Source: a virus (lineage: Duplodnaviria; Caudoviricetes). Taken from it: a stretch of DNA of 55,965 nucleotides. Position numbers and translations under genes: made by a program. The DNA lies in the IMG/VR virus record IMGVR_UViG_3300033149_001514, positions 1 to 55,965 of that record; one strand, given 5' to 3'. The first letter of the stretch is position 1; the number at the start of each line of letters is the position of its first letter. This document shows positions 1 to 55,965 of this stretch, in pieces. The notes beneath the pieces were generated by a model. The model saw only the letters and a program-made list of their open reading frames with translations, had not been told where the DNA came from and made no database searches.

Positions 1-10
1 GGAGGGAGCG

Positions 11-481
11 ATGAGAATCACAGTTGATTATATAATGAGCTTGAATCCTTGTAATCCACCCTATACACGAGAGCATGTAGAGAAGCTTTTTGGGGGAAGG
101 AAATATATTTATCCAAAGACCCTTTTTGAATTAGACATTCCAGTAGAGGATAAGGTGTGGGTGTTTTGTTACTCTGGCATTCTCACCGACCTAGAAAAAC
201 GCTTATTTGCCTGCGCTTGCGAAGAACGTATCCCACAAAGCAAGGAGGCTCTTGCCCTAATTCAAGAGAAAAAAGACTGGCTTGAAAGCAAAATTATTAA
301 CGAGAAACAGGGCGGTTATAGGACGACTTACTACATTTTTTGCTTGCCAGCTTACGAGGTGGCTTACAAAGCAGCTTATAGGGCGGCTGGCTGGGCGGCT
401 TACCTGATGGCTTGCGGGGAGACCTTAGAACGGGAGTGGCAGTTGAATTGGATAAAGGAGTGCTTAGACAGGAGGGAGTGA
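11..481 (+). CDS. Hypothetical phage protein with Ala-rich C-terminal repeats
   Basis: GGAG RBS; RLFACACEER motif and AAY/AAG repeats ending EREWQ. Confidence 0.7.
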   Translation: MRITVDYIMSLNPCNPPYTREHVEKLFGGRKYIYPKTLFELDIPVEDKVWVFCYSGILTDLEKRLFACACEERIPQSKEALALIQEKKDWLESKIINEKQGGYRTTYYIFCLPAYEVAYKAAYRAAGWAAYLMACGETLEREWQLNWIKECLDRRE

Positions 482-613
482 TGGATGATTACGGAGGATA
501 TGAGCTGAGTATGAAGGAGGCGCAGGCGAAGAGGATATTGTAAGAGTTAGACGGGAGGATGAAATGAATAACCACACGATAGATATATAATTGTCTCGCT
601 CGTATTACTAGCG

Positions 614-910
614 ATGGCGTCCAGCATAATATTAAATGAGTCAAGACAATTAAACAAGCTGGAAGCAAGGGTGCTGGAATTAGAAACTAATATGATTGAC
701 CGAGAAGAAGTTGTGTCTGAAATACACGTAAGGACTTTCTGGCAATTTTATGATGTGAAGAACCGTCTGGATACCATTGAAGAACAATTATGGAGAGATT
801 TCTATAACGAAGCTACAGAAGAACAGGATAAGTATAGTCGCATTGAAATGCTAGAGAAACGAGCCAATGAATTAACACACTATGCCAATGTGCGCTCAAT
901 AGGAGGATGA
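614..910 (+). CDS. Coiled-coil hypothetical protein; N-terminal anchor possibly cut off by a frameshift
   Basis: Heptad-like sequence; the in-frame upstream hydrophobic stretch has no start codon. Confidence 0.6.
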   Translation: MASSIILNESRQLNKLEARVLELETNMIDREEVVSEIHVRTFWQFYDVKNRLDTIEEQLWRDFYNEATEEQDKYSRIEMLEKRANELTHYANVRSIGG

Positions 911-911
911 A

Positions 912-1130
912 ATGAGAATATATATTCCAAGGACAGTGATAAGTTCAGCGTGGTTAGTATGGTATGTTGTGGCCGTTGACAATGTGAGCATTCTGGAAGC
1001 CAGCTTATGGGTGAAACTGCCGTTCATAATTGTTGTCTATTATAGCTGTTGGCTTGTAATAAAGGGAATAGATGATGATACATCTAAAGTCACCGGAGTG
1101 AAATATTTTGATAAAGGGAGGAAGAAATGA
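912..1130 (+). CDS. Small membrane protein
   Basis: AGGAGG RBS; two hydrophobic segments. Confidence 0.65.
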   Translation: MRIYIPRTVISSAWLVWYVVAVDNVSILEASLWVKLPFIIVVYYSCWLVIKGIDDDTSKVTGVKYFDKGRKK

Positions 1131-1276
1131 ACTATGAATTAGCATACACGATTTTAGCAAAGGTAGTTTTCGGAGCAATAGGATTTGTGCTGTTAATTGG
1201 GTTTGCCATGTCAATTGTATTAAAACTATTCGGAAAGGAGGAAAAATCTGGAAGGCATAATAAGATTCGTAATTGA
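1127..1276 (+). CDS. Small membrane peptide (49 aa, not in ORF track)
   Basis: ATGA overlap with upstream stop; GGAGG RBS; MNYELAYTILAKVVFGAIGFVLLIGFAMSIVLKLFG. Confidence 0.55.
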   Translation: MNYELAYTILAKVVFGAIGFVLLIGFAMSIVLKLFGKEEKSGRHNKIRN

Positions 1277-1381
1277 GTTCGGGTTTGTGTTGATTGCGCT
1301 TGGGATTATCTGGTTGCTTGTATCGTGTGTAGTATATTTGGTCGTGCAAGAGATACAGAAACAAAATGACAGGAGGAGCAC

Positions 1382-1891
1382 ATGAGCAACTTCGCACAAA
1401 GGAACAACTTTGTTATTTATAAATGCCTGGTAATACTGCTATTGGTAGTTATTGTGCTAATAGCCTATGTATGGGTAATTATGGACAGGCTTGACTCGCT
1501 AACCGAGCAGATGGAAATACTGGTAACATCAATGGAGCTTGACGCAGAAAACGACAAAGCCATGATGGAGGTTTTAAATACGCACTCCGAAGATATTGCT
1601 GGGTTAGGTGACGCTATTTTGGCCGAAAGTGAAATAATGGACGAAAGATTGATAGCCGAGACCAGCGAAAGAAAGCAAGCCGATGCGCAGATAGAATTGC
1701 AAAGCCTAAGCATAGATACGGATTTGCGGAATTTCAAAGACGAGTTTGATGCAGTCGGGTCAGCGGAGGCGTATTATGCAGTCATGTCGCTGGCTCAGGA
1801 CTTGGCAGATACAATCTGTAAGTGGCATCCCGGTGATTGGTACTGCTATCACGATATCTACCGACCTGAAGAGCGGGAGAGTGCGGAATGA
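1382..1891 (+). CDS. Membrane-anchored acidic coiled-coil protein
   Basis: AGGAGGAG RBS; N-terminal TM helix followed by coiled coil. Confidence 0.7.
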   Translation: MSNFAQRNNFVIYKCLVILLLVVIVLIAYVWVIMDRLDSLTEQMEILVTSMELDAENDKAMMEVLNTHSEDIAGLGDAILAESEIMDERLIAETSERKQADAQIELQSLSIDTDLRNFKDEFDAVGSAEAYYAVMSLAQDLADTICKWHPGDWYCYHDIYRPEERESAE

Positions 1892-2099
1892 AAGATGAGA
1901 CCTGTTTTATTATTTGTATAGTGTGTATCTTTATATTAGCGAACCTTTGCTGGTTGCTGGGTATTATATAGAACGGGAGAACCAATGAAAGAGCTTTATG
2001 ATGAAATACTACGAGAGGTATTTGCAGACCATGTGTTTTCCCAAGCGGAAAAGAGACACTTAAAAGAGGTAATCAAAAAGCATATTGAGAGAGCAAAGA

Positions 2100-2348
2100 A
2101 TGGCAAAGAGCAGAAATAACTTCACAAGAAACGCACCGGATTGTGTCACCATTCAGTGTATTCCAAGTTGCTGGAACTGCAAGAGTTGCGTGTGGAATAA
2201 AAGGTATTGGTATGTCTGTGCAGAACATGGTTTCAGGTTCAGCACACTTGCGCAAGTTCCCGATTGTTATATTTGTCCAGAATGGGAGATGAAAGAGAAG
2301 CTAGAGGGAACGCAGAAAGGAATGGAAATCAGCAAGTTTTTAAGATGA
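2100..2348 (+). CDS. Small Cys-rich hypothetical protein
   Basis: CWNCKSC and further Cys residues. Confidence 0.5.
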   Translation: MAKSRNNFTRNAPDCVTIQCIPSCWNCKSCVWNKRYWYVCAEHGFRFSTLAQVPDCYICPEWEMKEKLEGTQKGMEISKFLR

Positions 2349-2360
2349 CACGCCCGAAAA

Positions 2361-2402
2361 GGTGGTATAATACGGGTTGGACAAAATAGTGAGGAGAACG
2401 GG
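2361..2402 (+). promoter_or_regulatory. Extended -10 promoter plus conserved leader
   Basis: GTGGTATAATA-NN-GGTTGGACA then GGAGAACGGG; near-identical cassette at 55301-55345. Confidence 0.6.
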
Positions 2403-2522
2403 ATGAATATCAACTACCTTTTATCACTAAGCAATCCAAAGTATTACGATAGGTTGATACCCATTTCCGAAAGGGTCGTTCCGCTGGAACTTCCAGAGAT
2501 GGAGACAGAAGCATTCTTTTAG
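2403..2522 (+). CDS. Small ORF (39 aa) directly after the promoter
   Basis: GAGGAG RBS; MNINYLLSLSNPKYYDRLIPISERVVPLELPEMETEAFF. Confidence 0.45.
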   Translation: MNINYLLSLSNPKYYDRLIPISERVVPLELPEMETEAFF

Positions 2523-2552
2523 ATTTACGGACTAGACGTATAGGAGATTAAA

Positions 2553-2753
2553 ATGCCGAGGGTAAAGTGGTTCTATTGTCATAAATGCAAGAAAACAACT
2601 AGACAAGCAATTTCAACGGAGGTGTACCTTGCCAATTCGGGGCATCGAGTTTATGTAGACGTTCTTTTCATTTGCGAGGATTGTGGGAGAACGCTTTATA
2701 GAGAACGAAAAAAAATTGCAGTCAATGTAGGTGAGAACAGAGGAAGGATATGA
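2553..2753 (+). CDS. Zinc-ribbon protein
   Basis: CHKC...CEDC; AGGAG RBS. Confidence 0.65.
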   Translation: MPRVKWFYCHKCKKTTRQAISTEVYLANSGHRVYVDVLFICEDCGRTLYRERKKIAVNVGENRGRI

Positions 2754-3880
2754 AAATATTACACTACGCAGACGCACATATAGATGCTGTCACAAGCGGA
2801 CAAAGAAACGAAAAAGGCATACCGGGAAGGATTATGGACTTTGTGAAATCCTTGGATATTATTGCCGAGACCGCCATAGATGAAGGTGTAGATGCGGTCA
2901 TATTTGCGGGAGATGCTTTTAAGGACAAGAACCCGTTGCCGCAATATGCCAACCTCTGGAATATACATATAATGAAATTGGCAACCGCCGATATACCTGT
3001 TTTTCTTTTGGTGGGAAACCACGACAAGAGTGTGCGTGGCGGGGTTCATACGCAGACCGCTTTCCAAACTTTTAGCCCGCCGAATGTATATGTAATGGAC
3101 GAGGCTGGCTGGTATTTGAAACCGCTTGGGTTTCCTGCGGTTTTCATTGCCTTGCCTTGGGAACACCGGAAACGGGAGTATAGGGTAGAAGAAGTAATGG
3201 AATGGATTGACATGGCAGAGCGGGAAAATCTACCGATAATCATGGTCGGGCATGTAACCGCTGAAGGTGCTAGCTACGGGTCTGAAATGATTGCTACTCT
3301 TGGTGATGACCTAATCTTGCCGAGACGGGTCTACACAGACCCTCGATTGGATTATGTAGCATTGGGTCATTTACACCGCCACCAAGAATTGAATAATGGA
3401 GACCACCCACCAGTTGTTTACAGCGGGTCAATTGAACGGGTGGATTGGGGTGAAGCGAAAGAACCAAAAGGATTTGTGCTCGCTGAAATAGGGCAAAAAC
3501 AGACGCTATGGGAGTTTGTGGAATTACCTACCCGTAAACACCTTGACATAGAAATAAATTGGCAGGGGCTGGATTTGACACTCTCACTGCCCGCAAAAGA
3601 GGAGTTAGAGGGTGCTATGGTGAGGGTGAAGGTTCATTACGAGGAAGCAGACGAGAAGAAAATAGATTGGGTCGGGCTGGAAAGGTATTTGCAACCAGCC
3701 TTTTCTTATAAGATTGTGAAGGATAAGCAACGAGATACCCGCATGAGATTACCGGAGGGTGTCACTTACCAAGACTATCAGCCGAAACAGCTATTGGAGA
3801 TGTACTTCAAGGCGACTCAAATCGAGAAGAAGGAACGAGAACGGTTGCTGGAAATAGCCACAGATATACTGGAGGGTTAA
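2750..3880 (+). CDS. sbcD: SbcD/Mre11 metallophosphoesterase nuclease
   Basis: ADAH, FAGD, GNHD, GHLH, YSGS motifs; sbcC nearby. Confidence 0.93.
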   Translation: MKILHYADAHIDAVTSGQRNEKGIPGRIMDFVKSLDIIAETAIDEGVDAVIFAGDAFKDKNPLPQYANLWNIHIMKLATADIPVFLLVGNHDKSVRGGVHTQTAFQTFSPPNVYVMDEAGWYLKPLGFPAVFIALPWEHRKREYRVEEVMEWIDMAERENLPIIMVGHVTAEGASYGSEMIATLGDDLILPRRVYTDPRLDYVALGHLHRHQELNNGDHPPVVYSGSIERVDWGEAKEPKGFVLAEIGQKQTLWEFVELPTRKHLDIEINWQGLDLTLSLPAKEELEGAMVRVKVHYEEADEKKIDWVGLERYLQPAFSYKIVKDKQRDTRMRLPEGVTYQDYQPKQLLEMYFKATQIEKKERERLLEIATDILEG

Positions 3881-4722
3881 TGGAGACGTTGATAAAAGCA
3901 GTGCCATTAGTGGTGGCGTTATTTTTGTTGGCTTTTTGCGTATCTGCCGAAGCACCAATACCCGCAGAATCGCCCATGCCTACACCAATATCGCCTACAC
4001 TTACACTAGCACCCACATCGACTGCGACACCGACTGCAACACCGACTGTAACACCGACTGCAACACCGAAGCCGACCAAGACGGCAATACCTACGCCAAC
4101 GCCTGACCCTTACCCTTTTCCTGAATATATAACAGTGAGAATAACCGGACGGCATAGTTGTGAAGAAGGGATACCTTTTTATGTAGAAGAAGTGCCATTC
4201 ATGGATTATGTTAAAAGTGTGGTAGCAAGCGAGTTTGGCTGGGAACACTGGCTTTATGGCAGAGGTGGGGAAAGAACAAGGATAGAACCGCACTCCGAGG
4301 ACACCTTGAAGGCTAGTGCGATTGTGGTAAAGAATTATGCTTTATATCAATACTTTCGAGGCGGGAAGTGGGGCGGATACGAAAACGGGATAGTTTACGA
4401 TTGCGATTGGGATATGGTCTACGACCCCTACATTTCCAATCCGAGGGTAGATAAAGCGGTAGAGGACACTTGGGATATTGTTGTTGTGAATATTCACGGG
4501 GAGATAAAATCAACCAACTTTTTAGCCTACCCGATTACATGCGATTGGTATTTTGGAGTAGGGCATTGTCTTGGGGCTTGGCAATACGGCGGGATATTCC
4601 AGCAAGGGGATAGGGGTTGGACATGGCAGGAAATGCTATACGATGCGTATCATGGGATTGAGATTATTGACAAAAACCCCCCGCCTGAAATAGACGAAGA
4701 ACTTTTGGAGAGAGTGAGATGA
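3880..4722 (+). CDS. Exported protein with Pro/Thr linker and SpoIID/LytB-like domain
   Basis: Signal/TM peptide; PTATPTATPT linker; YVKSVVASEF, TLKASAIVVKNYA, DWDMVY and AVEDT resemble SpoIID motifs. Confidence 0.6.
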   Translation: METLIKAVPLVVALFLLAFCVSAEAPIPAESPMPTPISPTLTLAPTSTATPTATPTVTPTATPKPTKTAIPTPTPDPYPFPEYITVRITGRHSCEEGIPFYVEEVPFMDYVKSVVASEFGWEHWLYGRGGERTRIEPHSEDTLKASAIVVKNYALYQYFRGGKWGGYENGIVYDCDWDMVYDPYISNPRVDKAVEDTWDIVVVNIHGEIKSTNFLAYPITCDWYFGVGHCLGAWQYGGIFQQGDRGWTWQEMLYDAYHGIEIIDKNPPPEIDEELLERVR

Positions 4723-4922
4723 TAAAATCTGGAGGATTTGACGGGATAACTTTGGTGGTAAGGCTGGAAGACGGTGTGACGGGTGAGACTACCGAAATGC
4801 GATACCGATATACCAGATTACAACTGGAAAGGTTATTGGGAGTTAGGCACGAGATTGAGCGCAGTTATGGCGTTATGGTTAAAGCGGTCATGGATAGACT
4901 ATTTCCAAGGAGGAAGAAATGA
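4719..4922 (+). CDS. Hypothetical protein
   Basis: ATGA-coupled to both neighbours. Confidence 0.65.
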   Translation: MIKSGGFDGITLVVRLEDGVTGETTEMRYRYTRLQLERLLGVRHEIERSYGVMVKAVMDRLFPRRKK

Positions 4923-7477
4923 TACCGCAGGTGCTTGATATAGAAGGGTTTTTATCCTATAAGGAACACACTGAAATCTTGTTTTACGATATAGATATTG
5001 CTTGCATAACGGGGGAGAACGGGGCTGGGAAGTCGTCAATACTGGAAGCCATGACTTGGGCGTTGTTTGGTAGGGCAAGGAAGAAAGATGAGTCGATTAT
5101 TAATCTGCACTGTGATAAAGCCAAGGTTGCCTTTTACTTTGAGTACGAGGGAAATGAATACCGAGTAATCCGTGAGAACCCAAGAGGGAAAAGCCAGACA
5201 GTCGAGTTATTTATTGCTGGCAAAAAAGATTGGGTAGACCTTACCGAGCGAACTCTGCGAGAGACCAACGACAAGATTGCAGACATATTAAAGCTGGATT
5301 ACGAGTGCTTTGTAAATGCCATATTCTTTTTACAGGGAGACGCAGACCAGTTTTCTAAACAGACACCTGCCAACCGAAAAAAGATATTGGGAAAAATACT
5401 TGGGCTGGAAGCTTGGGAAGATTATAGGTTAAAGGCAAGAGAACAACGAGCAGAGTTAGAAAAGAAAATAACAGGTGGTGAAGCGGTTGTGGCTCATCAT
5501 AACGAAGTGATAGCAGATGAGGAGCAACGGAAGTGGAGACTGAACGAAGCCAAATTGAAACGGGAGGCCGCACAAGCAAATTACGACCAAGCCCTTGAAG
5601 TATTTGAAGGCGCAAAGGAAAGCCAGCGCAAAATTAAAGAGGGCACGGATTTGGTTAAAAACCTGACGGACGGAGACAGAAAACTGGCTAGAGAAATAAA
5701 CGAACTTGAAACGGACATATTGGGGTTGGAAGATGCTGTGTCCGAATACAATATGGCTTTGTCCAACGAGGAAAGCATAACGCAGGCTTGGGAAGAATAT
5801 AGGGGTTGGGAGCGGGAAGTTAAAGAGTTATCAATAAAACATCGAGAATGGACAGAATTAGAAGTGTCCAAGCAGACCCCTAGCACGGAAATATCCGAAC
5901 AGAAAGGAGCATTGTTAGCAGAGCAACTTGCTTTGAAAGAAGCAGGAGAGCGAGTTAAAAAATTACGGGAGCAACTACCCGAAGAAGAAGCTGAATTTAT
6001 TGCGCTTCAAAATCGGGTCGAAATCCTGAGCGATTCCGCTATCGAGGTGACGAGAATTGAGGAAGCCCTTCATAAGGCAAGAGAGAGGAATGCCAGCCTT
6101 GCTCATAGTATAGAGTGGTACGAAGGAGAGCTTGAAAAATACGCTGAAAGGTTGGCTATGCTGGAAGATGAAACGGTACATGAATGCCCGACCTGTAAAC
6201 AGGAAATTGACGGGGAGCTTTATACCAGATTGCTTACCGAAGCCCATACAGAATACGATAACTGTCGATACCAGCTAACCCAGCTCAAAGAAGGGCAAGT
6301 GGAATCTTTGGGAGATGAAGTAGACTTGGAATTGCAGTTGGAGAACCTTAATGAGATTATAGCGGATATGAAGGGGGTCGAGATACGATGCGAGCGCATG
6401 GGTGAGCGGATTCAGGCTATGCGTATGGATTTAGACCAGTGGGAAACGCATGACCAGCCCCGTTTGAAAGAGATTGAAAGGATGCTAGAGCAGGGCGATT
6501 TTGCACATGAAGCCAGAGACTATTTGAAAGATGTCGAGGATAAGCAAAAAGCACTCGGTTACGACCCGGCAAGGTTCGCCGAGCTGGACGACTTGTTAAC
6601 TGCTAATAAGTACCAGCAACGGGATTGGGAGTTCTTACAGCAAGCTAAAGCAGAGCATGGTTCAACCAAGGCTGAGATGGCGGGGTTAGTGAAAGCAAAG
6701 TATAAGCTGGAACAGGAGCGTGAACAGAACGCAGACGCTATTCTCGAAGCGAGGAAGAAACTGGAAACGGAGTTGGCAAACGCAGTAGATTATGAACATG
6801 CCGAGAAAGCAATGAAACGGTGCGAGACGGAAGTAGTTAACGCACTTAACGAAGAAGGCAAGGCGCAAGCCCTGCTTGACGCTGTTGCCGAATCAAAAGA
6901 TGAGATAAACCGAATAGCAAGCGAGCAGGAAACAATACGGAAAAAGGCAAGAGACTTGAAAGTGCTGGAAGATGCTTTCGGTAAGAACGGAGTGCCAGCC
7001 TTGATGATTGAGCAAACGATACCTGCCATTCAGGACAAGGCGAACGAATTACTTGACCGATTGTCGGGTGGAGAAATGCGGGTCGAATTCATAACCCAAG
7101 CAGAATACAAATCAAAAGACGCAATCAAGGAAACGCTGGACATTGTAATAGAGGACAAAGACGGGGTTAGAGATTATGAGATGTTTTCGGGCGGGGAAGC
7201 ATTTCGGATAAACTTTGCCATTCGGGTTGCCCTGTCAAATTTGCTGGCACAACGAGCGGGAGCAAGGCTTCAGACATTGGTAATTGATGAAGGATTTGGT
7301 AGTCAAGACAGCAATGGTCGAGATAGACTGGTAGAGGCTATTTCTGTGGTAAGAAATGACTTTGCAAAAGTGCTGGTAATTACCCATATTGAAGAATTGA
7401 AAGATTTATTCCCGCACCAGATACAGGTAGTAAAGACTTTGGACGGGTCAAAAGTGGAGGTAAAAAATTGGAATTAA
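4919..7477 (+). CDS. sbcC: SbcC/Rad50 SMC-family ATPase
   Basis: Walker A GENGAGKS, zinc hook CPTC, signature FSGGE, Walker B LVIDEG, long coiled coils. Confidence 0.95.
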   Translation: MIPQVLDIEGFLSYKEHTEILFYDIDIACITGENGAGKSSILEAMTWALFGRARKKDESIINLHCDKAKVAFYFEYEGNEYRVIRENPRGKSQTVELFIAGKKDWVDLTERTLRETNDKIADILKLDYECFVNAIFFLQGDADQFSKQTPANRKKILGKILGLEAWEDYRLKAREQRAELEKKITGGEAVVAHHNEVIADEEQRKWRLNEAKLKREAAQANYDQALEVFEGAKESQRKIKEGTDLVKNLTDGDRKLAREINELETDILGLEDAVSEYNMALSNEESITQAWEEYRGWEREVKELSIKHREWTELEVSKQTPSTEISEQKGALLAEQLALKEAGERVKKLREQLPEEEAEFIALQNRVEILSDSAIEVTRIEEALHKARERNASLAHSIEWYEGELEKYAERLAMLEDETVHECPTCKQEIDGELYTRLLTEAHTEYDNCRYQLTQLKEGQVESLGDEVDLELQLENLNEIIADMKGVEIRCERMGERIQAMRMDLDQWETHDQPRLKEIERMLEQGDFAHEARDYLKDVEDKQKALGYDPARFAELDDLLTANKYQQRDWEFLQQAKAEHGSTKAEMAGLVKAKYKLEQEREQNADAILEARKKLETELANAVDYEHAEKAMKRCETEVVNALNEEGKAQALLDAVAESKDEINRIASEQETIRKKARDLKVLEDAFGKNGVPALMIEQTIPAIQDKANELLDRLSGGEMRVEFITQAEYKSKDAIKETLDIVIEDKDGVRDYEMFSGGEAFRINFAIRVALSNLLAQRAGARLQTLVIDEGFGSQDSNGRDRLVEAISVVRNDFAKVLVITHIEELKDLFPHQIQVVKTLDGSKVEVKNWN

Positions 7478-7803
7478 AAATCGGGTCGATTTTCCGAGCA
7501 TTCATCTACGCTCTGAACAATCTAAACAACCCCTTTTTAAGGCTTTGACAAGAGCCGAGGGCGGGAATTGCTAGCGAATCCGACTGGTAGTATGGGGAAA
7601 GTCGAAAGATTTAGCAGAGACGCTAAAAACCATGCCAAGAAAGAATTGATAAAAGAATAAGGTCAAAAAAATCGGGTCAAAAGTAGATAAAACTCGGTTT
7701 TCTTGTTCTTAAAAAATCCCCTCGAAAAATCGGGTCGATTTTCCGAGCATTCATCTACGCTCTGAACAATCTAAACAACCCCTTTTTAAGGCTTTGACAA
7801 GAG
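7476..7803. repeat. Exact 79-bp direct repeat (7476-7554 and 7725-7803)
   Basis: AAAAATCGGGTCGATTTTCCGAGC...GGCTTTGACAAGAG read twice, 249 bp apart. Confidence 0.9.
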
Positions 7804-7818
7804 TGCCGAAAAGCGTTT

Positions 7819-7894
7819 TACCCCCCCTACTCTCCGATTTTGCGGTAGGGGGATAGATACGAGTAGGGGGGTAGCGTACAGAGTAGGGGGATAG
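7819..7894. repeat. (GA)GTAGGGGG(G/A)TAG motif, three direct copies and one inverted
   Basis: Copies at ~7845, 7861, 7881; reverse complement at 7819-7832. Confidence 0.75.
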
Positions 7895-7913
7895 ACCCCA
7901 CCCCTCTCACGGC

Positions 7914-8084
7914 AAGCTTAACAAATTAAGATCAAAGCTTAACAAATTAAAGCTTAACAAATTAAAGCTTAACTAATTGGGAGGGGCAACCAAGCTTAAC
8001 AAATTGAAGCTTGTAAAATTAAACCTTAACAAATTGGGCAAGCATCAACCTTAGCAAATTGAGCAACGCTAGCCTTAACAAATT
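7914..8084. repeat. Array of nine 14-bp AAGCTTAACAAATT-like repeats
   Basis: Copies at 7914, 7935, 7950, 7965, 7992, 8007, 8022, 8047, 8071; often 15-bp period. Confidence 0.9.
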
Positions 8085-8793
8085 AGGCAACCACACACGC
8101 CAAAAACCACCACCAACCCACCCAAAAAATGCCCAAAAAATCAGCGTTTTTGGGGGGCAAAAATGCGGAAAATGCCGTTTTCACCCTACGGGTGGGGGTA
8201 CAAGTTAAGTACAACCACTCCCCGTAGGGGTCGTAGCGTCCAAAAAAAAGCAAAATTGATGTAACTATCGAGCAGGTTTCATGTTACACGCTGAAAATTG
8301 CCCAAATTTTTAAGCTTCATGAAAAATCCGGCAAAACGTCAAAAATACCCGCTAGGCGGGGGGTGGCGTACCCAGCAACCCCCGCAATTGGGGTTTTTCG
8401 GCGTTAATTCAACGGTCTTATTCACCTTACAGTTTTGTTAGGTGAGCACATTTTTGGGTATTTTGAGCGGAGCGTTTTTTTACGCTCTGAAAACACCCGT
8501 CTGCGGAGGTGGTACAAGTGAGGTACAACCCGCTATATGGGGGTAAAAACGTGTTTTTTTGAGTTTAAAAAAACCGTTTTGGATAAGTATTAAAAACCCC
8601 ATAAAAATCCGCATTTTTTGGGGTTTTTACCCTTTGGCAACTACCCCTCAAAAAAACCCAAAAACCCAAAACCCCTAAAACATACCCCCAAAATACCCCG
8701 CACCTCAAAAACTACCCCCCCAAAAAGGTGTATACTGGTAGTAGGAAGCACCCACCAACCTAGCACCCCCGGCAACGGGGAAGGAGCAACAGT

Positions 8794-8895
8794 ATGAAAA
8801 CCAATTTTGCCAGCCAAGTTTTAGTAGCCATTTTGTTAGTAGGAGCATTGGCAATTGTGTTTTTACCTGAGCTTATGAAAATGCTTTTTGGGTAA
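8794..8895 (+). CDS. 33-aa single-pass membrane peptide, first gene of the early operon (not in ORF track)
   Basis: AAGGAG RBS; MKTNFASQVLVAILLVGALAIVFLPELMKMLFG. Confidence 0.6.
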   Translation: MKTNFASQVLVAILLVGALAIVFLPELMKMLFG

Positions 8896-8940
8896 AAACC
8901 AACCAACCACCAACCAACCAAAATTAGCAAGGAGTAAAAA

Positions 8941-9159
8941 ATGAACAAGGCATACCCCACGTACACAAAATTGAGCGCAACCTTTGCCGCCAATAAACGC
9001 AAAGCGGTGGCATACCTCACCAACCGTACCCAATATACCCCCCAGCAAATTAACATTGAGTTTATTTATGCGGACAGCGTGTGGGGATGGGTGGAGAACG
9101 GGGGCAGTTTTGTTGTAAGTTTTGAGCAGAGCAAGGCGGTGGGCGTGGATTGGTTATAG
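8941..9159 (+). CDS. Early hypothetical protein
   Basis: AAGGAG RBS. Confidence 0.7.
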   Translation: MNKAYPTYTKLSATFAANKRKAVAYLTNRTQYTPQQINIEFIYADSVWGWVENGGSFVVSFEQSKAVGVDWL

Positions 9160-9260
9160 GTTGAAGCAGGGGGGGGTTTTAAGCACCCCCCCCAAGCACC
9201 AGCCCACCAACCCACCCACCAACCAACCAATCAATTTTTAAGAGCCCTAGGAGGCTAAAA

Positions 9261-9563
9261 ATGTATACTGAGCAAATTACCAACCATACCAAAGCATGCA
9301 AGGACGCTAAATATAGTGTATGCCCTACCTGCGTTATATGCGGCAAGGAAGCAAGCTACGCTATTGTGGAGACCAATGAAAGCGGTAGCCATACCGTTTA
9401 TTATTGCCAGAGCCATGCCCAATTTTTTGACCCTGAGGACGGAGGACTTTGGCGGTGGGCTACCGCACAATGGGAGATCATGGATGGAGCGGTTGGCAAC
9501 CCCATTACCATAACCACCAACCATTGGATGCTTACCTTGCTAGGACTACATTACAGAGCGTAG
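9261..9563 (+). CDS. Early hypothetical protein with Cys/His cluster
   Basis: AGGAGG RBS; CPTCVICG...CQSH. Confidence 0.7.
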   Translation: MYTEQITNHTKACKDAKYSVCPTCVICGKEASYAIVETNESGSHTVYYCQSHAQFFDPEDGGLWRWATAQWEIMDGAVGNPITITTNHWMLTLLGLHYRA

Positions 9564-9577
9564 AACCCCAGCAACCC

Positions 9578-9613
9578 CCGCTGGGGTATGTATGTTACCC
9601 CAGCGGTTTTTTT
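9578..9613 (+). terminator. Intrinsic terminator
   Basis: CCGCTGGGGTA/TACCCCAGCGG stem followed by T7. Confidence 0.8.
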
Positions 9614-9656
9614 ACGGCACAGGACGCTAAAAATCATATTGTAGAGGAGCTAAAAA

Positions 9657-9878
9657 ATGTATAACATTAGGAACCTTGCAGACGCTATAGCAGACTTGGA
9701 GCACGGACAGAGTCCTATGGACGTACAGCACAATTGCCAGCAGGTGCTTGATATTTTGGAGCATATCCAGTTTGAGGTTGAAGAACTGGAAGCCAAGGCG
9801 ATGGAGACCCAAGATATGCTAGAAGAATTATTGGGGGATGCTTATAACCTTGCCAGTGATATTAGTGGCGTATATTAA
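9657..9878 (+). CDS. Small acidic helical protein
   Basis: GAGGAG RBS; about 16 D/E vs 2 K/R. Confidence 0.7.
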   Translation: MYNIRNLADAIADLEHGQSPMDVQHNCQQVLDILEHIQFEVEELEAKAMETQDMLEELLGDAYNLASDISGVY

Positions 9879-9906
9879 GCCCAGCCTTAAAAAAAAGGAG
9901 TGTAGG

Positions 9907-10131
9907 ATGGACAGCATTAGAAACGCATTAGAGAACTTGGGGTTGAAAGTGGAGCGTGTTACAGAAGCCAGAATAGTAGCAACGGCAATCGAGCGGACTT
10001 TGACAGGACTAGACCAAGCCACAGCCGACACTCTAGACCAGATTCTGGAATATTGGGCTACTGAGAATTGGGGCGAGTACGCAACCTATGCGGTGGTCTC
10101 ACCAACTGTAATCGAAGTGGATTTAGACTAA
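9907..10131 (+). CDS. Early hypothetical protein
   Basis: AAGGAG RBS before ATG 9907. Confidence 0.7.
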   Translation: MDSIRNALENLGLKVERVTEARIVATAIERTLTGLDQATADTLDQILEYWATENWGEYATYAVVSPTVIEVDLD

Positions 10132-10229
10132 AAGGAGTTTAGATGACAATTGCCATATACTACCTACCGCCCCACGCACTAAAAGCGTATTGCGGAATTT
10201 ATTAGAAGAGATTAGACAAGGAGTAAAAA

Positions 10230-10577
10230 ATGAACGAGCGAACCGCAGGTGTAGCAGATACCATTGAACGATTAGACAAGTCGGAGGACATTGTGGAATA
10301 CGCACGATATCGCACGGTAAGCATTTTCGAAACGACAAATAAAGACAAAATGATTATTAGCACAATGCGAAGTTTCTGGACATACACAGACCGCCCGGTT
10401 TCACTAAACGATTGTACGCACAGCCGTTCAAGAATAGGTCGTGTAACGCCCGAAAAAGCCATAGCCATATTAGATTGGCTAGAAAAGAACGGATTCGATA
10501 TACAGCCCAAGATTTCCGCCGATGGTACGGTATGGATAAACGCAGAGGACACAAAAGAATGGAGCGCTACAGTGTAG
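10230..10577 (+). CDS. Early hypothetical protein
   Basis: AAGGAG RBS. Confidence 0.65.
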   Translation: MNERTAGVADTIERLDKSEDIVEYARYRTVSIFETTNKDKMIISTMRSFWTYTDRPVSLNDCTHSRSRIGRVTPEKAIAILDWLEKNGFDIQPKISADGTVWINAEDTKEWSATV

Positions 10578-10708
10578 TAAAAATCGATTCTAAAAGGCGG
10601 GCATGGCGCAAGCCTATCAATTATAACCAACGCCGTCTACCGCCCGCCTAACACGTTGTAACATGGTTGTAGAAACGGACAGAATACATTTAGAAAAGGA
10701 GAGCGGAA

Positions 10709-10927
10709 ATGAACCCCATAAACGACCTAATTTTTGCGCTGAAGAAATTCGAAGAATGTAATACGGCGAGCGAGTTATCAGAAGCCGTATTCGATGCTAT
10801 GTGCGCCGCAGATGAGCTTAAGGTAGAGTTAGCCCATATTGAAGAAAGAGCTGACAACCTTGAGCGTGCGGAAGCGGAACTGATAAATGAAGCTCGCGAC
10901 CTGTGCGAATTGGTGCGAGACTTATAG
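10709..10927 (+). CDS. Small acidic helical protein, probable paralogue of 9657-9878
   Basis: AAGGAG RBS; similar length and residue pattern. Confidence 0.7.
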   Translation: MNPINDLIFALKKFEECNTASELSEAVFDAMCAADELKVELAHIEERADNLERAEAELINEARDLCELVRDL

Positions 10928-10937
10928 CCCTACAAAG

Positions 10938-10970
10938 CGGGGGTGCGGTGCTGCCCGCACCCCCGAATTT
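10938..10970 (+). terminator. GC-rich hairpin, terminator-like
   Basis: CGGGGGTGCGG/CCGCACCCCCG stem with weak T tail. Confidence 0.5.
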
Positions 10971-11011
10971 AATGTGCACATTAAATCGGGTAGACAAGGA
11001 GCAAAGCGAAT

Positions 11012-11209
11012 ATGGCTAAACGAATAATGGTGGTTAAGACCGAACAGACTTACAGACATCAGATCGAGTGCCGATATTGCGGGTTGCTGTTCTCGGAAGA
11101 GACCAATTGCCCCGTGCCAACAGACAGGCTTTACCGGAGGCGAGACGAGCATGTAAGGTTGAGCCACAGCAGGGAGTACTGGAATACGTGGGTGAAGCTT
11201 AACGACTAG
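11012..11209 (+). CDS. Small zinc-finger-like protein
   Basis: AAGGAG RBS; CRYC...HVRLSH. Confidence 0.6.
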   Translation: MAKRIMVVKTEQTYRHQIECRYCGLLFSEETNCPVPTDRLYRRRDEHVRLSHSREYWNTWVKLND

Positions 11210-11226
11210 ACATAGGAGAGATAAAA

Positions 11227-11550
11227 ATGACAGCGTTTACACCAGAAGATTTTCGGATGAACCTGGAAGTAAAAAATAATATTAGCAAGAAGCAGTTAGC
11301 AGAGAGGATTTACGGCGGGATAACTTACGATACGGCATTGCCCCAGCAGTGGATAACATGGGCAAGCAAGCTGAGCGTGCTGGCAGGAGACTATAAGGAC
11401 ATGGAGTTCTTTTGTCAGCACTTCGTGTGGTTATATCCGCATGGTAATGTAATGGGGCAACCCGCCCCGCTAACGCTGGAAGCGTGCGATGTGCTAGAGC
11501 AAATAATCGAAGAGACCAAAAATAAGGTATTAGGAGGTGTAGCATGGTAA
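11227..11550 (+). CDS. Early hypothetical protein
   Basis: AGGAG RBS. Confidence 0.7.
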   Translation: MTAFTPEDFRMNLEVKNNISKKQLAERIYGGITYDTALPQQWITWASKLSVLAGDYKDMEFFCQHFVWLYPHGNVMGQPAPLTLEACDVLEQIIEETKNKVLGGVAW

Positions 11551-11756
11551 GCATTGGAAGATACCCGCTACTTCAGGCAATCTATGCAGACCGGGATACG
11601 GGCATAATGCAAGCGTATTTCCAGACCAAGGGAACGGGGCGATGTATCATTAAGGTAGTTATGTACCAAGACCGATATTGCCCCCCGCATGTAGAGTATT
11701 TAACGCAGGAAGAATACTTGGCGGAATGCGGTCACAATACGCTAGAGGAAGCTTAA
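11544..11756 (+). CDS. Early hypothetical protein
   Basis: AGGAGG RBS; overlaps upstream stop. Confidence 0.65.
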   Translation: MVSIGRYPLLQAIYADRDTGIMQAYFQTKGTGRCIIKVVMYQDRYCPPHVEYLTQEEYLAECGHNTLEEA

Positions 11757-11774
11757 AAAAAGGAGCTAAAGACA

Positions 11775-12209
11775 ATGGCAGATTTTATCCGAGACATGGG
11801 CAATATAAACACCGCCATAGAGGACATGCGAGAAGAGCTTGAAGACTGGCTCATTGCCCTACAACAGCAGAATTATTGGGATATGTACATGCCAACAACG
11901 GGGTGCTACATAGAAGTCCGCCTTCGATATGTGGAGGGCAATATGTACCACCACAGCGGTAGCCCACAATACGACCAAGACCACAGAGGGGCATGGGCGT
12001 ATGGTGTTATAACGCCTGATAATGAGCCAGCGGTTGTGCTGGATGAGATGGTGGAGGAGCTTAAAGAAAACTACCATATATGGCTTATGGAGACCATGAG
12101 CAGGGAAGAGAAAAGCGAGCTGGACAGATTGGAGCATGGAGACCAGCTTGGCGACTTGGAAAGAGAGAATTACCAGTCTACAAAAAACGCTGGTGCGGGA
12201 AGCGTATAA
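11775..12209 (+). CDS. Acidic early hypothetical protein
   Basis: AAGGAG RBS; strongly D/E-rich. Confidence 0.7.
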   Translation: MADFIRDMGNINTAIEDMREELEDWLIALQQQNYWDMYMPTTGCYIEVRLRYVEGNMYHHSGSPQYDQDHRGAWAYGVITPDNEPAVVLDEMVEELKENYHIWLMETMSREEKSELDRLEHGDQLGDLERENYQSTKNAGAGSV

Positions 12210-12265
12210 TGCCGTATGCTGGGAATATTGGAAACCCCAAGCTTAACAAATTTGGAGGAACCCCT

Positions 12266-12559
12266 ATGGAAGAAATCCATATAACCGACTTGCGAAAATT
12301 CCTTAACGACAAAGAAGAACAGCGTAATGAAGAGGAGAGCACCAACCAAAAACCAAATGCCCGTTATGCCCCACCGCCGCCCACTATACCCATGCTTATC
12401 CGGGATGTTCTGGTCGCTTATTTCTCCAATAAGCAAACCCTATCCCATAAGCACCCCAAGACCATTAACTCCCTCCTATATTTTGCCCTGTGCTACATTA
12501 CCGCCCTGCTACTGGCAATCTTTACCTACCACTTGCTTGTAGCTCTGTTTATAGGATGA
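12266..12559 (+). CDS. Hypothetical protein with C-terminal TM helix
   Basis: GGAGG RBS before ATG 12266; hydrophobic C-terminus. Confidence 0.55.
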   Translation: MEEIHITDLRKFLNDKEEQRNEEESTNQKPNARYAPPPPTIPMLIRDVLVAYFSNKQTLSHKHPKTINSLLYFALCYITALLLAIFTYHLLVALFIG

Positions 12560-12609
12560 TTATTACCCCATGAGTAGCCAGTGTACTTCTGGCTACTAAG
12601 CACTTCGTA

Positions 12610-12650
12610 GCCCCGCCGGGCGCAAGAAAGTCAGCCTCCGGCGGGGTTTT
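12610..12650 (+). terminator. Intrinsic terminator ending the early operon
   Basis: CCCCGCCGG/CCGGCGGGG stem followed by TTTT. Confidence 0.65.
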
Positions 12651-13592
12651 AATATCTCAAAGAGGGAAGCGGGTGAGCAAGGATATACCCCCACCCTAAG
12701 CGGGAAAGCTTAACAAAATCCCCCACCCTGCTCCCACCGGATAGGGGCAAAAAGAGGTTCATCCCCCACCGAGGATGCTTTTTACATGGGCGGGTTGTAG
12801 CTCATCCCCCACCATACCCCCGAGCGGGGTGGCTCAAGAAAATCCCCTCGAAAGAGGGAGCGGAAAAATCCAAAGAAAGGACGCTCTAAAAACGCTCTTA
12901 TATAACTCCCTCTTTACAAAAAAACAACTAGGACTGGACGCTGTTTTAAGAGGATTTGCGGGGGCATAGATACCCCGCCCATATAACCAATAAAAGACCC
13001 CTCATTCCACCGCCTAGGACGCTGTATAGTACCCTACCCCAACTACCAGCATGAGACCCCCTGCCCTACCACATGCAACTACTACCAGCACGCTATCCCC
13101 CATTCGTGACGTACCCCACCCCATACCCCGCCCATGCAATACCCCCCACCCCCTATTCCCCCCACGCCCCACCCCGTGCTCACCCAGCACGGTACGCTGT
13201 ACCGACATATACCCCTAGACGCTCTGTCATCCGATTATTAGCGTGTTACACAAGCGTTTACAGCACAGGCATATTTATTATCGGAGGATAAATAATTCCC
13301 AGCACAGACGCTTGCGTCCAGCCCTAAGCGGTTTGCCATTCTGCTGACGGTATTGCGGGAGCGTGACGGATTTTCGTTGTTGGGAGAACGGACGGACGCT
13401 AAAACCACCGCCCCCCATCAAAATTAGTGGCGGAAAAAATACGAAAAGACAGGTGCGGGTGAGATTTTTTTTAAAAAAAAATTTGGGAAAAAAATATGCA
13501 TGAGAAAAGGGGGACAGGGCAAAAGGGTTGGGTCTTGTCAAACGGGGGAACGGTGGTAAAATAACCAGTAGGGAAGGTGATAAAAAAAATAG

Positions 13593-14054
13593 GTGAAGGA
13601 GGTCGGGAAATGGCGGGGGGTCTACGCAAGCGGGTATCAGGATAAATACGAGGAGGCGGAAATGGGCAGGAAGGGAAGAAAGGGGGTGCGGGTGCGGTAT
13701 GCGGTAAAGCCCACGAGGAATGAGCTGGTGTGGGAAAGAGATGAACTGTGCGATGTGTGTCGTGTGCTGTTCGCCGAAAACAATCATATAACGAATAGCT
13801 GTCATGTCGGGTCGGAGCGTCATCACGGGCTTTTCAAATGTATGAAAGACGTGCCGACACTAGACCTTAAATATAATCTGTTTCTGGTCTGTAAATCCTG
13901 TCACGAGAAAAGAGTGTGGGGAGACCGCATAAAATACCTGCTGTGGGAATTGCAATGCAGAAGGTATGGGCGAGAGGTGATGATGAACTGGTGGGAGAGT
14001 GTGCCTTTTTCAGATAAGCCGAGATTTTGGCTGTTGGGAGGTGGAGATGAGTAA
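13593..14054 (+). CDS. HNH-like zinc-binding nuclease (start uncertain)
   Basis: CDVC...ERHH...NLFLVCKSCHEK. Confidence 0.6.
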   Translation: MKEVGKWRGVYASGYQDKYEEAEMGRKGRKGVRVRYAVKPTRNELVWERDELCDVCRVLFAENNHITNSCHVGSERHHGLFKCMKDVPTLDLKYNLFLVCKSCHEKRVWGDRIKYLLWELQCRRYGREVMMNWWESVPFSDKPRFWLLGGGDE

Positions 14055-14274
14055 ATTAATTTATCCGGAGTATTACTGCGGTACAGCCGTTCCTATGTCC
14101 GGTGGAACAGGGTGGCATAATTGGGGGCTTGTGTCCTGTGATGCGGTGGTCGAGTATGTGGACGGGCAGGTAAGAGGAGGAGTGAATTGGCGGTGCGGGT
14201 ATTGTAGGCAGGTCAATGAATTTATCCACACTTGCTGCAAGCATTGTGGAGCAGAACAAACGGAGGCAAAATAA
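14047..14274 (+). CDS. RanBP2-type zinc-finger protein
   Basis: WRCGYCRQVN...CKHCG; GGAGG RBS. Confidence 0.55.
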   Translation: MSKLIYPEYYCGTAVPMSGGTGWHNWGLVSCDAVVEYVDGQVRGGVNWRCGYCRQVNEFIHTCCKHCGAEQTEAK

Positions 14275-14275
14275 C

Positions 14276-14500
14276 ATGATTGATATTAGCAAGTGGCTGT
14301 TCAGACTGGATAAAGGCTCGCTCCCGATGGGGTATGTGGAACTAGTACTTATAAGGATTGGGGATGGGCTGTATAGGGCTATGGAAGATACTTTTATCAG
14401 CGATGTTGATTTGAAGTTTGACCAAGAGAGCAAAAGATATAAGTTCTGCATTAAAGGGTCTTGTATAAAAATTACAGAATGCGAGGTAGAGCATGAATAA
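14276..14500 (+). CDS. Hypothetical protein
   Basis: GGAGG RBS; tight operon packing. Confidence 0.55.
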   Translation: MIDISKWLFRLDKGSLPMGYVELVLIRIGDGLYRAMEDTFISDVDLKFDQESKRYKFCIKGSCIKITECEVEHE

Positions 14501-14741
14501 AAGAATGATTGCTGTGGAGTCGATATCACTTGGGGAGCGGCTACTGCTCGCCATGCACAGGAAGAACATTAGTGTGGAAGAGATGATATATAATACAACC
14601 CTGTCCGCTAAAATAGTCGATAAAATATTGAAGGACGATATATGGGATATAAAAATCGGGCGACTGATAGAAGCGTTTCGTGCGCTGGATATGGATTTGG
14701 GGGTAGTCATAAAATTGGAGGACACTAAAGATGCCTGTTGA
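14493..14741 (+). CDS. HTH-like protein
   Basis: LGERL...RKNISVEEM...LSAKIVDKIL, XRE-like pattern. Confidence 0.5.
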   Translation: MNKRMIAVESISLGERLLLAMHRKNISVEEMIYNTTLSAKIVDKILKDDIWDIKIGRLIEAFRALDMDLGVVIKLEDTKDAC

Positions 14742-15090
14742 TTACAGCAAATACCCGCCTAATTGGAAAACAGAAATTGTGCCCGCCATATTGGCAAGGG
14801 CGGGTGACAGGTGCGAGTTCTGCGGGTTAAAGAACGGCTCCTATGTCTGGTCTTTTAAGGTTGATTTGCAGGAGAATAGCACGGGAAAGAAATATACGAC
14901 CACATTATGGTCGCTGGATAAAAGGCAGTACAATATGTTCAAATCAGCTAGGGGTCTGAAACGGGTGAAGGTGATTCTGACAGTTGCCCATTTAGACCAC
15001 GACCCTGAGAATTGGGAAGTAACAGTAGATAGGTTGAAGGCACTTTGCCAAAGGTGTCATTTTCAGTATGATAGGGAGCATAAGAAGTGA
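14731..15090 (+). CDS. HNH endonuclease family protein
   Basis: YPPNWK...CEFCG...LTVAHLDHDPEN...LCQRCH. Confidence 0.8.
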   Translation: MPVDYSKYPPNWKTEIVPAILARAGDRCEFCGLKNGSYVWSFKVDLQENSTGKKYTTTLWSLDKRQYNMFKSARGLKRVKVILTVAHLDHDPENWEVTVDRLKALCQRCHFQYDREHKK

Positions 15091-15183
15091 AATGGAGAAA
15101 GATAATCACATTGATTATTATTGATATTTTTATGTTTATTCTGTTCGTTATCGTAATAATGATGATAAGGCTGGGATATTGAA

Positions 15184-15378
15184 ATGACTGTAATAGGCGG
15201 CGGATGGATTTGCCCGGATTGTAATAATTGGATAAACGAGGGGGAGACCCACACTTGCCCGAAGTATAATACTGTGCATACAGGGTATTATCAGCTTTGT
15301 TCTAATCACGAAAAGCGGGTGGAAGAAAAGCTGGACAGGATAATCGAGTTGCTGGAAAAGGCGATAGGTGAGATATAA
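15184..15378 (+). CDS. Small zinc-binding protein
   Basis: WICPDC...HTCP. Confidence 0.55.
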   Translation: MTVIGGGWICPDCNNWINEGETHTCPKYNTVHTGYYQLCSNHEKRVEEKLDRIIELLEKAIGEI

Positions 15379-15581
15379 TGCTTGCATTTACATTCGAGGA
15401 CGAGGGCAAGACGTGGATTATTACCCCCATAATACGCTGGAAACAGTATCGCAATCCAGAAGACCCTGCGGTACTTGCGTCAGAATGGGGAGTAAAATTA
15501 CAACAATACTGCTATAATGAGAAAGACCCCGAAGATGGACAGTGGTTCGATATAAACACGGAGGGATATAATGAGCCTTAA
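15378..15581 (+). CDS. Hypothetical protein
   Basis: TAATG coupling. Confidence 0.55.
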   Translation: MLAFTFEDEGKTWIITPIIRWKQYRNPEDPAVLASEWGVKLQQYCYNEKDPEDGQWFDINTEGYNEP

Positions 15582-15870
15582 TAAATATTCCAGGCTGATT
15601 GGCGACGAGGTGGTTCATCATAAAATCATGCCAGAAATTATGTACGAAAAACCAGAACTTCACGAACTGGTCGGAATAGTGCGCAAGCGCAAGGGATTGT
15701 CTCAGGCCGAGCTTGCGGAGAAGTCCGGCGTGAGCCGCAACTCTATTGCCAAGTTCGAGCGGGGAGAGACAGCCCCGCAGTTGGAGACGGTGATAAAAAT
15801 ATTGGAAGCATTGGACTACGAAATGGGCGGTGATGAAATCCTGCTCCTATCCGGTTATTTGAGTAACTAA
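15571..15870 (+). CDS. XRE-family HTH transcriptional regulator
   Basis: RKRKGLSQAELAEKSGVSRNSIAKFERGE. Confidence 0.9.
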   Translation: MSLNKYSRLIGDEVVHHKIMPEIMYEKPELHELVGIVRKRKGLSQAELAEKSGVSRNSIAKFERGETAPQLETVIKILEALDYEMGGDEILLLSGYLSN

Positions 15871-16079
15871 TGGCTATATCAGCTTGGCATATAAAGCTTT
15901 TGGATGATGCCAGCGAGGGAGATAAATGTCCAGAGTGTGGGAGCGAATACACGCACAGCCCCGGACCTTTTAAAAAATTTCCCCTGTTCGATTATGAAAT
16001 GGGCTGGCGATTATGCTATTCGTGTGGAAAAACTACCCAAAGGCTCTATCCACAAAATAACCAGCCTCTAATAGAATAA
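15870..16079 (+). CDS. Zinc-ribbon protein
   Basis: CPECG...CYSCG. Confidence 0.6.
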   Translation: MAISAWHIKLLDDASEGDKCPECGSEYTHSPGPFKKFPLFDYEMGWRLCYSCGKTTQRLYPQNNQPLIE

Positions 16080-16093
16080 CTAGGAAGTGGTAA

Positions 16094-16576
16094 ATGTTAG
16101 AGCACTCACAGGGAATAGGACAGGCGTTTGAAGATGCTGTTATGTGGGAAGCGAAAGCGTCTGGTATCTATGTCATAAAACAGCACCCCGAAACCGTTTT
16201 TGTAGCAAAAGGGCAGGGTAGGGTTACGGGGAAAGCATGGGTTGACTTTATTGGCATTTATAAAGGTCTCGCTTTCACATTCGATGCCAAAACCACAATC
16301 AATAAACGAAGCTGGAAACCACCAAAAAAATTTGAACACCAATACTGGAACATGAAAGACGCAAGCCCCCACATGCCTTGCTTTTATTTGATTGAGTGGC
16401 GGTATTACGGGCAGGTGGAATTGTTTCTTGTACGCCCTTATAGCCCCTACCCGTTCTATTGTCGTTATGGACAGGGAAATTATAAAGTAAACTCGCTGAG
16501 CAGTGGCTGGTTTGGAGCAATTATCGAAACGGCATTTAGATTTTATGACGGAGGGTATGATGGAATCTCGGACTAA
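16094..16576 (+). CDS. recU: RecU-like Holliday junction resolvase
   Basis: GQAFE...VDFIGIYKG...FDAKTT, PD-(D/E)xK pattern typical of RecU. Confidence 0.75.
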   Translation: MLEHSQGIGQAFEDAVMWEAKASGIYVIKQHPETVFVAKGQGRVTGKAWVDFIGIYKGLAFTFDAKTTINKRSWKPPKKFEHQYWNMKDASPHMPCFYLIEWRYYGQVELFLVRPYSPYPFYCRYGQGNYKVNSLSSGWFGAIIETAFRFYDGGYDGISD

Positions 16577-17318
16577 TTTGCTGGACAAGGCACAGGAGAT
16601 AGACGGAGAACAATTACGAATTATTTATGTGCGGTTAGACGACCTCACATTTTGGGCTGATAATCCCAAAAAGCACGATATAGATGGGCTGATTGAGAGT
16701 ATGCTTATGCACGGGTTCAGGGATGCTCCAATATTTGACGATAAACTCAATGACGGAAAAGGGGGCATTGCGGGGGGGAATGGCAGGCTGGAAGCTCTTA
16801 TGGTTATGTATGAGGGGGGGCATCACGACCCGCCAAGGGGAATATTATTGGATAAAGACGATGGTATGTGGTGTATGCCAATTCAATTCGGTATCAATGC
16901 CGAATCGGAAGAACTTGCGGAAGCCTTTGCGGTAGACCATAATAACTTAACGCTTGGCGGTTCGGGTCTTGGGGCGGTAGATATAGCCCTGCTGTGGAAT
17001 GACGATTATCCTGTATTGCTGGAAAAGCTGGATACCAAGAATGTGGTTTCCATTACCGATGAAGATATGAAAATTCTACGGCGGTGGCAAAAACCGCCGA
17101 GCCTTAAAGACTTGGAAGGCGAATTGGGCGAAGATGTGGAAGGGGAGGATGACCCAATGCTGTCGTTCAGGGTTAGCAGGGAATTGTACGAATTGTTTTG
17201 GGGAATAATTGGGCGTGGAACAAACGAAGAAATGAGAGAATCCCTTACTCATGTGCTAAAGGTATACGAGGAAGTGAAGGATGATTATCCAAGAAAGACC
17301 AATGAAGATACTGATTAG
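16557..17318 (+). CDS. ParB/Srx N-terminal domain protein
   Basis: DNPKKHD...ESMLMHGF...IAGGNGRLEAL...DHN. Confidence 0.75.
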   Translation: MMESRTNLLDKAQEIDGEQLRIIYVRLDDLTFWADNPKKHDIDGLIESMLMHGFRDAPIFDDKLNDGKGGIAGGNGRLEALMVMYEGGHHDPPRGILLDKDDGMWCMPIQFGINAESEELAEAFAVDHNNLTLGGSGLGAVDIALLWNDDYPVLLEKLDTKNVVSITDEDMKILRRWQKPPSLKDLEGELGEDVEGEDDPMLSFRVSRELYELFWGIIGRGTNEEMRESLTHVLKVYEEVKDDYPRKTNEDTD

Positions 17319-18213
17319 TTATGCGTATTTTCAGAAGGTGGATTTAGAAGCGGTAATACAAAGGGCGTTTGGAGACAACAGACCCATTATTTTTGCGGAC
17401 AGCGGGGCTGTGACCGCTTTTACTAGAGGAAAGAAAATATCGGTACAGGAATATTCGGATTGGCTTTTAAAATGGAAGCACCTGTTCTCGGTGTACGCCA
17501 ATTTGGACGTTCTAACAAATGTGCAAGAAGGATTGGATAATTTGCAGTATATGGAAAGTCGTGGGTTAGACCCCCTGCCTGTATTTCACTCTAGTGAAGA
17601 CTTTGCCATTCTGGAAGCCTTTTTGGATAAGTACGATTATGTCGCTCTTGGAGGCGTGGCTATGAATTACCGCACTTCCGCAGACTTTTTAAAACGGTGG
17701 TTTCTAAAATGTTTCAAGCTGGCGGAAGCTACCAATACCCGCATACATGGTTTTGGAATATCGGCTTGGGATATTCTCAAAATGTTTCCTTGGTTTTCGG
17801 TGGATAGTTCTACTTGGGGCGGCGGTTTCCGTTTCGGAGGAGTGCCTTTATTTAATCCAGACAAAGGCACATTTCAGACTATTCAGTTAGGCAATCGAAA
17901 GAAGGTATATAAGAACGCAGAAATAATTAAGCGGTACGGGTTCGACCCTGAAGAATTTGCAGACAGAGAAAAAAACACCCGCAGTGCCAATGCTTCCCTC
18001 TCCGCTTTGTCTTATATGCTGGCAGAGGAATGGCTGTGGAAATATTGGGGTAAAGAACAGCCGAGATATTATATGGCAGATTCCGCTTCCGGCATGGAAA
18101 ATTTTAGGCTTGCCCAGCAAGGTATTTCTATATTTTTGGTAGAGGTAAGACAGGAAATGGGTGATATAAAATGCTTGGAGGACAGAAAGAGAAATTGCAG
18201 TAATAGCAATTGA
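17302..18213 (+). CDS. dpdA: TGT-fold DNA deazaguanine transglycosylase (DpdA-like)
   Basis: FADSGA, ANLD, PVFH, ALGG, IHGFG, SVDSSTW motifs; adjacent to que genes. Confidence 0.78.
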   Translation: MKILISYAYFQKVDLEAVIQRAFGDNRPIIFADSGAVTAFTRGKKISVQEYSDWLLKWKHLFSVYANLDVLTNVQEGLDNLQYMESRGLDPLPVFHSSEDFAILEAFLDKYDYVALGGVAMNYRTSADFLKRWFLKCFKLAEATNTRIHGFGISAWDILKMFPWFSVDSSTWGGGFRFGGVPLFNPDKGTFQTIQLGNRKKVYKNAEIIKRYGFDPEEFADREKNTRSANASLSALSYMLAEEWLWKYWGKEQPRYYMADSASGMENFRLAQQGISIFLVEVRQEMGDIKCLEDRKRNCSNSN

Positions 18214-18242
18214 CATTTTGAGCTTAGCGAAGGAAGGGATGG

Positions 18243-18524
18243 ATGATTATAGCGGTTGATATTGATGGCATTTTGACTTTAGAAAAGGATGGTCACGATT
18301 ATGAAAACAGAACTCCTAACCCCATTGCCCGAACTTTTTTGTTTCAGGAAATAAAAAAAGGAAATTCGATTTTGTATTACACCGCCCGACCTGAAATGGA
18401 CAGGGCTGTCACTATAAGATGGTTAGAAAAGCATGGCTTTCCTAATGCCCCGTTATTTATGGGTAAGCCACAGGCAGACTTCTACGTAGATGACAAGGCA
18501 GTGAGAGGATTTGATGAAATATGA
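18243..18524 (+). CDS. Minimal HAD-family phosphatase
   Basis: DIDGIL, YTAR, GKP, YVDDK motifs. Confidence 0.8.
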   Translation: MIIAVDIDGILTLEKDGHDYENRTPNPIARTFLFQEIKKGNSILYYTARPEMDRAVTIRWLEKHGFPNAPLFMGKPQADFYVDDKAVRGFDEI

Positions 18525-19171
18525 AAAAAATAGTGCTTCTGTATTCAGGAGGAATGGACAGTCTCATAGCTTATCGCTGGTATCACGAACCCGAAACACT
18601 TTACGTAAATTTAGGCACTCGGTACGCTGGGGCGGAAATAGAAGCTGTCAAGAAAACCCTACCAGATACAACCATCATAAATATCCCCGAGATGGGAAGG
18701 TTTGAACTGGACAATGCTCACTTTCCCGGCAGGAATAGTTTGCTGGCTTGGTGCGGTGCAAGTGTAGGGGGCGTGCGAATTATCTTGGTCACACAGAAAG
18801 GGGAAATGACTGGCACTAAGGATAGGACAAACGCCTTTTTTAAGCAAATCAGCCATCACCTTTCTTATGTATTCGAGAGGGAAATAATTGTAGAGACCCC
18901 GTTTGCCAATATAGATAAGACCGAAATGGTGGAGTGGTATTTAAAATCTGGCGGGGAATTAGACTTATTATATAAGACCATAGGGTGCTACCGAGGAGCA
19001 CAAAGACCATGTGGTAATTGCTCGGCTTGCCTGCGCAGATACGTTGCTTTTATGAATAACGGTCTCGACCCGCAATTTCAACTATCACAGGAGATAAAAA
19101 TCATCTACCGAAAGAAGTTACACACTTATCCAATATATAGACAAAAAAGGATGCTACGATGGCTGACCTGA
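18521..19171 (+). CDS. queC: QueC-family ATP pyrophosphatase (preQ0 synthase-like)
   Basis: SGGMDS PP-loop, PGRN, CGNCSAC zinc site. Confidence 0.85.
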   Translation: MKKIVLLYSGGMDSLIAYRWYHEPETLYVNLGTRYAGAEIEAVKKTLPDTTIINIPEMGRFELDNAHFPGRNSLLAWCGASVGGVRIILVTQKGEMTGTKDRTNAFFKQISHHLSYVFEREIIVETPFANIDKTEMVEWYLKSGGELDLLYKTIGCYRGAQRPCGNCSACLRRYVAFMNNGLDPQFQLSQEIKIIYRKKLHTYPIYRQKRMLRWLT

Positions 19172-19716
19172 AATTGTTAAATGTGGGATGCGGAAATGAT
19201 CTAAGAGAGGGATATTTAAATGTAGATATCTTGCCACCGCCTTTGCTTACAGGAAACATGATGTACAAAAGGGCAGACGGCGTTAATTTATTTGAAGCGG
19301 TTGGGGGTGGGTGGGATGGCATATTGTCTATTTATATGGTAGAGCATGTGCCAGTCCGTCATCTTTACACCATGTTTTATAATTGGAACAAGTGTCTAAA
19401 AATGAACGGAACTGTGCGCATTGTTGTGCCCAGTCTTGTTGCTATGATTGACCTTTACCAAGATTCCAGCCCGTTAGACCTATCTGTTTTCAGGCGGTTA
19501 ATTTACGAGGGTATGGGCGGGCCAGAAGAAACAGGGGTAAGCCCTCACACTGCATTATGGACGGTTGAATGGTTGGAACATTTTATGACCGCAGAAGGGT
19601 TTAACCTAACCCAGTATAAAGACAAAGTCGGAAGCCACTGCCTTGGGCTTGTGGCTGAATTTGTTAAGGTTACTGATTCCAATACTACCGAGGACGAAAA
19701 TATATGGGTCTGGTAA
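19159..19716 (+). CDS. Class I SAM-dependent methyltransferase
   Basis: LNVGCG, LNVD, VEHV, LKMNGTVRIVVP. Confidence 0.85.
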   Translation: MADLKLLNVGCGNDLREGYLNVDILPPPLLTGNMMYKRADGVNLFEAVGGGWDGILSIYMVEHVPVRHLYTMFYNWNKCLKMNGTVRIVVPSLVAMIDLYQDSSPLDLSVFRRLIYEGMGGPEETGVSPHTALWTVEWLEHFMTAEGFNLTQYKDKVGSHCLGLVAEFVKVTDSNTTEDENIWVW

Positions 19717-20678
19717 AAGCAGAAATACTATGGACAAGAAAGTGTCCGCTGTCTTGCTCGTATTGTGCCATGCCAAACGACACGGAACGAGCACCTGTCG
19801 CAAGCATGATTGCAGGATTATCCAACCTTAAAGAATTGGGAGTTGGTTTTATAGCCATATATGGGGCTTCTCCGCTTTACGACTTTGAGGGGTTGCCAGA
19901 ATATATCAAGGCTGCTGAAGACATGGATATATTAACTACCGTTATTACAGACGGGGTTCAAGCAGGGCATCGTGGATTACTTGAAGAACTTTATGATAGC
20001 GGATTGCGGTCACTTACCATGTCTTACGACTTTGTTCCTTACGATAATGCTTCACGAATCAAAACAGGCAGGGCTTTTGCTCTTGTGGATTGGTGGCTGG
20101 GGTTGCCTGATATCAGAGATGTCGAAATTGTAGCAACCGTAACGAGCGAAAATTACGACACGATTATAAATGCTCTTCCCCAAATTTTTATGAATTATCC
20201 AAAGTTGTATTTTAGTTTTGATTTTGTCCATTTTGACCGCATGAACCCCGGAACAAAATGCAAGGGGCAGGCAAACGACTTGGCTCTAACCAACCAGATG
20301 GTAGCCGATTTTTGTAATGCCATGTTGGAATTCAAAATAGTAAAGGATTTTAACATTCATGCTTCTCTGGACGTGCTAAGAAAATTTGCTGACAACCCAA
20401 CCATAGTGACCGAGTATTCTTGGTCATGTGCCACCGACAATTTTCCAAGTTGGGTGACCATTGACGCCGATGGAACGGTGTTGCCCTGTGATGATTTTCA
20501 TGTAGACCGCTCTCTTAAAGTATGGGATATTGACGAACTAAAATGGACATTGTGGAAGCACAGAAACAAAAAAGACGTAGAAGATTTTTGCAACGGGTGT
20601 GCTTGGAACACTCATATTGATGCCGACCTTATCAAAGGCGGTCAAGTCTCTTTTTTGGGATACGTTCACAAGGAATAA
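19704..20678 (+). CDS. Radical SAM protein with Twitch/SPASM-like C-terminus
   Basis: CPLSCSYC; WSC...IDADGTVLPC...CNGC. Confidence 0.88.
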   Translation: MGLVKAEILWTRKCPLSCSYCAMPNDTERAPVASMIAGLSNLKELGVGFIAIYGASPLYDFEGLPEYIKAAEDMDILTTVITDGVQAGHRGLLEELYDSGLRSLTMSYDFVPYDNASRIKTGRAFALVDWWLGLPDIRDVEIVATVTSENYDTIINALPQIFMNYPKLYFSFDFVHFDRMNPGTKCKGQANDLALTNQMVADFCNAMLEFKIVKDFNIHASLDVLRKFADNPTIVTEYSWSCATDNFPSWVTIDADGTVLPCDDFHVDRSLKVWDIDELKWTLWKHRNKKDVEDFCNGCAWNTHIDADLIKGGQVSFLGYVHKE

Positions 20679-20679
20679 A

Positions 20680-22026
20680 ATGTGCGGAATTTACGGAGGT
20701 TTTGCCTTTAACAATAGGGGCATGATTATTATTAAATCTTTCAAAAGCAGGTTGGAAGAAACAGCCCGATTGCGGGGCAGGGATGGTCATGGCAGGTTCG
20801 AGTTCAAGAACGGATATATAGGGGTGTCGAGAGCACAACCCTTGCCGGAAGGCGAGGAAATTCCCCTGCCGCTAAAACACGATGGGCTGGTAATGGTTTT
20901 CAATGGAACAATATCAAACGACAAGGAATTAGCGGAAAGGCACGGGTTTGATAGGGAGTCCGTAGATACTTGGACGGCTATTCGGTTGTGGAGCAAAAAA
21001 GGGTTGGATGCGTGTGAGGAGTTCGTTGGTGGTTACGCTTTTGGGGTATACGATGAAGTGACCGAAACGCTTACAGTGGCAAAGAATTTTAAGACACTGT
21101 GGTATGTGCTAACTGATGACTGCTTTTTGTTTGCCAGCGAAAAGGAATTTTTAGAAACAGACGATAGCAAATTCGGGCGATATGTACCAAGTCGTTTCCC
21201 ACAGAATACCGGATTGGTGGTAAATGAGACCTCCCATCGGGAACGGTCTCTGTCTAGAAAATATTGGTCTCATACACCAGATTTAGACAATAACAAGGCA
21301 GTCATCGTAACCAGTGGGGGAATAGATTCTATCACCTCCGCTTATATAGCCAAGTTTGTTCACAAAAAAGAAATTGCGCTGATAAACTTCGATTATGGAC
21401 AGTTAGCCAGCGAGCGTGAATGGGAAGCCGTTAAATATGCAGGGGAGTCAATAGGATGCCCCTGCTTGCAGGTAGACTTATCGCTCCTAGGTGCTTGGGG
21501 AGCAAGCCCGCTAACAGACCCGACCATAGAATTGCCGTTGGGAATGAAGTCGGCAGAAAGCACATTATGTTGGACGCCAGCGAGGAACATGCTGATGATA
21601 GCTTATGCCAGCGCATACGCCGAAGCTCATGGGATAAAATACATTTATTTTGGAAATAACATGGAGGAAGAAGCAACAGGATATTCCGACAACGATTTAG
21701 AATTTATCTACCTGTATAACCAGCTTCTGGACTACGGCACACTCAAAGGAATAAAAATAAAGCGGGCATTGGGTAGGCTTATGAAGCCGGAAATTTTACA
21801 GGTAGGGGCATACTTGGGGGTGGACTACGACAGGACGTGGTCGTGTGATTTAGGCGGAGAAAAACCGTGTGGGGTATGCGGATGTTGTACTACCCGCCAA
21901 TATGCTTTTAAACGGGCTAATTTGCCCGATGGTCAGACTTACGAAAACCCCCTGCAAGATATTTATCCTTGGGAGGGGCATAAGGAATATGACGTGGAGG
22001 AATTACTTGACAGATTACACGATTGA
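20680..22026 (+). CDS. gat-queC: Glutamine amidotransferase (class II)-QueC fusion, Gat-QueC
   Basis: N-terminal MCGI nucleophile, RGRDG, FNG; then SGGIDS, PARN, CGVCGCC. Confidence 0.9.
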   Translation: MCGIYGGFAFNNRGMIIIKSFKSRLEETARLRGRDGHGRFEFKNGYIGVSRAQPLPEGEEIPLPLKHDGLVMVFNGTISNDKELAERHGFDRESVDTWTAIRLWSKKGLDACEEFVGGYAFGVYDEVTETLTVAKNFKTLWYVLTDDCFLFASEKEFLETDDSKFGRYVPSRFPQNTGLVVNETSHRERSLSRKYWSHTPDLDNNKAVIVTSGGIDSITSAYIAKFVHKKEIALINFDYGQLASEREWEAVKYAGESIGCPCLQVDLSLLGAWGASPLTDPTIELPLGMKSAESTLCWTPARNMLMIAYASAYAEAHGIKYIYFGNNMEEEATGYSDNDLEFIYLYNQLLDYGTLKGIKIKRALGRLMKPEILQVGAYLGVDYDRTWSCDLGGEKPCGVCGCCTTRQYAFKRANLPDGQTYENPLQDIYPWEGHKEYDVEELLDRLHD

Positions 22027-22888
22027 ATTAGACGGGGATTTCAAGTTTATTGTTCTCACCTTAACAAGGCGTTGCCCGTTGCGGTGTTCTTATTGCAATT
22101 ATGCCAGAAACGATATGCCGGAAATGCCGTTGGAGTTTTGGATAAGCGTGCTTGATAAATTTCCAAATGCAGAATATGTGCTTTTTGGTGGTGACCCTGT
22201 TGAGTATAAACATTTTTGGGATTTGTTGGAAATAATGAATAAAAGAGAGACGGGATATACTGTATCGACAACGGGCATAAATTTACAAGATGAGGATTTT
22301 GACAAAATGGTTTCTGTAAGTGTATCGCTGGATACGCTGGATACAAAAATCACGAAGCCGGAGCACAGGAAAAGCATACGGGGCTGGGAGGTGGTATTGC
22401 TCAGAAAAGAAAATCCAAAGGGTGTAGATTTTGCGGGTATTACCATGACCAAGGACAACATAAACGAGATGCCTTTTTTGGCGGAGAGTTTGCGAGACAC
22501 GACCTTCTTAGGGTGTTTCAATGTGGTTCAAACCAAGACGGAATTAGGCAAAGACACCGACTTAAAACCAACCCGTAAGCAGTTGGAAAAGTTTGTTGAA
22601 TTTGTTAAGGAAACCTATCATTGGGGAGTGTACGCAGACCCGTTAGAGTTCTACGAATTATTGCCTACCAAAGGGATTGCGCAGGACTGGTTTTGTAAGG
22701 GGGAAGTTCTTTTGACCGTAGACAGTGATGGCACGGTAGCCCCGTGCTATCAAGTAAAATCCAACGGGCACACGATGGCAGACTACAAGCACGCCCAGAA
22801 ATGCGAGGGGTGCTTTTTAAATTGTTTTTGGGTGTGGACAGAAATGCCTCAATTTTGTATATGTCAGCAAGGAGAAAAAAATGTTTGA
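21989..22888 (+). CDS. Second radical SAM protein with Twitch/SPASM-like C-terminus (alternative TTG start at 22007)
   Basis: CPLRCSYC, GGDP; WFC...VDSDGTVAPC...CEGCFLNC. Confidence 0.88.
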   Translation: MTWRNYLTDYTIELDGDFKFIVLTLTRRCPLRCSYCNYARNDMPEMPLEFWISVLDKFPNAEYVLFGGDPVEYKHFWDLLEIMNKRETGYTVSTTGINLQDEDFDKMVSVSVSLDTLDTKITKPEHRKSIRGWEVVLLRKENPKGVDFAGITMTKDNINEMPFLAESLRDTTFLGCFNVVQTKTELGKDTDLKPTRKQLEKFVEFVKETYHWGVYADPLEFYELLPTKGIAQDWFCKGEVLLTVDSDGTVAPCYQVKSNGHTMADYKHAQKCEGCFLNCFWVWTEMPQFCICQQGEKNV

Positions 22889-23255
22889 AATAAAAAAGAC
22901 TTTCCGGTTCGAGGCGGCTCATCGGTTGCGGAATCTGGAAGCCGGACACAAATGTGCCCGTATGCACGGACATAACTACGAGGTTACCCTGACTCTGGCA
23001 GTGGATTCAGTGCGTGAATTAGAGAATGGTTTTGTTTATGACTACGGTAAGTTAAAGCCGTTTGGCGATAAAATAAAAGCATGGTACGACCATCGGGTTT
23101 TGAACGAGGTAAAGCCCTTTGATATATACCAACCGAGTGCTGAATTTATGGCGTATGCCTTTTACAATATTGCCGTCAATTTGTGTTTCATTCCTAATGT
23201 TGTGGCGGTTGGCGTTAGTGAGACCCCCGACACCTATGCGGAGTACCGACCATGA
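22881..23255 (+). CDS. queD: 6-carboxytetrahydropterin synthase
   Basis: FEAAH, CARMHGHNY, DH, SAE, VSET. Confidence 0.93.
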   Translation: MFEIKKTFRFEAAHRLRNLEAGHKCARMHGHNYEVTLTLAVDSVRELENGFVYDYGKLKPFGDKIKAWYDHRVLNEVKPFDIYQPSAEFMAYAFYNIAVNLCFIPNVVAVGVSETPDTYAEYRP

Positions 23256-23866
23256 GCGAATATCAAGTTATTGATATGTTTAATAGCATTCAGGGCGAAG
23301 GTACTTACCAGACAGGGCTTTGGTGTACCTTCATCCGGTTGGCTGGCTGTGATATTGGTTGCGAATGGTGTGACACGAAAGAAAGTTGGAGCAAAGCCAA
23401 TGGTATAAAGATGACCGCCAAGGAAATTGCCGAAAAGGTTACCGCAAAGGCAGTTGTTATTACGGGTGGCGAACCGACATTATGGGATTTAGACCCGTTA
23501 TTAAAAGAGCTGTCGAACTTCAACTATTATGTTATGCTGGAAACAAGCGGGTATCACGCTTTGCGAGGCGAAAGGACACCGCAATGGATTACGGTTAGCC
23601 CCAAGTTCGCAGTTGACTATCAAATAAACGCACAATGGTATGATTTAGTTGCAGAGTGGAAATGGGTCGTGGATGAAAATTTTGACCTTAAAAGGGCTGT
23701 TGCATACGAGGACAAGAGTCGCATTATATCCCTTGTCAGTTTAATGCCAGAGGGAAGCCCGCCCAAGCCGGAGAACATAAATCTTGCCCTCGAAATACTG
23801 GAAAGTGTGAATAAATTAAATTGGCATTACTCACCGAGAATTCAATATAGGATAGGTGTCAAATGA
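23252..23866 (+). CDS. queE: 7-carboxy-7-deazaguanine synthase
   Basis: SIQGEG, RLAGCDIGCEWCDT, TGGEP, ETSG, VSPK. Confidence 0.93.
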   Translation: MSEYQVIDMFNSIQGEGTYQTGLWCTFIRLAGCDIGCEWCDTKESWSKANGIKMTAKEIAEKVTAKAVVITGGEPTLWDLDPLLKELSNFNYYVMLETSGYHALRGERTPQWITVSPKFAVDYQINAQWYDLVAEWKWVVDENFDLKRAVAYEDKSRIISLVSLMPEGSPPKPENINLALEILESVNKLNWHYSPRIQYRIGVK

Positions 23867-24432
23867 ACGTAGATAAGACAAAAATCAAAGTAGCAACTGA
23901 AATGCTGTTAGAGGCTTTGGGGGAGGACTTATCCAGAGAAGGTTTGAAAGATACTCCCATGCGAGTAGCAAATGCGTGGGAGGAATTTTTACAGCCGGAC
24001 GAAAAGCTTAATACCACCTTCCAAGAAATAAAAGTAAATTCCATGATAATGGTTCGTGGCATTACTGGCTGGTCTTTTTGCGAGCATCACATTATTCCAT
24101 TTTCGTATGTGGCAACGGTGGGATATATTCCAAAGGAAAAGGTTCTTGGGTTGTCAAAAATTCCAAGGGTGGTTCGTCACGAAGGCAGACGGTTGAGAAC
24201 CCAAGAAACCATGACAAGGGATATTATTGACCATCTTAAAAATTTGACAGAGACGGAAGATATAGCTGTCCGGTTAGAGGGCGTTCATTTGTGTATGGTA
24301 ATGCGGGGAGTAAAGGCTCAGGGGGCGAGCATGGTTACTCAGGAATTATCCGGTGCTTTTATGGATGACGGGGTAGTAAGAAATGAATTTATGATGATGG
24401 CGGATTCTCATGGTTTACTATTGCAACCGTAG
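23863..24432 (+). CDS. folE: GTP cyclohydrolase I
   Basis: GLKDTPMRV, CEHHIIPF, GLSK, HLCMVMRG. Confidence 0.95.
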   Translation: MNVDKTKIKVATEMLLEALGEDLSREGLKDTPMRVANAWEEFLQPDEKLNTTFQEIKVNSMIMVRGITGWSFCEHHIIPFSYVATVGYIPKEKVLGLSKIPRVVRHEGRRLRTQETMTRDIIDHLKNLTETEDIAVRLEGVHLCMVMRGVKAQGASMVTQELSGAFMDDGVVRNEFMMMADSHGLLLQP

Positions 24433-25144
24433 AACAAAGCAGTGTTCCAACTGCGGACACAGATATACCAAGAACGAATACGAATTATGGGAGTGTCCAG
24501 AATGCGGGCACGACCGTCATTGTAAATCTATCGTTTCCAACGAGGGTGATGCTTGTAAGTTTCATGGGGGTATGAGCCTGCGGGGTATTGAGCACCCTCG
24601 ATTTATTCACGGTAGATATTCCCGTTATATTCCTTCCAACTTGGCAGAAAGCTACAAGAAATTTAGAACGGACGAGAACAGAGTCAGCGTAGAAGAAGAA
24701 CTAGACCTTGCCCGCATGTTACTTGCCGACCAGATTGCCGGAATAGGGGATGGAGCAAGCGGAAAGAATTGGGTCAAGGCAAGAGAACTCTTTGAAAAAG
24801 CATTAAGATATAACCGACAGAACAGGTCGGAAGATTTTGTTAGGACGCTAACCGAGTTGGGTGAAGTGTTAGAAAAGGGCAGTAATGAAGTAGGAAGGGC
24901 TAAGGACGCTTTGGACATAATGGAGCAAGTTCGAAGATTGGTAAACACGGAACGACAAATAAAAGTAGACGAAGCCGAATACATTACCAGAGCTTATGCC
25001 TTATTCATGTTCGGCAAAATATTGGATGCTATAGAGCGCAATGTCTTGCCTTTACAGGGTGGCAAAAATGCAGTCGCAAAACTCGCAGATACCGTTGGAG
25101 AAGTGGTTGGGACAATGGGTTCAAAGTCGTTTAGACCAGATTAG
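24410..25144 (+). CDS. terS: Terminase small subunit (HGGxS-type, zinc ribbon)
   Basis: CKFHGGMS...HGRYS; directly upstream of terL. Confidence 0.7.
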   Translation: MVYYCNRRTKQCSNCGHRYTKNEYELWECPECGHDRHCKSIVSNEGDACKFHGGMSLRGIEHPRFIHGRYSRYIPSNLAESYKKFRTDENRVSVEEELDLARMLLADQIAGIGDGASGKNWVKARELFEKALRYNRQNRSEDFVRTLTELGEVLEKGSNEVGRAKDALDIMEQVRRLVNTERQIKVDEAEYITRAYALFMFGKILDAIERNVLPLQGGKNAVAKLADTVGEVVGTMGSKSFRPD

Positions 25145-26555
25145 CGGTAGGGAATCTGGTATAGAAAACGTAGCCCTTCCCATTCCGAAAACCGAAGAAG
25201 AATTATACAATTTTGTTCGGGATATCGTTGGAATTACTATTCCCCGTCACCAAGTTTGCCCTCATCACAGCACGCCTTGGGATGCCTTTAAAGATGCTTA
25301 TTTTGCTAAAGACCCCGTAGCCATTTGGAAAGCGTCTCGTGCGTTTGGTGGTAAGTCTGTTCTTTTATCTGCTCTTACCTATACCGAAGCAATTACACTC
25401 GGCGCTAGCGTTAATCTGCTCGGGGGGTCTGGTGAGCAAGCAATACGTGTTCACAACTATATCAGGGGCGAGAGCGACAACTTGCCCGAAACATTATGGG
25501 AGCACCCAAGGGCCCCAAAATACCTGCTAGCAACAGACCCTTCCGGTAAACGCACCACCTTAACAAATGGCGGCAGAATTACCGTTCTTATGGCTTCCCA
25601 AAAATCGGTGCGAGGTCCGCACCCACAACGGTTGAGAGTAGATGAGGCGGACGAAGCCGATATTGCTATTATTGATAGTGCCTTAGGACAACCTTTGCCC
25701 TCCAGAGGAATTTTAGACAATACGGTGCTTAGTTCCACCCACCAATATCCAGACGGCACATTGACCGAGCTATTGGACAGGGCGGAAGAAAAAGGTTGGC
25801 CGATTTATGAATGGTGTTGGCGGGAGACTAGCAATCCGCATTCGGGTTGGCTGTCTCCCCAAGCCATAGAACGGAAACGCATGACGGTTACCGCCTACGA
25901 CTGGAATGTGGAATATGACCTACAAAGTCCCAAATCAGAAGAACTTGCCATTTTCCCAGAGACAATCGAGATGGTATTTCGAGATGAGTTGGGAATATGG
26001 GAAGGGAACAATAACGAAATTATTGTGGTGGAAGAGCCGCAGGTTGGCGGGTTTTACGCCATAGGTATTGACTGGGCAAGGAAAAGTGATTATACAATCA
26101 TATTAGTTCTGAGATACGATTGCTTTCCTGCAAGGCTGGTCTATTTCAGAAGATTGGGTCGTCAGCCTTGGCCTGCCATGATTGCCAAAGCTAAATCTGT
26201 AAAAAAGATGTATGACGAATGGGGGAAGTCGGTAAAGTGGATGCACGATGAAACGGGCTTGGGTGATGTGGTCGCGGGGTATATGCCGCACGACATTCAA
26301 GGATTTATAATGACTGGCGGACAAAAGACAAATGAGTTATTATCAGATTATGTTGTAGGATTAGAGCAGAACATGATTCATTTCCCTAACATCAAGTATA
26401 TGAAAACGGAACACAAACGAGCTTCCGTTGCCGATGTATACAAGGGGTACGGCACAGGACATCTGCCGGACACAATCCAAGCGGGAGCTTTCGCGTTCAG
26501 GCTTACCGGATTGGGAAAGAAACTTAAAAAGATAGGAAGTTGGAGACCATCATGA
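25068..26555 (+). CDS. terL: Terminase large subunit
   Basis: SRAFGGKS Walker A, RVDEAD Walker B, GIDWA/DYT/HLPD nuclease acidic residues. Confidence 0.9.
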   Translation: MQSQNSQIPLEKWLGQWVQSRLDQISGRESGIENVALPIPKTEEELYNFVRDIVGITIPRHQVCPHHSTPWDAFKDAYFAKDPVAIWKASRAFGGKSVLLSALTYTEAITLGASVNLLGGSGEQAIRVHNYIRGESDNLPETLWEHPRAPKYLLATDPSGKRTTLTNGGRITVLMASQKSVRGPHPQRLRVDEADEADIAIIDSALGQPLPSRGILDNTVLSSTHQYPDGTLTELLDRAEEKGWPIYEWCWRETSNPHSGWLSPQAIERKRMTVTAYDWNVEYDLQSPKSEELAIFPETIEMVFRDELGIWEGNNNEIIVVEEPQVGGFYAIGIDWARKSDYTIILVLRYDCFPARLVYFRRLGRQPWPAMIAKAKSVKKMYDEWGKSVKWMHDETGLGDVVAGYMPHDIQGFIMTGGQKTNELLSDYVVGLEQNMIHFPNIKYMKTEHKRASVADVYKGYGTGHLPDTIQAGAFAFRLTGLGKKLKKIGSWRPS

Positions 26556-28039
26556 GTATACTCGAAAATTATAGCAGAGAGACTATTGCTCTCGCAGTAC
26601 AAATATCGCAGTCCTACCTTTCTCGGTTTGCACAGGCGCAGACGGCTTTTAGTCTGGACAGGGATTATTATAAGGTTCTTGGATATCCCGAAACGATTAA
26701 TATTGATGATTACATTATCCGGTATAAACGCCAAGACATTGCCAGCCGTATTGTAGACTTGCCTGCGCAGGACACTTGGAAGAAACCCCCTATGGTGTCC
26801 GAGGATGGAAAGAGAGACACCCAATTTTGCCAGGATTGGCAAGCCCTGCTCAATAAGAAAAACTTGGCTATTTGGAATAAGCTTTCCAGAGCTGACAGGC
26901 TGAGCGGAATAGGTAAGTTCGGGGTACTGGTGTTGGGATTCAAAGACGGCGGGCTATTATCCGATGAAGTAAACACTGACCGATTGAAGGCACTTGGAAC
27001 TGATGGGCTTATTTATTTACGCCCGTTGTCGGAAGCCAGTGTTGAAGTTGCAGCCAAAGATGAAGATGTGCAGAGCGAAAGATTTGGACAGCCAACTTTA
27101 TATAAAGTGAATTTGGATAGCAAGACCAAAAATACTAAAATTCACTGGACAAGAATTTTACACCTTGCAGATGGCAAGCTGGACAGTGAAGTCTACGGAA
27201 CACCCCGATTAGAGAAAGTATATAACAGGCTTGACGACCTAACGAAACTAATAGGCGGCGGGTCGGAAGCGTCTTGGCTGAACATGCGCCAAGGCACATT
27301 GATGACACCGAAAGAGGGATACGATGGCGCATCAATGGACAGGGATAAATTGGCGACTGAAATTCAGGAATATGCACATGACCCCTTAAGGATGCTCTTT
27401 TTAGAAGGTGTCGAAACGCAGGAAATTGGGCGAGACAAGGTAATGAATGTCTCTCCCATTTTCAATGTGGCTATTGCTCTTATTTCAGCGGCCAGTGGTA
27501 TTCCCCAAAGAATACTTATTGGCTCCGCACAGGGCGAGTTAGCAAGTGCTTCCGAGGATATGAGACAATGGGCTGGCGAAGTTGCCTACCGCCAGAAGAA
27601 TTACGCCGAGCCTGAAATCCTGCGCACATTTATTGACCGCTTGGTTCAATACGGAGTATTATCTCCGCACGGCGAAAGCGGGTATCATATTGGCAAATTC
27701 AACCCCGAGAATGAGGAATGGGAATGGCCGCCTCTAGTCCAGATGACCGAGAAAGAGAAAGCGGAAATCATGGACTTCAAGGCAAGGGCTTTGAAAAACC
27801 TTGCAGACCCCAGCATGAAATATCCGGCGGAGCAATCCGAAGTCAGGGAATGGCTTGGGTTGTCCAAGGATGTGGTAGTGGAATTTGACGATAGCGAGGA
27901 CGAAATATTGAGACAAATGAACGACATGAAGAAGAAATTCATGCGTGGGGAAATGTCTGGCGAGCAGGTATTAAATTACACGATGAGCCACTGGTTAAAT
28001 GTTCGTGATTTAGTTGCTGGCAACGGGAAAGAAAAATGA
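26552..28039 (+). CDS. Portal protein (DUF1073-like)
   Basis: Follows terL; RIVDLPAQDTW, IHWTRI, SGIPQRILIG. Confidence 0.85.
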   Translation: MSILENYSRETIALAVQISQSYLSRFAQAQTAFSLDRDYYKVLGYPETINIDDYIIRYKRQDIASRIVDLPAQDTWKKPPMVSEDGKRDTQFCQDWQALLNKKNLAIWNKLSRADRLSGIGKFGVLVLGFKDGGLLSDEVNTDRLKALGTDGLIYLRPLSEASVEVAAKDEDVQSERFGQPTLYKVNLDSKTKNTKIHWTRILHLADGKLDSEVYGTPRLEKVYNRLDDLTKLIGGGSEASWLNMRQGTLMTPKEGYDGASMDRDKLATEIQEYAHDPLRMLFLEGVETQEIGRDKVMNVSPIFNVAIALISAASGIPQRILIGSAQGELASASEDMRQWAGEVAYRQKNYAEPEILRTFIDRLVQYGVLSPHGESGYHIGKFNPENEEWEWPPLVQMTEKEKAEIMDFKARALKNLADPSMKYPAEQSEVREWLGLSKDVVVEFDDSEDEILRQMNDMKKKFMRGEMSGEQVLNYTMSHWLNVRDLVAGNGKEK

Positions 28040-28629
28040 GTATTGCTTCCTATCGGCTGGGAATAAGAACAGCAGTTCGCGGGCTTTGGAAAGGATGGAT
28101 GGAATATGACCAAGCCTATGAACAGATGTATTTGACAATAGATATGGGTCTGCGGAACGCATGGTACGAGGGAATGCGTGAGGCCGGACTAGTGCCAGCG
28201 GATATGACCACCAAGGAAGAAATAGCCTTGAAGCGAGAGGTTGTAAAAAATCAGGGATATATTGACGGATTTCTTTCGGCGTGTGAAGAATACAGCCAAG
28301 CGAATGGGTATAAATTATCCCCATTATTTGCTAGGGCTGAAGTTTGGGTGAACAGGTATTTAGAGGTAAGGAATATCGCTCTGACAATGGCAATCAATGA
28401 CCCAAAGTTAGAATGGGTTATGGGTGTAAGGATAGAGCATTGTATTGATTGTATAAGGTTAGACGGGAAGGTAAAGCGGGCATCGGTATGGGAAGCGAAT
28501 GATGTTAGACCACAACACCCCGATTTAGAATGTGGGGGTTGGAAATGCGGTTGCGAATTCATGCCTACCGACAAGCCATGCACGCCGGGCACAATTCACA
28601 CGCTTACGGGAAGGAAGGTTCTTGTATGA
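28036..28629 (+). CDS. Head morphogenesis protein (MuF/SPP1 gp7-like)
   Basis: Follows portal; HCIDC...CGGWKCGC. Confidence 0.7.
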   Translation: MSIASYRLGIRTAVRGLWKGWMEYDQAYEQMYLTIDMGLRNAWYEGMREAGLVPADMTTKEEIALKREVVKNQGYIDGFLSACEEYSQANGYKLSPLFARAEVWVNRYLEVRNIALTMAINDPKLEWVMGVRIEHCIDCIRLDGKVKRASVWEANDVRPQHPDLECGGWKCGCEFMPTDKPCTPGTIHTLTGRKVLV

Positions 28630-28832
28630 CAGAGATAACTCAAGCTCAAAAAGACATGATGCGTTTTATGCAAGTTCAAGCGGAGAACGAAGAACGGAAA
28701 CGGGCTATGCTGTTGTCATGGGTAGATGAGATTGAAAGACTCATGGGCTACGGCGAAGATGGCAAGCCACCCCGAACTTCACAGATAAGAAGGTATTGGA
28801 GAGAGAATGGCGAGCCAGTTATCAAGGATTGA
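28626..28832 (+). CDS. Hypothetical protein
   Basis: ATGA coupling to upstream gene. Confidence 0.55.
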   Translation: MTEITQAQKDMMRFMQVQAENEERKRAMLLSWVDEIERLMGYGEDGKPPRTSQIRRYWRENGEPVIKD

Positions 28833-29115
28833 ACTTCCTAGAATAAAAGGACAGGGATTTAGAATAAACTGGCATGGATGGTGCACAAATTGTGGTGGGT
28901 TCATGTTTCAGGAAGATACAGTTGTAATTTTTGAAGGTTCTAAAGCGGTTATTACCGATATCTTATTTGGCACTCGGTATGGTTTTTTTAAAGATATTTA
29001 CAGATTGACCGAAGATTTGAAATGCGCTTTTTGTGGTAATGAGGTTTCCACTATCATAGGCAAGCGGGGGTACTTCCCAGCCCTCAAATACCCAATAGAT
29101 TTTACTTTGAGTTAG
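28807..29115 (+). CDS. Zinc-ribbon protein
   Basis: CTNC...CAFC. Confidence 0.55.
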   Translation: MASQLSRIELPRIKGQGFRINWHGWCTNCGGFMFQEDTVVIFEGSKAVITDILFGTRYGFFKDIYRLTEDLKCAFCGNEVSTIIGKRGYFPALKYPIDFTLS

Positions 29116-29124
29116 GAGGTACTA

Positions 29125-29844
29125 ATGAGCAGTGACCAGTTATTTGGATTGTCGATTGTAAGGGGGGAAGTGCCGGGCATATCTTCTGTCAATAAGTTTG
29201 GTCTTAACACCAACATTGGCACTAGCGGCCTTGAAGATATTTGGGATGCGGGAGGAACTTATGTTTTTCCCGCTTGGGGCAATGCCGACATTGTAAAAAT
29301 AAGGTCGAGCGTGGACACAGATGTTGAGCAGATTGAAATTCATGGATTAAATGTAAAAGGCACGGCTGTTATTTGTCGTCCGACCTTGCAAGGCACGGCT
29401 TTGGTTACATTGGGCACGGCTTTGTGGCGTTGCAACCTAATGACAAATATTGGAACCGCTAATATAGCCGGGAATGTTCAACTTGTTTCTGCTGGCGGTG
29501 GAACTGCTTACGCTCAAATAACCGCAGGGCATAATCATTCCTTGTCGGCTATTTACACGATTCCTGCAGGAAAGAAAGGGTATCTTACGAACTTTGAAGC
29601 CAGCCTTGACGGGCTTACCTTAGACTATACCGTTTCGGGAAGGTTACAGGCACGCTCATTCGGGGGAGTTTTTAAGACCATGCACACTTTTTCCGTAGAT
29701 GCGGTAGGTGGACAGGAAATTCGCAAGTATTGGAATAGACCGGATGAGTTTGACGCAAAAACAGACATTAAAGTTATGGCAGCCAGTTCATCCGATGATG
29801 GGGAACTACATGCCACATTTGATTTAATTTTAGTAGACAACTAA
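29125..29844 (+). CDS. Gly/Thr/Ser-rich beta-structured protein, probably virion-associated
   Basis: AGGAGG RBS; NKFG.N, AIYTIPAGKKGYL, KTDI; composition. Confidence 0.55.
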   Translation: MSSDQLFGLSIVRGEVPGISSVNKFGLNTNIGTSGLEDIWDAGGTYVFPAWGNADIVKIRSSVDTDVEQIEIHGLNVKGTAVICRPTLQGTALVTLGTALWRCNLMTNIGTANIAGNVQLVSAGGGTAYAQITAGHNHSLSAIYTIPAGKKGYLTNFEASLDGLTLDYTVSGRLQARSFGGVFKTMHTFSVDAVGGQEIRKYWNRPDEFDAKTDIKVMAASSSDDGELHATFDLILVDN

Positions 29845-29862
29845 TATAGGGAGAGTGCGACT

Positions 29863-30459
29863 ATGGCACGAGTAATCCTAGTAATAGGTGTTGGTGCTAG
29901 TGGAACATCAGCCACAGCAGGCATCATTCACAAGCTGGGTATTCCTATGGGGAAGAAAAAGTTTTTAGGAAAGCACCCCGCAGGATTTGATTTATACGAA
30001 GATACCCGTTTCTACGGGCGTTTTCATTCTCAACCGAGTTTTGCAATACCCTACTCTTTACACAGACAAGAGCCTATTTTTGGTATAAAGAATACGGTTA
30101 TGGGGCTTCACTTGGCAGACAAGGTTATACCCACGATATTAAACTATCATGATGAACCACGTATTGTCTTATGTCACAGACAGGCTCTTGGCTCTATGAA
30201 GGCTAGAGCGGAAGGCAGATGTCCGCCCGGCAAAAAGTTTTCAAAGGCAGAAGCTATTCAATGGTGGCTTGAAGCCCAGCGAAAACTTATTGAGCAAATA
30301 CAAAAAATAGACTTTCCAATACTTCATTTGCAGTTCGAAGACCTGTTGGAAAATCCTTTATTACGTACCAAGGATTTAGTTGAATTTTGTTTTTGGGGTA
30401 TGGATAAGCCCGATGATGAAATCGTTGTGAAAGCGTCTCAGCACATAAGGCAGAAATGA
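29863..30459 (+). CDS. Sulfotransferase-like P-loop protein
   Basis: GVGASGTSATAGIIHKLG, YED, GIK, LCHR, LQFEDLL. Confidence 0.65.
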   Translation: MARVILVIGVGASGTSATAGIIHKLGIPMGKKKFLGKHPAGFDLYEDTRFYGRFHSQPSFAIPYSLHRQEPIFGIKNTVMGLHLADKVIPTILNYHDEPRIVLCHRQALGSMKARAEGRCPPGKKFSKAEAIQWWLEAQRKLIEQIQKIDFPILHLQFEDLLENPLLRTKDLVEFCFWGMDKPDDEIVVKASQHIRQK

Positions 30460-31043
30460 ATAAGAAAGGTATCAAGGAAGAAATAAACGCAATAGTAAGA
30501 AAGGATATTGCAAAGGGAACTGGCAAAGTTCCTTTTGGCTGGAACGGAAAAAGGGTTGCCAGAGTTGCGGATATTGCATGTCGAGAACACACAGGAGACA
30601 TTGTTGAAATTGGGGCTTATAAAGGAAGGACAACCGCCGAATTACTGAAAGTGGCTAATAGGTATGACCGCAATGTAATCGTGATAGACCCTTGGAAAAA
30701 GGGAACACAAAATTGCGTAGGCGGGGAATACGAAGAGTTTCTGCACAACACAAGACACTGGCACAATAGGCTTATCGTTCACCGAATGAGGTCTGATGAC
30801 CCACAGCTTAAAAACTGGATACCCGCCATGCGTTTAGCCTTTGCTTTTGTGGACGGGCTTCACACTTTTGAAATGTGCTACCATGACATTATGCTGGTAG
30901 GACAAGCGGGGATAATCTGTGTCGATGATATTAATCGCAAGAAATGGAAGTTGCTGGACGCTCTTGCTAAAGCCGCAATAAATTTAGACCGTTGCGAGGT
31001 GACTAATCTTGCCGTAAACGCAAGGGAAGGCTACATACTCTAG
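30456..31043 (+). CDS. Class I SAM methyltransferase (Methyltransf_24-like)
   Basis: IVEIGAYKGRTT, IDPW, FVDGLH, VDD. Confidence 0.82.
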   Translation: MNKKGIKEEINAIVRKDIAKGTGKVPFGWNGKRVARVADIACREHTGDIVEIGAYKGRTTAELLKVANRYDRNVIVIDPWKKGTQNCVGGEYEEFLHNTRHWHNRLIVHRMRSDDPQLKNWIPAMRLAFAFVDGLHTFEMCYHDIMLVGQAGIICVDDINRKKWKLLDALAKAAINLDRCEVTNLAVNAREGYIL

Positions 31044-31066
31044 TAATTGAGGAAGGGATATATTTT

Positions 31067-31813
31067 ATGATTACTCTAGAACAGGTTACAGACAATGTTT
31101 CTTATGCTGTTCGGAAGAATAAGCCATTTTCGTTAATTCGGATTGGAGATGGAGAGGGGCGCATTCTTATGTTTCCTGATGACATTTCAAGGCACATGCT
31201 AAACCGCCATTTGAGGTTTTGGTTTGGGCGTGTAGACTTCTTGAAATCCGACCTATTGGAAATGCGGGAAAGGCTGTTATTGGCTATTCAGGGTGCGGAT
31301 ATTATCGGGTATTCCCCCAAGCCCAAAAATGAATTTTGGCAGTATGCGACAGCCTATTGCGAAACCTTTGTCCGGTCTCGGTCATGGATAAAGGCAACGA
31401 CAATTAATGTGCACATTAATTTATGGAAGGCAGGGCTATTTGACGGTCTACTGGAACATGCCAAGAAAGTATGCCTTATTACTTGTCGGAAGGAAGTAGC
31501 CGAACCATTTTTCAATAGGTTTGACCCTGACAGCAAATGGGAAGAAAGAACCTTGTGGGAAATCCCTGAAGAATATCACACGAGCGAGAAAGAAAACGAC
31601 CATCCAGAACAGTTTGCGGATTATATAAAACAAATTGAAGCCAACGGGGCTGGTTGGCTATATCTGGTCGGGGCTGGAATATTGGGTAAGTCCTACTGCC
31701 ACCAAGCTAAAATGTCCGGCTCGGTTGCCGTTGATATTGGCTCATTATTTGACGCTTGGGCTGGTGTAAAAAGCCGTTCCTTCATGGAAGACTTTTCCGA
31801 ATACGCTTTGTGA
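31067..31813 (+). CDS. GT-D-fold glycosyltransferase-like protein
   Basis: PFSLIRIGDGE, LVGAGILGK, VDIGSLFD. Confidence 0.7.
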   Translation: MITLEQVTDNVSYAVRKNKPFSLIRIGDGEGRILMFPDDISRHMLNRHLRFWFGRVDFLKSDLLEMRERLLLAIQGADIIGYSPKPKNEFWQYATAYCETFVRSRSWIKATTINVHINLWKAGLFDGLLEHAKKVCLITCRKEVAEPFFNRFDPDSKWEERTLWEIPEEYHTSEKENDHPEQFADYIKQIEANGAGWLYLVGAGILGKSYCHQAKMSGSVAVDIGSLFDAWAGVKSRSFMEDFSEYAL

Positions 31814-31819
31814 CAAATC

Positions 31820-31945
31820 TTGCAAAGAAAAATAATATGTGCTATAAACTCAATAAGCATTCTAGTCCCAATTCAAGGACAATTGAAACAGCCAAGCGAA
31901 ATTGACGCTAGACTCTGCCTTGCGGGTAGGGATTAGCGTTTTTTT
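31820..31945 (+). promoter_or_regulatory. Promoter followed by a leader terminator, upstream of the capsid operon
   Basis: TTGCAA-17-TATAAA with extended TG; hairpin 31904-31940 running into a T tract just before the RBS. Confidence 0.6.
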
Positions 31946-31957
31946 GAGAGGTGAACT

Positions 31958-33148
31958 ATGTCTTATATAACATTCGTTCCTAATATTTTGGAGAGTGCGC
32001 TAAGAAAGAAAGTTAAAGGCAGGGAATATGTTGTCGCACCAGTAGTTTTGCAGACCGAGGGGGTTTATAAAAACGAGTTCGTTCCTTTTGAAGAATTGAA
32101 TAACAATCCTGAAAGCTGGAATGGCAGACCAGTTGTAATCGGTCATCCGATGAACGATGCGGGTATGCCCGTTTCCGCAAACGACCCCGACATATTGGCT
32201 AATTACCAGATTGGACATTTATATAATGTTCGAGCTGAGAACAATAAACTGCGGGGCGAGGTGTGGGTAGATGTAAGCATGGCAGAGGGAATCGAAAGGG
32301 GGAAAGATGTAATTACCATGCTGGAAGAAAATATCGGTATGATGGAAGTATCTACCGCTTATTTTAGGGCTATGGAATTTAAGCCCGGAGTGTACGATGG
32401 AGAATACTACGAAGGTATCTCCCGAGACATAAAGCCCGACCATTTGGCGATTTTGCTTGATGCTGTCGGGGAATGTTCTATCAAGGACGGGTGCGGTTTC
32501 CCGAGAGCCAATAGCAAAAAGGAGGTAGAGCCTATGGAAAAAACCGAGCTTGACGAGGGTATATCCCTTTTCAGGCGTGGATTAGTAATGCTTAGTAAAG
32601 CCTTTAATTCAAAAGGAGTAAGTAAAATGGATGAAAAAATTAAGGCTATCAGAGACAGCGGCTTAGTCGCTTTTTCCGAAGAGGAACTGCAAGGTTTCTG
32701 CGAGGATAAAATTGACAGCCTTCTGGCACTGGTTGAAAAAGCCAAGAAGCCAGCCCCTGAACCAGACCCCGCAACCAACGAGGATGAAGAGGACACCGAG
32801 CCGATTGTCGATGATGACGCTGAACCTGTTTCCTTTAAAGAACAGTTGGATGCCGAGTTTGCCGACTTTGGCGGTTTGGAAGGAGTCAAGAAGGTGCTGT
32901 CCGGTATCAAGGCAAACGAAGCTGAAAAGCGAGACCGTTTGCTTAATAGGTTGCTTGCCAATGAGCTTTGCCCGTTGGATGAAGCCACTCTGAAGAGTTT
33001 GCCCGTAGAAGCTCTTGAATCCCTTGACAAGTCATTCGTGCCCGGCGATTACTCTGCTCAAGGCGGCAATGGTTCTTTACAGGCTCAGAAGAATGATGAT
33101 TACGAGCCTTATGAAGCCCCCAAAATCTTCGAAGAAGAAAAGGAGTAA
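31958..33148 (+). CDS. Prohead protease/scaffold (DUF2213-like)
   Basis: WNGRPVVIGHP, EVSTAY, DHLAIL, GECSIKDGCG; acidic scaffold-like tail. Confidence 0.8.
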   Translation: MSYITFVPNILESALRKKVKGREYVVAPVVLQTEGVYKNEFVPFEELNNNPESWNGRPVVIGHPMNDAGMPVSANDPDILANYQIGHLYNVRAENNKLRGEVWVDVSMAEGIERGKDVITMLEENIGMMEVSTAYFRAMEFKPGVYDGEYYEGISRDIKPDHLAILLDAVGECSIKDGCGFPRANSKKEVEPMEKTELDEGISLFRRGLVMLSKAFNSKGVSKMDEKIKAIRDSGLVAFSEEELQGFCEDKIDSLLALVEKAKKPAPEPDPATNEDEEDTEPIVDDDAEPVSFKEQLDAEFADFGGLEGVKKVLSGIKANEAEKRDRLLNRLLANELCPLDEATLKSLPVEALESLDKSFVPGDYSAQGGNGSLQAQKNDDYEPYEAPKIFEEEKE

Positions 33149-33155
33149 ATAGACT

Positions 33156-33635
33156 ATGGTGTCTTCAACCCCCAAAATTATCGTATTGGAAGCTCACAAT
33201 GGCGCAATCCGGCGTGAAGAAATTTGCGCTGACGAGGTAGTGCCGGGTCAGCTGTTAGAGTACACTTCTGCCGGAAAGGTGGACAAGCACTCCGAAGCAG
33301 ACGGCCCCGCTATTCCTCTCTTTGCCGTTGAAAGCCCAACCCCTAACACAAATACCTATCCCACGACTGACAGCATTGACATTCCTTACACTGCCAACGA
33401 TTCAATTTATATGGTGCAGGGTAAGCCGGGTGATGTCATTTATGCTTGGTTAGCCGATGGCGCAAATGTGAAAAAGGGTCGCAATTTCCTTGGCTCAAAC
33501 GGAACAGGTCATCTGGCCGACCTTGGAACTGGCAATGTAGCAATCGGTACAGCCAACCCCGTTGCCATTGCGTGGGAAACATTGAACAATAGTGCTGGCG
33601 GTACTGCCGTCCGGTGCAAGGTTCTGATTATCTAA
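33156..33635 (+). CDS. Capsid decoration/cement protein
   Basis: Size, position between protease and capsid, VVPGQLL. Confidence 0.6.
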   Translation: MVSSTPKIIVLEAHNGAIRREEICADEVVPGQLLEYTSAGKVDKHSEADGPAIPLFAVESPTPNTNTYPTTDSIDIPYTANDSIYMVQGKPGDVIYAWLADGANVKKGRNFLGSNGTGHLADLGTGNVAIGTANPVAIAWETLNNSAGGTAVRCKVLII

Positions 33636-33648
33636 AGGAGTATAAAAA

Positions 33649-34650
33649 ATGGAAAAACTATTTTTAGATGTTGCTCAGAACCCCGCTGAACTCACTGATT
33701 TTGTGACCAATACTTGGCGACCTGAAGCCTTTGACAAGAAAACTGGCAAGCCAGTAGTCAACGGCATTCTAAAAGCCAATGCCATGATTGGTCGAGACCA
33801 GTGGGAGAACATTGACCAAGCTGTCGTAAAGATGGCTCGCATTCGTATGAATGCTTGGGCTGATGTTGAGTCAAGGGGTCTCGTATCGGGAACGTCACTC
33901 GCCGAGTGGCTTTCTAGCTGGAACGTCAGTTCCGAAATGACAACCGCCGAAGTGAATATGGACTTCGAGACCCAGACTGGTGAAGACCGGACTGACCGCA
34001 AGCGGTACAGTGTGCCAATCCCCATTATCTCCAAGACCTTTTCCTACGGGCGAAGGGAAATCATAACCGCCGAAAGGTTTGGGGCCGATTTGGAGACCAA
34101 TGAAGCGGAGGAAGCAACTGCCGCAGTTGTGGACATGCTGGAAACCATCTTGATTGATGGATATACCAGTGTGAAACTTGAAGGCAACTCAATCCCCGGA
34201 TATCGAACCTTGACCGCAAGGACAACTGGCTCGGCGACTGGTGACTTTGGCACTTTGTCAAATATCCATCCAACCTTCTTAGCCATGATTAAGGCGGCTG
34301 GAAGCAACCGCTATCATGGGCCTTTTGACTTCTACCTGCATACCGACCAGTACACCGAGATGCTGGAAATTTATTCTGACGGCACTGGCGACAGCGCCCT
34401 CGATAGAGTTCTCCGCATCCCGAAAGTCAATAGTGTGAAAATCAACGACAAATGCACCGCTGGCGAATTGATTGGTGTTCAGCTTGAAAGCAATGTCGTA
34501 GATATTCGTCAGGCTATGGCTCTCGAAGTGCGGCGTTGGGAGAACAGGGATGGAAGTCGAGCATGGTTCAAAGTTATGGTCGCAGCCGCTCCGAGGCTGA
34601 AAACGGATTACAACGGCAAGTCCGGGATAATCCACTATACAGGTGCATAA
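33649..34650 (+). CDS. Major capsid protein (HK97 fold, encapsulin/linocin-like family)
   Basis: Position; WENIDQAVV, VPIPIISKTF; AAAGGAG RBS. Confidence 0.82.
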   Translation: MEKLFLDVAQNPAELTDFVTNTWRPEAFDKKTGKPVVNGILKANAMIGRDQWENIDQAVVKMARIRMNAWADVESRGLVSGTSLAEWLSSWNVSSEMTTAEVNMDFETQTGEDRTDRKRYSVPIPIISKTFSYGRREIITAERFGADLETNEAEEATAAVVDMLETILIDGYTSVKLEGNSIPGYRTLTARTTGSATGDFGTLSNIHPTFLAMIKAAGSNRYHGPFDFYLHTDQYTEMLEIYSDGTGDSALDRVLRIPKVNSVKINDKCTAGELIGVQLESNVVDIRQAMALEVRRWENRDGSRAWFKVMVAAAPRLKTDYNGKSGIIHYTGA

Positions 34651-34669
34651 ACTCAAATAGGAGAATGCC

Positions 34670-35065
34670 ATGAAATACAGGGTAAGAATTAAGCCCGGAC
34701 TACATCACGCTGAATTCGTGGGTGGTCAAGAAATCGAAGTCACCGAGCAGGAATTATCTGCATTTGGTGACAAGTTCATCCTCTTGGGAGAAGTTGTATC
34801 AGAACCCGAACCCCCTAGAACGGAAGGGGAGGTGGTCAAAGAGATTGACGAAGATGATTTGCTAGAAACAGATATGGAGAACATTCACATTGAGGATTCG
34901 GCAGAACCCGAATCTAAATTTGACTGGTCGAACTTAGACATATCTAGTTCCGCACTCAAATTCGTTAAGGAAAACGGTCTTGAAGTTGAGGCGTTTATGC
35001 TGTCCGGTAAGGGTTCGGGTCTTGACGGACGTATTCTCGTAAAGGATGTTAAAGGGTTGGTCTAG
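34670..35065 (+). CDS. Acidic protein with C-terminal E3-binding (PSBD)-like domain
   Basis: SSSALKFVKENGL...GKGSGLDGRILVKDV. Confidence 0.6.
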   Translation: MKYRVRIKPGLHHAEFVGGQEIEVTEQELSAFGDKFILLGEVVSEPEPPRTEGEVVKEIDEDDLLETDMENIHIEDSAEPESKFDWSNLDISSSALKFVKENGLEVEAFMLSGKGSGLDGRILVKDVKGLV

Positions 35066-35068
35066 CCA

Positions 35069-35467
35069 ATGGCTAATTTACATGCTAACGCCCTGAATAC
35101 CAACTCGGATATCACCGAGATTTATTCAACCGACCAAGGCTCGGCGGTAATTACCAGCGCCATTAACATGGCATACTTCCGAGCCACAATCCCCCTGTCC
35201 GGCGAATTGGGCGATTGCGGAGGAGCGGATGCTCTTAAAGAAATCGAAAGATTAGTAGCTATTCATGTACTTACTCTCAATGAACCCGAGACAAAACGGG
35301 AAACCGTTGGGGATGCAGTTTCTGTCACCTTTAGAGGGGATGATGGCATGGGTCTATTGTCCTCTCGTTGGGGGCAGATGGCGGTTGATATGGATTGCTC
35401 TGGCAGGCTGGCAACAGCCGGTAAAGCTAGGGTGGATATCGAGGTGTTTTCACAGGATGACTTCTAA
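35069..35467 (+). CDS. Head-tail adaptor
   Basis: Position; LVAIH...SSRWGQMA..MDCSG. Confidence 0.65.
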   Translation: MANLHANALNTNSDITEIYSTDQGSAVITSAINMAYFRATIPLSGELGDCGGADALKEIERLVAIHVLTLNEPETKRETVGDAVSVTFRGDDGMGLLSSRWGQMAVDMDCSGRLATAGKARVDIEVFSQDDF

Positions 35468-35837
35468 ACGGTGGCTGAGAAAACGGCTATATCATACTTG
35501 CACGATTGAGAGAGACAACGGTACTGCTCAATCCAATACCGGAATGGTCGGTACAGCTTGGACTAATGTTGGCTCTGGAATCGTTTGCAGGTATTACGAG
35601 CATAACGAATTTATGCCCGATGAGGATTTGGGTCGTATAACAGTAAAGACCCGACATCTTATTCTTGATGAAGCTCAGGACATAGCAGTTAACGATAGGG
35701 TAAACAACCTTGCTGACGAGAATGGCACAGCCATTGTAACGGGTAACTTCCGTGTAGAGCGTCTTGTAACTCCCCGAGATATTTACGCTAAGAAGTATTA
35801 CCGTATAGCCCTCTTAGAGAAGGTGGAGACCAACTAA
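35457..35837 (+). CDS. Head closure protein
   Basis: Position; HTCTIER; GAGGTG RBS before ATG 35457. Confidence 0.6.
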   Translation: MTSKRWLRKRLYHTCTIERDNGTAQSNTGMVGTAWTNVGSGIVCRYYEHNEFMPDEDLGRITVKTRHLILDEAQDIAVNDRVNNLADENGTAIVTGNFRVERLVTPRDIYAKKYYRIALLEKVETN

Positions 35838-36412
35838 TGTCATTCAAGGTCAAGGCGATTGGATTTGGAGACCTAAATAAGAATCTGCGTAAGATTGTTG
35901 TCTCGGTAAACTCCGAGCAGTCTGGTATAGCCGAAGCCATTGCGCAAGCGGTGGGGGAAACTATCATACCCGTTGCTAGAAGTAACGTATATGACCGTTT
36001 CGACACCAGCGGGAGATTGGCGGACGCCATTCAGGTAAGAAAGGTGAATCAGTGGCAAGTTAATATAGGTGTTTTTGCCCCGCATGGTGCTGTCCATGAG
36101 TTTGGCGGCACATTCGAGGTTACAGATAAGCAACGAGCTTTCTTCTGGCACATGTTTCGCAAAGAAGGTGACGAGAAGTGGAAGGCGTTGGCTTTATCAA
36201 AGACCTATACTATTCCGGCAAGACCTTACCTTATGCCAGCCATTGACCAAGAAATAGGAAACGCTATGTCTGTGACGGCTGACAACCTGTATAAATACTG
36301 GTTAGGGGCGGTTGGGAAAATTCCTGCTATACCTGTATCAGCCATAAGCACTAAGGTGATAAATCCAAAGGGCGGTTTCTGTGGCGGCAGGAAGATGGGA
36401 GATGGTTGCTAA
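35837..36412 (+). CDS. Neck/tail completion protein (HK97 gp10-like)
   Basis: DTSGRL, HEFGG, IPARPYLMPA. Confidence 0.75.
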   Translation: MSFKVKAIGFGDLNKNLRKIVVSVNSEQSGIAEAIAQAVGETIIPVARSNVYDRFDTSGRLADAIQVRKVNQWQVNIGVFAPHGAVHEFGGTFEVTDKQRAFFWHMFRKEGDEKWKALALSKTYTIPARPYLMPAIDQEIGNAMSVTADNLYKYWLGAVGKIPAIPVSAISTKVINPKGGFCGGRKMGDGC

Positions 36413-36798
36413 TGAGTTTGGGTTCTTCAATCTTTGCTAGGGCGACTGTAAGCCATGCTGGTCTAAAAGCCATAATTGGCACTCGTTGCTATCCCAAGCA
36501 AGCCCCCAAGGACGTGAAGTTGCCTTACATGACCTATGAGGTAATAAGCTCCCCTCTAAATAACTACACTGACCATGACGGTTGCTCCCGATGGGTTTAC
36601 AGGGTTCAACTGAATGGGTTTGGGAAAAACAGGGATGAAGCCAGCCAAGTAGGCGACCAGATGTTCGATGCCTTTCACGGTTGGAATAATGGAACTGCCG
36701 TTGGCTATTCCTTTGTTTACAACCGCTTTGAAGCAGACGAATTGCAACTCAACCTTCATCAGGAAATAGTAGCTATTGTAGTAGACCACATAATCTAG
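36406..36798 (+). CDS. Tail terminator (DUF3168-like)
   Basis: RCYPKQAP...LPYMTY...RVQLN. Confidence 0.75.
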   Translation: MLMSLGSSIFARATVSHAGLKAIIGTRCYPKQAPKDVKLPYMTYEVISSPLNNYTDHDGCSRWVYRVQLNGFGKNRDEASQVGDQMFDAFHGWNNGTAVGYSFVYNRFEADELQLNLHQEIVAIVVDHII

Positions 36799-36806
36799 GA
36801 GAAAAC

Positions 36807-37661
36807 ATGACCCGAAAAACAGAAGCTCAATTACTCGCGGCATGGCATGAGCAAGACCCCTATGATAATTTTGTAGACATGCTGGACTCAATCCCTCGGA
36901 TTGCGGATGAAGGCACGGGCTACGCTTTATGGGTCAGCAAGTCCGGCAACAATACTTCCGGTCTAGGCTCACGCACAATGCCTTATCTAACCATAACTAA
37001 AGCCCTTTCCGAAGTGAGTGCCGACAAAAAACTGGTTGTCGTTGAGCAAGGCACTTATAAGGAAGCAGTAACATGGCCTACCCGAAGCGGTGTCGTTGTG
37101 GTTGGTCTTGGTCGAGTTATCATTGATGACCCGTCAAGCGGCGGCACAGCAACCTTAAAAGTTGCGCCCGGCGACCCCGGCGGTGCATGGACGGGATATT
37201 GCGAAAATATCATCCTTGACCATAACGGCACTGGACTACACATCAGCAACACTGGTGGCACTTCCACGCTCGCTTTCAAGATGGAGGATTGTGAATTTAT
37301 TGCCACTGGCGGTAATTCAATCCAGACCACGAACAACGGTTCGGCGGCCATTAATTTAGAGGTGTCAGGCGAGATGCACGACATCGGCGGCCCCGTAACC
37401 CTGAAAGGAACATTGGTCGCAGCCGATTCGGTTATCTTCAATCAGATGAAGCTAACGGGTGGCTTGGTGTCCGTTAACACTGATGCAGGGATTGAGATTA
37501 CCTTTAACCATTGTGAAGTCAAGCATGAAGGCGTTTCAGGTGGTCACTCTGGACAGAAAATTAACGCTGTTTTCTGCACCAGCAGGACAGGGGAAACCAT
37601 TGCTCTGCTCGACACCAATGACCTTGCCGGAAGTCATACCGAGAATATAATCGGTTCGTAA
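36807..37661 (+). CDS. Beta-helix (pectin-lyase-like) protein, probably virion-associated
   Basis: WVSKSGNN..GSRTMPYLTITKAL...GTYKE; Gly/Thr/Ser-rich. Confidence 0.6.
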   Translation: MTRKTEAQLLAAWHEQDPYDNFVDMLDSIPRIADEGTGYALWVSKSGNNTSGLGSRTMPYLTITKALSEVSADKKLVVVEQGTYKEAVTWPTRSGVVVVGLGRVIIDDPSSGGTATLKVAPGDPGGAWTGYCENIILDHNGTGLHISNTGGTSTLAFKMEDCEFIATGGNSIQTTNNGSAAINLEVSGEMHDIGGPVTLKGTLVAADSVIFNQMKLTGGLVSVNTDAGIEITFNHCEVKHEGVSGGHSGQKINAVFCTSRTGETIALLDTNDLAGSHTENIIGS

Positions 37662-37694
37662 CCCTAGCATAATGACCTAGCCTTGGAGGGTCAA

Positions 37695-38864
37695 ATGAGA
37701 ATACTTTTTTGGACAAATGCGCCGTTCACTCACACGGGATACGGCAATCAGGTCAAGCAAATTCTGCCTAGAATGCAGAAACTTGGTCACACTGTTGGAG
37801 TCGTGGCTAATTTTGGCTTGGCAGGCAACAGTATAAATTGGCGGGGTATACCAATTTATCCCCTCAAAGAGCAAAGACAGAATAAAGACGTACTTGGTCA
37901 TTATGTCCGGCATTTTGATGCGGATATTGTCATAAGCCTTTATGATATTTGGAGTTTGCCCGCTAATACAAAAAACCTAATAGGCGTGCCTTGGATTGCT
38001 ATGTGTCCGGTGGACGGCGTGCCTGTTTCTAAGCCTATGCTGGACAGGCTAAATCAAGTAGATTATGTGGTTTCGTATTCTAAATTTGCTTACGAAGAAT
38101 TATTGAAAGCAGGCGTATCAAGCACCTATATTCCGCACGGCATAGATGATAGCATTTTCACTACTACCGACACGGACAAATCGTTACTGCGCAGAGCTAT
38201 GGGGATGCCGGAAGATGTTTTCCTTATCACCACTGTTGGGGCAAATAAGGGCTTTCCCCCGAGAAAGAGCTGGCCGGAAATGTTCGCTGGCTACAAAAAA
38301 TTCCTAGAGCAATATCCCGAAAGCTTGTGGTATTTGCACACGACTAAAAGACCGCTTGGTTCTGGCGGGGAAGGAATGTATATGGATGCGCTTGAAAAAG
38401 GCGTTTTGAGAAGCGGGCTACCGCCCTACAAGATTGCCTATCCTGACGACCAAGGCACAGCAGTAGGAGTGCCAGATGAAGCTATGGCTAAGGTTTATCA
38501 GGCGTCCGATGTAATGTTATTGGCGAGCAGGGGTGAAGGTTTTGGACTGCCTGTTCTTGAAGCCCAAGCGTGCGGATGCCCTGTTATTACTACTGATTGC
38601 TCTGCTATGTCGGAGTTAACCGTCAATGGGGTAAAGATACCGCCCCTTCAACCTCAATGGATTGCACAGCTTGGATATTATTGGCAGATACCCCCAATTT
38701 TGGGTATCGCTAATGCGCTGGAAGAAGTATTCAAGTGGACCGAAAAAACCCGAGAGGAAAACCAAGCAAAGGGTCTAGAATTCGCAAAGCAGTATGCGTA
38801 TGATAAAGTCTTTGACGATTACTGGATTCCTTTCCTCGACCACGTGGAGGAAACATTATGGTAA
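37695..38864 (+). CDS. GT4-family (GT-B) glycosyltransferase
   Basis: TGYG, IPHGID, RK, SRGEGFGLPVLEAQACGCPVI. Confidence 0.9.
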   Translation: MRILFWTNAPFTHTGYGNQVKQILPRMQKLGHTVGVVANFGLAGNSINWRGIPIYPLKEQRQNKDVLGHYVRHFDADIVISLYDIWSLPANTKNLIGVPWIAMCPVDGVPVSKPMLDRLNQVDYVVSYSKFAYEELLKAGVSSTYIPHGIDDSIFTTTDTDKSLLRRAMGMPEDVFLITTVGANKGFPPRKSWPEMFAGYKKFLEQYPESLWYLHTTKRPLGSGGEGMYMDALEKGVLRSGLPPYKIAYPDDQGTAVGVPDEAMAKVYQASDVMLLASRGEGFGLPVLEAQACGCPVITTDCSAMSELTVNGVKIPPLQPQWIAQLGYYWQIPPILGIANALEEVFKWTEKTREENQAKGLEFAKQYAYDKVFDDYWIPFLDHVEETLW

Positions 38865-39673
38865 AGAAGATTGGCTGGTTACAGCAACAACTTGATATAA
38901 CTGGCGGGGCTGAAATGTCCACTGGTGCTTTGATAAAACACGCACCCGACTGGGCTGAAATTGTTTACTGTCCGCCCAACAAAAGACCCAATACCGAAGA
39001 ACTGGATTGCTTTGTTATTCAAAATTCCACCAATTATAGCAGTTCGTGGATTGAAGAATTAAGCATGAAGCCCGTTATACGTCATGTTAGAGACCCTTGG
39101 CTTGCGGGTTCTGCACTGTTGAGAAGGTGGCTACTACAAAATTCAAAGCTGATGATTTTTTCAAGCCCAACTCAATATAAGCATTTGGGATATGAGGTCA
39201 AAGTGCCTTATAAGTTTATCCCCCCACCTGTTCCTCTTGATGATTTCAAGGCTCATTCAAAACCCGAAGAAGAAAGGCGGGGAACTGTATGTGTAGGTCG
39301 CTTTGATGTTTATAAGGGGGCTATGTATATCATTGATTGGGCTTTGGCTAGCAAAGAACCGCTAACAGTGGTCGGGAACAATAATTACATGAACTTTGGC
39401 AGATTGCCTTCCGGTATAAATTTTGTGGGCGAGGTGGGCTATAAGTTCATGCCTGAAATTTTGGGTAGTCATAAAAACTATATTGCTATGCCTATGTGGG
39501 TAGAAGCCTTTGGGCGTTCCGTAGTAGAAGCATGGGCGGCTGGATGCAATCTAATTCTCGGTGGTCGCATTGGCGCACAGTGGTGGATTGAAAACGAACC
39601 AGAGCGTCTAGGGTACATGAACCCGATAAAAGAGTTCTGGGAAGCGGTTGAAGAAGTCTTAGGGGGTAGTTAG
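38858..39673 (+). CDS. GT4-like glycosyltransferase
   Basis: GGAE, VGRFDVYKG, EAFGRSVVEAWAAGC. Confidence 0.85.
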   Translation: MVKKIGWLQQQLDITGGAEMSTGALIKHAPDWAEIVYCPPNKRPNTEELDCFVIQNSTNYSSSWIEELSMKPVIRHVRDPWLAGSALLRRWLLQNSKLMIFSSPTQYKHLGYEVKVPYKFIPPPVPLDDFKAHSKPEEERRGTVCVGRFDVYKGAMYIIDWALASKEPLTVVGNNNYMNFGRLPSGINFVGEVGYKFMPEILGSHKNYIAMPMWVEAFGRSVVEAWAAGCNLILGGRIGAQWWIENEPERLGYMNPIKEFWEAVEEVLGGS

Positions 39674-39675
39674 GG

Positions 39676-40362
39676 ATGGTTATAAAACGAAATAGGGCTA
39701 TAGTTATACTTACAATACCCCGAAACGGTAGCTCCGCCCTAGGAGGCTCTTTGCAGGCAATGGGTTGTGACATGGGAAAAGGTTTTTTTCAACCCGCAGA
39801 CGCAAGGAACAAGAAAGGCTATTTTGAGGACATGAGGTTCAGGAAAATAAGCAACGACCTAACTGGACACCGATACAGCCTTTATCCCGTCAGCCATATA
39901 CCAACAGAGCACCAGAAGCTGATTTCCCAATTCCTTTTCAGGAACAAGGATAAGCCAGTATGGGGATTGAAAGATACCCGCATGGTTCTCTTATGGCATT
40001 TGCTGAAAAGGTCATTCGAGGAACTTTACGATGTGCGTCCTATTTTTATGGTCAGGTCGTGGAAAGATGTGGCTGACAGCCTCATGCGCCATTCTTATAC
40101 TGCTTACGGCGGCAGGCTGCGAATGAGCATGGCCGAAGCGACACGCTTGGCTGGAACTTGGAACTCTTACCTCATGGGTTGCTACGACCTATATGAAGGC
40201 GAGAAGTTTATTATCACTCATTACGAATTAATGCATAACACCGAAGAAACCTTGCAGAAGGTTTACGACTACGCCTTTGAGGGTTTTAAAAAACACGGCA
40301 ACGGTATCAAGCGAGCCGTTGAATTTATTGACCCAACCTTAACGAAGGGAGGTAGGGAATGA
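39676..40362 (+). CDS. Sulfotransferase-family protein
   Basis: PRNGSSAL, NKKGYFED, WGLKDTR, MVR...VADSL. Confidence 0.72.
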   Translation: MVIKRNRAIVILTIPRNGSSALGGSLQAMGCDMGKGFFQPADARNKKGYFEDMRFRKISNDLTGHRYSLYPVSHIPTEHQKLISQFLFRNKDKPVWGLKDTRMVLLWHLLKRSFEELYDVRPIFMVRSWKDVADSLMRHSYTAYGGRLRMSMAEATRLAGTWNSYLMGCYDLYEGEKFIITHYELMHNTEETLQKVYDYAFEGFKKHGNGIKRAVEFIDPTLTKGGRE

Positions 40363-40952
40363 ATATTGTAATGTGCACTCTGCAAAAATACAGGGAGCAA
40401 GCGGAAGCGTCTGCTCATCGTGCATTGGAGAATTGCGGGATTGATAATGTACGAGTTATAATAGCGGAGAACATGGAAGGGGAAGGATATGTAAAGGGAA
40501 TGAATAAAGCTCTAAGTCAAGTTCCAGAGGGAGAATATTTTGTATGTCTAAATGATGACAGTTTTCCCGAAACTGATAATTGGCTTGATATAATGCTTGC
40601 AGAAATGGAAAAACGGGCTATGATGAAGGTATGGTTCGCTGGACCATCTGGCGGGTGTAGAACTCCACCCCAATCTAATGGCAGAATAGGGGATAAACGC
40701 CGTCCCAAGCTAGTAAAGCATGTTGCAGGGTTTTGTATGCTCTGTCACCCGAATGTACTTGAAAAGGTCGGGCTAATGGACAATACTTTTTTGCATTATG
40801 CAGGAGAGATTGATTGGCAGTGGCGGGCAACAAAACATCACGGGGCTAAAGCCTTGTGGATACCATCGGTTTTCGTACAGCACCAAGTTCATGAACCGCA
40901 CCATGACTGGTGGCAACGAGACCATAGTCTATTAACGCAGAAGTGGAGGTAA
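40359..40952 (+). CDS. GT2-family glycosyltransferase
   Basis: GYVKGMN, LNDD, GFCML, VGLMD..F, EIDWQWR. Confidence 0.8.
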   Translation: MNIVMCTLQKYREQAEASAHRALENCGIDNVRVIIAENMEGEGYVKGMNKALSQVPEGEYFVCLNDDSFPETDNWLDIMLAEMEKRAMMKVWFAGPSGGCRTPPQSNGRIGDKRRPKLVKHVAGFCMLCHPNVLEKVGLMDNTFLHYAGEIDWQWRATKHHGAKALWIPSVFVQHQVHEPHHDWWQRDHSLLTQKWR

Positions 40953-40956
40953 TACC

Positions 40957-41418
40957 ATGACACGTCATCCAACTTTTGGTGCTACGCTTGGGGTAGATTG
41001 GCAGGGGGGAACGGCATACGTCACCATCGGTCAATGTCGGGATATTGGAGGGCCGAGTGTTTCGAGGAACGAAATCGAAGTGCCGGGCGACCATGACCAG
41101 CCCGACAACTATCTTATGTTTTTTGCAGGGTTGTCAAATGCGGGCGAATTGACTTTCCCCCTCAACCTTGACCCAAGCATGGACGCCCATGTAGGTTCGG
41201 AGGGAACAGGCTTGCTCGGCTCTTTTGAGAAGCAGTTCGATGGAACCGCTTTGCCAAGATGGCAGTATCAAAACGGAGCTATGCAGGGCGGCACTGCCAC
41301 CTTCGTGTTTAGAGGTTATCCGACAGCCTTTGAAATAGACATGGGGGCGGTAGAAGGAAGTATGTCTGCCGAGGTCACTATAAAGATTAGCGGAAAACCA
41401 ACCTTAACAGTCACATAA
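40957..41418 (+). CDS. Tail tube (major tail) protein
   Basis: IGGPSVSRNEIEV, GLSNAGELTF, VTIKISGKPT. Confidence 0.8.
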   Translation: MTRHPTFGATLGVDWQGGTAYVTIGQCRDIGGPSVSRNEIEVPGDHDQPDNYLMFFAGLSNAGELTFPLNLDPSMDAHVGSEGTGLLGSFEKQFDGTALPRWQYQNGAMQGGTATFVFRGYPTAFEIDMGAVEGSMSAEVTIKISGKPTLTVT

Positions 41419-41453
41419 TGAAAGTTCGGTATTAGAGCCGAAAGGAGTAATAC

Positions 41454-41816
41454 ATGAGCAACTATTTTACTCGTGATGAGTTACTAACCGCAGGATTGAT
41501 TACCAAAGAGGTCAAGTACAAAGGAAAGATGCTTTTAGTTCAGGAAATGCCAGCAGAAGCAGTTAATGAGTTTTTCAGCGAGGGAGTCATTAACATCGAA
41601 GGCGAAGATAATGTCGAGGTGGATTCTTCTCGAATGAATTTCATCAAAATTGCTTCTGTGTGCCTCATTGACCATGAAACTAAAAAGCCGCTCTTTACCG
41701 AGACAGAGTTGGGAAAACTCCCGTTTGCGTTAGTACAACTGGTCGCATCTACGGCTATGGAAATCACGGATTGGGGTTCAGGCGAACTTGACATTGAAGA
41801 AGCAAAAAAAGACTGA
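41454..41816 (+). CDS. Tail assembly chaperone (gpG-like)
   Basis: Between tail tube and tape measure; ends EEAKKD at a slippery site. Confidence 0.8.
   Translation: MSNYFTRDELLTAGLITKEVKYKGKMLLVQEMPAEAVNEFFSEGVINIEGEDNVEVDSSRMNFIKIASVCLIDHETKKPLFTETELGKLPFALVQLVASTAMEITDWGSGELDIEEAKKD
41804..41810 (+). other. Programmed -1 ribosomal frameshift site A AAA AAA
   Basis: The -1 frame is open (RLTPFRRFLFK) and continues into ORF 41843-42217. Confidence 0.8.
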
Positions 41817-41842
41817 CCCCTTTCCGTAGATTCCTATTCAAG

Positions 41843-42217
41843 TTGGCTCTGGAATTAGGTGTACCCAATCCTGACTATATTGCTCAAATGCCATTTAGAG
41901 TATACAGGGATTGGCAAGCCTACTTTCTGCTAGAGCCTTTTGGCGTGGAAAGGGGAGAATTAGCCAGAGGGTATGCCTACGCCCAACTAGCCGGACTTTG
42001 GGGAAAGCCCAAAGGAAAGCAAGGTTGGTCTCCCGAAGATTTCATACCGCCTTGGGATGAGATAGTTGCCAAGAAGGACGGGGTTGTAGACCCCGACACG
42101 CAGTTCAAAAAAATATTGGTATTGACCCGTCTGTATGGCGGAGAGGTGATAGACAGGCGTGCCGAAAATAGGAAAGACGATACAGGTCGCGACCTTGCGA
42201 GCGACCTTAATAGGTGA
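41843..42217 (+). CDS. gpT-like frameshift extension of the tail chaperone
   Basis: LALELG...WQAYFLLEPFG; no RBS of its own. Confidence 0.75.
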   Translation: MALELGVPNPDYIAQMPFRVYRDWQAYFLLEPFGVERGELARGYAYAQLAGLWGKPKGKQGWSPEDFIPPWDEIVAKKDGVVDPDTQFKKILVLTRLYGGEVIDRRAENRKDDTGRDLASDLNR

Positions 42218-44645
42218 TACCAAAAATTTCACTCAAAGCATGTCGCAAGCCAGCGGCATAGGTTGCAAGTTTGCCACAGGTCTTAGGAACATTGGCAAGG
42301 CGGCAACATTTGGATATGCTATAGCCGGAGCGGCAGCCGTTGCTTACGGTGCTAAAGCAATCCAGAACGCTATATCTGTTGAGACCGCATGGACTGGTGT
42401 AACCAAGACGGTTGATGGACTTGGCGGTTCTCTTGCGGACATAACCCCCGAAGGCAAGAAAGTGTATGACCAGTTCAGGGCGTTGGCGAAAGTAACGCCA
42501 CTGCCTATCGAAGACCTGATGGAGATAGGCGAACTCGCTGGTCAATTGGGCGTTGGTGCGTCTGAGGTTGTGGGCTTTACTGATATTATTGCCAAACTTG
42601 GTCTGACCACCAATTTGACCACCGATGAGGCGGCGAAACAGATTGCTCGGTTAAATGCTATCTATAAGGTGTTCGGCGAGGACATGGTATCGAATACCGA
42701 AAGCATAGGAAACGCCTTGGTGGCTTTGGGTAACAACTTTGCTACAACCGAAGGTGAAATAATGACCGCCACTCTCCGCATGGCTGGTATGGGGAGAACC
42801 GTAGGGTTGGCACAAGCAGACATTATGGGTCTTGCTACTGGTCTGTCCTCGCTCGGTATTCCGGCTGCTATGGGAACAACTGCTATCGGTAAAATGTTCC
42901 TTGAAATGCAGGGGTCTATTGTTGGTGCTAATACTCATTTGGGTTTATTCGCCCGAACCGCAGGAATGAGTACGAAGGAGTTCAAAGAATCCTTTGAAAA
43001 AAATGCTATGGGGTCAATGCTAAGTTTTATAAAAGGCATTGGCGAAGCCGGAAATAAAGGGGCTGTAATTCTCGAAAAGCTTAAGCTAGGCGGGTCTCGT
43101 ATGGCGCAGACCTTCCTCACCCTTGCGCAGAACCCCGAACAACTGGAACGGGCGATAAAACTGGCTAACGATGAATTTGCTCGTGGTAATGCCCTGCAAG
43201 TAGAAGCCGAAAAACGTTATCAAACGACAGCGGCACAGTGGGGAATGCTGAAAAACCGTATGCGTGATGCAAGTATATTGCTGGGTAATAAACTGCTTCC
43301 GTATCTTAATGATTTGATGGAAGCCTTTGGGGGTGTATGGTCAATTATTGTAGAGGGCGATTTTACTGGCGGGCTGGCTGGATTATTTGGCGAAAAAGCG
43401 GGAGCGGAAGATAGCCCGCTGGTTAATAAGCTATTTGCAATTCGCGAAGGTTTGCTCAACTTAAAAGAAAACATAAAAATATTTATTACGGAAACCCTGC
43501 CGCCACTCATTGAAAAATTCTTAGAGGTCAAGAACGCTATCATGGAATGGCTTTCCCCAATATTTGAGTTCATCGAACAGAACACCAGTTTTAAGGACGG
43601 GCTAATTGCTCTCGGTATAGCCATAGCCACCTTCGTCCTGCCTGCGTTGTGGGGTGTTTTGACTACAATGGGCGGGCTTATATTGATATTTGGTGCGGTA
43701 ATGGCGGTTGTAGCCCTACTCCGCAAGGTATGGGAGGAGCATGGGGATGTAATCAAAGAAAAAGCTATGATTGCTTGGGGCTGGCTACAAGATAATATTC
43801 CTCCCATTATTGAAAATATCAAAGCGAAAATTTTAGAATTCGTAGAAAAGGTCAAGGCGTGGTGGAATAAGCACGGCGAAGAAATCATATCCACAGCGCA
43901 AATGATGTGGGGAAGGATTTGGAGGACTATCAAGCTCTTTGTGAAATATATAGTGACAGTCGTTGAGTGGTTCGTAGATTTAGTGAAAGGGTTATGGGAA
44001 CGGCACGGAGAGAAAATTATTGGGCTGTTTTCTCGCACATGGGAGCGGGTGAAAAGGATTTTTAACTCGGTGATTACTTTTATCCAGAGCATCATAAAGG
44101 CTTTCATAGCAATATTTCAGGGAGATTGGGATGGAATGGCGTTCTACCTGCAAAATGCTTGGGCGGCACTATGGGATACTGTTAGAGAAATCCTTGAAGG
44201 GGCTTGGGATATCATCAAGACGGCTATTGGTGCGCTTATTACAGAGGTCGTTAGGATTTGGGAAGATACCGACTGGAAAGCACTTGGGCAAGGTATCATT
44301 GACGGCATTCTTGGCGGCTTAATAAAGACAGGCTACAAGATTAGCGATTGGCTTAAAGACATGGCTGGCAAGGCAGTTGATGCTGTGAAAGACTTCTTGG
44401 GTATTTCTTCCCCGTCTATGGTCTTTGCAACGGAAGTTGGCAAGCCAATCATGGAGGGTTGGGCTGAAGGGATGAGGCGCATGTCTCACCAACCCTTGCA
44501 GGTAGCCGCTGAGACAGCGGCTGGTTCCGTTGGTATGGCGAGAAACTTTAATGTTACCGTAGATGCTCATTACCAGAACCCACAGAGCGAGAGCAATGTG
44601 GCAAAAGATATAGAAACGATGGCTAGGCTATTAGGATATTTATAA
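42159..44645 (+). CDS. Tape measure protein
   Basis: 828 aa; TP901-like core (LGNNFATTEGEI); periodic Trp repeats; LGISSPS. Confidence 0.92.
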   Translation: MPKIGKTIQVATLRATLIGDTKNFTQSMSQASGIGCKFATGLRNIGKAATFGYAIAGAAAVAYGAKAIQNAISVETAWTGVTKTVDGLGGSLADITPEGKKVYDQFRALAKVTPLPIEDLMEIGELAGQLGVGASEVVGFTDIIAKLGLTTNLTTDEAAKQIARLNAIYKVFGEDMVSNTESIGNALVALGNNFATTEGEIMTATLRMAGMGRTVGLAQADIMGLATGLSSLGIPAAMGTTAIGKMFLEMQGSIVGANTHLGLFARTAGMSTKEFKESFEKNAMGSMLSFIKGIGEAGNKGAVILEKLKLGGSRMAQTFLTLAQNPEQLERAIKLANDEFARGNALQVEAEKRYQTTAAQWGMLKNRMRDASILLGNKLLPYLNDLMEAFGGVWSIIVEGDFTGGLAGLFGEKAGAEDSPLVNKLFAIREGLLNLKENIKIFITETLPPLIEKFLEVKNAIMEWLSPIFEFIEQNTSFKDGLIALGIAIATFVLPALWGVLTTMGGLILIFGAVMAVVALLRKVWEEHGDVIKEKAMIAWGWLQDNIPPIIENIKAKILEFVEKVKAWWNKHGEEIISTAQMMWGRIWRTIKLFVKYIVTVVEWFVDLVKGLWERHGEKIIGLFSRTWERVKRIFNSVITFIQSIIKAFIAIFQGDWDGMAFYLQNAWAALWDTVREILEGAWDIIKTAIGALITEVVRIWEDTDWKALGQGIIDGILGGLIKTGYKISDWLKDMAGKAVDAVKDFLGISSPSMVFATEVGKPIMEGWAEGMRRMSHQPLQVAAETAAGSVGMARNFNVTVDAHYQNPQSESNVAKDIETMARLLGYL

Positions 44646-45535
44646 TGGTTCAAGCACAGAAAATTACACTCCGAGTTATCAGGGGCGGTACGTCATACCT
44701 GATGACCGATTATGCTAGGCTCTATCAAGTCATGGGTGCTGGACTTGCTCCCCTTCACCGTATTCAGCAACGAGGCCCTTTACAGCATGGTATCACTGAC
44801 AGGGGTTTTCGGCTGGATGCCAGAAATTTAAGGTTGCTGTTTTACTTCACTCGAAAAGATGAAGCCTTTTTCAATAACCGAGAAATGCTTACCAGAATAT
44901 TTGCCCCTAGCGACAATCCTTTGACCTTGCGGTTTGACCTTGCCAACGGGGAACGAAGGCAGATTGAGGGTCACGCAAGGGCGCTGGATTTGAATACCGA
45001 CCCTTCGAGACCAACCTATCAGAATTTTGCGGTTGATATTATTTGCCCCGACCCAACTTTTTATGACCCAACAGATTTTATCATTACCCTTGAATCATCT
45101 TACTCTGGCACAGCCAACCAAGTTCCTATGCCAGTTCCTATGTTCGTGGGTTCTTCCGAGTTGGGAGCTTCGGAGGTCATATCCTATAACGGGTCATTCA
45201 GAGAGTTCCCTTATTTGATTAGAATTTACGGGCAGATTACAGACCCAATAGTTACCAACAACTCAACTGGCGAAGTGCTGGATTTTACAGGAACAACTAT
45301 TGCGGACGGGGATTATTATGACATTGATTTGCGATATTCATACAAGACGGTTAAGGACAATAACGGCGCAAATAAAATAGCAGACCTGACAGACGCAAGT
45401 GACTTGGCAACTTGGCATTTAGCAACTTCTGATGAAGTAATAGACGGGATTAACTCAATAACAGTCTCTGGAAGTAGCATTAATTCAAATGCCAAAGTTG
45501 TTATCAGGTATTATGAAAGATTTTTAGGTTGGTAA
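44645..45535 (+). CDS. Distal tail protein (Dit)
   Basis: Directly after TMP; CPDPTFY; GQITDP; GINSI. Confidence 0.75.
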   Translation: MVQAQKITLRVIRGGTSYLMTDYARLYQVMGAGLAPLHRIQQRGPLQHGITDRGFRLDARNLRLLFYFTRKDEAFFNNREMLTRIFAPSDNPLTLRFDLANGERRQIEGHARALDLNTDPSRPTYQNFAVDIICPDPTFYDPTDFIITLESSYSGTANQVPMPVPMFVGSSELGASEVISYNGSFREFPYLIRIYGQITDPIVTNNSTGEVLDFTGTTIADGDYYDIDLRYSYKTVKDNNGANKIADLTDASDLATWHLATSDEVIDGINSITVSGSSINSNAKVVIRYYERFLGW

Positions 45536-45545
45536 GGAGTTTATC

Positions 45546-47042
45546 ATGGCGCAAGACTCAATCCTTTGGACTACGAATGGAACGGGAGATGGGGCAAGTG
45601 GTGGGTATACCCAAGACGAGCTAACTCAATGGCAGGAATTACTATTCCAGCAAGGGGATAATCAGGGTGTATTAAAAGGCTTCCTGAACGGGTTGCAAGT
45701 GACCGCTTCGGGCGGGTCTGCCTCTCCTGTTACGATTGATACAGGCGGGGCTATCTGTAAAGGTTTCCCTTATTGGAATGATGCGGCGGGAACGAAAAAT
45801 ATTCCTACCCCCGCAGGCGACACACGCATTGACCGTATTGTTATTCAGGCTGATTGGTCTACGCAGGAAGTACGGTTTGCTCGTATTGCTGGCTCGGAAG
45901 GTGGTGCGGCCCCCGCCTTAACACAGACTGATAACACCAAGTGGGAAATTCCGTTGGCTCAATTAACTGTGACAACGGGTGGTGCTATTACGGTTACGGA
46001 TGAACGAGAGTTCTTGCGTTCAAACTTGGAGATTGGAACTGCTTTGTTGCAGGACAATTTCATTGACGGGCTTGACGGTGATATTCTTCCTATAACATGG
46101 AATCCAACTAATTACACTCCTTCCACAGCCCCCGCACAGGCTTCCGATGTAGACGACTTAACCGCACACCTTTACGGTATTGACCAAGAGCTTGCTACGG
46201 TGCTTGCTTCCGCTGGCACTCATGCGGCAAATCACCTCACTGGTGGCTCTGATGAACTGGACGGGGATAAACTGGATATTGACTGGAATCCATCGAACTA
46301 CACGCCATCTACTACGCCTTCCCAAGCCAATAGCGTAGACAATCTTACCGCTCATCTTTACGGTATTGACCAGAAGCTGGCACGGGGAATTGCTGACAAT
46401 TTGCTTCTGGAAGTAGATGCCTCTGCTGGCGCTCCCAACGATAATGAATGGGCTAGGTTTACAGCCAGTGGCATTGAGGGAAGAACAGACGCAGAATTAA
46501 TTTCAACTCTAACCGAGCGTATTCAAGATTTGGTTGGGGCAATGTTCTCTGGGAACACCGAAACCCGATGTACCGTAACTTATCAAGACGGTGACGGAAC
46601 GATTGATGTGGTCGTGGATTTGCAAGATGTAGTTTCTGATACGTCGCCTGCGCTCGGTGGCAACTTGGATGCGAATGATAAAGACATTCACAACATAAAG
46701 CAAGCCGACTTCAATATATATGACGCTGGCGTAAGCGGTACGGCTAAAGAAATTAACCTGAATAATGGTAATTACCAGAAACTCAAAATCACTGGTAATG
46801 CTTGTGACCTGACGTATGTGGATGCCCCCGATGCTGGCTCGTGGACAATTCGCTTGATTGGGGATGGTACGCAACGGACTAACATTGACGCCGACCATGA
46901 TAGTGACGCCGAATGGGCTGATGCGGGAGAAGCAGACAGCTATGGCTATGCCAATAACCAAGTCATCGGAATTCTTTTCATAGACTTTGACCCCAGCACT
47001 ACTCCAAAATATATCCTGTCTAGTGTATCGGTAGGTGCATAA
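45546..47042 (+). CDS. Tail fibre/baseplate protein with internal 44-aa duplication
   Basis: RIDRIV...EIPLA...TDER N-terminal module; LTAHLYGIDQ occurs twice. Confidence 0.7.
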   Translation: MAQDSILWTTNGTGDGASGGYTQDELTQWQELLFQQGDNQGVLKGFLNGLQVTASGGSASPVTIDTGGAICKGFPYWNDAAGTKNIPTPAGDTRIDRIVIQADWSTQEVRFARIAGSEGGAAPALTQTDNTKWEIPLAQLTVTTGGAITVTDEREFLRSNLEIGTALLQDNFIDGLDGDILPITWNPTNYTPSTAPAQASDVDDLTAHLYGIDQELATVLASAGTHAANHLTGGSDELDGDKLDIDWNPSNYTPSTTPSQANSVDNLTAHLYGIDQKLARGIADNLLLEVDASAGAPNDNEWARFTASGIEGRTDAELISTLTERIQDLVGAMFSGNTETRCTVTYQDGDGTIDVVVDLQDVVSDTSPALGGNLDANDKDIHNIKQADFNIYDAGVSGTAKEINLNNGNYQKLKITGNACDLTYVDAPDAGSWTIRLIGDGTQRTNIDADHDSDAEWADAGEADSYGYANNQVIGILFIDFDPSTTPKYILSSVSVGA

Positions 47043-47935
47043 TGGCTGGCGTGAAACCATCTAAAAGTAATTTTTTGTTCTGGCTTCCGATGCAAGAAGC
47101 GGGTGGCGGTATTCGTTATGACGCAACGGGAAATGGATATAACGCCATAGACCCGTCATGGGCTGGCTGGGGTCCGCCATTAAGAGCTTCTGGGCATGTT
47201 CAGCAATACTCGGCTGACTTTGAGGAATCCTCACTGCATAATATGTATATACCTGATGCTTCTTGGCAATCCGGGGATAGCGACAAGAGCTTTGGGGGCT
47301 GGTTCTATCTCGAAACTTTTAACGGGATTCTCATGTCCAAAGGCGGGAATGATGCCGAGGTCTGCAACTATATTATCTACAATGCTTCGTCTCGCATTTA
47401 TTTCATGTGCGGTGATGATGGAAGCGAGCCGAGCAGTGATGGAAAAGGGTATAACAGTAATTATCCTATGGTAGATACTAGCTGGTCTCCCTCAACTGGT
47501 ACTTGGTATTATGTTATTTGCCGACACGATGCGTCTGCGAATACCAGTTATATCAATATATGGAATACGGCTGGCTCTCAAATAGCATCTGACAGCACGC
47601 CTTTATATGCTACATGGTCAACCAATAATTCCGGCTACGGGATTTTCTTTGGGTCAAGCGGAAACCAGACTTACAGCACATGGCCGATTAGCGTAAACTC
47701 CGACCCGTTAGATGGACGATTGGAACAGTGGTTTATGTATAACGGTTTTCTTTCAACCGACAATATGACATGGCTCGTTAATGGAGGTATTGGGAGAACA
47801 TGGGCTGAAATAGCGGGAGCGGCAGGTAGAAAATTCCAGATGGGTAAATTGTTCTGGAAGAATTGGGAAAAGATTTTTAGACCAGAAAAGTCAAGAATAC
47901 TCACCTTGCCGGAGAGGGCGGTAGTGCCTATTTAA
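47042..47935 (+). CDS. LamG/concanavalin-like domain tail protein
   Basis: SFGGWF, WYYVI, LDGRLE; aromatic and Ser-rich. Confidence 0.65.
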   Translation: MAGVKPSKSNFLFWLPMQEAGGGIRYDATGNGYNAIDPSWAGWGPPLRASGHVQQYSADFEESSLHNMYIPDASWQSGDSDKSFGGWFYLETFNGILMSKGGNDAEVCNYIIYNASSRIYFMCGDDGSEPSSDGKGYNSNYPMVDTSWSPSTGTWYYVICRHDASANTSYINIWNTAGSQIASDSTPLYATWSTNNSGYGIFFGSSGNQTYSTWPISVNSDPLDGRLEQWFMYNGFLSTDNMTWLVNGGIGRTWAEIAGAAGRKFQMGKLFWKNWEKIFRPEKSRILTLPERAVVPI

Positions 47936-47936
47936 T

Positions 47937-49100
47937 ATGGCTACACAATATGAGATACGAGTAAGAGATGCAAATGGAGCTATGGTCGGGCGATTGGGGC
48001 TTGGATTAGTTAATCCCAACGGGGATTTAATTCGACCGTTTCATTATGTCAAAGATTTGCAGACGGCGGGTATGCTTCGGTTTCGCTTAAATGGCTCGCA
48101 CCCTATTATTGACGAGTTTGAGAAGAACGGTCAGGTAGAGGTGTGGCGAAACGTAGACGGAGCAGGATGGTATCGAGATTTCATTGGCTTGTTGCTGGAT
48201 GATTATACCTATCTCCAAGATGATGAACTGAAATACGATGCTTACTTGCCCGGACATAAAATCATTCTTTCGTGGGCTATAAATGCATGGAGCGCAAGCA
48301 CCGCTAACAAGACTGTATTCTCTGCGGTTAAAGCAGAAACCATAATGAAAGCCTTGGTCACACACAATCTTACTTCTAGCGCCACGACAGGAAACGGCAG
48401 AAAGGTTACTTTTCAATGCCCTTACACAATACAGGTCGAAGCCGATGGGTCTGGTGGCAATACCCTGAATTGGAGTTGTGCTTGGAAGAATGTACTGACT
48501 GAATTAACTGCGCTTACCCAAGTTGGCGGGGGTGACTATGACCTCATAAGAGACCCCGACAGTGACGGGTCTTATACCAAGTTTGAGTTTCGTTTCTATT
48601 CCGGACAACGGGGAAGCGACCTTACCGATGAAGTTATCTTGGCAGTCTCCCGAGGAAACCTTACCGATGCCAATTACGCCCACAGAGGAAGTCAGGCAAA
48701 GACTTGCGTTATTGTAGGTGGTCAGGGAGAAAAAGATAACCGAGATATCGAGGTAAGAACCAGTGCCGAGGACGGGGCTTCTATGCACAGGGAAGCATTT
48801 CACAACGCAACTAATTATGAAAAAGGCGATACTGCTGGGCTACAGGACAGGGGAGACCAGTTCTTGGAAGACAATTCTGACGCAGAGGAATTTTCTTTTA
48901 AGGTTCTTGATGTGGCTAACGGCCGATACGGCATTGATTATTGCTACGACAGCGGAAGGAACGAAGGCATTTTGGGTGATTTGATAACGGTAATACGTCC
49001 GCACGACCAAGTAAGTGAGACGCATAAAGTGGAAGGCGTGACAGTTAGTGTCAATAATATGGCAGAAGAAAATATCATATTATCTACGGTGAGGCAATGA
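47937..49100 (+). CDS. Minor tail/hub protein (siphovirus Gp37-like)
   Basis: VIVGGQGEKDNR, RYGIDY...LGDLITV. Confidence 0.7.
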   Translation: MATQYEIRVRDANGAMVGRLGLGLVNPNGDLIRPFHYVKDLQTAGMLRFRLNGSHPIIDEFEKNGQVEVWRNVDGAGWYRDFIGLLLDDYTYLQDDELKYDAYLPGHKIILSWAINAWSASTANKTVFSAVKAETIMKALVTHNLTSSATTGNGRKVTFQCPYTIQVEADGSGGNTLNWSCAWKNVLTELTALTQVGGGDYDLIRDPDSDGSYTKFEFRFYSGQRGSDLTDEVILAVSRGNLTDANYAHRGSQAKTCVIVGGQGEKDNRDIEVRTSAEDGASMHREAFHNATNYEKGDTAGLQDRGDQFLEDNSDAEEFSFKVLDVANGRYGIDYCYDSGRNEGILGDLITVIRPHDQVSETHKVEGVTVSVNNMAEENIILSTVRQ

Positions 49101-49957
49101 GTACAGATGGAGTAACTAAAAAAACCGATTTGACTGCAAGAATATTGGGTCTTAACGATAGGCTTAGTCATATCGAAGCCTTGGAAAAATGGCCTGTCCT
49201 TGACGAGGATGATTTCGCTTCCGACAGTGACGCTCATCTGGCAACCCAGCAATCTATTAAATCGTATGTGGATAATCACGGGTGGACAGGAGACAAAACT
49301 ACCAACTTTACTTCCTCTGATGATTACGATGACATCAACCCCGCAATAGATGCTCTTGATAAATATATTCCACATGGCTACAAGCGCATTCTGCAGTTTG
49401 GGGATGGGATATATGCTCTTACGGGGCGAATCATAATATCTGGATTTTACGGGCCGGGAACACTAGCAATTTACGGAAATACTGGCGAGAGCGAAACCAC
49501 CTTGCATGCTAATCAGGCGGTAGATATTGATGCAGACGCTCTTTCAACGAACGCAATTTTTATAACTGAATGTGATTGTCCTATTGAAATTCATAATATA
49601 AAAATTAGGCATAATTCTAATTCTGGACATGCTGGCTTGTACGTTAATCATTGCTCAGCGAAAATCAGCGTTCTAGGGTGCTATGTAGATGGTGATGGCA
49701 CAGGGGCTGCGGGCGGCAATGGCTTCGAGTTCTTGTTTTGTCCATGGGTCTATGTCAGGGCTTGCTATGCTCATAATAATCGAACAGGAATTACCGCGGG
49801 GTACGGTACTTATCTCGTTTCTAGGAATAATGATGAATACAGCACAGCCCCTGCTTATGGGCTATATGCCACTGGTGGTGGTATAAAGAGAGTATCAACA
49901 CAGCCATCGGGTTCAACAGCGAACACAACTACTAATAACGGAGGCACGATAGACTAA
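49097..49957 (+). CDS. Tail spike-like beta-helix protein
   Basis: DEDDFASDSDAHLATQQSIKSYVD, FGDGIY, beta-helix periodicity. Confidence 0.6.
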   Translation: MSTDGVTKKTDLTARILGLNDRLSHIEALEKWPVLDEDDFASDSDAHLATQQSIKSYVDNHGWTGDKTTNFTSSDDYDDINPAIDALDKYIPHGYKRILQFGDGIYALTGRIIISGFYGPGTLAIYGNTGESETTLHANQAVDIDADALSTNAIFITECDCPIEIHNIKIRHNSNSGHAGLYVNHCSAKISVLGCYVDGDGTGAAGGNGFEFLFCPWVYVRACYAHNNRTGITAGYGTYLVSRNNDEYSTAPAYGLYATGGGIKRVSTQPSGSTANTTTNNGGTID

Positions 49958-50391
49958 TGAAGGCGACTTTTTTTCTATACGAAAAGGATTCCGGATTAGT
50001 AATTTATTTCAATGCCCTGCCACCCGAGAATGCCGATTATATCCGAACAGGCTTTACTATTCATGCTGACCGCAGAGCCAGTATAGAAAATGCTAACTGG
50101 AAAAAGATAGGGATTTGGGCTAACGAGGATGGAATTGAAGTCGATGAAGAACAGGATTATCTGTATAATGAAATATCAAATACACTAACAGCCAGCAATA
50201 TCACGACAGTTATACCTAATAATACCTATGAGAACATACGGACAAATATAGACTTGCTGAAAGACAGGCTGCGTCCATTAATAGGAATGAAATTTATGGA
50301 CTTAACTGATAAGGATAAGAATTGGTTATTCGCTTATATGATGTATCAGCAAGGCTACTTAGATGATGAAGGACGATTAAAAAATAAATAA
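49957..50391 (+). CDS. Hypothetical protein (possible fibre chaperone)
   Basis: TAATG-coupled to the spike gene. Confidence 0.55.
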   Translation: MKATFFLYEKDSGLVIYFNALPPENADYIRTGFTIHADRRASIENANWKKIGIWANEDGIEVDEEQDYLYNEISNTLTASNITTVIPNNTYENIRTNIDLLKDRLRPLIGMKFMDLTDKDKNWLFAYMMYQQGYLDDEGRLKNK

Positions 50392-50401
50392 TGGAGGATA
50401 C

Positions 50402-51235
50402 ATGGCTGAAATAGTAACTGGATTTGATAGCAGGTATTGGGATGGCATATTAACCGCAGAGAACCAAAAGACTTTTAAATTCTTTATGGGTAAGTTCTCG
50501 CAGGGCAAATGCTTCACCCCAAAAGAAGGCTGGAACTTGCTGTCTAATAACTGGAAAAGGACTCGTGATGTTTATAAAATACCAAGAGGCCCTTATCATT
50601 ACATGCTGTTTTCTCATCCTTGGTATGACCCCATTACCTACGGAAAGGAAAACGCACAAAATTTCTGGAACACCTGTCAGGAACACTTTGAAGGTGATAT
50701 CGGAGAGATACCACCTACTATTGATGTCGAAAGCCATTGGGCAGGCATGGTAGGAGGGGAGGGTAGGGTGGCAACTTTACGGGCTTGCCTAGAAGAAACC
50801 GAAAAGTTATTCGGGCGTGTTCCTCTAATTTATACCGCTCGATGGTATTGGGATAGATATATTGCCCCGTATACTGGTGATTGGCAATACTGGAAAGAGC
50901 ATGAGCTTTGGGAAGCAGACCCCCCGCCCGACACGCCGATTGCTGGCTGGGGTAATTCTTGTGCGATAAGACAAGTGGCTTTGGGTAAAGCATGGGCTGG
51001 CTTTAATACTACTATTGATGTCGATGAAGTAGAAGATACTTGGCTGGCTCAATACTGGAAACCGACACCGCCGTCCGATTGTACAGAAGCGGTAGAAAAA
51101 GCCCTTGAAGCCCAAGCCATAATATACGAAGCGGAAATTGCAAACCTGAAGGCAGAGAACGAAGCTCTGAAAACCAGTGAATATAATCAGGCTCTCAACG
51201 ATGTGATTGGCTTTTCGGAGAGTGCTAAAAGGTAG
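50402..51235 (+). CDS. Endolysin, GH25 muramidase
   Basis: GFDSRYW, GPYHY, IDVE catalytic motif, LIYT, LWEA, IDVD. Confidence 0.85.
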   Translation: MAEIVTGFDSRYWDGILTAENQKTFKFFMGKFSQGKCFTPKEGWNLLSNNWKRTRDVYKIPRGPYHYMLFSHPWYDPITYGKENAQNFWNTCQEHFEGDIGEIPPTIDVESHWAGMVGGEGRVATLRACLEETEKLFGRVPLIYTARWYWDRYIAPYTGDWQYWKEHELWEADPPPDTPIAGWGNSCAIRQVALGKAWAGFNTTIDVDEVEDTWLAQYWKPTPPSDCTEAVEKALEAQAIIYEAEIANLKAENEALKTSEYNQALNDVIGFSESAKR

Positions 51236-51243
51236 AAATAGCA

Positions 51244-51534
51244 ATGAATGTTCCTGTAAGGCTTGTCACGATGTTCTTGTGGATAGGTGTTCTTGTAATG
51301 CTTTTGGCATCCATACATGCTGACCCGATAAAACTACGCAAAGAACGTTTCTGGTATAGGGCTATTCTGGCTTCGTGGGTAATACACATGCTTTTCTTTT
51401 ACGGGGTCACTGTATGCACAAATCCTTCTCCCGGACTGTTTACTACTTGGTCTAACGCCCTTCGAATTCATGGTGGCATAGCGTTACTGCTTAAAGAAGT
51501 ATTAGCCTATCTACGAAACAGGATGGGAGCATAA
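51244..51534 (+). CDS. Membrane protein, holin candidate
   Basis: 2-3 TM segments; next to endolysin. Confidence 0.55.
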   Translation: MNVPVRLVTMFLWIGVLVMLLASIHADPIKLRKERFWYRAILASWVIHMLFFYGVTVCTNPSPGLFTTWSNALRIHGGIALLLKEVLAYLRNRMGA

Positions 51535-51885
51535 ATGGAAGCAAGTATATCGTTGGCGGTTGGTCTTGGTTCGGCATTTGCCTCTATAATTGCCGCCATT
51601 TTGACTTATCGAGCCACACAGAACAGACTCAAAGAAGAGCGAAAAGAAATAATGGCGGGAGCTGAAAAGGCTCTTGCGGAAGCAACGGAACAGACCCTCA
51701 AAAACTTTAGCCTTGCTCTGGAAAGGCTTGAAAAGGAATATGCCGTTGTATGTGATGAAAATACAGCTATGAAGAAATTCATAAATGCCCTGTATGCCGG
51801 GATAAGAAAATTAATAAAGCAACTTGAAGCCAAGGGAATAGAACCCGATTGGAGACCCCCGCCTATAAATGGGTGGAGACAATAG
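51535..51885 (+). CDS. Membrane-anchored coiled-coil protein (lysis cassette)
   Basis: N-terminal TM followed by coiled coil. Confidence 0.55.
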   Translation: MEASISLAVGLGSAFASIIAAILTYRATQNRLKEERKEIMAGAEKALAEATEQTLKNFSLALERLEKEYAVVCDENTAMKKFINALYAGIRKLIKQLEAKGIEPDWRPPPINGWRQ

Positions 51886-51984
51886 GCTCTTTCATCTTTG
51901 CCGAGTCTATGGTAATATTATTCTTGCCTAGTCATAGCGTGGGAAATAAGAACCCATATTAGACTGTAAGTAAAGGAGATACCC

Positions 51985-52395
51985 ATGAAAGTTATCAGAA
52001 AGTATTTTGTATTTTTAGTCATAGCGATTCTGCTGTTGTTCTCTCTGGCGTTTCAGGTCGAGGACACCAACCCTTGGCGTGGAATCTTTGAGTGGACAAT
52101 AGGTATCGTGCTTATGCTCTTGGGTGCGCCGATTACTCAATGGCTAAAAAATAAGTTGGGTATACAAGATAAGCTGGCGCTACTGCTAACCGGATTAGTT
52201 GCCGTAGTAATTGCTATTGCGGAATTGTTTCTGGCGAATGTACTTTCCTTTGAGAGCTTTACACTTGAGAACTTTCCGTTGGCTTTCAGTGCGGTTATGA
52301 CAGTTGCCACTTTCTATTATCACCTGTTGAAAAATACCGATACGGTATTAGGAAGTAAATTACTGCTTCCCAAGCCTTCGAAAAGGTCGCAATAA
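51985..52395 (+). CDS. Multi-pass membrane protein, holin candidate
   Basis: AAGGAG RBS; about four TM segments; ITQWLKN. Confidence 0.6.
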   Translation: MKVIRKYFVFLVIAILLLFSLAFQVEDTNPWRGIFEWTIGIVLMLLGAPITQWLKNKLGIQDKLALLLTGLVAVVIAIAELFLANVLSFESFTLENFPLAFSAVMTVATFYYHLLKNTDTVLGSKLLLPKPSKRSQ

Positions 52396-52417
52396 GACCT
52401 TTCCGGTTCTTCTCCAC

Positions 52418-52450
52418 ACAAAACCCCCTGCCAGCGCAGGGGGTTTTGTT
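52418..52450. terminator. Bidirectional intrinsic terminator
   Basis: ACAAAACCCCCTGC-CAGC-GCAGGGGGTTTTGT between convergent operons. Confidence 0.88.
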
Positions 52451-52548
52451 ATCAAATATCGTTTTTGCGGGGTTTTTGGAGATAAAAGGTGTGTTTTATA
52501 GGGTTGTTGCTACAAATCCCGCCTAACACGCTCTAACCATGTTGGTTC

Positions 52549-53148
52549 TTATCCCTTTCGTTCCTTTATAGCCTTATTGAGTTCCTGTAAGGCGTTGTCG
52601 AGGTGCTGTTCTTCTTTCTCGGTAATACCGCCCTGAAACTGGTCTTGGTTCTCAATTACTTTGCGTACAGCGTCACGCAAACGGGAGACCGCTTCTGTAA
52701 AAATTGGGCTTGCTGGCGGGTTTATTTGCCTTCTCAATTCAGCGGCTGTCCACCCGTTGTCAATGGCTTTCTGTTGCCACTTCCGTTGCTCGGCGGGGGG
52801 CAATGGGGCTACGACCTGTAAGTGTGAGAAAGACAAGTCTCCAATGCGGTCTTCATAAGCAACTCGCTTCATGGTGCTGGCGCAGTTGGCAACATGACCA
52901 TATGACTTTTCCCCGAACACGTTCAGGGCTTGTGAATATCTTTCCCCGAATGTGCCTTCCCCAATGTTTACCCAATCCCCAATACATTTAGCAAGGCTCT
53001 CGTCAATAAAAGCCAGTGCATAGCCAAGTTGCTCCCATTCTTCATAAGACGGCGGGGCTTCTATTTTCAACCCTTTCTCGGTGATTTGATACCAGTCGTT
53101 CTTCGTTTTGAGTGTGGGGTGTTCTGACGATACTATTTCCTTTGACAT
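52549..53148 (-). CDS. LmbU-like DNA-binding protein
   Basis: IGDWVNIGE..FGERY, LSFSHLQVVA, W..KA..NGWTAAELRRQI. Confidence 0.6.
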   Translation of the reverse strand: MSKEIVSSEHPTLKTKNDWYQITEKGLKIEAPPSYEEWEQLGYALAFIDESLAKCIGDWVNIGEGTFGERYSQALNVFGEKSYGHVANCASTMKRVAYEDRIGDLSFSHLQVVAPLPPAEQRKWQQKAIDNGWTAAELRRQINPPASPIFTEAVSRLRDAVRKVIENQDQFQGGITEKEEQHLDNALQELNKAIKERKG

Positions 53149-53251
53149 CTTTTTTCTTCCTTTGCGGTATATATCCGCAATATGAACATGGCTGGTCGGG
53201 GTAATATTGCCACCAATACAACCCGCATTGACATTTGATATTACGTAGCAT
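53042..53251 (-). CDS. Possible small zinc-binding protein
   Basis: CQCG...CSYCG; starts at the dnaC stop but overlaps the next gene by about 100 bp. Confidence 0.35.
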   Translation of the reverse strand: MLRNIKCQCGLYWWQYYPDQPCSYCGYIPQRKKKDVKGNSIVRTPHTQNEERLVSNHRERVENRSPAVL

Positions 53252-54106
53252 TTAATCATCCTTATAAGGTAACTTTAGTCTTAGGTCTTCACCCAATATA
53301 GGAATAATCTTTCCGGCAGAAAACCGAGATACGATTCCTTTCATGGGTTCTGCAATTTCTACTAACTCATCAGGTGTACGGTTGCTGACTGCAAAGGTGG
53401 TTAGTCCTTTCTGGAATCGGGTGTTTATAATATCGAAAAACTTCTCATCTACCCAACTTGTGAATTTTACCCTGTCCAACTCATCAATAGCCAATACCTT
53501 GACCCCTTCGTATTTCTTTTGAATTTTATGCTGGTCGTCCGTGTCGTAGCTTTCTCTTATGTCTGCTAGCATTTTGGCACTGGTCGTATACAGGGCATGA
53601 ATACCCCTCACCCGATAACCATTCACCAAAGCAAATAAGAGGTGCGTCTTGCCTGTGCCGTTATCCCCAACAAACAGGGCTGTTGCCACCGGAACATTCT
53701 GAATTAATTTATTAGCAAATAGCCATGCCTGTTCTTGTCCTTTTTTGGGTGAACCAAGCGCAACCGTCAATGCTGGTTGCCCGTCTAGTGTTAGCGTGTC
53801 CAAGCCACAGTTATATCGTAGCCAGTTGGATAAAGCGTCTGCGTTGCATACGGGGCATGGGGCTGAGATTAGTCTTGCCTTGGATTTAAAATCATCCCCG
53901 CCAGTGGTGGGGAAATACTTTTCGATTCCCTCTTTATGGTTTATTTCCCATGCAAAAAGCGTACCGCCATCAAGCTTTGTGCTGTTGCAATTCTGACAAG
54001 CTTTCTGTAATGGCTGGTCAAAGATTACTGGTATGAGTTGCCCTTCTCTAGGTGTTCCTTTTTTGTATAGATTGTCTATCCAGTGTGACGGGTATCTAAT
54101 GTCCAT
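53252..54106 (-). CDS. DnaC/IstB-like helicase loader
   Basis: CPVC, GDNGTGKT, LAIDEL, SN, SRF. Confidence 0.87.
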   Translation of the reverse strand: MDIRYPSHWIDNLYKKGTPREGQLIPVIFDQPLQKACQNCNSTKLDGGTLFAWEINHKEGIEKYFPTTGGDDFKSKARLISAPCPVCNADALSNWLRYNCGLDTLTLDGQPALTVALGSPKKGQEQAWLFANKLIQNVPVATALFVGDNGTGKTHLLFALVNGYRVRGIHALYTTSAKMLADIRESYDTDDQHKIQKKYEGVKVLAIDELDRVKFTSWVDEKFFDIINTRFQKGLTTFAVSNRTPDELVEIAEPMKGIVSRFSAGKIIPILGEDLRLKLPYKDD

Positions 54107-54118
54107 GCGTCCGTTCTC

Positions 54119-55003
54119 CTATTGATATTTCCGTAGGCTTGCCAAGATTGCTTCCTCTCGTTTCTTTCTGTTAGTCTCCCCCGCCCCATTTCCGTTGCGG
54201 TGGTACGCTAACTCGCTGGTAAAATTATTCAGCAACGATTTGGGGCTTGAAATTGTTAAACGGTCTTTCTTCATACGGTTTATAATTTTCCGGTTCAACT
54301 CCTTTACTAATTCTATGTCCTTTTGCAAAATTGCTGTTGAGGTTGGGTCTGGTTCTTGATTGTTGTCCAGCAGTCTTGCCATTATGGTCTGTTTTAGCAT
54401 TTGCTTAAACGGGTCTCGCCATAAAACATAAACGCCGCTTGGTTTATCGTTCCAATCGGGAGGTAATATATTGGTCTGTTCGCAAAAATGTTCTTCAAGT
54501 GTCTCGGCTACCGCATTGGGTAGTTTGAAGTTTTTCTTTTCAGTGGCGGGCGTAATTTTATTTAAACTTTTTTTAATAATACCATTATCTTTATTTTCTT
54601 TAATACTCCTTTGGTTTGCTAAAGTTTCTTTAGTGGTATTACTAAAATTTCTTGTGTTATCATCCTCGGCTATTACTAAAGATTCTTTAGTTGAAAGGTC
54701 GATAGCCATGTCTCTATTCAAGGAATATACAAAGCCTTTTCCTTTCTTTTTTCTGATAATTATTTCTCTGTCTAGGGCTTGGGCGAGAGCTTTAATAATA
54801 GTGGGCTGGGTGAGACCTGTTAGTTTTTCATATTGCTTTAAGGTTATGTCGGTTTCGTTGCGGTGATAGCCTTTTGTTAATCTTATTGTGACTTGAATCA
54901 CTACCCAAGTTGAGGGGGCTACTGTTGGTAATATGTGGTCTATTGCGTAATTGGAAACCTGCGTGTAGGGTACTTCTCTAAAAGGGTATACAGTGTTGTC
55001 CAT
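54119..55003 (-). CDS. Replication initiator (lambda O/replisome-organiser-like)
   Basis: YTQVSN, IRLTKGY, wHTH LTGLTQPTIIKAL; internal iterons; upstream of loader. Confidence 0.8.
   Translation of the reverse strand: MDNTVYPFREVPYTQVSNYAIDHILPTVAPSTWVVIQVTIRLTKGYHRNETDITLKQYEKLTGLTQPTIIKALAQALDREIIIRKKKGKGFVYSLNRDMAIDLSTKESLVIAEDDNTRNFSNTTKETLANQRSIKENKDNGIIKKSLNKITPATEKKNFKLPNAVAETLEEHFCEQTNILPPDWNDKPSGVYVLWRDPFKQMLKQTIMARLLDNNQEPDPTSTAILQKDIELVKELNRKIINRMKKDRLTISSPKSLLNNFTSELAYHRNGNGAGETNRKKREEAILASLRKYQ
54618..54691. repeat. Three 17-bp palindromic iterons, putative origin
   Basis: GCTAAAGTTTCTTTAGT, ACTAAAATTTCTTGTGT, ACTAAAGATTCTTTAGT next to an AT-rich tract at ~54530-54610. Confidence 0.65.
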
Positions 55004-55083
55004 CGTTCTCCATTTAACTAAGATTGGTATGGGTGAAATGTATTGTAATGGAAGGTCGCAGAAAATACAACAATCCCAACCTT

Positions 55084-55232
55084 AAAAATTCAGAGAACCG
55101 AGCGAGTGAGTTCTCGGTTCTCTAAAGGAGGAAATGAAAAGAAAGTTTGGGGCTGTCGCAAGAGAGTGGACGGCTCTCTTATAAATCGTTGGAGAACGGG
55201 GGGTTTTAATAAGCCCCTCGACAGCCCCAACT
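55084..55232 (-). ncRNA. Putative structured regulatory small RNA or leader
   Basis: Own promoter, 12-bp closing stem, two inner hairpins, terminal 11-bp hairpin plus U run. Confidence 0.55.
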
Positions 55233-55238
55233 ATTAGA

Positions 55239-55267
55239 AGTATAGACTAACAGCACCTATTTGGCAA
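55239..55267 (-). promoter_or_regulatory. Sigma70-type promoter for the sRNA/replication operon
   Basis: TTGCCA-17 bp-TATACT on the minus strand. Confidence 0.72.
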
Positions 55268-55300
55268 GAGCAAAGCTTAAAATTTTCCGCACCCCCTAAA

Positions 55301-55345
55301 AGTGTGGTATAATATAGGTTGGACAGTATAAAAGGAGAGAACGGT
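55301..55345 (+). promoter_or_regulatory. Divergent extended -10 promoter plus conserved leader
   Basis: GTGGTATAATA-TA-GGTTGGACA...GAGAACGG; matches 2361-2402. Confidence 0.6.
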
Positions 55346-55567
55346 ATGGGCATACAGCGTATGAAAGATTTAGCAAGGCGTGAAGCCAAGAGGGCAAAGC
55401 TCATCAAGGCGTGTAACGAAAAGCACTCGCTTGTTGATGAATGCCCCGACCCGATGGACAACCGCCGAACCTTAAGAAAGTACCACGAAGAAGCATTTGG
55501 CAAAGTGCTTTATCCATGCGAGAAGTGTGGGTGCTATGCTTACAGAAAGGATGGTGACAATGAGTAA
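55346..55567 (+). CDS. Small zinc-ribbon protein
   Basis: AAGGAG RBS; CEKCG. Confidence 0.6.
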   Translation: MGIQRMKDLARREAKRAKLIKACNEKHSLVDECPDPMDNRRTLRKYHEEAFGKVLYPCEKCGCYAYRKDGDNE

Positions 55568-55766
55568 GATGTGGGAAGTGGAAGTGCCAGCCAAAGACCT
55601 AGAATCTAATGACGTATTCTACCGAAACAATTTTAAATTTATAGTACGGGAGGTGAAACCAGACAAGCACTTTATAACAGCAACGTGCATAAGCCCCGCA
55701 TTAGGCAAGGAGGTTAACGTACATATTAATAAAGACGCAACTGTAACTGTTGAACGATTTGCTTAG
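55560..55766 (+). CDS. Hypothetical protein
   Basis: Overlapping operon packing. Confidence 0.55.
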   Translation: MSKMWEVEVPAKDLESNDVFYRNNFKFIVREVKPDKHFITATCISPALGKEVNVHINKDATVTVERFA

Positions 55767-55779
55767 AAAGGAGTGAAAA

Positions 55780-55941
55780 ATGAAAGGATTGAAACCCGCA
55801 GGATATTTTATATTTATGGTGGCATTTGGGTTCTGGACAAAAGCCCAAGCAGAAAGCGTGCTGGTCGCTTTTCTAATTACCCTGACCGTTGGCTTGGTGC
55901 TGGGGTATGCGCTGGTAAAGGATTTAGAATATGGTGGCTAG
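55780..55941 (+). CDS. Small membrane protein (53 aa, not in ORF track)
   Basis: AAAGGAG RBS; two hydrophobic segments. Confidence 0.55.
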   Translation: MKGLKPAGYFIFMVAFGFWTKAQAESVLVAFLITLTVGLVLGYALVKDLEYGG

Positions 55942-55965
55942 CAGGCGGTTTAGCATTGTGGTATT

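Follow-up and report, generated by a model that had tools for sequence, protein, structure and literature searches.

The stretch of DNA analysed here, in the following called the window, is the entire IMG/VR record IMGVR_UViG_3300033149_001514 (Caudoviricetes) with a length of 55,965 nt and an estimated completeness of 84%. A replication operon encoding an O-like initiator, a DnaC-like loader and an ORF of unknown function is located on its minus strand and ends at a bidirectional terminator near 52420-52450. Upstream of the initiator gene, beyond a spacer of 80 nt, lies the terminator of a predicted RNA encoded on the same strand, and a divergent early promoter on the plus strand follows behind the promoter of this RNA. 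The coordinates of all features are given in Table 1. The iterons within the initiator gene, judged by their arrangement beside an A+T-rich stretch, probably mark a lambda-type origin; a replication origin at 55084-55267 was considered and rejected, since the origin-like iterons were found inside the initiator gene instead.

The ribosome binding sites (RBS) of the phage are of the Firmicute-like GGAGG type. An XRE-type HTH protein (15571-15870) and a protein with a ParB-like domain (16560-17318) are encoded in the window. In the PHROGs scan, which covered 40 of the approximately 92 ORFs, all of them outside 25-52 kb, neither an integrase nor another lysogeny gene was seen, and no antirepressor or C1-type system was identified among the ORFs scanned. 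With no lysogeny gene in this subset of a contig estimated to be 84% complete, the immunity role that had been suggested for the RNA in an initial annotation of the locus is unsupported.

Table 1. Features of the predicted RNA, its complementary sites and the neighbouring operons
Feature	Position	Strand	Description
RNA promoter	55239..55267	-	-35 TTGCCA 55267-55262, 17-nt spacer, -10 TATACT 55244-55239
Predicted RNA, ~150 nt	55084..55232	-	Stem P1, hairpin 1, weak CUCC-loop hairpin, hairpin 2, CU-rich linker, terminator
Specific anti-RBS segment CCCCCCGUUCUCCA	55190..55203	-	In multiloop; CUCC tetraloop 55194-55191
Hairpin 2	55159..55181	-	AAGAGAG / CUCUCUU stem, CCGUCCA loop 55173-55167
Single-stranded linker UUUCUUUUCAUUUCCUCCUUU	55124..55143	-	Generic anti-SD CCUCC and anti-AUG CAU; complement of AAAGGAGGAAAUGAAAAGAAA
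UUCCUCCUUU	55133-55124	-	In pyrimidine tail; position confirmed
Intrinsic terminator (predicted)	55084..55126	-	Arms 55126-55113 / 55102-55089, 14 bp, 10-nt loop, UUUUU 55088-55084
Initiator RBS target TGGAGAACG (listed also as UGGAGAACG)	55012-55004	-	9 nt complementary, directly before AUG 55003
Loader RBS target GGAGAACGG	54119-54111	-	9 nt complementary to RNA
Gene 2403 leader target GGAGAACGGG	2393-2402	+	Exact string confirmed
Gene 55346 leader target GAGAACGG	55337-55344	+	Exact string confirmed
Divergent early promoter and leader	55299..55348	+	TGGTATAAT (extended -10), GGTTGGACA, GAGAACGG, then ATG of 73-aa ORF
Second promoter and leader copy	2357..2405	+	GGAGAACGGG before 39-aa ORF heading SbcD/SbcC block
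Downstream operon	52549..55003	-	Initiator, loader, 236-aa ORF
O-like initiator	54119-55003	-	Start codon backed by alignment with P0002
DnaC-like loader	53252-54106	-	Gene annotation
236-aa ORF of unknown function	52549-53259	-	Last gene of replication operon
Likely origin	54554..54692	.	Three dyad-symmetric 19-nt iterons 54616-54691 beside A+T-rich stretch, inside initiator gene

Predicted transcription unit

The promoter of the RNA is of the sigma-70 type with 10/12 consensus matches and is the best of three promoter-like sites in 54000-55965, a region for which 3.5 such sites are expected and which is thus not enriched in them. Judged by the promoter spacing, transcription would start at A55232 or G55231. 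The distance between the end of the -10 hexamer and the first paired base of the fold amounts to 7-8 nt, which places the promoter in register with the 5′-end.

At the other end, the terminator hairpin has a folding energy of -20.6 kcal/mol; it was omitted by the terminator scan due to the fact that its 10-nt loop exceeds the loop limit of 8 used in the scan. No antiterminator that is mutually exclusive with this hairpin was found: with the 3′ arm held open, the best partner of the 5′ arm was a pairing of 6 bp with -8.0 kcal/mol. The weakness of this competing pairing argues for release of the RNA and against a switch of the riboswitch type, and the possession of its own terminator suggests that the RNA ends by termination and not by processing of a longer transcript. 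Between the terminator and the initiator ATG, the consensus scan detected no site with at least 9/12 matches; the best site found by eye in this spacer, TTGTAT-17-TACAAT, has 8/12. The only strong promoter upstream of the entire minus-strand operon is that of the RNA itself.

The analysis supports a promoter-to-terminator unit for a predicted, highly structured RNA of ~150 nt directly upstream of, and on the same strand as, the initiator and loader genes. Every sequence feature given in the initial annotation was recovered at its position, namely the minus-strand promoter TTGCCA-17-TATACT, a closing stem of 12 bp, a hairpin with the loop CCGUCCA, and a pyrimidine tail followed by a terminal hairpin with a U run, the stem of which measures 14 bp and precedes UUUUU.

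Predicted fold of the RNA

The minimum free energy (MFE) of the RNA is -59.4 kcal/mol (z -7.57), and none of 200 shuffled sequences was equally stable. In a GC-corrected scan of 152-nt windows on both strands the locus ranked first of 5,582 for structure, with the exact minus-strand RNA at -3.46 SD. The closing stem P1 consists of 12 bp (55230-55219 with 55158-55147, 100% complementary) and is extended to 14 pairs in the MFE structure. The plus strand of the locus folds as well (-64.9, z -6.5), about equally to the minus strand, and the strand assignment of the RNA therefore comes from the promoter and the U run only. In the fold of a 276-nt read-through leader the structure of the RNA is kept, and no stable pairing with the initiator RBS is formed.

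Three segments with anti-RBS character differ in their predicted exposure. The loop of hairpin 2 is fully exposed, with an opening cost of 0.0. The linker CAUUUCCUCCUUU is predicted to be single-stranded as far as the terminator stem, with unpaired probabilities of ~0.9 or higher. The multiloop segment CCCGUUCUCCA is present as annotated, where it had been taken to be unpaired, but it is predicted in a weak 4-bp hairpin (CGUU/AACG with CUCC loop), so that half of the specific seed lies within this hairpin, inside the multiloop closed by the 14-bp stem; opening of CCGUUCUCCA costs 2.9 kcal/mol.

Other readings of the locus were rejected. As to protein coding, a 46-aa ORF on the minus strand (55090-55230) has no Shine-Dalgarno (SD) sequence, and a 16-codon ORF on the plus strand is preceded by AAAGGAGG at a distance of only 2 nt from the ATG. 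A riboswitch or an attenuator with alternative pairing has neither an Rfam match nor an antiterminator pairing beyond the one described above.

Complementarity to ribosome binding sites

The multiloop segment CCCGUUCUCCA shows exact complementarity over 8-10 nt to four ribosome sites, those of the three genes nearest to the RNA (initiator, loader and gene 55346) and that of the leader of gene 2403, and the complementarity spans positions -14 to -1 of these start sites. The matches proposed for all four RBS regions were thereby confirmed as exact. By duplex energy of the segment alone, the four targets rank 1, 2, 4 and 6 of 91 start regions.

Across the window, complementarity to the RNA of at least 8 nt occurs in 12/92 RBS windows (shuffle mean 7.2; 206/2000 shuffles reach 12) and of at least 9 nt in five (2.0 in shuffles; 168/2000 reach 5). 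Genome-wide, 22 10-mer matches were counted in comparison to 13.0 expected, a number reached by 66/1000 shuffles. The longest match, of 13 nt, was equalled in 165/1000 shuffles; it is located at 9092, within a small ORF and away from start sites. The RBS complementarity is thus real and weakly above chance, with marginal values of about 0.07-0.10 in unbiased shuffles. The 12 windows (of 92) that reach at least 8 nt include those of all three genes nearest to the RNA, for which our own hypergeometric arithmetic, C(12,3)/C(92,3), gives 0.0018.

The proposed specific seed is the CGUUCUCC segment; in a generic model the RNA would act through the CCUCC linker. The motif GGAGAACG occurs in nine copies where 1.44 are expected, a count reached in 0/100 shuffles, and similar over-representation is seen for 47 other 8-mers of the sense transcriptome. 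Eight of the copies are in sense orientation, and the only one in antisense is that of the RNA itself. The divergent control region is flanked by four copies, arranged left-left / right-right, and further copies lie within ORFs (2686, 5014, 9093, 13383 and 28682). The distance between motif and AUG varies from 4 to 9 nt, which makes the motif look like a unit and not like the product of a spacing constraint.

When accessibility and all three exposed segments are taken into account, the loader is found at rank 13 and gene 2403 at rank 15 among 92, neither the initiator nor gene 55346 is within the top 20, and the generic CU-rich anti-SD linker dominates. Seven of the top eight in this ranking are small early-region genes (11, 614, 912, 1127, 2750, 4719 and 55780). 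Predicted energies are better for the generic linker CAUUUCCUCCUUU than for the specific segment; a pairing between the multiloop and a second strand would cross the closing stem, a configuration that RNAcofold cannot represent.

Duplicated plus-strand leaders and a proposed second pairing site

The two plus-strand leaders keep three blocks, namely the -10 region, GGTTGGACA and GAGAACGG, and differ in the intervening spacers. No enrichment of GGTTGGACA was found in the window (14 matches at up to one mismatch, 12.7 expected). An origin of the RNA gene as an inverted duplication of a leader was rejected, as alignment similarity is present solely at GAGAACGG.

TGGAC is found at 2378 and 55320, and both initiator and loader begin with ATGGAC, as had been noted. 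In the proposed bipartite pairing, the first site has 8-10 nt of exact complementarity in four leaders. The second site, GUCCA/UGGAC, comprises only 5 nt; in the plus-strand leaders it is positioned 7-11 nt past the -10 hexamer and so coincides with the likely start of the transcript or precedes it, and in initiator and loader UGGAC is downstream of the first site instead of upstream, i.e. in reversed order.

Searches for relatives and known RNA families

No match was obtained by blastn of 54900-55400 against the phage collection or of 55004-55345 against plasmids. A tblastn search of the initiator against phages gave six Acinetobacter phage records with ~25% identity over approximately one third of the protein; the loader gave 34 records, none of which reached 60% identity or 80% coverage, and the terminase one remote record. 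The closest homologue of the initiator, P0002, has 54-56% identity and is encoded on a contig of 1,263 bases, and the next best has 42% or less. Locus searches with the initiator alone, with a 14-sequence alignment or with the terminase yielded no confirmed relative, and neither did an alignment of window and P0002 in viral, metagenome and genome collections.

Pattern searches were performed as well. The 17-mer of the seed gave no match as a DNA pattern. At least 116 loci were returned by a two-motif pattern and three by a promoter-leader pattern; the latter three come from a single unrelated phage that lacks the RBS tag. With E values up to 1 allowed, the covariance model R1 recognised none of these 119 loci. 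A three-motif pattern returned six metagenome and 11 genome loci, none of which matched R1 at E up to 10. R1 was built from a single sequence and hence has little reach. By sequence comparison, the phage and the predicted RNA are without a relative among the collections searched.

No Rfam family, C4, IsrK and csRNA included, was matched at gathering thresholds in a search of the whole window, and known families of riboswitches, leaders or antitermination elements were likewise without a match. When E values up to 10 were allowed for 54950-55400, only csRNA, TYMV_upPK, FsrA, lysM-TM7 and sR52 were reported, all far below threshold. The csRNA (RF02379) alignment scored 20.5 bits against a gathering threshold of 57 (E 2.8) and FsrA 15.1 against 80, both on the linker part.

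Proposed mechanism and alternative explanations

The reading preferred here, with a probability of roughly 40%, is translational repression of early and replication genes by a terminator-ended RNA that derives from the replication operon leader. The ~150-nt structured RNA would constitute the 5′ leader of the operon, started at ~55232 by the sigma-70-type promoter, and most transcripts would stop at the hairpin and U5 terminator (55126-55084), giving a stable RNA with its 5′-end buried in the 14-bp stem. The initiator-loader mRNA might be supplied by read-through or from a weak promoter in the 80-nt spacer. Once released, the RNA would expose three accessible elements, the CUCC tetraloop in CCCGUUCUCCA, the CCGUCCA loop and the single-stranded CAUUUCCUCCUUU linker, and could pair in trans with translation initiation regions and thereby block ribosome binding. 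The RNA would act preferentially on the sites tagged with GGAGAACG(G), which are those of initiator, loader and the leading ORF of each of the two duplicated early operons on the plus strand, so that replication and early-gene expression might be limited or timed. A bolder form of this reading, in which the RNA stands in place of a protein repressor at the divergent control region, recognises the GGAGAACG(G) tag and together with its own terminator keeps early expression and replication switched off or restrained, would amount to an independent evolution of the P4 CI / P1 C4 type of logic, with an unrelated RNA fold and in a phage with Firmicute-style signals; this is judged unlikely.

Put- and EAR-like logic, in which an RNA element modifies RNA polymerase, is one form that a purely cis-acting 5′-UTR could take. 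In such a leader the levels of initiator and loader would be set by read-through of the terminator, either basal or driven by an RNA element or by an antitermination factor of phage or host, and the RBS complementarity would be incidental. The arrangement of promoters fits this explanation, as the spacer holds no site of at least 9/12 and the RNA's own promoter is the only strong one upstream of the operon; a lambda-type origin within the initiator gene would, by analogy to lambda, also gain from transcription entering the gene. It is nevertheless considered somewhat unlikely, given that the competing pairing is far weaker than the terminator (-8.0 vs -20.6 kcal/mol), that no match to a known family of riboswitches, leaders or antitermination elements was obtained, that the read-through fold keeps the RNA structure without stable pairing to the initiator RBS, and that the three exposed anti-RBS elements would be left unexplained. 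The full exposure of the linker, its lead in the accessibility ranking with the predominance of small early-region genes at the top, and the position of the sub-threshold csRNA and FsrA alignments would all suit a generic, csRNA-type anti-SD RNA acting through CAUUUCCUCCUUU on many purine-rich start sites of phage and/or host, with no special role for the GGAGAACG matches. A CU-rich sequence, however, pairs with any strong SD and carries little specificity, a shuffled RNA being nearly as good; the spacing within the linker implies an SD just 2 nt from the AUG, unlike real start sites, and the conserved GAGAACGG block of the duplicated leaders would have no explanation. Such a generic mode of action is therefore judged unlikely.

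Pairing of RNA would not be needed at all if GGAGAACGG were the recognition site of a protein (a translational repressor, a nuclease or a DNA-binding regulator) and the inverted repeats acted at DNA level or were incidental. The excess of motif copies, their symmetrical placement around the control region and the copies inside ORFs, where it is not obvious what an anti-RBS RNA would do, are in line with this; yet all eight copies outside the RNA are in sense orientation, which a DNA site does not require, they cover ribosome sites and not -35/-10 elements, and the locus that ranks first for structure in the contig, together with its promoter and terminator, is left unaccounted for, which makes a protein site very improbable. 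That no stable transcript and no function exist, and that hairpins, promoter-like site and terminator-like hairpin came together by chance in a divergent intergenic region, agrees with the unenriched number of promoter-like sites. The structural rank of 1/5,582 with z -7.57, and the register of promoter, 5′ stem and U run on one strand, speak against such a coincidence, and it is regarded as quite improbable.

Comparison with known regulatory RNAs

To our knowledge, phage small RNAs that control replication or early genes of their own phage are known in a small number of Gram-negative systems. The CI RNA of P4 is described in PMC4825925 as being cut from a longer transcript and as pairing with seqA and seqC, which causes premature transcription termination. 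The arrangement described there is shared by the predicted RNA in that it is located in the untranslated leader of a replication operon, on the same strand, and is complementary to sequences further down the unit (PMC4825925). Unlike P4 CI, it ends at its own predicted intrinsic terminator and its complementary sites are ribosome sites; the GGAGG ribosome sites are Firmicute-like, no lysogeny gene was found among the ORFs scanned, and there is no IsrK-related Rfam match. Membership in the C4 and IsrK (P4 CI-like) Rfam families is not supported, as neither matched at gathering thresholds or at E up to 10.

C4 antisense RNA uses pairing at two sites and exerts polarity onto downstream genes. In P1/P7, C4 regulates ant together with Icd, according to PMC8201110. 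The predicted RNA would resemble C4 in logic: encoded in the same region, it would act in trans at the ribosome site of an operon's first ORF and could in this way silence downstream genes. It differs from C4 by the lack of a covariance match even at E up to 10, by a second site of 5 nt at the predicted mRNA 5′-end and by the absence of an identified antirepressor/C1-type system.

The csRNAs are expressed from CiaR-dependent promoters (with a CiaR box) in streptococcal genomes. Their architecture, as given in PMC3091779, comprises a 5′ stem-loop, an unpaired anti-SD and CAU anti-start sequence and a terminator hairpin. This order is also seen in the predicted fold here, with 5′ structure, unpaired anti-SD/anti-AUG and terminator. 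Unlike csRNAs, the RNA is phage-encoded and lies in a replication-operon leader, and its multi-branch 5′ domain of ~90 nt carries a second, specific anti-RBS segment; with 20.5 of 57 bits it is not a member of the family. OOP of lambda is, according to the 2025 review PMC12197685, a small phage RNA beside replication genes which lowers a phage regulator by pairing. The predicted RNA likewise adjoins replication genes and would down-regulate by pairing. Unlike OOP, which is encoded on the strand opposite to its target and is fully complementary, it is co-directional with the operon and has short complementarities in trans.

The literature searches brought up no leader RNA that precedes an O-like initiator gene in the same direction in a phage of Gram-positive type, and the terms 'Gram-positive' and 'Bacillus' are absent from the searched passages of the review (PMC12197685), Supplementary Table S1 of which is stated there to contain 38 phage small RNAs without known function. 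With a short exact seed and four candidate targets, the proposed repression would be unusually easy to test. If true, a phage lineage for which no cultured or sequenced relatives were found would possess a simple RNA switch that terminates before the initiator gene and can mask ribosome sites of early and replication genes in its neighbourhood.

Genome context of the predicted RNA locus

The window, one viral record of IMG/VR with 55,965 bases that is classed as linear with a completeness estimate of 84%, has a G+C content of about 45%, contains no tRNA genes and carries strong ribosome sites of the GGAGG type. Nearly all genes are located on the plus strand, and the sole minus-strand block (52549-55003) contains the replication genes. 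The locus of the predicted RNA (about 150 nt, 55084-55232) lies within a gap of 342 bases, with the initiator on one side and the first plus-strand early gene on the other. In nucleotide, protein and pattern searches of phage, plasmid, viral, metagenome and genome collections, with pattern matches screened by the single-sequence covariance model R1 built from the RNA, no relatives of the phage, its replication module or the RNA were found; the one close homologue of the initiator was P0002 (54-56% identity), encoded on a short contig.

The genes at 17281-24432 form a cluster typical of 7-deazaguanine DNA modification. Credible genes are scarce in a region of about 1.8 kb (7476-9260), which contains a perfect direct repeat of 79 nt (7476-7554 and 7725-7803) ending in TTGACA, at least eight copies of AAGCTTAACAAATT within 7914-8100, numerous runs of G and of C, and tracts of the CCAACC type near 8100, 8900 and 9200. 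Further copies of AAGCTTAACAAATT are found at 12235 (immediately ahead of a ribosome site), 12700 and 19660 (inverted).

Features of the window and elements of the predicted fold
Feature	Position or size	Strand	Remarks
Leader copy	2357-2405	+	heads 39-aa ORF, 66-aa four-cysteine protein, SbcD/SbcC
7-deazaguanine cluster genes	17281-24432		queuine tRNA-ribosyltransferase (DpdA-like), two QueC-like/amidotransferase, two radical-SAM, QueD, QueE, GTP cyclohydrolase I
Bidirectional terminator AAAACCCCCTGCCAGCGCAGGGGGTTTTGTT	~52420-52450		between convergent plus-strand late genes and minus-strand replication block, closing the latter
236-aa protein without assigned function	third gene of 52549-55003 block	-
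DnaC-like helicase loader	53252-54106	-	PHROG 50, E 9.6e-28; Bac_DnaA/IstB ATPase
O-like replication initiator	54119-55003	-	PHROG 678, E 2.5e-9; Pfam Phage_rep_O 21.8 bits (cut-off of 28.7 not reached)
Leader copy	55299-55348	+	heads three small ORFs to contig end
Closing stem	14 pairs	-	predicted fold
Hairpin 1	GGGG/CCCC	-	predicted fold
Small hairpin	CGUU/AACG, CUCC loop	-	predicted fold
Hairpin 2	8 pairs, loop CCGUCCA	-	predicted fold
CU-rich linker	17 nt, single-stranded	-	predicted fold
Terminal hairpin	14 pairs, then UUUUU	-	predicted fold; alone -20.6 kcal/mol

Promoter, predicted fold and classification of the putative RNA

All strings and coordinates of the initial annotation proved correct when checked against the sequence. 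The minus-strand promoter TTGCCA-17-TATACT (55267-55239) agrees at 10 of 12 positions and is the top promoter-like site in 54000-55965, where such sites are not enriched (3 against 3.5 expected from shuffles); pairing in the fold begins 7-8 nt after the end of its -10 hexamer. The segment 55235-55084 was predicted to fold with -59.4 kcal/mol (z -7.57), a stability reached by none of 200 shuffles, and in a G+C-corrected scan of both strands (5,582 windows, each 152 nt long) the locus was the most structured of the contig, with terminator regions around 52400 and 9200 next. The predicted structure signal is strong. Only because of its 10-nt loop was the terminal hairpin absent from the terminator scan. 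Since the helices are all Watson-Crick, the plus strand folds too, and the minus-strand assignment rests solely on the promoter and the U run.

Nowhere in the window did an Rfam family reach its gathering score, and at E values up to 10 only csRNA (20.5 vs 57 bits), FsrA (15.1 vs 80) and three irrelevant families were reported. As no C4 or CI-type model was among these matches, membership in the C4/CI family was rejected. A coding reading of the locus was discarded, with a credible ORF on neither strand. The locus was also dismissed as replication origin: origin-like repeats are located inside the initiator gene (54554-54692), where three dyad-symmetric 19-nt iterons of the TTACTAAAGNTTCTTTAGT type adjoin an A+T-rich stretch. 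Lambda-type O genes likewise contain iterons together with A+T-rich DNA, and by this analogy 54554-54692 is probably the origin; P0002 has a tandem peptide repeat at the corresponding position.

Complementarity to ribosome sites and early leaders

The tag GGAGAACG, complementary to the multiloop segment of the RNA (55190-55203), occurs nine times in the window, where 1.44 copies are expected (0 of 100 shuffles reached nine); eight copies are sense to local genes and the ninth is the RNA's own complement. Against a third-order expectation the excess is 5-fold (8 against 1.61), and 47 other 8-mers are as over-represented. Three sense copies are at ribosome sites (initiator, loader and gene 2403, the first ORF behind one of two early leaders), and gene 55346, behind the other leader, is added through the version GAGAACGG. 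When the multiloop segment is the only seed, duplex energy places the four start regions at ranks 1, 2, 4 and 6 among 91. As this seed had been picked for its match, unbiased tests that do not presuppose a seed were run. Complementarity of at least 8 nt to the whole RNA was found in 12 of 92 start windows (dinucleotide-shuffle mean 7.2; 206 of 2000 shuffles reached 12) and of at least 9 nt in 5 (against 2.0; 168 of 2000), and 10-mer matches in the sense transcriptome numbered 22 (against 13.0; 66 of 1000). The longest complement is the 13-nt TGGAGAACGGGGG (9092-9104), a length that 165 of 1000 shuffles also attain; it is located within a 72-aa ORF (8943-9159) with a good ribosome site, and not at a start site. 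GGAGAACGGGG is also present at 5014, within the SbcC-like gene.

The two leaders on the plus strand form a diverged duplicate pair in which the blocks GTGGTATAATA, GGTTGGACA and GAGAACGG are conserved and the spacers differ, and both early promoters have an extended -10 (TGGTATAAT) without a good -35. The window shows no enrichment of GGTTGGACA. For the proposed bipartite pairing, the hairpin-2 loop GUCCA can form exactly 5 bp with UGGAC, but in both leaders UGGAC is 7-11 nt past the -10 hexamer, where it coincides with the probable transcription start or slightly precedes it, and may therefore be only partly in the mRNA. In initiator and loader it is the start codon plus the Asp codon, downstream of the first site, so that the order is not as a bipartite model needs. 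The candidate second pairing site is thus weak. In L118-L120, viral contigs that are three records of one unrelated phage, GGTATAATAAAGGTTGGACA is found ahead of a gene; it equals the -10 and initial-transcribed motif of the two early promoters here, without the GGAGAACGG tag.

Proposed function

The unit would be a self-contained small RNA gene and simultaneously the leader of the replication operon. The released RNA would have its 5' end within the long stem and the terminator hairpin at its 3' end, and would carry a specific anti-RBS segment, predicted to open at a cost of 2.9 kcal/mol, besides a 7-nt loop and an anti-SD/anti-AUG linker, both predicted to be free. We tentatively favour, at a probability of about 0.4, a repressor that would act in trans on the translation of the early and replication genes nearby and would be coupled to a terminator restricting transcription into the initiator gene, owing to the csRNA-like architecture and the P4 CI-like position. 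As described in PMC3091779, csRNAs combine 5' structure, a free anti-SD/anti-AUG linker and a terminator hairpin, and the predicted architecture here is alike; PMC4825925 describes P4 CI RNA as made from the replication-operon leader and pairing with sites in that transcript, a position which the RNA here recalls.

No promoter of at least 9/12 was found between terminator and initiator in the promoter scan (the best by eye, TTGTAT-17-TACAAT, has 8/12), so transcription of the replication genes probably relies at least partly on read-through. In the predicted 276-nt read-through leader the RNA fold is kept and the initiator site has no stable masking in cis. An alternative-pairing attenuator was rejected, with the terminator 3' arm held open and the 5' arm's only partner being 6 bp of GUUCUC/GAGAAC (-8.0 kcal/mol). 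The main rival readings are a purely cis-acting leader, less probable than the trans-acting repressor, and, less probable still, a generic anti-SD RNA to which the GGAGAACG tag is irrelevant. When opening energies were added and three exposed segments allowed, the CU-rich linker was best almost everywhere; loader and gene 2403 ranked 13 and 15 of 92, with initiator and gene 55346 below the top 20. Three features stand out nonetheless. The three genes nearest the RNA are all among the 12 complementary windows (hypergeometric 0.0018) and would pair with one and the same RNA segment. The duplicated plus-strand leaders keep their three blocks although the spacers have diverged. The tag-to-AUG distance varies from 4 to 9 nt across the four genes, so the tag is no spacing requirement. 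Measured by the criterion set in the initial annotation, the target match exceeds that of other GGAG sites only in part, and the targeting statistics are marginal.

As a working model, the trans anti-RBS logic of the initial annotation is retained in part, without its C4/CI affiliation. Its suggestion of immunity is neither supported nor contradicted: the 40 ORFs compared with PHROGs, out of about 92 and all outside 25-52 kb, include one XRE-type HTH protein and one ParB-like-domain protein but no integrase, and about 16% of the genome may be missing. In P1 C4, repression of icd/ant spreads by polarity; likewise, a block on the small ORFs that come first (39 aa at 2403, 73 aa at 55346) could silence downstream genes. 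The trans-repressor model is easy to test, and under it the RNA, whose sequence and predicted fold match nothing on record, would be a phage-encoded base-pairing small RNA.
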